Below the pieces are notes generated by a model, which was not told where the DNA came from, did not search any database, and worked only from the letters and a program-made list of their open reading frames with translations. 64,000 nt of DNA from NCBI RefSeq assembly GCF_004010195.1, contig NC_057757.1:1800985-1864984 (forward strand), written 5' to 3'. Every line of letters begins with the position of its first letter. Positions within the stretch are counted from its first letter, which is position 1. A program made the position numbers and the translations under genes. Positions 1 to 64,000 of this stretch are shown here, in pieces. Origin of the DNA: Chiloscyllium plagiosum. Lineage: Eukaryota.

Positions 1-82
1 CATATGTCCTAAGTTATCCTTGCTTTTTACTGCATTCTCAGTCTGCCTCAATTTTAAATCCGCCTGGAAACATGCTATCCTG

Positions 83-2005
83 CTGCTTAAACCTTTCCTA
101 TTAATATACCCATCCAGATGCCTTTTAAATGCTGTAATTGTACCAGCCTCCACCACTTCCTCTAGCAGTTCATTCCATACATGCACTACCCTTTGCTTGA
201 AAAAGTTGCCCCTTAGGTTCCTTTTTGGCATTTATTTCAATGCAAGAGGCTTAACAAGGAAGGCAGATGAACTCTGGGTATGGTTAGGATCATGGGACTG
301 GGATATCATAGCAATTACAGAAATGTGGCTCAGGGGTGGCCAGGACTGGCAGCTTAATGTTCCAGGAAACAAATGCTACAAGAAGGACAGAAAGGGAGGT
401 AAGAGAGGAGGGGGAGTGGCATTTTTGATAAGGGATACCACTGCAGCTGTACTGAGGGAGGATATTTCTGGAAATACATCTAGGGAAGTTATTTGGGTGG
501 AACTGAGATAAGAAAGGGGTGATCACCTGATTGGGATTGTATTATAGACTCCCTAATAGTCAGAGAGAAATTGAGAAACAAATTTGTATGGAGATTCCAG
601 TTATCTGTAAGAATAATAAGGTGGTAATGGTAGGGGATTTTAACTTTCCAAACATAGACTGGGACTGCCATGGTGTTAAGAGTGTACAAGGAAATTTTCT
701 GATTCAGTATGTGGATGTACCTGCTAGAGAAGGTGCAAAACCTGAGCTACTCTTGGGAAATAAGGCAGGGCAGGTGACTGAGGTGTCAGTGGGGGCCGCA
801 CTTAGGGACCAGCGACCATAATTCTTTTAGTTTTAAAATAGTGATGGAAAAAGATAGGCCAGATCTAAAAGTTGAAGTTCTAAATTGGAGGAAGGCTAGA
901 ACGGTATTAGGCAAGAACTTTCAAAAGCTGATTGGGGGCAGATGTTCGCAGGTAAAGGGATGGCTGAAAATGGGAAGCCTTCAGAAATGAAATAATGACA
1001 GTACAGAGACAGTATATTCCTGTTAGGGTGAAAGGAAAGGCTGGTAGGTGTAGGAAACGCTGGATGACTAGAAAAATTGAGGGTTTGGTTAAGAAAAAGA
1101 AGGAAGCATATGTCAGGTGTAGACAGGATAGATCAAGTGAATCCTTAGAAGAGTATAAAAGCAGTAGGGGTATACTCAAGAGGGAAATCAGGAGGGCAAA
1201 ATGGGGACATGAGATAGCTTTGGAAAATACAGTTAAAGAAAATTCAAAGAAATTTACAAATACATTAAGGACAAAAGGACATGGATAGAATAAATAGACA
1301 AAGTCTTTTCCTTGGGTGGGGGAGTCCAGAACTAGAGGGCAGAGGTTTAGGGTGAGAATATATAAAAGGGACCTAAGGGGCAACTTTTTCAAGCAGAGAT
1401 TGGTATGTGTATGGAATGAGCTACCAGAGGAAGTGGTGGAGGCTGGTACAATTGCAACATTTAAAAGACATTTGGATGGGTATATGAACAGGAAGGGTTT
1501 GGAGGGATATGGGCCAGATGCTGGCAAGTGGGACTAGATTAGGTTGGGATATCTGGTCAGCATGGACGGGCTGGACCGCTGGGTCTGTTTCCGTGCTGTA
1601 CTTCTCTATGGCTCTATGACTCTAAACCTTTCCCCTCTCACCTTAAACCCATGCCCTCTAGTTCTGGACTCCCCCACCCTAGGGAAAAGACTTTGTCCAT
1701 TTATCCTATCCATGCCCCTCATAATTTTATAAACCTCTGTAAGGTCACTCGTCAGCCTCCAATGCTCCAGGGAAAACAGCCCCAGCCTGTTCAGCTCTCC
1801 TGACAGTTCAAACCCTCAACCCTGGCAACATCCTTGTAAATCTTTTCTGAACCCTTTCAAGCTTCACAGCATCCTTCCTGTAGGAGGGACACCAAAATTT
1901 CAAAATATCATCTGCTAATTATACCTCCTATGTTCACATCCAAATCATTTATAAAAATGACATAAAGCAGTGGACCCAGCACCGATCCTTGTGGCACACT
2001 AGTGG
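83..2005. mobile_element. Cluster of CR1/HER1 LINE fragments in both orientations
   Basis: APE-like YFNARGL..DIIAITEMWL..GGGVAFLIR..MVGDFNFPNIDW (220-820); CR1 C-terminus LRGNFF..WNELPEEVVEAG..FKRHLD and 3' UTR (1300-1620); antisense fragments at 83-217 and 1625-2005. Confidence 0.9.
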
Positions 2006-2160
2006 TCATCTTAATGACAATTTAGGAAGAACATGTTCCAGATTTTGACAACCCCTTTGTGTGAATAAATGTTTCTTCATTGACATCACTCAGTGTGACG
2101 AAATGTCCTGTGGAACTTGAAAGCCTTAGAATCCAAAAACAGACTCATCAGCATCATTAC

Positions 2161-20871
<18,711 letters not shown>

Positions 20872-20919
20872 AGTGGTCTTTTCCAGTCCTTCGCACGAGT
20901 GTGCTGCTCTGCTTGCGAG

Positions 20920-21020
20920 GGGCTATTTTTGGGTTTCTGGGAAGGGTTTCACCCATCCTCTCGATTGAGTCCCAGCTGTTGGCTAGATCTCTGGAAGTTT
21001 CTGGGATTGGCAGCTGGTGA
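20920..21020 (-). promoter_or_regulatory. Candidate muscle promoter of the nAChR gene: MEF2-like site plus two E-boxes
   Basis: CCAAAAATAG (minus strand, 20923-20932) about 50 nt upstream of the ATG; CAGCTG at 20973-20978 and 21011-21016; ETS-like CTGGAAGT at 20991-20998. Confidence 0.55.
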
Positions 21021-22239
21021 GTTAACCCTGCCCACCACAGTAACTCTATCTGTCAGAGCGACAGCAGGCCTAAGTGTCCCAGGAAGAGTAGTGAAGCTGG
21101 AAGAGTAGAATTTACTCTTTGTCTGCCTGTGGGAGGAAATCAGAGCAGCCGGCAGAAACCCACGCAGACATGGAGAGAATGTGCAAACTCCATACAGACA
21201 GCCCACCCGAGGCTGGAATCGAACCCTATGGCTGTGAGGCAGCAGTGCTGCTGACAACTGAGCCACCGTGCTGCCCCTATAGCTCAGACCCTCCAACCCC
21301 GGTAACATCCTTGTAAATCTTCTCTGCACCCTTTCAAGTTTAACAACACCTTTCTGATACCACAAAGACAAGAATTGAACACATAACACTTTTCCCGACC
21401 TCAGGACATTCCAGAACACATTACAGCCAGTGCAGTATTCCTGGCATGGAGTCACTGGTACTATGCTGGTAACACGACATCCTATTTACATCCTAGAAAA
21501 TAATAGGATCATGGACAAATTATATGCTATTTAATGATGCTGACAGAGGGACAGATATGGGTCACCACATTATTACACATCTCTTATCTTGACTATCCAT
21601 CAGGACCTTGGCACTCATGACACTGCAGCACTGAGGTGTCAGCTTTGATTTTTGCACCTAGTCGTCTGAAGTTAAGCTGAAACACACATGGGAAAAGTGG
21701 CATTGAGACAGATGATAGATTGTGATATTGTGGAGGATAGGCACAGATTTTACAAAATCTGCAAGCGAGGAAAATGCACCTTGGGGGAATAAATGTATCT
21801 TGTCATGCATTGAGTAGTTGTGTCCTGGAAGACAGTGCCTAGAAATGTGTTCGGGAGAGAATCCAATTGTTGCAGGGATGGGAATTGCAGGTTTTCTGAT
21901 GAGCAGCAGAGGGCGCCTGTGGCTCAGCCTGGGGAGGCCATTCAGCCTCATATTGATCGCCAGCCTCTAGCCCTGCCTTGTGGCTGCAGTGGGGATTGCA
22001 GCTTCCCCCCAAACCACCACTGCCACTTCATATTTCTCAGTGGAACTTTACACTTTTAGGAAATTCTCTGTCACAAGTAGCATTAAATTTTGCCAGTATG
22101 CTTTTGTGGGAGTCTTTGCACAATGAATATTTGATGCCTGGTTTCACAAGGATACCCAAAACATGGCAAATAAAACTAAAAGATTTATCCTGGTTCCAGG
22201 TGAAGGTACCTGTGGGTTTGTGGGTGGGGTAGGGGGTCG

Positions 22240-23155
22240 GTGGGGAGAGTGGCACAAGCCAAGAACTGTCGAAGGGAACGGTCTTTGCGGAAGGCAGAGA
22301 GGGTTGGGGAGGGGAAGATGGTATTGGTGGTGGGGTCTTGTTGAAGTTGGCAGAAGTGTTTCAGGATGATGTGTTGGATGCGGAGCCTGGTTGGGTGGTA
22401 GGTGAGGACCAGGTGGTCTCTGTCTTTATTGTGTTGGTAAGGGGTGGTTTAGAGCAGTGGAGTAGGCAATGGAGGTGGTGCAGCGGAGGGCTCTCTGGAT
22501 GACAGAAGGGGGGACAAGCACATTGTTCAAAATAGGTGGACATCTGGGATACTCGCGAGTAGAATGGAATTGAGAGAATAGATGGAGTTCTTGTAGGATA
22601 CTGGGTGGGAGGAGGTGTAGTCCAGGTAGTTATGAGAGTCCGTAGGTTTGTAGTAACATCCGCCTGGAGACTGTCATTGGAGATAGAAATAGTGAAGTCA
22701 AGAAAGGGGAGGGAGGTGTCCAAGATGGACCAAATGAATTTAAGGGTGGGGTGGTCGTTGTAGGTGAAGTTGGTGAACTGCTCCATGTTAGCCTGGGTGC
22801 AGGATGCTACACTGATGCAATCATCAATGTGACGGAGGAAGAGTCGGGGCACAGTGCCTGTGTAGGCACTGAAGAGGCACTGCTCGATATACCCAACAAA
22901 GAGGCAGATGTATTGGGACCCATCAGGGTGCCCATGGCCACCCCCTTGTGTGGGGCCATGGAAGGGTATCAGGGACGAGCAGTCTACATTGGGAAGGGGA
23001 TTCAGTGAGGGGCCTTTCACAGGCAAATCCTGAAGGAAGCCAGGGTGGCAGGACATAGGACATTTAATAGGAGGGGGGTAGACACGATGGGCTGAAATCT
23101 TGTTGTGAAGTGAGAGTGGCAGTCCACGCAGACTCAGGTACCCTCCCTCCCCTGG
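22240..23155 (-). mobile_element. Penelope-like retroelement RT fragment (decayed)
   Basis: CLFVGYIEQ..FLRHIDD..HPTLKF..LPFLD, typical of PLE reverse transcriptase; frameshifted. Confidence 0.85.
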
Positions 23156-23406
23156 CATGGGGTGTAAGGGCTGGGTGGATTGGCTGTGGGATGTGCAGGG
23201 TTACAGGGAAAGGGTGGGTCAGTGTGGACTCAACGGGCTGAATGGCCTGCTTCCAGACAGTAGGGAATCTATGATTCCCTCTGTCGCTGTATTCTTTAAA
23301 GTTGTATTATTTAGTTTATCGTTCACCAAGCCACATGAGGAGATATTAGAGTGTGTGACCAGATGTTTGGTCAAACAGCATTCTAAAAAGGAGAGAGAGA
23401 GACATA

Positions 23407-23558
23407 CAAAGGAACCTCAATTATCTGGCATTCAATTAACCAAATTTCGGATTATCCCAACAAGATTGCAAGGTCATCTGGCATTCGATTATCCGGTATT
23501 CAATTAACCGAACAAAATACTCCCCTCCCGTGTCCTTCGGATAACCGAGGTTCCTCTG
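23407..23558. mobile_element. Tc1/mariner (pogo/Tigger-type) MITE
   Basis: TA|CAAAGGAACCTCAATTATC ... GATAACCGAGGTTCCTCTG|TA: terminal inverted repeats with TA target duplication. Confidence 0.8.
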
Positions 23559-24101
23559 TACACACAGAAACAAACAGTTTGAGAAGGAAATTCCTTAAGA
23601 CCTTGGCAGCTAAAGGCAAGGCTGTCAATGATGGTGCAGTGAAAATCGAGGTAGGATAATAGATCAGAACAGGACGTCAGCAGAGATCTCTGGAGGCTTG
23701 TGCGTGATGGGGAAAGGGACGAGTGGACGTGTTTGAAAAACGCCAAACTAGCAAGCGAAAGGGGGAACGCGACTAGGTGTGAGTTAGGATAAGGCAGCCA
23801 AGTTTTGGATGAGCTGAAGTTTTACAGAGGGTGGAAGGTGGAAACCAGGCAGAAGTCTATTGGAATAGTGGAGCCAAGATGTGGCAAAACAAAGAGTTTC
23901 TCTTCAATCTGACCCAAATTGGCTGTTGTGTTTTCTAAATTACAACAGTTCAAAAATAATTTGTTGAGTCATGATGCACTTTGGGACATCCTGAGATAAT
24001 TCAAGGTACTATAAAAACACAATATTTTTCTCCCTTATCCAGCCTAATTCTCTCTCCAATCTCCCTCGGATAATATGAGCCATGACACTTACACTCCACA
24101 C

Positions 24102-24247
24102 CCATCTCCTCTGATGAAGGGTTTTTGCCCGAAACGTCGATTCTCCATGCTCCTCGGATGCTGCCTGACCCGCTGTGCTTTTTCAGCACCACACTCTCGA
24201 CTGTAATCTCCAGCATCTGCAGTCCTCACTTTCGCCATCTCCTCTGA
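24102..24247 (+). mobile_element. Short non-autonomous Penelope-derived insert with a 13-bp target duplication
   Basis: CCATCTCCTCTGA at 24102-24114 and 24235-24247 flanks the hammerhead-bearing terminal-repeat sequence. Confidence 0.75.
24111..24143 (+). ncRNA. Minimal type I hammerhead ribozyme motif (Penelope-like element family A), catalytic core intact
   Basis: CTGATGA-A-GGGT(TTTT)GCCC-GAAA-C-GTC: conserved CUGAUGA and GAAA boxes, 4-bp stem II, palindromic ACGT stem III, GUC cleavage triplet; stem I is weak. Confidence 0.7.
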
Positions 24248-24300
24248 GTAGTCACATATCACAAGTAAAACACGACCAACAAACATGTCGTATCATTTCA

Positions 24301-24306
24301 TTTATT
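24301..24306 (-). terminator. Candidate polyadenylation signal of TMEM95
   Basis: AATAAA on the minus strand about 280 nt after the stop codon. Confidence 0.4.
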
Positions 24307-24584
24307 GTGGAGTTTGGAGGTTATGGTCGGTAAAGATCAGCAGAAGTACATTATTAAGCAACAGCAGTTCTCGAGCACATGTTCTTTACAGTAATGTGAA
24401 TAAATTAAAAGCAACGACAATTGAATCGGTTTTCAAGTAGGACTAACTTTTCTTTGAATATACAGCTTGATTTAACGAAGGTTAATTTGGATTTATACAA
24501 CAAGGCAGCATCGGAACCTGTCTGTAGGCTTCATGTTCACATTACAATTTGATTCTGAGGTGTGCATTCTCTAAACTCCGTCCT

Positions 24585-24627
24585 CTACTCAAACTGATGG
24601 TCTGCCTCAGCTCGGAACTTCCTTGAT
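24585..24627 (-). CDS. TMEM95: TMEM95 exon 7 (cytoplasmic tail, stop)
   Basis: cccaacag|[14 protein letters not shown]; phase matches exon 6. Confidence 0.8.
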
Positions 24628-27600
24628 CTGTTGGGAAAGATTTCACAAAATTTTGGACATTTTTTGTGGAAAGGAAGAGAAACGCACTGGATTCTTAAAC
24701 TGCGAAACAAAAACATGAAATTATGGAAACTGCCAGTGAGGCAGCAACTGTGGGGAGAGAGAGAGAAAAAAACAGTGAACGTTTTAGGTTGATGAACTTT
24801 CATCGGAAAAACTTGTTTTCCCATAGCACCTTGCATGATCTTAAAAAACCAACAGTCCCTTACAGCTAATGAAGCATCTTTTGTCAATTGTAATCCCGTT
24901 GTAAAGCTAGAGGCACATGTGCACTGAGTGGTATAATGGTAATGTTAATGTTACTTTATCAGTGATCCAGAGGCCCAACCTAATGTTCTGGACACATGAA
25001 TTTGCATCCCACCACAGTGAAGCATGAAAATTTAATTCTAGAAAAAGCTGGAGCTGCAAGGTAGGTTAATGGTGTCACATTCAATTGTGAATGGTGGTGG
25101 TCAATTAACAATTAACGGGAGGAGGGGGAAAGGTTGTTGTAATTGACCCCATCCCAAATCCATTCCCTTCACCAGCAATGACAGAGGAGCCCAGCACATA
25201 AAATCAAAAGACAACACTGATGCATTTATAATCCATCTTGGCCCCATGCGATGGTCCCAAGCATCGCAGGCACCAGTCTTCAATCAGTTTGGTTGAATGT
25301 GATGTTGAGAAACAGCTGATGTGTGGATATTACAAAGGCTATGGACCCTGACACATTCCAGCTATGGTACTGAAGACTTGTCCTTCAGAACTATCTGCAG
25401 ACCTAGCCAAGCCAATCCAGTACAACTACAACATAGACATCATGTGGAAGGTTACTCAGGTGAAAAGCAGGGGCAAATCCAGCCCAGCCAATTACTGCCA
25501 TATCAATTTACTCCCTATCGTTAGTAAAGCAATGGAATGGGTCATTGACAGTGCTATCAAGCAGCACTTTGAAAGGAAATAGAGTGCTCACTGATGCTCA
25601 GTTTGACTCCCACCAGAGCTATGATTTCACCTGACTTCATTATAGCCCTGGTCAGTAAAGATGAATTCCAAAAGTAACATGTACAGGACTGCCACTGAAA
25701 TCAAGGCAGTATTCACTCTATCCACGCCCCTCTTGATTTTATAAACTTCTAAACGGTCACCTCACAGCCTCGGAGACTCCAGGGAAAATAGCAGTCCTAC
25801 CCTGGAAACATCCTTGTAAATCTTTTCTGCACCTTTTTAAGTTTCACATCTTTCCTACAGCAGGGAGACCAGAACTGAACGCAGTATTCCAAAAGTGGCC
25901 TAACCAATGTCCTGCCGGGGAAGAGTGAGGCCACTGCTTGGGGTGGGGGTGCGGGGGGGGGGGCAGAGGATCCTGCCGGGGAAGAGTGAGGCCACTGCTT
26001 GGGGTGGGGGTGGGGGGGGGGGGGCAGAGGAGAACACTTTAAGAATGAGATAAGTGTCCTGAAAGCTGTTTATTTTTATAACATTCCAACCAGGATCAGG
26101 CAGCTCAGCAGACGGTGGGGACTGAGCCTAGAACTGTCCCATTTGTTTGGCCAGTTTGAGTCACCATCAGGCAGGCTGCTTGACAGAGAATTTATTTTAA
26201 TATTACCAACTTCTTCCCTTGCTCATTTGTGTCAGGTTTAAACTGAACAATGGTTACAAATGCTGTAACCTTTCCACTCTGGAAATACATGGTTCAGAAA
26301 CTCCAGCTATCGGGAAATACATGTTGCAGGCTGCAAAGACTCATGGCACAATTTTAGGACAGTGCTTTGGGTGTAGAAACAGTTAAGATGCTTGGATAAG
26401 TAAAACTATTTTTATTACTGTTTTGTAATGTTTGTGCTTCCAATAAGTGTCTTATATCTGCAGCGTTTACTGGTACATGTATTTGTGGTTAGGCATTCTG
26501 ATTTCATTTTATAACCGAGAAAACTCCAAAATTTGGAAATAGCTCAATCCCAAGCATTCTGGACTAGAGAGGTTACAGCGTATAGTAGAGAGAAAGACAT
26601 GTTACAAAGGCTGTTAATCACATTTACTGGGAAGCTTGATAAACACTTCGAGGAGAAATGAATAGAAGGTTCTGTTAGAGGGAATTGAAGAGTGGGGGGG
26701 GGGGGTGACAGGAGGCTTGTTTGAAGCATTAACGTTAGCACAGACTATATGGACTAGAACGGCCTGTTTTGTTGCTTTAAGTTACAGGCAATTTGGTCGT
26801 AATCTCTCATTAACTTACTCGAAAATGAGCGTTATGCAACCAATCAATATCGAGCCGGTTGATAGGCCAACTATCAGATAAATGGATTCTTTCAGATCTA
26901 GCCTGTCTGTTGGAAGATCAAGGTGAAACGTTAGAATCTTGCAATGTAGACGGAGGCTATTCAGCCCATCATGCAAGTGAAAGCTCTTTCAGAGAGCTAT
27001 GCTATTCATCCCTCTGTTCCCATGTCACACCCTCCCCACAGCCATGAGAAAAGGGACTTGTTACTTTGGTCAGTTTGATCCCGGTGATGAGCACTGAACT
27101 GTCCAGCTGAGCGAGATGTGGCACCCACCCTATAGAGTGTTGGGCAGCTGCAGCCCAAATTATTATCCTACTTGCTGCCCTAAAACCCCATCCTATCCCA
27201 CTGCTGTCCTTCCATTCTCCCAATGTACAATGGCAACACAAGACCAGATCATGAGCTTGGTGGTTTCTCAGGGGTTAGTGGTGGTGGTGTTCTATTTTAT
27301 TTATTCACAGGATGAGGGTATTGCTGGCTAGGCCAGCATTTATTGCCTACCCCTAATTGCCCAGAGCGCAGTTCAAGAGTTAAGCACATTGCTATGGGTG
27401 TGGGGTCACATATAGGTCAAACCACATAATGATGCTAGTTTCCTTCACTTAAGGAGATTAGTAAACCAGGTGGGTTCATGGATTTGTGGATTCATGGTCA
27501 TCATTAGACTCTTAATTCCAGATCTTCTATTGAATTCAAATTCCACCATTTACCGTGGTGGGATTTGAACCCAGGTGCCCAGGCATTATCTGGGTCCCTG

Positions 27601-30600
27601 GATTAACAGTTACAAATACAGGAGGGATTTGAGAGGGAAGTGGGGAGGTAGAGGTAAGAATACCTGTTGGGAGTTGGACATTGGGCTGGAAGGTGAGTTT
27701 CGGTTTCTTTGCGGCTCAGTGGATAATCTTCTAGCCCTTGAGCATCTACTGTGTCAGGTTTCATGTCCCCTTTACGATCCGTGCTCAGAATGGTCTCCCC
27801 TTCAACTTCACTACCTATCCATCCAAGGAGTGTCTTCTCAAGCCTCCCAATCTGCATCAGCTCTCAATTATTCCACAGGCCTCCCTCCTCCAATAAAGGT
27901 ACATTCACACAGGCCTCCCCTCACTCCCAGAAGGCCCTGACCCTGTCCATTCATTGGGTGGGCCCCTGTGAAAGTTGACTGAAATGAAGTTGCCCCATAT
28001 CCTTCTGACTGTCCCTGAAAACTCAGGCCCTCAGTGTTTGGAGACATTGTGGCCCTGCGTCTCGTTCAACATTGAGGGTGGTGTGATGGTGGTGAGAGGC
28101 TTTACTCACTAGGCCAGCAGGTCTTCAGACTCCAGCAGTTGACCTCCACCTCCAGGCACGTGGTGCAGTTTATAACAGTCGTGGAGTCCCCTGGACAGAC
28201 AAGGAGAGCAGGACCAGTTCAGCAACAACCAGAAGCCATTCCGGGATATTCCAACGATGAGTTGCTAGACACCTTTCCCACCTCCCCCCCCCCCGCCTCC
28301 ACCCGCCCGCCTTGATTGTTCAAGCAACAGGAAAGTGCAGAGCAGGTCAGGAGACATTGGTGAAGGGGAAATAACTGTTAGATTAGTTGGGGGGGGGGGC
28401 ATTTCAAACCCCAGTAGCTGATGTTATCTTCTGTTGGGGCTTGAGTTCAATTTCCATCTGATGTCATGGGATTCCAACCTGGCTAAAACTGCCACTCATT
28501 CACCTTCCTCTTTCTCCTACCACCCTGCAACTCTTGGCGAACTCTTTCCCCCTCTTATCTCTCTCTCTCCACTGATGTTCCATGATAAAATGCTTCCCAC
28601 TGAGGTTCCAGTTCTGCTTAGATGTATTCTGAGGCTTAGTGAAGCAACATGAAGAAAATGTGCTGCAACTTTTTTTTAGGCTTCTTTTATTCCAACTCAG
28701 CTTTTCTTGCCCACATCAGTGTTCAAGAGATTAGCCCTTAATTCCTGGAGACCACAGAACTATATAAGCAGCGCTAGAAGGTTGGCCAACCTGATTACTC
28801 TAACATTTCACATATTTACACCGTTCAGCTTTCTGTTTAAATAGGAAGGTGAGGCATTTTGACAAGTGTTAGCTTTCACCAGCAGGTGAAGCTTCTATTT
28901 CCAGGGTGGCACAGTGGCTAGCACTGCTGCCTCACAGCACCAGGGTCCCAAGTTCAATTCCACCCTTGGGCAACTGTCTGCATGGAGTTTGCGCATTCTC
29001 CCCGTGACTGTGTAGGTTTCCTCCAAGTGCTCTGGTTTCCCTCCAAAGATGTGCAGGCTATGTGGTCTGGCCATGGGAAATGCGGGATTACAGGGATAGG
29101 TTAGGGGGTGTCGATCTGGAATGGGATGCTCTTTGGACGGTTGGTGTGGACTTGATAGGCCAAATAGATGCTTCCACACTGCTGGGATTCAATGGTTTCC
29201 ACTCTATAGGAGCCAAGGGGTCAAAGTCTCTCTCTGTCTGTCCTGAAGTCACATGACACCAGATTATTGTCCAAAAGGTGAAACAACAGTGCTCCGAAAG
29301 CTTGTGATTTCAAATAAACCTTTTGGACTATAAGCTGGTGTTGTGTGACTTCTGAATTTGTCCAACCCCGTCCAACACCCGCACCTCCATATTATCTCTC
29401 TCTCTCTAAGATGCTCTGAACAGGTTCGGGATTAAGCCAAGGAGACTTCCTGATCTGTGAGACTCAAGACATGATTACACACACTGAATTTCCAATGGAG
29501 TGCATTTTGGTGATATTTCCATAGTGGGGCTTTGAATTCCAGGCTGTCCATCCCAGATCTGATAGCTTGCTGTACCCTAACCCTAATTTTAAGGAGGCTG
29601 TAGGCTATACTCACTGCATTTGGGGGCACACATGGCTGCAGAGAAAAAAAGAAGAGTTTAATCAATTACCAAGAAGTAGCACTTCTATCACACCTTTAAT
29701 GCATTGAAATGCCCCAAGACAACAGCATTGTTATCAGAACAAAATTTACATGGGCAAATATTGGGTCACGAGACTAAAATCCTGGGCAAATAAATAGGCT
29801 TTAAGAGGCACTTTAAAGGAGGAATAGGCAAAGATGTTGAAGGAGAAACCTTCGGTGTTAGAGCACTACAGGCACAGCTACCAATGGAAGAGTAAAGGTA
29901 ACGTGATATATGAGAGGGTGGAAGTAAGGAGATACAGATGTCACAGCACAGGGAGGAGCGAAGCCATGGAGAGATATGGACGAGCTATTGGACTGGGTTA
30001 GCAAGTACAGGCATGATGAGTGACCAGCAAGTCAGGATACAGGTTACAGAGCTTTGGATTCACCAATAGCTTTCTGACCTGGCCTGACTGACAGCAAGTC
30101 TGATGCTGCCACAAAACCATACAGAAAACAAGTAGAAAATGTCTGACCTAATTTTTCATCTGAAAAAACAATGAGATTCTCCTGTGGTTTGCTCAAGAGT
30201 TTTCATAGATTTGCAATGATAGAGTGTCTTTCTCAATCTTGGGATGTCCCAGAATGCTTTGCAGCAAACTCCTATAAATACCAATGGGATAAGATGATGA
30301 GATAATCTATTTTTGGTGGTGCTGGCTAAGGGATAAATATTTTTCAGGATGCCAGCGATAACATGTCTGCTCTTTAAGAGTATCTCTTTACATCCACCTG
30401 AGAGAGCACAGGAGGGGCCTTTGTTAAACTTTTCCACTTAAAAATGACACTTCCAACAGTGTGGCACACTCTCTCTGTACTACAGTAGGAGTACAATGCT
30501 AGACTTTGTGATCAGGTTTCTACAACATGATTTGAACCAACAATTTTCTGACACAGAGACGACCCACAGTTACGCCACAGTCAACTCTATTAATATCCAG

Positions 30601-32204
30601 TAGTGGGAGAGTTATTATCCAGAGCACTGTCTCTGAGGCAGAAGGTGAGAGAAATTAGCATAACTCCAAACAGCCACATAATGGAGCAACAGCTCTCACT
30701 GTTAGATGAACATCTAGTGTTGACAGTTGTCTCTGATGAATGTGGGTGCCTACCATCCACTTTTGCCAACTGAGTGTTGCTCATGTTTGATGTTTGAGTG
30801 AGGATCTGTCTTCTGGACGGCAACAATTATTTTAAAAGTATGAACAACAAATGTCTTCTCACCCTCTTGGGTCAATTTTGGAAGCTTTACTTCATAGAGC
30901 CAGTTCCAAAAGATAGGCAAGTCTGTTAGGGTCTGGTTGATCTCTGTGGAGACAGATGCACATGCAGAGATTGTGATGGTCATTCTCAAGACTAGCATCT
31001 ATAGTATAGTATACAGGTAGAAGAATAATCCTGCCTACCTATCACTCGTAGAACACGGTGGACCTTTTCTGAGATCATATCAACCAACACTTCATCTGGG
31101 TAGAAAAATAGCAGTATCATATTTTTACCATTATTGAATAAAATTGATCTCTTATATATTAGAGTTGATCTTTCTCTGCACGGTCTTTACAGCTGTAACA
31201 CTATATTCTGCACTGTGCTCTATTACCCGGATGTAGTTATGTGTTTGTCTGGTTAGCAGCAATATGATATTTTTCACTGCATCTCGGTACATGGACAGCA
31301 GTAAATCAAATCAAAATTCCATCCCACAGAATCTCAGTGAAGCCCCTTCTTATTCTTTTCCACTGGACAGAATTCTACTGCACTCAAACTACTTCCTTTC
31401 CATTACCATTACAGAGAACTCAAACATAATCTTCCCCCCCCCCCCCATTTTATAGGAAGACTTAGGAACCAAATGCCTTCCTGTGCCTTCTCATTGCTCA
31501 TGGACAGGTTTCTCTGATTGAGGAGAGACCTCAACAAATGAATGGTCTGTTCCTGTACTGTAAATACTTGCTAATTAATGTTTCCACAACTGGAAATCTG
31601 ATAATACTTAGAGGTAACAATAATGATCTTGATTTAAAGTACCTCTATTTGTCTGATTTAGCCAATTGCAAACAGTCTTTCCTAAAAATAAGGCAGTGGT
31701 GATTCTAACAAATAAAAATAAATGTATAAGAAATAGGGCAGGGATGACAGAAGCAAGACAGCGAATGTTTTAATTGCAAGGAGGAAGCAGTGTTAAAGTT
31801 TCAGGCCTGATCGGGTGGTGGATACAGACCAAATAGTAGTTTTCAAAGGAGAAGAAGAAACACAGGAAGGAGAAAAAATAGTTGAAGGGATATGTGGAAA
31901 GGACACAAAAGTGGAACTAACTGGACTGGCATTCAAAACTGCTGCCAAATAGCTGTTGGTGAACTGCATCACACAATGATTCTATTCTGTAATAGGTCAC
32001 CTCACCAAATAGAAATTTATTCAGGTCTGCATCTGTGTACTTTGTGCAGTTTGTAGTCTCTGTCAGTGCCTTGTACTCCCCACACAGCTTCTCGAATCTG
32101 TCTCTTACTCTTTTGTGTGGAAAAGCACAGAACATACAGGCTTCAGCCTTCAATGAAACTCCCAGCCAGAAGCTGGCCACCATCACAGTGCTGGCTGTCT
32201 TCAT
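24585..32204 (-). CDS. TMEM95: TMEM95, sperm-egg fusion membrane protein (IZUMO-like fold), complete 7-exon CDS, 189 aa
   Basis: Exons 32006-32204, 31039-31095, 30863-30943, 29615-29635, 28110-28190, 26819-26906, 24585-24627 (570 nt, all GT-AG, phases consistent). Protein [189 protein letters not shown]. It aligns to recalled human TMEM95 motifs (ACVFC, DEVSMNKVTEKTHRVLRVMEI, LPSYWSWL, ALCPPACRGSTTLYNCSTC, SCWPRKRCFP). Confidence 0.92.
25910..26031 (+). repeat. 61-bp G-rich tandem duplication
   Basis: TCCTGCCGGGGAAGAGTGAGGCCACTGCTTGGGGTGGGGGTG..GGGCAGAGGA twice (25910, 25971). Confidence 0.85.
26819..26906 (-). CDS. TMEM95: TMEM95 exon 6 (transmembrane helix)
   Basis: [29 protein letters not shown]|gtaagt. 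Confidence 0.88.
28110..28190 (-). CDS. TMEM95: TMEM95 exon 5
   Basis: [27 protein letters not shown], 81 nt. Confidence 0.92.
28903..29195 (+). mobile_element. HE1 SINE
   Basis: GGGTGGCACAGTGGCTAGCACTGCTGCC..AAGTTCAATTCC. Confidence 0.85.
29615..29635 (-). CDS. TMEM95: TMEM95 exon 4 (21-nt microexon)
   Basis: Long pyrimidine tract, cag|AMCAPKC|gtgagt. Confidence 0.88.
30863..30943 (-). CDS. TMEM95: TMEM95 exon 3
   Basis: [27 protein letters not shown], 81 nt. Confidence 0.92.
31039..31095 (-). CDS. TMEM95: TMEM95 exon 2 (HRVLR)
   Basis: [19 protein letters not shown], 57 nt. Confidence 0.92.
32006..32204 (-). CDS. TMEM95: TMEM95 exon 1 (signal peptide, CxxC)
   Basis: [26 protein letters not shown]...LNKFLF G|gtgagg. 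Confidence 0.9.
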
Positions 32205-32425
32205 TTGAAACCTCACGAAGGACAGTTCAGTAAAGAGGGTGCAGGCTAGTGTAACTGCTCAGTCTAACAGCTGTTGGTTGTATGTGTTTGAAATAAACCA
32301 GTTAATTTCAGGTTTATTGGGCAATTAACAGTGTTCTACATTCTATGCTGTCATAAAGATAGCAGAGAGAGCTGTTGGTGTCAGTAACATCGCTTGGCTA
32401 CTTCTGGTGATTCTATATTTATTCT

Positions 32426-32625
32426 ATGGATGTAGGCTTGCTCGCTGAGCTAGAAGGTTCATTTCCAGATGTGTTGTCACCATATTAGGTAATATCATCC
32501 ATGAGCCTCCAGCTTTACTGATGATGTTACCTCGTATGGTGACAAAACATCTGAAAATGAACCTTCCAGCTCAGTGAGCAAACTTACACCCAGAACCTCA
32601 ACCTGAGCTACAAATCTTCTCAAAA
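32426..32625. repeat. Palindromic Penelope-derived repeat (family C) between TMEM95 and RADX
   Basis: GCTGAGCTAGAAGGTTCATTT..ATG / CAT..AAATGAACCTTCCAGCTCAG inverted arms with hammerhead motifs. Confidence 0.65.
32514..32555 (+). ncRNA. Hammerhead motif, family C (CpG-decayed)
   Basis: TTTA-CTGATGA-T-GTTACC(TCGTAT)GGTGAC-AAAA-CATC-TGAA; stems I and II pair; GAAA to AAAA and GTC to ATC both fit CpG deamination. Confidence 0.55.
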
Positions 32626-33174
32626 CTTATTAATATACTTCTTGTGATTCCTCGTGATTTAGAATAATTGAATTTGTTGTCCATTTGAATTTGGCCAGAT
32701 TTTCCAAAGGTCTTAAATTGTACATTGGGGACAGAGAGAGAGAGTGAGAGTGAGAGTGTGTGTATGTGGTTTGTTTGTGTGTTTGTTTTGGTTAGCAGGA
32801 TGGCTGACATACAATGCAGAGTTCGTCAACAGCATGGGTTCAATTCCTGCACTTAATGAGGTTACCATGAAGGACTCACCTTCTCAACATTGTCCTCGCC
32901 TGAGGTGTGGTGACCCTATCTTTAATGAGACAGCAGACCTTTGGTCTGGTCGGACTAAAGTGACTTTACCTTTTAAACAGTACATTACAAATACTGGCAG
33001 GCATTTGAGATACAAATGACTGGAGTTGTCGTATCTTAGCAATACGAAACAAATCAAACTGCCATCCCTCCTCTGTATGTACTATGCCTTGTGAGAAAGG
33101 GTTTCTCTGATTTTCATTTCTGGTTAGATTTTTAAAAAGACAAGGGTTATTGTATCTTTCCCTACCTCAGGATA

Positions 33175-33490
33175 CCCCCAAAGGCAGCCAACATCATCAA
33201 TGACTCCTCCCAACCTGGTAATACTCTCTTCCGTTAGACAAAAGATACAGAAGCTGAGACGCACAGCTTCAAAAATGGCTTTTTCCCTGCTGTTGTCGAT
33301 GAAAGGACCACTCCAATTTCAAATCTAACGATCTTGCTTTCGTGCACCTCCTGTGCACCCATGACCTTGCCTGTCTCACTCTATCCAAACAATTTATGTT
33401 CTATATGACCTTGTTTGTTGTGATCTGCCTGCGCTGCATGCAAAACAAAACTTTTCACTGTACAATGGTACATGCGACAACAGTAAACCA
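33175..33490 (+). mobile_element. Rex1/Babar-like LINE 3' fragment
   Basis: KAANII..SQPG-like C-terminus and the same 3' UTR family as 49010-49560. Confidence 0.55.
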
Positions 33491-33689
33491 AAGGAAATGG
33501 TTTCACGGTCATCATTGGTCTCTGTATTAATTATAATTGCCTGCCCTTTGAACTGTCAGGAGGTCAGAGTGCTTTTGTTTTCAAATCAGCCTGTTTTGTG
33601 ATGGGTCACCTGCTCCACAGGTAAGGACACACCTGCAGCACCAGAAGGGGCCTCAGAAGCAGAGAAAGTGCTGCCACCTTCTGGGGAAC

Positions 33690-34460
33690 GACCGCCAAAC
33701 CCGCCCCGTGACGCCATCACGTCGCCCCCCCCCCCCCATTGTGTCGCGGGTCGGCGCACTGACGTCACGGCGCCGCCGGCCGTTTCCTTCAGCCTGCACC
33801 AAGATGGAAGTGGGCGAGCGGGACAAGTGCGCCTTCAAGGCGATGTTCCCGGCCTTCGGCGCCGGCCGCGGGCCCGTCCGCTCGTCGCTGGTGTGCCAGC
33901 AGCCGGTCGTCGTGCTGTCGGTGGAGAGGTACCCGCGGGATCCGGGGAGCGGCGGCGGCGGCGGCGGCCTGTGGGAGGCGCCGGGCGAGGGCGACCTGTA
34001 CGACCTGAGCCTGTCGGAGGGCCACTGCCGCCTGCGGGTGGTGCTGCGGCCGTCCCTCAACTGGACGGTCCGCCGCAACCTGCTGAGCAGCGGCTGCGAG
34101 CTGAGCAACGTCCGCCTCGCCCTGGAGTACGACGAGAGGCGCCTGGGAGTCGGCTTGCTTGTCTTCGTGCTGCTGGAGGCCCAGGTGGTTGCCTGGGGAG
34201 ACGGCAAGGCGCCCCCTGCCGTCCGGAGGCTGAGACTGCAGAAGCTGCACGTGTTCAACGAGGGCACTGAGCTGCCCATTGGCCCAGAGCTGCCCATCAA
34301 AGCCAAGAGGCGCTACTACCTTTCTCTGTGGGATGCTGCCAATTACTATGGGGAGGCTTGGCACCGACACCCGCCTGGGCAACCCACTCAGCGATTTGAA
34401 GGTGAACTGGCAGTGCTCAGACCCGAAGAACGGTCGCAGCAGGCGTAAACCGCTGAAAGA
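33690..34460. promoter_or_regulatory. CpG island / RADX promoter and first exon, with a full CRE site
   Basis: Only strongly GC- and CpG-rich stretch in the window; TGACGTCA at 33760-33767, half-CRE near 33709, YY1-like CAAGATGG over the ATG. Confidence 0.8.
33804..34401 (+). CDS. RADX: RADX exon 1 (first OB fold)
   Basis: MEVGERDK...QQPVVVLSVERY...LYDLSLSEG...KRRYYLSLWDAANYYGEAW...FE G|gtgaac. Confidence 0.87.
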
Positions 34461-37400
34461 ACTGCGGTTGCCGTAAATCGGAAACAAAAGTAAAAGCAAT
34501 TGCGGGGGAAAGCTCAGTAGGTCTGGCAGCATCTGTGGAGAAGAGAAATCAAGAGTTCGCGTTTCAGGTTGAGTGGCCCTGCCTGGTGACTGCAGCGGAC
34601 TCAAGACATTAACCCTCTCTCTGTCTCTCCCTTTGCAGATCCTGTCAGAAATCACAGGACACCAAGTTATAGTCCCAACAGGTTTCTTTGAGATCACAAG
34701 ATTTCAGAGCACTGCCCCTTCGCCAGGTGAAATGTCAGATTAGGAGTGTGGTGGCTCAGTGGTTAGCACTGCTGCCTCACAAAGCCAGGAACGCAGGTTC
34801 GATTCCAGCCTCAGGGCGACTGTAGAGTTTGTACATGGGATTCCTTCCACAATCTGGGTGGATTGGCCATGTTAAATTGCCCACGAATGGGAATCCATAG
34901 CATTACAGTGTCTGGGTGGTGGAATGCAGTTTAGAGTGTTGGTATGGACTCGATGGGCTGAATGGCCGCCTTCCATACTGTAAGGATTCTATCGTTCCAT
35001 GTTTATATCTCTGCAGAGAACAGTGCATCTCACAGCACTTCCACAGTTGGTGGTCTTTTTCCTTGAAGCATAGCCCAGACCCCACAGCAAGTTCCCAGTC
35101 CAACTCCGAAACAAAACCGAAAACTGCAGGTGCTGGAAATCTGAAACAAAAACAGAAATTGCTGGAGAAATTGACCTAGTCCGGAAGCATTTGTGGAGAG
35201 AAAGCAGAGTTAACGTTTCAATTCCAGATGGGTGGCATGGTGGCTCAGTGGTTAGCACTGCTGCCTTACAGCACCAGGGACCCAAGTTCAATTCCATCCT
35301 CTGGCAACTGTTTGTGTGGAGTTTGCACATTCTCCCGAGTGTCTGCATGGGTTTCCTCCCACAGTCCAGAGATGTGCAGGCTAGGTGAATTGGCTATGCT
35401 AAATTATCCATAGTGTTCAGGGACGTGTATGTTCGGTGCCTTAGAGGGAAATGGGTCTGGGTGAGGGTCGGTGTGGACTTGTTGAGCTGAATGGCCAGTT
35501 TCGATTCTATGATCTGCTGAGTTTCTCCAGCAGTTTCTAGTTTTGTCCAGACCTACCTGGGATCTTTCAAATCTGCAGCCAAATCAAATCACTAATGTTT
35601 TTCCTTCAACCACCCGCCCCTGCCAAATTCATCCATCCCAATCTCTTCCCCTCCAACCCCTTACTCCCACCACGATGCTTTGCTGGGCTACTATTCTAAA
35701 CCGAACAAGCTCCCAGTCGACAGCAACGTAATGATGACCATTCAGGGTGAATGTTTGTGAAATAGAGCCAAATATTGAGTAGGCTGCCAGGAAAACTCTC
35801 CTGTGCCTCCTCAAACCACGTAGCCTCAGTATCCTTTACTTCAAACCCCCAAGAGGGCAGGTGGAGGGAACAGAATCTTGAAAGAGAGTACTATCTCATC
35901 AAAAAAATGGCATCGTCAACAGTGCAGCACTGTGTCTGAAGTGCATTTGGAATAGTGGCTTGATTGTTCACATGCAAACTGCATTTGAGAGGACAGAGTC
36001 ATTGATTATCCTGATTAGCTGAACGATACAAAATGAAGATTACTCAATCACCTAATATTATAGCTTACTGATGAGATACCAATGAGACGTACCTCAATAT
36101 CAGAGAGGTTTAAGCATGAAATAGTGGGCACTAAATGTAATGTGAATGTAGCCCCTCACAACAGCAACAGAAAATTTGGGATATTGATGATAACTCGATG
36201 GATATTACTGATATAAATTCTCTATAACACTTTTTACATTGTTAATAGAATTACAACCTCAATGTCCCAAAGCGCTTTACAGTCATTGAAGTAGTGTGCT
36301 ATTAGCAATCCCACTAGCTGTACTGCTTCAGCTTTAAACTGTTGTTCAGGGTACTGCACAAATGCAAGTTTGTCATTCTTTCACTACTGTACTATGACCA
36401 TCTGCATGGAATTTATGCTCATGTCTCTGAATAGGGTGTGAATCCACAAATCTCTCTCAAGCAAGAATTCTATTCAGTGATCGGTTGCTGATGGTGAGGA
36501 TCAGTAGGCTAGATTCCAATCCTAAAAGATCTCTTTTACCTTGTGCATAAATCTTCATGTTGAGGAACCAGTAGCAATTATTGTTGGCAGATAGTTTGCA
36601 AACAGGTAATGCAGATCAACCACGATTACCATCAAGCTAGCAGTATCGACATTTATAACAAGACTATTAGATAAATATAAGGTAAAAACAATGACTGCAG
36701 ATGCTGGAAACCAGATTCTGGATTAGTGGTGCTGGAAGAGCACAGCAGTTCAGGCAGCATCCGACGAGCAGCAAAATCGACGAGCAGCTGCTCGTCAGAT
36801 GCTGCCTGAATTGCTGTGCTCTTCCAGCACCACTGATCCAGAATATTAGATAAATATAGCTGTCTAAGTAAAAGACTATTAGATAAATATAGCTGTCTAA
36901 ATAAAAATGAAAGCTTATGGTGCTACCGAATAAATCTTGCTAACTTGTGTGGATGGTGACAGTTAGAGGCAGACCAGGATTTGCAGTGATTGTTGAGGAG
37001 CTGCACAAGTTAGGGGATGGCGAGCATTAAAAGGTGTTTATCTGTCATTTCTGCTACTCACCTTGAGCTATAATTCTTTTATTTTTAAGAGTATCTTAAA
37101 GGCATTGAGTAGAATTGTTGCTGAGTAATGGTTGTTTACTTTGATCAACTTCAAGAGTATGAATTCAAATCCACTATAGAAAGGTGTACAATTCATAGAT
37201 TGACCTCAGAAATTTACATGATGCATTAAAAACTCAACTGATTCATTAATGTTCTACAGGAAAGAGCTGGCATCGCCCTTACTTATGACATAATTTCATT
37301 TGATAGCTAACTGTGTCATCTGAAGTAACTTAGTAAAGCACGCAGTAGTCAAAACAATTGCTGGCATGTCCATCACCTACACAGGACAAGGGATGGCCAT

Positions 37401-40400
37401 TAAAACTGATCACATCCCAGTCACACATGTTGATATCAGTAGCTGATTGGTGCTATATAGGGTAATTTGATTTTTTAAAAATTAATTGATGGGATGTGGG
37501 TGTTAGTGGCAAAGTGAGCATTTATTCTCGTCCAATGCTCTTCTGAGAGGAGGTGAGCTGCTGCCTTGAGTCACTGCAGTGTGTTTAGCACATGTAGATT
37601 ACATATTTCCAAGTGAGGTTGGTGAGTGGCTTGGAGGGTAACTTGTTAATGGTGTTGTTTCCATATATCTTCTGCCCTTGTCTTTTTAGATTGTAATGGT
37701 TGTGGGTTTTGAAATTGTTATCAAAGGATCTTTGTGGAATTCCTGCAGTGTACCTTGTAGATGATCTACAATTCTGCAACTGAGCGGTGGTGGAGGGAGT
37801 GGATGTTTGTGGATATGATGCCAGTCAAATTAATTACTTTGTCTTGGATGATGTCGAACATCTTGAGTGTTGGAGCTACACACATCCAGTGCTGTTTTCC
37901 TTCAAAGGGAAAGGGAAGAGTCAGACTTGCTTGCAGGTTTTATGGAGAGCTGAGATCCCAACTGGTGTCTTTTCTCTCAGTTCTGTGACAAACTGCTACT
38001 TAAAACCAATCCAAACACCATCGCTGGACATGTTCAATTTTTTCAATTCAAACGTACCCGATGCTAGTTTGTGTCTCAAAAATATCAAATCCAGCTTCAT
38101 TAAAAAAATACATGTCTTCACATAACTAATAAGTGATTGCATAGTTCCATGTTTGTTTTAATTATTTTAAAAAGCTGGTAATCCAGACTTGCATATTCCA
38201 GTTTAGATTTCAAACCAAAATATATTTAGTCCTTACAGTGGAGAGATTAGTGAAGTTGCAATTCTTCACCTTCGAGTAAAGAAGGTTAGGGGAAAAAAAA
38301 TTAATAGAAGTATTTAAAATCACGATGGCTTTAAAAGAGTAGAAACTGTTTCCACTGAATGAACATGGTATTTGAGGGATATTGATTAAAGTTAATTGGC
38401 AAAATTCCTGGGCGCCTATGTGAGTACAGTTTTTCTTAAGCAGTGAGATGTGGGCTAGAATGTTCTACCTGATAGGGTGGTGCAAGAAGATGCACCAGTA
38501 ACTTTCAAAAGGGAATTGCATCAGTATTTGTTTGGGATTAATTGGATAACTCCTACAAAGGGCTGGCACAGATGTGATACTGAGCACCTTCTATGCTGTA
38601 TGATACTGTAATGCGCACAGGATGAAGGAGCGGGGACATAGCATAATGTGTGTGGCGGGAGCAGATGTTCACCTGGATCTGACTTGTTTCTGCTGGATGT
38701 ACACAGGATCTTATAGCATTGATGTAAGACAGCTGGAAGGTTACACCCAGAAAAAGAAAAAGGATCTTCCACCAGTGATTGTTCGTGTCCTCCGCAAGTT
38801 CAGACTTTGTCATTTTGGACGGCCTGACAGATATTCAGAATGCCCATTTCAGGTAAACACTATTATTGTTATTTTCTCATTCCAGTTTACTTCCGCTGGA
38901 TTGCAGTTCTGTGTACACATGGAATTCTTCAGCACATGACCAAGTGGACATTCTCATATAAGACCCCAGAGAGTGCCAGCAGACTGAGACATTGAGGAAA
39001 CTAGGTTTGCTCCTACAGAACTGACAAGAATTATCACTTTCTGTGTTAGTTCTCTCGAGCTTGGTTGTACGTTCCCTCTGAACTGTTTCTTATTGATCTT
39101 TGACAGCATCTCCATATTCTCTGGCTGATTTATTTGAAGGCCTATGGATCTAATTTGCAAATCACTCCATGGTTTTCCTTCACTTTGCCTCAGTGTGGTG
39201 TTCAGCCTCCTGTTCCAATGTGCACTCACTCTTCTCATTCCTTTACTTGGCTCAAGTCATTCTACATTCCCTCTTCCTTCTTGGAGCATCAAACTCCATT
39301 AAAATCTTTCGTTTTCATTCTACTAACTTTGTGTTCTTCCGGCCTGGCACTTAACTACTCAGAGTCAAAAAGGGTGGCACTGGAAAAGCACAGCAGGTCA
39401 GGCAGTATCCAAGGAGCGGGATTCCTGATGAAGGGCTTATGCCCAAAATATCGATTTTCCTGCTCATTGGATGCTGCCTGACCTGCTGTGCTTTTCCAGT
39501 GCCACCCTTTTTGACTCTGACTCTCCAGCATGTGCACTCCTCAGTTTCTCCTACTTATCCACTCACTGCTGATTTGGTGTAAATTTTCAATTTGGGGCAA
39601 GAAGATTGGCATTGTACTCCTCTCTAGTCCAATAGCTCCGGAGCTAGTTCCTCACCTTGTTGTTTCTCATGGTCAGGAACCTGCTGAAAAATACATATAT
39701 ATAGATGTCTGAATTGGTTGGCTGTAATGGGCCACTCAGACAATTGATTGTTCAGACTTAGTTCAAGCTAACAATGAGCTGTTGAGAGAGGAGGAGAAAA
39801 GACTATAACAGTAAAGCTTGCAATTAAGTGGTTTCCGTGCACTTGCAAACTATTTAAAGTAGGAATGCTTTTATTTTATTGAACATGTTCTCAATTTCTA
39901 TCCTTTAGGCCAAATTTCTAGTAGCTGATAAGTCAGGCTCAGCAACAGTTGTGTTGTGGAACTCCCTGTGTATGGATTGGTACAGACATCTAGAACCAGG
40001 GATGGTGGTGCATCTGCGCAACTATGTTGTGAAGAAAAGTTACACCACACGTATGGGGCAAAACCCTGAAGTTTCAAAGGAGCCAGCCTTAGGTACTGTA
40101 ATAATGCAGCTGTCTTATTTTGTCTGTTTAAGACACTGAAGCTTTCCGTTCTGCATTTGTAGTTTTAGAGTAATGTTCCCTCTATACTGCTCCACCAAAC
40201 GCTTGCTAGATAAGTCCATGTGGGTTAGACACAAATAAAACACTATTACCTCAAACACTTAGTGTTACAGCAAGATAGATCTCAGAAGGAATCCAAGCTT
40301 GACAGATAATATGTTTAATTATTGCATAGAGCTGGAAAACGTGGAGAATAGGAACGGGAGTAAGCCATTTGGCATGCTCCAGTATTCAGCATGATAATGT

Positions 40401-43400
40401 CTGATCCTCTTTCTCAATGCCCATACTCCTGCCTTCTGCCTACACTCTGTTTCCTTTGGTCAATAGAAATCTGTTTCTTTATAAACGTATTCAGTGAATT
40501 GGCTTCCATAGCCTTCTGTGATCAAGCATTCTAAAGGTTCACCACCATCCGAGTGTAGGAATGTCTCGTCATCTCAACAGAAGTAGCCTGTTCTGCTTCC
40601 TCAAGGGCTGAAGATTGTCGTTACACCTGCCTCAGGAGAGAAGAGCCCTGGGACCAATGCAAGACACACGGAATTGGATTCACCATCAAGAACAAACTTG
40701 TCACTGACTCTGAGGTTCCTGAGGGCATCAGCGATCACATCATGACTGTCTACAACTTGCCAAGAACCGCTAAACAACAGTCGTGAGTGTCTGCTCCAAC
40801 TCTTTATGCCATAGATGAATCCAAAGAAGGCTTCTATTCTACCTTGGATACCATAGTCATCAACCTCCTTTGGGAAGATAAAATTATCTTTCTTGGAACT
40901 TCACTGCCAGGGTTGGAAAGGACTTGCAATCCTGGAAAGGAGCCATCAGAAAGGAAGGAGTTCAGAATTGCAACTGCAGCATGATTCTTCTGCTCACCAA
41001 ATGTGTGGAACACCAAATACGTTGGCCGTCTCCAACACACTGTTCTGCCAAAACGACCATTTCGGGGCTTTGGGAAGGCATACGTGGTCTAAGTATTGGG
41101 ACATGATCAAAGACATCATCATTTGATCCCGAGACCAAGGTGCTGTCCTCGTTACTGAAGTGGTCACCAAAGCAGACAACTGCTGCACAGGCCGCTGTCT
41201 CATTCGTACCTCTGTGTCCATCACATGCCATCAGAAACAGCTGAAAACTAGGAAACAGTTCAGGGAAAGGCTCAAAGCTGAGTGGCTTCAAGAGTGACTT
41301 TCTAATAATGTCTTCACCAAAATCCCCAAAGAGTTGACTGTAAGGGAGTGAAGGAAAGAACTGAAGATGGTCATCAACCTATGCTGTGAAGAAACCATCA
41401 GCTACAAGACCAGGTAAGACCAAGGCTGTTTTGATGAGAATGGCCCCATTATTCATCCAGAAGAAGTGAAAAGCTATCCGGGCCTGGCAAATCAATGTCA
41501 TCAGTGGGGCAATGAGGAGAGCTCAACAAAGGCAGACCTACAAGGAAAAACTAGGGAAATAAAGAACCACTGGCAGACTGGAAAAGCTAAAGAGCTGCAA
41601 TTCCTTGCCAAGAAGCACAACATGGGAGACTTCTTCAGTGCCACCAAGGAAATTATTAGATCCAGCAGCATTGGCGTCAAATCAGTACTGAGTCAGGATA
41701 GAACTATTTTGAGAGGCAGAGGAAAATATCAGCCTCTGGTAAAAACATTTAATGGAACTCCTAAATCACGATGCAATAGTAGGTGAGGAAGTGTTTGATG
41801 AACTCCCCAACTCCCCATCGAAGGTTATCTTAGACTCCCACCTAGTGTGGCAGAAATCAAAGCCACCATTAAACACAAAGAATGGGAAAGCTGTTGGAGT
41901 GGATGGGATACCAGTGGACATTTTAAAACTTGGAGCAGAGCTTACCTGTCATCCCCATCGAATGTTCCTGAAAATTTGGGACAAAGAAGAAATCCCTGCC
42001 AATCTCAGGCACGCTGCCAATGCCACTGTCTTCAAGCAAGGAGTCAAAGTGGACTATAGGAACTATTAGGAATCTCTCTACTCTCCATCATCAGGAAGAT
42101 CAATGTCCGAATTCCTTCTGAGGAAATCCTTTCTGAAAGCCAATGTGACTTCTGACCAAACTATGCAAGTATGGACATGATTTCACTGCTCAGCAACTCG
42201 AAGAGAAATTCCATGAGCAATCCAACTAGATGGCATTCATTGATCTGACCAAGACTTTTGATTCAGTTAATCAGGAAGTGCTATAAAGACCTAGTCAAAG
42301 GTCGGCTCTCCAGAGAAATTCGTATCATCATCCATGTCATCCATAGTAAGATGTGGTGACAGTCCTCACTGACAAAATATAATAATCCTTCTGAGGTCAA
42401 GACAGGAGTCAAGCAGGGATGTGGCATTTCCGCACCCTTTTCTCCATCTTCTTCATTACTCTTTTTCATCTTGTCAAGAGTAAGCTTCTGATGTGGACAT
42501 TGTCGTCACGATGGACAGAAACTTTTTCAACCTCACTGGATTGAAATCTAAGGAGGCAACTCTGACCTTGTTTGTGAAATTTCAGTATGCGGATGACAAT
42601 GTCTCCGAAGACAATCTTTAAGCCTGGCTCAACACCTTTGTGGAAGCATACTGAAGAATTGGTCTCTGTGTCAACCTGAAGGAGACTCAACACCTTTATC
42701 AACCTATCTCAGTCAAGTTCAATGGACAAAAACTTTCAAATGTGGATTGTTTCCCATTCCTGGGAAGTTACCTCTCGTCTAAGGTAGGCATTAATGTGGA
42801 GATTCAACATCACATCCAATCTGTGAGCGCTGCCTTCAGACGCCTAAGGATGAGAGTCTTTGACAATCGTGACTTCAGTGCTGATAGCAGGATTCTTGTG
42901 TATAAGGCAGTCAGCTTTTTGACTCTCCTACATAGCTCCAAAACTTGGACTATGTATATACATAACCTCAAGGACCTGGAGACCACATCAGCTGAGAGTT
43001 TAGGCATACTAATTTCAGTATCCTTGGAGCAGCCAGTAGCACTACCGACAAGACCATATTCATTGAAACTAACACCACTGGGCCAGCCACAAGCTTAGGA
43101 TGCCTGAGTTCCAACTGCCAAAGCAAATCTTCTTTGCCTAGCTCTGGGAAGATACTTAAATGAGAAGAGAACAAAGAAAGCACTTAAGAGACTTGCGAAA
43201 AGTTTCCCTCAAGAAGTGCAACATTGATATCAATGCATGAGGGACACTCTTTCAGGAGAAGCTGTCTTGGAGGAAGCGTGTGTTTGAATGGACACGATTC
43301 TTTGAGAACACACGACAGCAAGAGGAAATGTGGAAAAGGAGCCAGGCATAGGAATGTCAGCGATCTCCAGGCCAACGAACAATTATACCTCGTGGAGGCA

Positions 43401-46400
43401 CCTCTCAGATATGTGGTCGGGCTCATCAGCGACACAAGGATGCATAGAATCCATGACCTGTGACACGCAACTTCCTAGGGGTCCATTCCCGTTAGTGAGG
43501 GATTGCCAATGGCACCAATAGAGGGTAATGTGTATGAGATGCTATGTGGGAATAGATGGACATAGAGACCATGAAGGGCCGTGGGGATGGGTGTTAGAAT
43601 AACTTGGCATGAGGAGCCATTGGTGTGGAGCATGAGGGGGTGTATACCCTGACATGGGTAGGCATGAGAAGAACCTTTTGCACTTGTTTTTCAAAAGATT
43701 CTCCCATTACCAATTCTGGTTCTAACGTCTTTGAATCGTGACTTTGAAAAAGTTATCCAACTCCATTAAGATTGTGGAAGACCAGGACTTGCCTATCTGT
43801 GCACTGGAGCGAGCCATATTGGGAGTGGAAGGTGCATGCTTACCACCTGAAACAATCCCCACTCTTGAAAGGCTGTGGTGAAAATTCATAACTGGGAAAT
43901 AGGAGATGGGAATCCGAGAATATGGTTCTGGTCGCCTCTCCCTGATTTAATGAAAATCTTGGCCTTTATATCCACCTGAGAGAGCAGACAGGCTTTGGTA
44001 TAAAGTTTTGTACGAAAGCTGCTCTTTTTCTGAACTTGAAGCAGTCCCTTAGTACTGTAGTGACGGCCTGTATTCTGTCTTGTGTATCAGGAGTAAGTTT
44101 CTCATCAATCATGGTGCCATGGCTCAAATGTATTGCTTTTCCAAGCTCCCCAGATGTGTTAGCAAATAGTAATTTGTACAATAAACCTTATACAAAATTA
44201 TAAAATCAAGGCCTTAGATGGAGACAGGACAGAATAGCAGATCTTTAAATGGATGGATTATCACAGAATTACCTGCTCTGTATCACCACTTCAACCAAAA
44301 ATGACAATTATTGTTGATTGCATGTATGTGTAACCACAGAAGATACATTTTTAATTAAGATAATGTCAGTGACCTTTAGTACATAATTGAACTTTGCTGT
44401 TTAACCTTTGCACTGTTTCCAGAGCTAAATTTAAACCCAAGGAATCCAGCAGCTGGAATTACCGTGATCAATGACAAGGATGTTAGAGAAGAGTGGCACT
44501 TACCAGCGCTGCAGTATTGCTTTGTCACCAGGTAGCACACACTTCCTGCTTTGTGCTAAATAACTCAAATAACCCTTAAGCAAAATAGCAGCCTTGAAGA
44601 AAAGAGTGGCCTTAAAGCGTGATCCAACCTCAGGACCAGATGTTTTCCATCCCGGGGTTTTAAATGAAGTAGGTGAGAATATTGCACATGCCCTAACTAT
44701 AATCTTTTAGAGTCTCCCTGATTCTAGAACCATTCCTTTACATTGGAAAGTTTTGCACATTCCTTCACTGTTTAGGAAAGGTGAGAGGAGAACCAGGGGA
44801 TTATAGACCAGTTAGCCAAATATCTGTTGCCATGAAATTGCTAGAGTCTTTAAAGAAAAATGAATTACAGCAGCAGAAAGCCTTGATCAGAGAGAGCAAA
44901 TGTGGATTTGTAAAGGGTGGGCTGTGTCTGATTAATCAGATTGCATTTTTTTTTAAGTTCTGACTGAAGTAGTGAATGGAGGATTGTTTTTGGTCGTTAT
45001 TTGAATTGACTTCCAGAAGGAATTTTAGGAAGTTCCTAAAGAGACTGTTAACTACAATTGAAACTTATGAAGTTGATGGTCTGGTTAGGAAATTGGCTGG
45101 CAGTCAGGAAAAATGGAGAGGTTATTTAATTAGCAAAATGAAATCAGTGGTCATAGAGTCATAGTGATGTTCCTCATGTATTGGTACTGTGGACCTAAAC
45201 AGTTCACCATATCTCTTAATAACTGAGCTGATGGGTTAGAAAGCCATGTAGCCAAATTTGCCAATGCAACAAAGATAGGTAAGCAGTGTAGGTGATAGTA
45301 ACTACTGTCATGAACAGTTACAGAAAGTTATCAAAAAGAGTAATGGAAGTCTGACCTTTACATCGAGATGAAAACAATACAAGGTGGTAGAACCTGTATT
45401 TTAACTGTACAAAACATAGTTTAGACCATGTCTGGAGTGAGTGCAAGGAGGTTTGTCAACTGCATCTATCTATTGATCATGGACACAGTACAAATAATTT
45501 GCCTTAGGAGAAGGGAAATATTTTTAAAAGGACATGAGTGATACCTTGTTCACACAGAGGGTGGTGCATCTATGGAATGAGCTGCCAGAGGAAGTGGTTG
45601 AGGCTAATGCAATTACAACATATAAAAGGCATCTAGATGGGTATATGAATAGGAAGGATTTAGAGGGATATGGGTCAAATGTTGGCAAATGGGACTAGGT
45701 CAGATTGGGATGTCTGGTAGTGGCGGACAAATTGACCTAAGGGTCTGTTTCCCTACTGTATAGCTCTGTGACTCTATATCTGGACGTCCAGGGTTATATT
45801 ACAGTTTTTTAAAATTAGAATTTTATTATCACGAGTACTCAAGTATAGGAATACCTCAGTACAGTTAAAAAAAAGTATAAAGTCTTACACAAATTAGGGA
45901 TCTGTTTCTAAATTAGATGGTAAAGGGGTGATCTAAGTGAAAATTTTGCTACCTCCATGTTTTAGGGGATGAATATTCATAACTAGGCTGGAGAGGGCGC
46001 AAGAGGAATATCTTAGTTTTTCAGAAGTGTAATTAGGAAACACTTTTGTTCACTCTCAAAGTTGTTCTGAACTCACTGCACTGACATTTATTGGTAAATT
46101 TCAAACTGAGATTGATGCTTGTTAATTAAAAGGGCATTTTTGGGATATGAAGTAAGGTTGTAAATCAGTCATGGTTTTGTTGAATGATGAAACAAATAAT
46201 TTTAATTAACCTGCCTTTACTTACATTCAGTTCAGGTGAAGCTTTAACTTAGGCTTTTAGGCCAAAAGATAGGGACACTACCACTGCCCCACAGGTACCC
46301 CTTAACATTTATGACACCTCTGGGACAGGTGGGAGTAGAACCTGGACCTTCTGGCCCAAAGGTAGGGACTGTACCATTGTACCTTAAGACTCCTGAATGG

Positions 46401-49400
46401 TGGATTAGGGTTGGATAGAATTCCATGTATGCCATGTTGAACTTTCTAATAACTAGCAAGGATAAGCACCTTGTGCATTGCATGATAAGTTGAAATGAAT
46501 TAGTTACGTATTTTGCTAACACTGAAATGATTTGGGATTGAGTAATGTTTCACTTTCTTCGGTGTGCTAGTCATGGATGTTGGTCATTGTCTAGTTCCTT
46601 ATCCCAGACTCCATTGAAACCATGGGCAGAGTCTTATTAAAAGGCTATACAACTGTAGAAAAACATTGACGATCCCTGACAAAGTTCATGATTTGGACAT
46701 TGAATGTCAGAAAGATGGATCTTAGTTGTGACGGCCATCCATATTAGAATAACCTGTCGACATACTTTTAGAGTTCATTTTTTAAAAATTCGTCCATGGG
46801 GTGCTGAGATCACTGGCCAATTCCTCATTCATTTTCCTGGAAAAGGTGTGGTAAACCACATTCTTAAACTGCTGCAGTTCTTGGGTTCTGTAGACATCTA
46901 CAGTGCTGCAGGAAGCATGTTTCAGGATTTTTGACCCTGTTATTATGAATGTAAGTTGATGTGGTATTTTCATCCATCTGCTGCCCTTGTCCTTCTAGAT
47001 GGGGTGTTTGGAAGGTGATGGTTCTTAATTATATGCTATTTCTATAAACTTGACATGATCTTTAGCTAACTACGAACTCTCTTTTGAATCATTTTCTTTC
47101 TCATCGGGGTGTCTGATATTGTATCAATGTTGACCTCTCCTTTTTGTTTTTCACTCATTGGGACAATTCACAAGAATTGGATGCGGTGGCAATCACTTGC
47201 TACCGAATATAGTTGTCTACCTTGGGAATAGTGTGTCATCAGTTCTGTGGGGTTTTTGCATGGCTGTTGAGCCCAATTCTAGAGCCACATCTCCAACCAC
47301 ACATTTGGCAGCTATTTCCAGGAGGTGGCATTGATCCTTGGCATTGAGGGTGTTTGCGTTTCTTTCTCTGCTTCCTTTTCTGTGCTTCCTCTTGCTGACT
47401 GTCATTCTCGAAGAATTCTATTCCTTCATACAAGAGCTCCCTCTGAGTTGGTTTCTTCTGAACGAGGATCTCCCATGCGTTGAAATCTGTGTTGCATTTC
47501 ATAAGGGAAGCATTCAGGGAGTCTGTGACACTCTTCCTTTATCCTCCTCTTACTTGAGTATCTTCCTGGAGCTGGATGAAGATGATTTGCATTGGAGCTC
47601 AGGCATCCTACGCCAAAAGGTGTGGCACTGGAAAAGCACAGCAGGTCAGGCAGCATCCAAGGAGCAGGAGAGTCGGTGTATCGGGCATTAGCCCTAGGTG
47701 GGAAGGAAGATGGACAAGTAGGATTGTTCAAGAGGGCAGGGTCAAAGAGGAGGGTTGGATCTGGAGTAAGGTGGGGGATGGGAAGATGAGGAAACTGGTG
47801 AAATCGACATTGATGCCATGTGGTTGCAGGGTCCCAAGGCAGACAATGAGGCATCCCTCCTCCAGGCATTGGTTGGCTTGGATTTGGTGATGGAGGAGGG
47901 CCAGGACTTGCATGTCCATGGGGGAGTGGGAGGTGGAGTTGAAGTGGCCGGCCATAGGGCGATGGGGTTGTTGGGTGCGTTGCCCTATGCTTGTCCTCCT
48001 GGCTGATGTGGAAAATCCATCTCAAACAGCCTTAATGCTACCTCTCAGGGGCCTTGAGGCAGCATCTATACATAATCTCAAGTTTTGGAGCAATATAGAA
48101 GAGTCAGAAGAATAACCGTAGTCAGTTCTGATATCACACGATAGTTCCTTTTTCATCCAGTCTCGGGTTATAAGAAAATTGTGCAATAGCCACGCCATTT
48201 AAGCTAATGGGACTGAAATTGCATTCTAGACAATACTGGTAAAGAAAGTTCACATTTTGCAAATAATGGTATAAACTCTTCAATTGCGTTAAAGCCAATT
48301 CGAGTTGAAGAAATGCACGTTATTAGCAGAATCAGCTGTACTTTTGCATTGCAAGATCTTGGTACCAGCATGAAAGTTATAGTCCATCATCCTTAGGCAT
48401 CCAAAAGCGACACTCACAGATTGGACGCGATGTCAGATCTCCGCATTAATGTCAGTCATAGATGAGATTTAGCTTCCTTGGTAGAGGAAATGTTCGATGT
48501 TTGGACGGATTTCTTTGTTGATCTTAATGGAGGAATGGACTGAAATTTGACCTGGGACAGGAATGTAAAGGGTTTGTCTTCTTGAGATTGAGGCTGAGAT
48601 TAATTCTTCGATATGTTTCCACAAAGGCATTAAGTAAGGTTTGAAGATTCAATTCCGAGAGCGCGGAGATGATCTCATCCGATTACCGAAATCAAGTGAG
48701 CTCTGTGTTGTTGTCTTCGTGAATTTTGACTGGTTGAGGTGGAAACATTTTCTCTCTATTCTGTAGACGGTGGTGGTGATGAAGATGGAGCAAAGGGAGG
48801 GGTTGATGACACATCTTTACTTGACCACTGTCTTGCCCTCAAAGGATTCTGTTATATTACCATTGATGAGGACCGTCGCCAGTATCTAGCCATAGAGGAG
48901 ACAGAGGATGTTAATTAATTTCTTTGACCAGCTGGTCTTTGACAGGGTCTTTCAAAGCACTTCTGGATTGACTGAGTCAAATACGGAACATTTTTACAGT
49001 ATGAGTAGATTTGATTTGATGTATAATTGTCACGTACTGAGACACAGTGAAAACTATTGTTTTGTGTGCTAACCAGATACATCATACCTTACATAAGTGT
49101 ACATTAGGGTAATAAAACATAATGTAGAATATAATGTTACAGCTACAGAGAAAAATCAACTCTAATATATGAGAGGTCCATTCATAAGTCTGATAACAGC
49201 AGGGAAGAATGAGTTCCTAAATCTGTTGGTACATGATTTCAAACTTTTGTATTTTCTGTCCGATGGAAGGTGGTGCAAGAGAATAGAACTGGGGTAGAAA
49301 GGGTTTTTGATTATGTTGACTGCTTTCCTGAGGCAGCAGAAGTGTAGACAGAGTCATAGAAGGAAGGCTGGTTCGTTTGATGGACTGGGCTGTTTTCATA

Positions 49401-52400
49401 ACTCTTTATAATTTCTTCCAGTCTTGGGCAGAGTGCTGTGATGTATCCGGATAGGATGCTTTCTATGATAAGAGTAAGAGTCATGTGGATATACCAAATT
49501 TTTTTAGCCTTCTGAGAAAGTAGAGCCATTAGTGTGCTTTCTTGACTGTTGCATTGACGTGCACAGACATAGAATGCTGATTGGTGGGGGTATTACAATG
49601 GAGAATGCAACAAAGTAGATAAATCACCAGGGCCAGTTGAAATATTTCCCACGCTGTTGCGAGAGGCTGGGGTCAAAATAGCAGGAGCATTGGCAAGAAT
49701 TTTCAATTCCTCTCAGGCCACAGGAGAGATGCCAGAAGCAAGAACAGACGTTTCTGGAAAAGCTCAGCAGGTCTGGCAGCGTCTGTGAACAGAAATCAGA
49801 GTTAATGTTTTGGGTCTAGTGACCCTTAGAACCTAAGAGATGCCAGAAGATTGGAGGGCAGCCAATATGGGGCTGTTATTAAAGAGGGAGCAAGGGATAA
49901 GTGAGGAAACTACAGGCTGGTTAGTTTAACCTTGGCACTGGGAAAACTGTTGGCCCTGCAAGTCATATCCACATCCCTCGAGTGAATTAAGGAAAACATT
50001 GCTGAACAATAAAATTAACCAACACTTAGAGAGGCAGGGATTAGTCAAAAACAGGAAAGTTATTTTTCGAAGAGGTAACCACGTGTGTAGATGAGGGCAT
50101 CGACATAGTCAAGGCTTTCAATAAGGTGCTGCCTGGGAGACTGATAACGCAGGTAAGAACCCGTAGGATCCGAGGAAATTTGGCTAATTGGATCTGGAAT
50201 TGGCTGAATGGCAGGAAGCAGACATGATGGTGGAGGGATGTTTCTGTGACTGGAATGCTGTGTTCATTGGGGCTACGCAGTGTTGGGCCCTTGCTGTTTG
50301 TAATATACATAAATGATACAAACTCGAATGTAGGAGTGTTGATCAGTAAGTTTGTAGATGATAACATTGATGGGGTGGTAAATAGTGAGGAGGATAGCCT
50401 TAGATTACAGGAGGGTATTGATGGGCTGGTCAGTGGTAAATGGAATTCAATCTGGATAAGTGTGAAATGATGCACTTGGGCAGGACAAAAAAGGCAAAGG
50501 AATTAATGATGTACAGTAAGATCCTGAAAACATGGAGGATTGGGGATCTTGATGTACATTACACTGGTCTCATATGTTGCAGGGAAAGTAGATAAAGTGA
50601 TTAGGAACTCACATGGGGTATGGCCTTTATTAGCTGAGGCATAGAGTTTAAGATTGGAAGGTTGTGCTGAAAGTGTACAAAAAGTTGGTTAGGCCACAGC
50701 TAGAGAATTGTGTGAAGTTCTGGATTCCACACTGTGGAGAGATGTGATTGCACCAGTGAGATTACAGAGGAGATTTATTTACCAGGATGTTGTCTGGGCT
50801 GGCGAGTTAGTAATTACGAGCAATTGGATAGATACGCACGCACGCACACACACACCTTGGAGCAGACGAGACTGAGGAGGGACATGATTGAGATGTATAA
50901 AATTGAGGGGCATGGATAGCGTAGACAGGAAAAAACATTTTCCTTTTGTTGCAGGGCTCTGTGACCAGAATCATAGACTTACAGTAAAGGGCAGGGGGTT
51001 TAGAGGGAATGTGAGAAAACTTTCTTCATAAGGGGGTGGTGGCAATCTGGAACTCTCTGTCTGTAAGGTAGTACAGGCAGAAACCCTCATCACATTTAGA
51101 AGTATTTAAATGTGCTTTTACAATGTCAAGGCATTACAAGGTCATGGGCCAAGTGCTGGAAAGTGGGGTTAGAATAGTTAGGTGGTGGTTTTTGATCATT
51201 GCAGACTTGATGGGCCAAAGGGCATTTTCTGTGCTGTAAACCTCTGTATTCTCCAACTTAAGTTGAGCTTAAATGTGCTTGCTAAATTGTACATGGTAAC
51301 AGATTGGTAATTGTATCTGTATCATTGTTGATGCAGGAAGGAACTATCAGAACTTTCCTCTGGCAATTTGTGCAGCATCATTGGCTATGTTACTTTTGTC
51401 GGTAGACAGGAACGCATTCGAATCAAAGGTATGTATCTCACTCTCCCAGGCATTTCTCACTTCCTGTACTTAATCATAGATTTGTATTACTCCCAAGGCC
51501 TGTCAAACTCTCTACCTCATTCCCAGGCATCTGTCATTCACTGTACCTCACTCCCAGGGTGCCTGTTACTTCCTTTTCCTCTCTCTCAAGCATCTTTCTC
51601 TCTCTCTATCTCAGTTCTTAGATTGGTCAGCTTCTCCTAGCATTGGTCATGCTGTGTACCTTACAGATTTGTGAAAGTAATGGCCAGCTGTACTGTAAAG
51701 TTCTATGACATAGATTATACAATGGTCTTTTAACGGTCTTCCTTAATATCTCATCACATATGAGGGCACGCACATTGGGTTAAGGGAACTCAGTCCAGCT
51801 GTTTCATGTTCAGTTGATCTTTGCAGAGCGACCTGACGAATTCCTGGTTTACCGCTGGCTGCACCTAATTGATGGAACAGCCTCAGAACCTTTTGTCCTG
51901 AAGCTTTTCTCAACCTCTCAGCCCGAGATTCAGAATCAGATATCCCCGTGCAGCATAGCAGACAATACCGGTAAGAGGCTTCACATCACTTGGTGTTTGT
52001 GGTCTTTGTGAAAAAGTGTGCTCCCATGGCTTACTCTGTAGCTTGACATGAAACTGGGGGGAAAAATAGAGATGCATCTCTGCCGCGTCTTTCACAATCT
52101 TGGCATGTGTAAAAGCAACCAGCTCTGCTAAAATATGGAACATGTGGCAGCCAGATTGTGCACAGCAAGGTTCCACAAACAGCAGCAGGATAATGACCAG
52201 ATAGTAGACCTTGTTATAATTTTACCTGAAGGCTAAATATTGGCTCATGACACTAGGGAAAGCAATCCTTTTTGTCTTTGAAATAGTGACTGTGGGGGGA
52301 TGGATGTTTTACATTCATCTGAGAGGGTTTAGCCACTTTTGGAATATTGCATCCAGTTCTGGTCTCCCTCCCGATCAGAAGGATGTTGTGAAACTTGAAA

Positions 52401-55400
52401 GGGTTCAGAAAAGATTTACCAGGATGTTTCCAGGTTTGGAAGATTTGAGCTACAGGGAGAGGCTTAATAGGCTGGGGCTGTTTTCCCTGGAGAGTTAGAG
52501 GCTGAGGGGTGACCTTGTACAGGTCTATAAAACCATGAGGGGCATGGATATCGGGTCTTTTCCCTGGTGTCCAAGGATGTGTAGGCTATGTGGTTTAGCC
52601 ATGGGAAATTCGGTGGGAGGATCTGGATGAGATGCTCTTCAATGGGCTATTGGGGACATGATGGGCCAAATAGCCTTCTCCATTCTGTAGGGATTCTATG
52701 ATTCAACAAGGATGAAAAATTATTGGGAGTATGCAGGAATGTAGATTGGAGGTTAAAATTAGCCATGATCTTATTGAATGGCAGAGCAGGCTTGAAGGAA
52801 TGAGGGGCCTTAACTTGTACTTTGTTCATACCGTTCAGTAAGGAATATTCTTAAAGGGACTCACCAGTGTGTTGGTTGTGCATTATTACCAATTTCCGGA
52901 TTCCAAACTGCTCAGGAACATTAGCAGAGGAGGGCCTCAACTTAGATGATGCCAAGATAAACAGAATGATTCAATGAAAACCCATGCTCAAAAGTGTTTC
53001 TTTTTTTTTGATTTAAGTGACCTTGCTTGTGTGTACGAATGTCACACTGGAATGCAAAACGATCAATACCAGTGGGAAAAAAAAAGCATTTCCTTACCTG
53101 CAAAGCACAACATACAGCCAGGTATATGTCAATGGTATGTATATGGCGAGAGGACGTCTAGTGCATGTATTGTTGGGAAACTGTGAAGGAAGGGGCCCTG
53201 TTTTCTTGGACTTCCTCATGACTATAGGGATGGGAATGAATAGAGTGTGGGGTGAAGCCTAAATATAGAGGGTAGGTAAGAAAATAGAAAATATTGTAAT
53301 CTGTAGAATTTTGTTGGGTAAACATTTTGAGTGTCTTGGACAGAAGGCAGATTGATGAAGTTAAGATATAGATCAATCTAAGAGTTAGACAGAATGATCT
53401 CCCGTTCTATGTCAGTCTCCTGATGGAGGTTACTTGGAGGGGAGAGAGACTTGAATTTGGTTCAGCTGACACTTTTTAACGAAAGCCTGATCAGATGAAA
53501 AAAGGTTTAGTGCTTTGTTGGAGGTGCAGAGGACCCTTAACAGAATTGTTCACATTCTGTGAATGAAGTTAAACTAATCCTCTGCAGTGCATTATGTTTG
53601 ATTGCTAGAGGCACATATGCCATCGCAAAACTGTCCAATAAAACAGAATAAGGGGTCGCCCTTTTAAGATGGAGATGAGAATTTTTTTAGTTATAGAAGC
53701 TCATGAGACTTTGGACCTCTACTTTGGAAGTAGAATCTTTAAGTAGTTTTGAAGGAGGAATAAATATATTCTTGATATTAAAGCAGGTGAAAGGTTATTG
53801 AGGGTAGGTGGGAAAACGGCATAATCACATGATTTTATTGAATGGTACAGCAGGCTTGCGGGACTGAGTGATCCCCTCCTGAACCTGATTGATACTTCTG
53901 TAAACTTAAGAGCAATTTGAGGCCCTAAGAACAGCTGAGGATTTGTCCTTGTCTTTTAGACCAATTGAGGTAGGATGTTTTGGTCACTGCATTGAGTATA
54001 GGAGTTGGGATGTCATGTTGCAGCTGTACAGGACATTGGTTAGGCCACTTTCAGAATATTGCGTTCAGTTCTGGGTCTCCCTTCTATAGGAAAGATGTTG
54101 TTAAACTTGAAGGGGTTCAGAAAAAAAATTACAAGGATGTTGCCAGGGTTTGAGCTATGGGGAGAGGCTGAATAGGCCCAGGCTTTTTTTTCCCTGGAGT
54201 GTCAGAGGCTGAGGGGTGATCTTATAGAGGTGTATAAAATCCTGAGGGGCATGGATAGGGTGAGTATCCATGGTCTTTTTCCTTGAGTAGGGTAGTCCAA
54301 AACTAGAGGGCATATAGTTTAAGGTGAGAGGAGAAAGATATAAAAAGGGCCTAAGGGGCAACTTTTTCATGCAGAGGGTGGTGCGTGTATGGAATGAGCT
54401 GCCAGAGGAAGTGGTGGGGGCTGGTACAATTCCAACATTTAAAAGGCATCTGGATGGGTATATGAGTAGGAAGGGTTTAGAGGAATATTGTCCAAATTTT
54501 GGCAAATAGGACTAGATTAATTAAGGATATCTGGTCGGCATGGACAAGTTGGACTGAAGGAAATGCTGTACAGTTCTGACTCTATGTAGACAACTAGTGC
54601 CCCAACTCATTATAAGTTCAGAATGGTAAATGAGCCTGGAATTTGGTGGGCCTGCCACTGCACCAGGCACTTACAGTTATCTGTCCAGGAGGCAGGAAGT
54701 GGTGTGTGACATTATGAGCAGTTCCCCTAGCCTCTGAGCATTGAAGTAATTCACTGCAATAATTCTTAACTTAGGTCTTAATGTTTTTACCTCCACCTGT
54801 CCCCTTTAGGCCATCATCAAGGGAAATTATATGTGAAAAACCCAAAGGTAAAGGAGTTTATTAATTGGATACAATCTGCCAAGGATCAAGAAAGGGACAC
54901 ATTAAGTCACACTCAGATTGGTGGATGTTACACCTATCCTCCCCTTCCTTCAAGTGAGCGGGATTATCGACGTGAAATACTTGGTGAGGAAGCTGGAACT
55001 GGTCTCTTGCTTAACATTGGTGTTGCATATTTCTTTTATCTGTTTTAGCCTTCTCTGCTCCGCTGCTGTCTGCCTTCCCTCTTAGAAGGCTGTGGCCTTC
55101 ACTACCACTGCAGAATGTTGGGACATGATCAAAGCTGATACCTCCATTGCAGCCAATGCTGACCAAGTGCTTTGCTGTAGGAGTTGCAGTCTGTCTGTTG
55201 CTCTGCCTGTCCTTATGGTGGATATAAAAGATTTCAAGGCCACTATTCAGAGATCTCCCTGGTGTCCTGCAATTATTCAACATGACTGTCAAAACATTGT
55301 TACTTTAAGGTAGGTTGCCCTCCTTTCTATGCTATAAAAGTTAGATTCACAAAGACCTACAGCATGGAGACAGGCCCTCTAGCCCGAACAGGTCCATGCT

Positions 55401-58400
55401 GACCAAAAGGTCCATTAACACTAACCGCATTTCCTTGCACTTGGCCAAATGCCTTTTAAATGTTACTAAGATACCTGTCACAACCACTTGGCAGCTCATT
55501 CCACATGCTTACCACTCTTTGTGTAAAAAAAAAAATGCCTCTTGGGTTCCCTTTTATTCTTTCCCCTCTAACCTAAACTGATGCCCTCGAGTCCTTGATT
55601 CCTCAATCCTGGGAAAAAGAAGCATGCACCTGAACTCCAAGGTCTCTGTGTTCCACTACACTCCTTATATAAGGCTCTACCATTCATCATGAAACTCCTA
55701 CTTTGATTTGACTTTCCAAAATGCAAGACCTCACCCTTATCTATATTAAACTCTATTTGCTATTTCTCAGCCCACTTCCCCAGCTAATCAAGGTCGTTCT
55801 GCAATTACTGATAACCTTTCTCAAGGTCCACGAGATCTCCTATTTTAGGGTCACCTGCAAACTTACTAATCATGCCTTGTATATTCTCATCCAAATCATT
55901 GATATAAATAACAAACAGCAATGGGCCCATCACCAACTCCTGAGGCACTCCACCACTAGCAGGCCTCCAGTCTGACTAGCATCCTTCTACTGTTACCCTC
56001 TGCTTTGTACCATCAAGCTATTTGTGAATCCAATTTGCCAGCTTCTCCTGGATTCCATGTGATCTAACCTTCCAGAGCAGCATACCACGTGGAACCTTAT
56101 GAGAGGCCTTATTGAAATCCATATAGCCTACGTCTCCTGTCCTGCCCTTGTCAACCTTCCTGGTCACTTCATTAAAGAACTCTAACAAGTTCTGTGCTGC
56201 TTACTGTGATCTAATGTAATCTTGTCGAGCGTATGATATAGAAACCAGCAGTGCCTACAGGAACATTTCTACCTTTGATTTTAAGGAAAGTCAAATCTAT
56301 CTTTCTTAGGTATGTCTCCCTTGACTACGATGTCTGAGCTGAAGCAGTATATGAATCAGCTGGAGTACCGAGAATATAGGCAGGTCACCATCCAGGGACG
56401 AATCAAATCTGTAAAATACAAGTTACTGGGCAAAATGGATGAGGAGGTAACAGAGATGTCTAAACAGTTTTACATTGGGGTTGGTGGCAAAGGGAATAGG
56501 CTAAGAGTGGAATATTGTACGAACACAATGACTCAAGTAGTGTTGGGAAAGTAAAAAATTGTATTTGTTTGTGTACTTCCAGACATGCCAGGTGGATTCA
56601 CCAGGGCAGCATTACCTTACTCAGAGACACCTTGTGTCATCTGTGCTCAGAGATTGCACTTTAACGTCTGTGGGTTCAGATCCCACTGCAGAAAATTGTG
56701 CATTATATCCAAACAGATTCTCAAAAAGTGGAATACGGATGAAGGTAACAGATGAAACATCAAATGAAGGCCCTCTCTGAATTCTGGTTAACATAAAAGA
56801 ACCTAAGGGATTCTTTGAAGAAGACTGGGAGGGGTGTTTGCCTAGTCTCGTGGCCGATGTGTATACGTGACATAATGTTACGAGAAAACAAGTTTTCTGA
56901 CCATTATCTGATGACAGCTTGCTGAACACAAATTGCTACCGTGCTTCCTACATCGTGACAAAGACATTACAGCCAAGTGATTATTTTTAAAGTTGTTTTA
57001 AACTGTTCCAGTGTCATTTTGCACGGAAACATGTTTTCTTATTTTTTTCATGTCAGTGCACCAATATTACAAGATACCCTCCCTATCTTACAAGGCTTTA
57101 ATATGATTCTCGCCACCTTTCACCATATCAGTGGTTTGTGCTGGGTAAAGAAGACACTGACGTAGGCTTTTGTGACGTTACATCTTGGCAGTAAACAGGA
57201 AGTTTCTGTCATTATCAGATTTCCAGCCTATTAGGTAGCCAATTGATTTATCTGGCAAGTTCTTGTCTTACAGTTCACTGAAGTCTATAATGCTGTTGGA
57301 GGAACTGAGGAGTATGAAGAATTGCTTGACGCTGACCAGCCATTTCAGGGCACAAGAGGAAACAAAAGTCCTGTAATCCCTATCGTGAGGTGAGACTTAT
57401 TTTCCATATGTGGAATTATTTTCTGTTGTTGGAAATTCGTGTTTGTGAAGGCAAGATATATTTATTTCTAAGGTCTCTAGTTGGAGATTCGTTCAGGCAA
57501 TTCGAAGTCAGTTATTTTGCTGGGTAGGAAAATCAGCTACTTTGAATTACTCGGTGCTGGAGATCTGTCCCCTGGTGAAGGCAATGACCAACATATGGGG
57601 TCTGAATTCAGATCTCGCTCTGCCTGTTTCACATTCATGAATTTGAACAGAGTGTGTCAATAAGCTAGTTGACTGCAAAGAGCTTTGTGATGTCACCTGG
57701 TGTTCAGCCAGTTACATTTCTAGGTGGGTGGGAGTTGGTCATTGGGATGATTATCAGAAGTAGGAATCTTGGTTGATGTTCTCCCCCATCTTCCAGAAAC
57801 CTCTTGTTTTGCTGCCAGGGCTAATGCCAGATAATTCACTGCAGACTAGAGAATGGATCAGAGGGTATTCCTCATCTTGTTGGGCAAGTTACTGTGTCAA
57901 ACAACTGAAACAACAATCAAAAGACATAATTAGCAGCAGTAATCCAGGAGAGTGAAACCAAGATTGGAAAGGTAGTCAAAAGGTTGTGATCAGGTGACAA
58001 GCTTGGCTTTTAGTTCCTCTGTGTTGAGATGTAACTGAAGGAGCTAACAATTCACACGGTTTAGAGATATTGGTGGGGCAGAGGAGGGAGAATGAGGCAT
58101 ACAGTAGGAGGCAATGCAGTGAGACCTAACCTCAGCAGAAAGGAAGACCCCACCTTCTCTGTGTTGGAAATGTGACTGAATTAATATACTGGAACTTTAT
58201 GTTTCACCAGTGGACCTCCTCCGAAGAAACAAGCTGGCTTATCACAGAAAAGAAAAAGAAAAAGTGCATTCTGCGAGAAAAAATGTACACCAATGAGGTA
58301 ACTGAAACATTCACTCACTCTGAATGTCTTGCTGCTCAGTGCTGCACATCTAACGACTGAACTCCAATTCTTTTATCAGGTTGCTGACTAATTCTAAGAT

Positions 58401-61400
58401 ACCTACTAAGTGAAAGAGGGAATTTGTGACAAACCTTTTAGCCCAGCCAATAGTGAGAATGTGAACTTGCTACAATAGTGACTGAGGTGAATTGTATCGA
58501 TATATTTAAGGGAAATCTGGATAAATACATGATGCAGAAAGGAATAGAAGACTATGCTGGTGGGGTCTGGTTAAGAGGAAGCTTGTACAGAGCATAAAGT
58601 TTACCATGGGCCAAAAGGGGTGTTTCTGTGCTGTAAACACTGTGTAATTCTTGTAGCTCTGCATTTGAATTCTCCATGAGCTCACATTGTCTTCACAGCC
58701 CAGCAATGCCTCGCCTTTAGGCTGGAGTTTTTCTCTATGTTCCCTTGCTTAGCTCCACTGTGCACAATTTCCAAATTGTTCAGAACTCGAGAACAGTGTT
58801 GTAACTTGTCCAGAATTAGGCGCATTCAGAAATATCATCCTTTTAAACATCACAAGCTGCATTTCTTTTAATGCACTGACACCATGTTCCATGTTCTATT
58901 GTTTAGATCCTCTGCTCTCCAACTCCTGACAGCTCCATATTTTCCTTGCTCTACTGCAAATGTGGTGATAATGCCCAAGGATACCTTTTAAATCTGTTTA
59001 CTGAATTAAAGTTCTCCACTTAAAAATAGATTGACAAGGTTATTTAGTGTAGAACATAAAGAGTGGGAATGGACGTTAGCCCCTTGAACTGACTCTGACA
59101 TTAATTAAGATCACAGCTAATCTGATTATGGCCTTACCCCCACTTTTGATTTCTGCCCACCATAACCTGTGACTGTTTTGTCGATCAAAAGTATGTCTCA
59201 GCCTTGAACATAGTCAGTGGCCAGGAGAAAGTGAGGACTGCAGATACTGGAGATCAAAGTCGAGAGTGTGTTGCTGGAAAAGCACAACAGGTCAGGCAGC
59301 ATCAGAGGAGCAGGAGAATCCACGTTTCGGGCTTAAGCCCTTCATCAGGAATGAGCCGGGGGCTGAAAGATAAATGGGAGGGATTAGGGCTTGGGGAAGG
59401 ATTATCCCAGTCCCAAGCCTCCATCTCGGCACCACCCTCCTGACCTGTCCATCACCTTTCCCATCTATCTGCTCCAACCCCCCCCCCCCCGACCTCTCCC
59501 GACCTCTCCTCACCTTCATCTACCTATCGCTTTCTCAGCTACCTTCCCCCAACCCCATCCCCCATCTCTCAGCCCCCTGTCCACAAGCCTCATTCCTGAT
59601 GAAGGGCTTATACCCGGAATGTCGATTCTCCTCCTTGGATGCTGCCTGACCTGCTGTGCCTTTCCACTGACACACTCTCACCCCATATTCAGTGGCTGTC
59701 TTTCACTGCTCTCTGTTGGAGAAAATTTCAGAGATTGACAATCCTATGAGAGAAGGAATTTCTCTTTTGCTTCTGTCTTAATGGGAGCTCCTTTATTATT
59801 AAACTCTGTCGCGTAGTTTCAGAATCTTCCATGAAAGGAACCTCCTTTTTAGAATTTTGTAATTCAACAAGATCACCTCTTCTACTTGCTGTTTAGCCCC
59901 AGTTTGATTAATGTTTCTTCATAAGGTAGCTGCTTCGTCTTAGGTGTCAACCTGGTGAACTTTCTGTGAACTGCCTCCTTAAATAAGGAAACCGAAAGTG
60001 CACACCGTACTCTGAGTGGCATCTCGCCAATTCCCTATATACTTGTAGCAAGACTTCCTACATTTATGTTTAAAAAGAAGTACCCTGGACTTGAATACAA
60101 ATTCAAAGCATCTGTGTGAAAGTTTGGTAAACTACTGGTTGGGCCTCAGCTGGAGTGTTGCTTCAAATATTAAGTTTCACATTTTCAAAAGATATTGAGG
60201 CCTGGAGAGAGTGGAGAAGAAATTTACGAGGATGGGGGACTTCAGTTATCAGACAAAATTGAGCAGCTGAGATTGTTCTCCCTAAGGTTTAAAGGGATAT
60301 TGGCAGAACGAGAGGGGGAAATGAGGAGAATTGCTTTCTATCGGTTGAATTGGAGAGATCTGAAACATGCTGCCTAAAAGGATAGTAGAAATCCATTTAA
60401 AAACGGCTTTCAAAAGGGAGTTATTTGCAGGGCTATACGGAAAAAGCAAAGAAATTGGGCTAATGGGAAGACTGTGTTTTAAAGAGGCACAATAGGCACA
60501 GTGGGCTGAACGGCCTCCTCTGCCATATCATTTCGTAAAACTGTATCTCCTCGACTCTGATTTCTGCCACCTTTTAGTACATGTGACAATAAATTCTGAT
60601 TCTCACTTAACCTCTCTCCAGTTTAGAACATTAGCATGTGAAAGCACCACATAATATAATTGGTTCCTTTTTAACCTAGACTCTGTAAGGATACAGGATC
60701 AACTAGGGTGGGAGAGAATGCAGCTCATCATCTACGAAGTCACGAGAAGGACGTGAACCGTGATGCAAGTCCTGGGAAAGGTTCGAACAAACTGAGCTTC
60801 CTTGTAGCATTTTGTGTTTTGTTCTGTTGTTAGGATGTGGCATGGGGGTTATCATCCCAAAAGTGATAACTCCTGAAGTCAGAATATGACTGAGCTGTGA
60901 CTCTATTTTCCACCATTATCCTTAGCAGCTAAAGATCTGGATGTACTCTGTGACTAGGTTCTCAAATGCAGCCTGCCAGTGTTGGTGAGAGACCAGAGGC
61001 CAGCCAGTAGCTGACAAGCTCAGAAGCCCCCACTTTTAAGAGAAAGTCAGAGGGCTGACATCTTGTGGCTGTAGAGATTACTTACGTGGAACCACATCTG
61101 CTGTGTTCGAGTTGGGTTTGGGAAGGAGTTAATTGACCCTTTGCAATCTCAAAAAGGGATTACACACATTATTGAGAGGCTCATGTGATATTATCTGTTG
61201 GCACCAATTCGTGTTCCAGGTTATTTTCATTCAGATAGTTTATCAGTGTGCAAGCAGTCTGATGTAATGAAGAAAACCAGGATTAGTTTGAGATTGTTGT
61301 AATTAGAATCATTGCTGTTATGGAGACAATCTTATCTATGCTAGCTTTTTAGTATCGAGCTAGATTCTGCCCGCTGCAGTTAAATATCTTTTAAATTGTT

Positions 61401-63151
61401 ATTGAATCTGTGTCCACCCATTCATTTCAAATAGCATATTACAGATCATCACAACAACAAAATTGAAAATTCTCTGTTCCTGCACCTTCCCACCAAATTG
61501 TTTCAGATTAGCTTATATTGCTGACCTTATTCTTTCTAGCATAGTGAATCCCTTAACATTTCTTTGCCTTAAATTTCACCTGCCAGGTGTCTGAAAGACA
61601 GCATAGATAAAGGCTCTTTGGCCCATTGGGTCTGCGCAAGTCAAAAATAACCACCTAATTATTCTAATCTCATTTTCCAGCAATTGGTCCATAGCCTTCT
61701 GTGCCTTGGCATCACAAATGAACAGCTATTTCTTCTGTGTCCTCCTGAATGAAGTCTGTTATTTTGTTCAGTTTACTACCTTTGATTTTTGTGTTATCTT
61801 AAGTTATGCCTGAGGTGATCAATATATTTCAGTAATAACTTTTCATGTTTATAGATAAAGATGTATATGCATTTCCAGATAGTAGATTAATCTGGGCTTG
61901 ATACAGGGCGAGAAGGGAGAGTGGAGTAATGAGGTTAGTCAGGGATTGAATCAGGTTATGTAGAGAAAATCAGGGATTAGTGTGGGAATGATGATAAAGA
62001 ACAATGGGGAAGGAGGAGAGCAGTATGATTAGTTTGGGATATACACAAGGCTACATGGAGACAGTGTGTCAATGGAATTAGTTTGGGGATTGATATAGGG
62101 TGTAGGAAAGGCAAGAGTCAACAGAATTAATTTGGGTATTGCTAAAAAGTTGTAAGGAGAGCAAGGCACTTGGATTATTTTTGCATTGGTATAAGGATTT
62201 GGGGAGATAAGGCAATGGGAATATTCAGGATTGATCTGCAAAGCAAAATATAGGATGGGCTGAATGGCCATCTCTTGAGCTTTAAATTTCTATGACTCTC
62301 TCTTGTGGATTCACACTATATCTAATGTTTAAGATAAGGTTTCCTCCCACAATCCAAAGGTGTGCAGGTCAGGTGAATTGGCCATGCTAAATTGCCCATA
62401 GTGTTAGGTGCATTAGTCAGGGGGAATGGGTCTGGGTGGGTTACTGTTCGGAAGGTCAGTGTGGACTTGTTGGGCCGAAGGGCCTGTTTCCATACTGTAA
62501 GAAATCTAATCTAATCTAATCTAAAAAAATCAATATAGCGTGGCTGGTTGAGATGTTAAATATCATTGCTGTCCAACTGTTCAAATTAAGGTATTATACA
62601 ATTGAGTTGAAGAGCAGAGATTTTTCTTAGTCTCATTCCTAAAGCAATACCATTTAAAAGTAAATTCATAACCATCAATCTAATCAGTGCATGTGAATTG
62701 TACTCTGCACAAAATGGCTGCTGCATTCACTTACATAATAGTGGCAGTACTGTAAAAGTAAACTTTTGTATAAAGTAGATTTGGGTGTAAAGTTTGAAAT
62801 GGTATGAATGCAGTACAGCATTTCTTTCTTTTGAAGCCCTCAACTTCATAAAAGCATGTGAGGAGTTCTACACAGACTCTGATGATGTGGAGGAGACTCC
62901 AAGTGCAATGAGCTTAGCCCAGCCCATCTTCTCTCGGATTGACTGCTCATCACAGCGAGAGCACATTGCCCATCGGGGAAACGTTTCCCAAATGGTAGCT
63001 CGTTGCTTCCACTTCAGAGACAAGTCCTTCCTCCTCAAAACCTTTGGTCTCCAGCCGTCCAATTTTTCTGGAATCCCAGCAGGTCAGACTGAGGATCTGG
63101 AACAATGTGAACCAGCATGTTGCTATGGATACTACACTGTGACCATTTTAG
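33804..63151 (+). CDS. RADX: RADX-family (RPA1-related, CXorf57) OB-fold ssDNA-binding protein; 14 exons seen, 3' end outside window
   Basis: Exons 33804-34401, 38707-38852, 39909-40092, 44423-44531, 51337-51428, 51827-51970, 53018-53134, 54810-54983, 56310-56446, 56583-56744, 57274-57389, 58211-58297, 60680-60780, 62837-63151 in consistent phase (about 827 codons). Motifs [63 protein letters not shown] and GYYTVTILG match recalled human RADX. Exons 10-13 (low-conservation linker) are less certain. Confidence 0.87.
34745..35510 (+). mobile_element. Two HE1 SINEs (about 34745-34990 and 35228-35510) plus a Penelope-derived fragment
   Basis: TGGCTCAGTGGTTAGCACTGCTGCC heads. Confidence 0.8.
36665..36858. 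repeat. Palindromic Penelope-derived insert with a 15-bp target duplication
   Basis: Arms ATTCTGGATTAGTGGTGCTGGAAGAGCACAGCA.. / ..TGCTGTGCTCTTCCAGCACCACTGATCCAGAAT; TATTAGATAAATATA at 36665-36679 and 36844-36858. Confidence 0.75.
38707..38852 (+). CDS. RADX: RADX exon 2
   Basis: SYSIDVRQLEG...LPPVIVRVLRKFRLCHFGRPDRYSECPFQ|gtaaac. Confidence 0.87.
39360..39550. repeat. Palindromic Penelope-derived repeat (family A) with a mutated hammerhead
   Basis: About 53-bp near-perfect inverted arms at 39360-39412 and 39467-39519; CTGATGA-A-GGGC TTAT GCCC-AAAA at 39425. Confidence 0.78.
39909..40092 (+). CDS. RADX: RADX exon 3
   Basis: [45 protein letters not shown]... Confidence 0.9.
40600..43520 (+). 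mobile_element. Decayed near-full-length RTE-clade LINE
   Basis: RHTWSKYWDMI (WRHPRSKHWH-like), GKAVGVDGIP, GVKQGC, QYADD, FPFLGSYLS; many frameshifts. Confidence 0.85.
44423..44531 (+). CDS. RADX: RADX exon 4
   Basis: ELNLNPRNPAAGITVINDKDVREEWHLPALQYCFVT. Confidence 0.88.
44570..45780 (+). mobile_element. CR1 LINE fragments
   Basis: PGDYRPVS..KLLES..GFVKG; HER1 3' end at 45520-45780. Confidence 0.8.
47180..48990 (-). mobile_element. RTE fragments interrupted by a Penelope GIY-YIG/terminal-repeat fragment (47615-47980) and a possible Tigger-like MITE (about 48119-48340)
   Basis: CQMCGWRCGSRIGLNSH (RTE C-terminus); AGHFNSTSHS..LEE..LGTLQPHGINVDF (PLE endonuclease C-terminus). Confidence 0.7.
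49010..49560 (-). mobile_element. Rex1/Babar-like LINE 3' fragment
   Basis: IIESILSGYITA..LPSDRKYKSLKSCTNRFRNSF; (TCAAA)n tail. Confidence 0.65.
49590..51250 (+). mobile_element. CR1 LINE RT fragments
   Basis: SVGPLLFVIYIND..ISKFVDD..LRLQEGID. Confidence 0.85.
51337..51428 (+). CDS. RADX: RADX exon 5
   Basis: RKELSELSSGNLCSIIGYVTFVGRQERIRIK. Confidence 0.88.
51827..51970 (+). CDS. RADX: RADX exon 6
   Basis: [48 protein letters not shown]|gtaaga. Confidence 0.87.
53018..53134 (+). CDS. RADX: RADX exon 7
   Basis: TLLVCTNVTLEC...FPYLQSTTYSQVYVN G|gtatgt. Confidence 0.85.
53980..54585 (+). mobile_element. HER1/CR1 LINE 3' fragment
   Basis: LRGNFFMQRVVRVWNELPEEVV..FKRHLDGYM. Confidence 0.88.
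54810..54983 (+). CDS. RADX: RADX exon 8
   Basis: GHHQGKLYVKNPKVKEFINWIQS...IGGCYTYPPLP. Confidence 0.88.
55345..56190 (-). mobile_element. HER1/CR1 LINE fragments
   Basis: Antisense CR1 RT and 3' UTR sequence. Confidence 0.75.
56310..56446 (+). CDS. RADX: RADX exon 9
   Basis: MSPLTTMSELKQYMNQLEYREYRQVTIQGRIKSVKY. Confidence 0.87.
56583..56744 (+). CDS. RADX: RADX putative exon 10 (frame-neutral, partly SINE-derived)
   Basis: ttccag|ACA...AAG|gtaaca, 162 nt open, phase 0/0; no homology support. Confidence 0.45.
56643..56990 (+). mobile_element. Old DeuSINE (SacSINE1/AmnSINE-like); other decayed copies at about 5340-5480, 8050-8240, 20365-20455, 30210-30550, 52000-52330 and 62690-62830
   Basis: GTGGGTTCAGATCCCACT head, CAGATGAAACATCAAA..GGCCC, TAAAAGAACC..TGAAGAAGA, CACAAATTGCTACCGTGCTTCCTACAT Deu-domain-like block; matched from a recalled consensus. 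Confidence 0.6.
57274..57389 (+). CDS. RADX: RADX putative exon 11
   Basis: cttacag|FTEVYNAVGGTEEYEELLDADQ...PIV AG|gtgaga; purine-rich, phase-compatible. Confidence 0.65.
58211..58297 (+). CDS. RADX: RADX putative exon 12 (basic NLS-like)
   Basis: SGPPPKKQAGLSQKRKRKSAFCEKKCTPM, phase 2/2. Confidence 0.65.
59222..59680. mobile_element. Penelope-derived inverted terminal-repeat pair with two hammerhead motifs
   Basis: Minus-strand CTGATGA at 59342-59348 (site GTG) and plus-strand CTGATGA at 59596-59602 (GGAA mutant), flanked by inverted GCTGGAAAAGCACA..GGCAGCATC arms. Confidence 0.75.
60680..60780 (+). CDS. RADX: RADX putative exon 13
   Basis: cctag|RLCKDTGSTRVGENAAHHLRSHEKDVNRDASPGK; weak donor, but its phase bridges exons 12 and 14. 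Confidence 0.5.
62338..62525 (+). mobile_element. 5'-truncated HE1 SINE with (TCTAA)n tail
   Basis: V-domain and HER1-like 3' end. Confidence 0.8.
62837..63151 (+). CDS. RADX: RADX exon 14
   Basis: ALNFIKACEEFYTDSDD...VARCFHFRDKSFLLKTFGLQPS...CYGYYTVTIL G|gtaaag. Confidence 0.82.
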
Positions 63152-63614
63152 GTAAAGTGAGTTTGGTTAACAAGATCTGGAAGTTTTAACGTTTTGCTAT
63201 TATCAGCACGTATTGGCAATTTGTGCAGGAGCTTCTGTATCTTAGGACTAGCCTGTACATAACAGTTTTTAATTGTTACGAGGCTTTTGGGAAAGCGTGG
63301 ACAGAGGTTAGTTTGACATACAAATCTATAAGGGGAGTGTAACTGCTTTGAAATTGATACAGGGAGAATATGAGGACTGCAGATGCTAGAGATCAGAGTT
63401 GAAAAGTGTGGCACTGGAAAAGCAGAGCAGGTCCGATAGGAAAGTCTGTTATTTTGTTCAGTTTACTACCTTTGAATTTTGTGTTATCTGAAGTTATGCC
63501 CAAGGTCATCAAAATATTTCAGTAATAACTTTTCATCTTTATAGATAAAGATCTATATGCATTTCCGGATAGTAGATTAGTCTGGGCTTGATACAGGGCT
63601 AGAAGGGGAGAGCA

Positions 63615-64000
63615 ATTCCACTCCAGGACATGCCAGATGGCCTCCTAATCAAGGACCGCAATTTCCCCTCCCACATGATCAACCATGCCCTCCAGAGTAT
63701 CTCCTCCACTTCCTTCCCCTCTGCCCTTGAACCCCATCCTTCCAACTGCAAGAAGGATAGAACCGCGCCCCCCCCTCCCCCGTCCTCACCTTCCACCACA
63801 CTAATCTCCAGATACAGTGCATCATCTCCTGCCATTTCTGTCACCTACAGTCAGACCCACCACCAGGGATATATTTCCCTCAACCTCCATCTGTGTTCCG
63901 TTCGTGGCTCCCTCGTTAGGTCCACATCCCCCACCAACCCACCCTCCACTCCCTGCACCTTCCCTTGCCACCGCAAGAGGTGTATAACCTGCACACACAC
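63615..64000 (+). mobile_element. Penelope-like element linker fragment
   Basis: PPSSPSTTL/HLQSDPTTRDIFP..TFPCHRKRCITCTH-type PLE linker sequence. Confidence 0.7.

Follow-up and report, generated by a model that had tools for sequence, protein, structure and literature searches.

The 64,000-nucleotide stretch of the bamboo shark Chiloscyllium plagiosum genome analysed here (the window) very probably carries a single intact TMEM95 orthologue inherited from the jawed-vertebrate ancestor, whose product likely aids sperm-egg fusion as in mammals. TMEM95 is needed by mammalian sperm for fusion with eggs. The assignment draws on a complete seven-exon gene, family profile and structure matches, shared introns and cysteines, and a conserved binding surface.

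Structure of the bamboo shark TMEM95 gene

Exon reconstruction in the window placed TMEM95 on the minus strand with seven coding exons of 199, 57, 81, 21, 81, 88 and 43 nt (Table 1). Intron phases were 1, 1, 1, 1, 1 and 2, and all six introns had GT-AG borders and pyrimidine-rich acceptors. Splicing and translation reproduced the 189-residue, stop-free protein with ten ectodomain cysteines that a sequence-only reading had proposed. The product is a predicted type I membrane protein with a hydrophobic N-terminus, a predicted signal peptide at about residues 1-22 (judged by hydropathy and by where the mature human protein begins in the alignment), a single 19-residue hydropathy peak (2.3 at residue 157) corresponding to one transmembrane (TM) helix, a tail of 14 residues and no Ig domain. 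Ectodomain cysteines lie at residues 23, 26, 41, 53, 115, 119, 128, 131, 138 and 144, and C170 falls within the TM helix. Exon 1 occurs once in the genome assembly, and exon 6 was the sole hydrophobic candidate flanked by AG and GT from 28100 to 24620. By tblastn the catshark orthologue matched exons 1, 2, 3, 5 and 6 (E 1e-32 to 1e-7) and, at 7 of 7 residues (E 5.1), the microexon; proteins of coelacanth, bowfin, caecilian and platypus fell on the same window exons. Judged by sequence similarity, these matches to the TMEM95 of relatives are not chance, and together with the open frame they uphold the earlier description of the gene as intact. No CRE, TATA or other notable promoter motif was found in the 500 bases preceding the ATG.

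Table 1 Features of the TMEM95 locus and its neighbours in the window.
Feature	Positions	Strand	Remarks
RADX-family gene	33804..63186	+	in head-to-head orientation to TMEM95; Pfam PF17659 matched in four segments
Alternative first exon	33633..33717	-	ATG at 33717, GT donor after 33633; CpG island common to RADX
Coding exon 1 (199 nt)	32006..32204	-	ATG, predicted signal peptide (32204-32139), first CXXC, C41, C53
Exon 2 (57 nt)	31039..31095	-	helix with K77, R80, V81, R83, V84 (human K67, R70, V71, R73, V74)
Exon 3 (81 nt)	30863..30943	-	I87, F97, W100 (human I77, Y87, W90)
Exon 4 (21-nt microexon)	29615..29635	-	C115, C119
Exon 5 (81 nt)	28110..28190	-	beta-hairpin, N127 sequon, second CXXC, C138, C144
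Exon 6 (88 nt)	26819..26906	-	TM helix, about residues 155-175; 87% to catshark
Exon 7, coding part (43 nt including stop)	24585..24627	-	short cytoplasmic tail
First AATAAA 3' of stop	24301..24306	-	likely poly(A) signal
Muscle nicotinic receptor gamma/epsilon-type subunit gene (part)	11637..19322	-	downstream of TMEM95; best match Torpedo 'gamma'

Orthology to tetrapod TMEM95

Scanned as exon pieces, exons 1, 3 and 5 matched Pfam PF15203 alone and in model order (three of the four pieces scanned; the TM exon gave no match). Exon 1 covered model positions 1-34 (E 8e-4, 19.4 bits), exon 3 positions 61-86 (E 2e-4, 21.5 bits) and exon 5 positions 96-120 (E 1.6e-6, 28.2 bits), the last being the only piece to pass the 27-bit cut-off. 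The catshark orthologue, 83% identical to the window protein over residues 23-147, scored 163 bits against PF15203 over 1-150 of 151. One real PF15203 locus was present in the assembly; two weak matches elsewhere contain stops.

The catshark orthologue was also used to ask whether the best match lay with another IZUMO-superfamily gene. Against the PDB it gave two matches at E<=10, of which human TMEM95 (7UX0, E 7e-34) was the sole strong one, with no IZUMO1 or SPACA6 at that threshold; exon 1 alone gave none. The AF2 model of the catshark orthologue (pLDDT 69.7), which may draw heavily on 7UX0 itself, contained helices at 34-49, 69-89 and 92-114 and strands at 123-128 and 133-138, and showed the predicted helical bundle, CXXC pairs and beta-hairpin hinge of the IST superfamily; a model from a 10-sequence elasmobranch alignment (pLDDT 36) was discarded. 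Foldseek placed 7UX0 first (E 9.4e-8, TM 0.60 by target, rmsd 6.7), followed by IZUMO1 entries at non-significant E values of at least 0.59. VIA also ranked it top (Z 6.9, rmsd 4.5 over 101), yet under VIA's helical-bundle noise level. IZUMO1 and SPACA6 share the related helical bundle and paired CXXC motifs, and differ from the window protein in that the latter has no Ig domain.

Window cysteines C23/C26, C41/C53, C115/C144, C119/C138 and C128/C131 map, as presumed bonds, to the two CXXC motifs and the C35-C45, C105-C134 and C109-C128 pairs of TMEM95, with a small alignment offset between C53 and human C45. Intron positions are common to the window gene and tetrapods. Of 14 gapped isoforms, selected as such and ranging from sharks to mammals, 12 lacked 19, 7, 27 or 34 residues at window exon ends, corresponding to exon 2 (19 residues; catshark X3, Narcine X4), the microexon (7 residues; Narcine X2, Spea, turtle X2) or exon 5 (27 residues; S. 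torazame, coelacanth X2). Human TMEM95 has seven exons, and bovine exon 6 likewise carries the TM helix (PMC3879157). Along with these, the window protein and human TMEM95 share the signal peptide, helical bundle, beta-hairpin with its sequon, cysteine pattern, single TM helix and lack of an Ig domain. They differ in gene neighbours, in overall sequence (about 40% identity, as for the ectodomain against tetrapods generally), in a loop after helix 1 that is four residues longer in the window, as in amphibians and reptiles, and in two further sequons, N52 and N88.

Full-length models from Scyliorhinus canicula (X2), Amblyraja radiata (XP_032872203.1), Hypanus and Rhinoraja have 190 residues, ten cysteines and the same architecture, with 70-83% ectodomain identity and species-level substitutions only. 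In a tree of 31 rows, built with no outgroup and with deep forks under the starred support level, elasmobranchs fell on one side of a branch supported at 100/99, amphibians at 83/78 and amniotes at 80/82. The terminal branch of the window sequence was 0.011. The ordered profile matches, the 7UX0 match, the shared introns and the elasmobranch grouping all support the TMEM95 identity first proposed from the sequence.

A conserved alpha3/alpha4 surface

Eight residues that contact the egg or FIMP in human TMEM95 are named in PMC9546558 and PMC13192804. At the sequence level, seven were identical in the window (human K67, R70, V71, R73, V74, I77 and W90), and the eighth, Y87, was phenylalanine. 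Across 33 other sequences these sites held the window residue in 89% of cases, vs 49% for other non-cysteine ectodomain sites. Cysteines aside, no part of the protein is better conserved between shark and human than the alpha3/alpha4 surface. The hairpin N-glycan sequon at N127 was 97% conserved. Sequence comparison thus shows conservation of all ten cysteines, of the N127 sequon and of the alpha3/alpha4 face. Bowfin, which had the longest tree branch, was changed at three of the eight contacts. The window ectodomain as a whole is not basic (pI 6.15).

Database models lack the first exon

RefSeq LOC122544303, 'sperm-egg fusion protein TMEM95-like', has five isoforms (XP_043539374-78). Its exons 2-7 are those of the window model, and residues 67-189 of the window protein are identical to isoform X4 (XP_043539377.1). 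It differs in that all five isoforms begin with a RADX-side exon, which X4 joins directly to exon 2; the signal peptide, helix 1 and the first CXXC are absent from every one of them, and the model of the sequence-only reading is therefore the complete one. Isoforms X2 and X5 are out of frame. Similar RADX-side starts were seen in Hemiscyllium and, in a different frame, in catshark X4, and the frame of these upstream peptides is not conserved between species. Exon 1 was also absent from models of six other sharks (C. punctatum, Hemiscyllium, Rhincodon, Stegostoma, Heterodontus and Heptranchias), suggesting that the supporting RNA came mostly from the RADX-side promoter.

Breaks in RNA-type contigs coincided exactly with three predicted splice sites, and the left-over lengths approximated the adjoining exon. 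Contig X6 rec 23 started at 31039, leaving 81 letters (exon 3 is 81), X1 rec 7 started at 30943, leaving 60 (exon 2 is 57), and X1 rec 1 and X5 rec 9 stopped at 24627, the latter leaving 82 (exon 6 is 88). Reads of a poly(A) single-cell run (X14) piled up in the 3' UTR at 24250-24522 to a depth of 13.6. Transcription and splicing of the window TMEM95 are indicated, in runs that carry no tissue labels. Because SINE/LINE repeats swamped the read alignment, no exon-exon joints stood among the joint-table rows listed, and a count of exon vs intron substitutions was impossible. These runs gave no direct sight of a junction splicing exon 1 to exon 2.

Genomic neighbourhood and search for FIMP

TMEM256, a neighbour of human TMEM95 at 17p13, lies on the TMEM95 scaffold 4.3 Mb away, and GPS2 lies on a different scaffold. 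Fused alligator models place KCTD11 beside TMEM95. At stricter search settings none of 16 BTB matches in the shark genome was on the TMEM95 scaffold, so KCTD11 adjacency is not shown for C. plagiosum. For ORFs of at least 130 residues, the 100 kb on either side of the window yielded only repeats and gaps. In the genome, none of four FIMP candidates scored against Pfam PF17672, and a motif search gave two matches, neither FIMP-like, vs 40 in the reversed control. HIRIP3, a FIMP neighbour sought as a guide to it, was not found there either. These FIMP nulls are uninformative, since a parallel IZUMO search of the same kind also gave none.

Distribution across vertebrates

NCBI names TMEM95 or TMEM95-like proteins in 16 of 17 shark and ray species found, and in coelacanth, bowfin and seven frogs. 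Shark TMEM95 is thus already known in databases and not new, which settles the annotation status that the sequence-only reading had left open: sharks and rays had been labelled automatically. This distribution supports the proposed jawed-vertebrate-ancestor age of the gene. Named matches included none from teleosts, birds, chimaera, lungfish or lamprey, in a survey whose 50% clusters can hide members and which covered 27 of 50 representatives (of the other 23, 22 were mammal- or reptile-like by eye and one unrelated). According to PMC6354393, chicken assemblies lack CHRNE along with genes of its chromosome, and ghostshark assemblies lack CHRNE.

No paper text stating shark TMEM95 was found, and figures of 2025-26 papers may show such a distribution. 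TMEM95 was placed mainly in mammals by Noda 2020 (PMC7261011) and 'as far back as amphibians' by Vance 2022 (PMC9482655); 2026 preprints state that it 'appears in vertebrates before FIMP' and has a 'limited and scattered distribution', and reviews and the 2026 SPARK preprint treat it as an additional mammalian factor. The description of TMEM95 as mammal- or amniote-restricted is therefore dated. Retention in elasmobranchs had also been tied to internal fertilisation. Bowfin and most frogs are external spawners, as are six of the seven TMEM95-carrying frogs, and this explanation of retention consequently fails.

Discussion

We propose that a spermatid transcript beginning upstream of 32204 would encode the signal-peptide form, which would fold on the acrosomal membrane as a disulfide-pinned helical bundle and beta-hairpin. 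Its basic alpha3/alpha4 face (K77, R80, R83, W100) may bind FIMP, a FIMP-like sperm peptide or an egg receptor. Instead of being the fusogen, the protein may be an accessory part of the SPARK/IZUMO1-SPACA6-TMEM81-DCST fusion complex. A second transcript set, from the divergent RADX CpG-island promoter, would skip exon 1 and likely yields no working protein.

A true orthologue could instead act elsewhere in shark sperm, in acrosome or head formation, complex stability or egg-coat passage, as IZUMO3 and TEX51 do in mouse. Roles vary within the IST family (PMC12615630, Table 1), zebrafish fertilise via a seven-subunit core that lacks TMEM95 (PMC13192892), and FIMP is reported as younger than TMEM95 in a 2026 preprint; we nevertheless regard such a role as unlikely, as the face tied to binding of the egg (R70, R73) and of FIMP is what shark and human best share outside the cysteines. 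Less credible still is that exon 1 has fallen out of use in the bamboo shark lineage, leaving a by-product of the RADX promoter and a gene on its way out. Its absence from the RefSeq isoforms and other shark models would fit, but exon 1 has an uninterrupted frame, retains the start ATG, four cysteines and the GT donor, and shares 75% identity with catshark, the terminal branch is short, the upstream peptides show no in-frame conservation, and the 60 letters before exon 3 in X1 rec 7 run three beyond exon 2.

The least probable account, already disfavoured and barely tenable, makes the locus another IST-superfamily paralogue (IZUMO2-4, TEX51 or SPACA6-like) or a hidden whole-genome-duplication paralogue of TMEM95. 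The adjoining RADX-like and nicotinic subunit genes are unlike the mammalian and alligator neighbour KCTD11, the tree is unrooted by any outgroup and weak at its deep forks, and UniRef labels one turtle match IZUMO3. Against this stand the ectodomain identity to tetrapods, shared introns and TMEM95-specific cysteine pairs, the sole real PF15203 locus and TMEM256 on the same scaffold. An intact orthologue aiding fusion remains the preferred reading.

More tentatively, the shark alpha3/alpha4 face may have stayed unchanged since the jawed-vertebrate ancestor in animals that have no FIMP. If sharks do lack it, the original ligand would be an egg receptor or some ancient partner on the sperm that has escaped recognition, with FIMP possibly a later cap and bowfin representing decay before teleost loss. 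Sharks and humans are separated by about 450 My, and conservation over that time of the face where FIMP and a putative egg receptor compete helps decide which ligand came first.

The antiquity of TMEM95 was largely readable from databases, papers of 2022-2026 point the same way, and the corrected C. plagiosum gene model is a useful addition. Frogs offer an external-fertiliser system for testing the role of TMEM95. An intact, constrained TMEM95 in sharks, rays, coelacanth, bowfin and frogs points to an ancestral jawed-vertebrate component. Teleosts appear to have lost it, and the seven-subunit complex of zebrafish may accordingly be a reduced form instead of the ancestral one.

An intact TMEM95 orthologue in a shark

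The gene on the minus strand of the window is a real, intact TMEM95 orthologue. Its seven exons form a stop-free frame encoding 189 aa, and all six introns are GT-AG, with phases 1,1,1,1,1,2. The predicted protein is hydrophobic at its N-terminus, carries ten cysteines in the ectodomain, and shows one transmembrane (TM) peak, a 14-residue tail and sequons at residues 52, 88 and 127. Exon 1 has a single match in the genome assembly, and the TM exon (exon 6) is the sole hydrophobic candidate within its interval. The sequence-only reading had described this gene correctly in all checkable details (exons, splice sites, 189 aa, cysteines and TM). Within intron 6, at 25915-26030, about 60 bases are duplicated in tandem and include long runs of G.

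Coding exons of TMEM95 in the window
Feature	Position	Length (nt)	Strand	Basis
Exon 1	32204-32006	199	minus	spliced reading of sequence
Exon 2	31095-31039	57	minus	spliced reading of sequence
Exon 3	30943-30863	81	minus	spliced reading of sequence
Exon 4	29635-29615	21	minus	spliced reading of sequence
Exon 5	28190-28110	81	minus	spliced reading of sequence
Exon 6	26906-26819	88	minus	spliced reading of sequence
Exon 7	24627-24585	43	minus	spliced reading of sequence

When four exon translations were scanned, Pfam TMEM95 was the sole match for exons 1, 3 and 5 (model positions 1-34, 61-86 and 96-120), and the TM exon gave no Pfam match. A search with exon 1 brought up proteins that NCBI names 'TMEM95-like', from catshark (75%) and electric ray (65%), and residues 67-189 are identical to XP_043539377.1 of Chiloscyllium plagiosum. 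The catshark orthologue P0001, whose ectodomain is 83% identical to that of the window protein, served as a stand-in in the fold and PDB comparisons. Human TMEM95 (7UX0) was its only strong match in the PDB (E 7e-34), neither IZUMO1 nor SPACA6 matching at E<=10. With an AF2 model of P0001 (22-sequence alignment; pLDDT 69.7, pTM 0.43), Foldseek likewise ranked 7UX0 top (E 9.4e-8), followed by IZUMO1 entries at E of at least 0.59; VIA-align also put 7UX0 top, at a Z of 6.9 that lies inside the tool's noise for helical bundles.

Correction of the RefSeq models

All five RefSeq isoforms of the matching Chiloscyllium plagiosum gene (XP_043539374-78) open with a peptide coded at 33717-33633, inside the CpG island where the head-to-head RADX gene begins, then splice to exon 2, and are without the signal peptide and the first CXXC. 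The Hemiscyllium model has the same RADX-side start, catshark X4 starts in a different frame, and the C. punctatum model starts antisense to RADX exon 1; exon 1 is also missing from the Rhincodon, Stegostoma, Heterodontus and Heptranchias models examined. A word-based search returned no database protein containing the window's exon 1. With exon 1 open and its identity to catshark at 75%, the 189-aa signal-peptide form is likely the functional one. The RADX-side transcripts are probably by-products of a two-way promoter.

The CpG island (33590-34300, GC up to 0.74) separates the RADX start from the divergent TMEM95-side starts and contains a perfect TGACGTCA element near 33760. RefSeq X1 and X3 apparently use a GC donor at ~33591.

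Four sequencing runs carrying three species labels were compared with the window; repeats dominate the resulting tables, and 65 joints lie outside the rows listed. Contig breaks coincide with predicted splice sites: two pieces stop at 24627, of which one carries 82 extra letters against the 88 of exon 6; a piece beginning at 30943 has 60 extra letters against the 57 of exon 2, and one beginning at 31039 has 81 against the 81 of exon 3. Other pieces continue across introns. The sole true RNA run, a poly(A) single-cell run sampled at ~2%, reached a depth of 13.6 in the 3' UTR bin containing AATAAA at 24306 and approximately zero in non-repeat introns. Since 98% of its placed reads continue into sequence unlike the window, this pile-up is only suggestive of TMEM95 transcription.

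Distribution and age of TMEM95

A search with an alignment of the catshark and electric ray proteins yielded 24 proteins, which together with a cluster look-up represent 17 shark and ray species. The name TMEM95 or TMEM95-like is carried in 16 of them, the Carcharodon protein being 'uncharacterized', which settles the earlier doubt over automated annotation: NCBI had already labelled the gene in sharks and rays. When 1.84 billion representatives were searched with a profile, 50 matched; 20 of the 43 new ones were identified, with one further search in addition. Among those identified were annotated TMEM95 of bowfin (XP_066578379.1) and coelacanth (XP_014345105.1), amphibian proteins (a caecilian, a newt whose protein is unnamed, and seven frogs) and amniote proteins (snake, lizard, turtles, alligators, platypus and placentals). 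The bowfin protein (P0044) is the sole ray-finned TMEM95 among them.

In a 31-row tree, omitting a near-copy and three partial models, elasmobranchs (100/99), amphibians (83/78) and amniotes (80/82) were each set apart from the other rows by a single branch; support at the deep forks is weak, and rooting was by midpoint only. Among 14 isoforms chosen for an internal gap, 12 had a gap that falls at exon ends of the window gene and spans 19, 7, 27 or 34 residues, the fitting ones including shark, coelacanth, frog, turtle and mammal-like sequences. The available text of PMC3879157 gives seven exons for human TMEM95 and places the TM in bovine exon 6. The gene is most simply read as inherited vertically from the ancestor of jawed vertebrates.

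The deep age proposed earlier is correct, and is largely on record already. In the text available, TMEM95 is placed mainly in mammals by Noda 2020 (PMC7261011) and 'as far back as amphibians' by Vance 2022 (PMC9482655), while a 2025 TEX51 paper (PMC12615630) has members of the IST superfamily reaching sharks and cites a figure that includes TMEM95. An explicit statement on shark TMEM95 was not found in searchable text, which leaves out most subscription papers, and figures or supplements may show sharks; the searchable parts of PMC10267171, PMC8762341, PMC13319360 and PMC11052572 say nothing about sharks. Literature searches pairing TMEM95 with cartilaginous matched other genes only, and with coelacanth nothing.

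TMEM256 is on the window's scaffold, GPS2 is not, and no KCTD11-like gene was seen there, so conserved synteny is shown only in part. In Alligator mississippiensis, database models (P0067, P0098-P0100) fuse KCTD11 with exons of TMEM95, probably because gene calling ran two adjacent genes together.

The genome has three RADX-family loci (window 33804-63186, plus strand; 68.87-68.95 Mb on scaffold G000:C15; 64.40-64.47 Mb on scaffold G000:C6), the TMEM95-adjacent one scoring lowest. Humans have one RADX, so sharks may have retained copies from whole-genome duplication that mammals lost. A nicotinic receptor subunit at 11637-19322 (minus strand) is closest to Torpedo 'gamma', on a scaffold that also has TMEM95 and TMEM256. 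This is the neighbourhood of human CHRNE, which hints that the ray 'gamma' is the epsilon orthologue. Neither gene was found in ghostshark, according to the text available of PMC6354393. Some 85 kb to the left of the window (L015:4489-7693, scaffold G000:C48), a long tandem repeat broken by an N gap carries an open frame rich in Ser, Thr and Asp; it may be a minisatellite or an exon of mucin-like type.

Retention and possible loss

TMEM95 is kept in bowfin and in Spea, Hyperolius, Ranitomeya, Dendropsophus, Pyxicephalus and Pseudophryne, all of them external spawners. Retention had been linked with internal fertilisation; bowfin and these six frog genera speak against that link. No teleost TMEM95 was among the identified matches of the profile search, and zebrafish has a seven-subunit fusion complex (PMC13192892, in the text available); together these are consistent with loss in teleosts. 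Apparent absence in birds and chimaera is untrustworthy, because the chromosome region is often missing from their assemblies (PMC6354393, same portion).

A conserved contact face

In mammals, TMEM95-null sperm are reported to bind eggs without fusing (PMC8406655), egg binding to require R70 and R73 (PMC9546558), and FIMP to dock on K67, R70, V71, V74, I77, Y87 and W90 (preprint PMC13192804), each as stated in the accessible portion of the source. Alignment to 7UX0 gives the shark equivalents as K77, R80, V81, R83, V84, I87, F97 and W100, seven of the eight being identical to human and the remaining one a Y-to-F change. Across 33 other sequences these sites equal the window residue in 89%, versus 49% for other non-cysteine ectodomain sites, which is no independent test because the set is elasmobranch-rich and the sites were partly picked by their authors for conservation. 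Bowfin alone has three non-conservative contact changes (K to G, V to E, I to S), and it has the longest tree branch (1.27). Pfam, motif and neighbour-gene searches of the assembly found no FIMP; the same method also misses IZUMO.

With TMEM95 already annotated in databases, the new value is modest and consists of the corrected gene model and the conservation of the binding face. Shark TMEM95 would use this face to bind a partner, possibly FIMP, and would serve in the sperm membrane as an accessory to the fusion complex.
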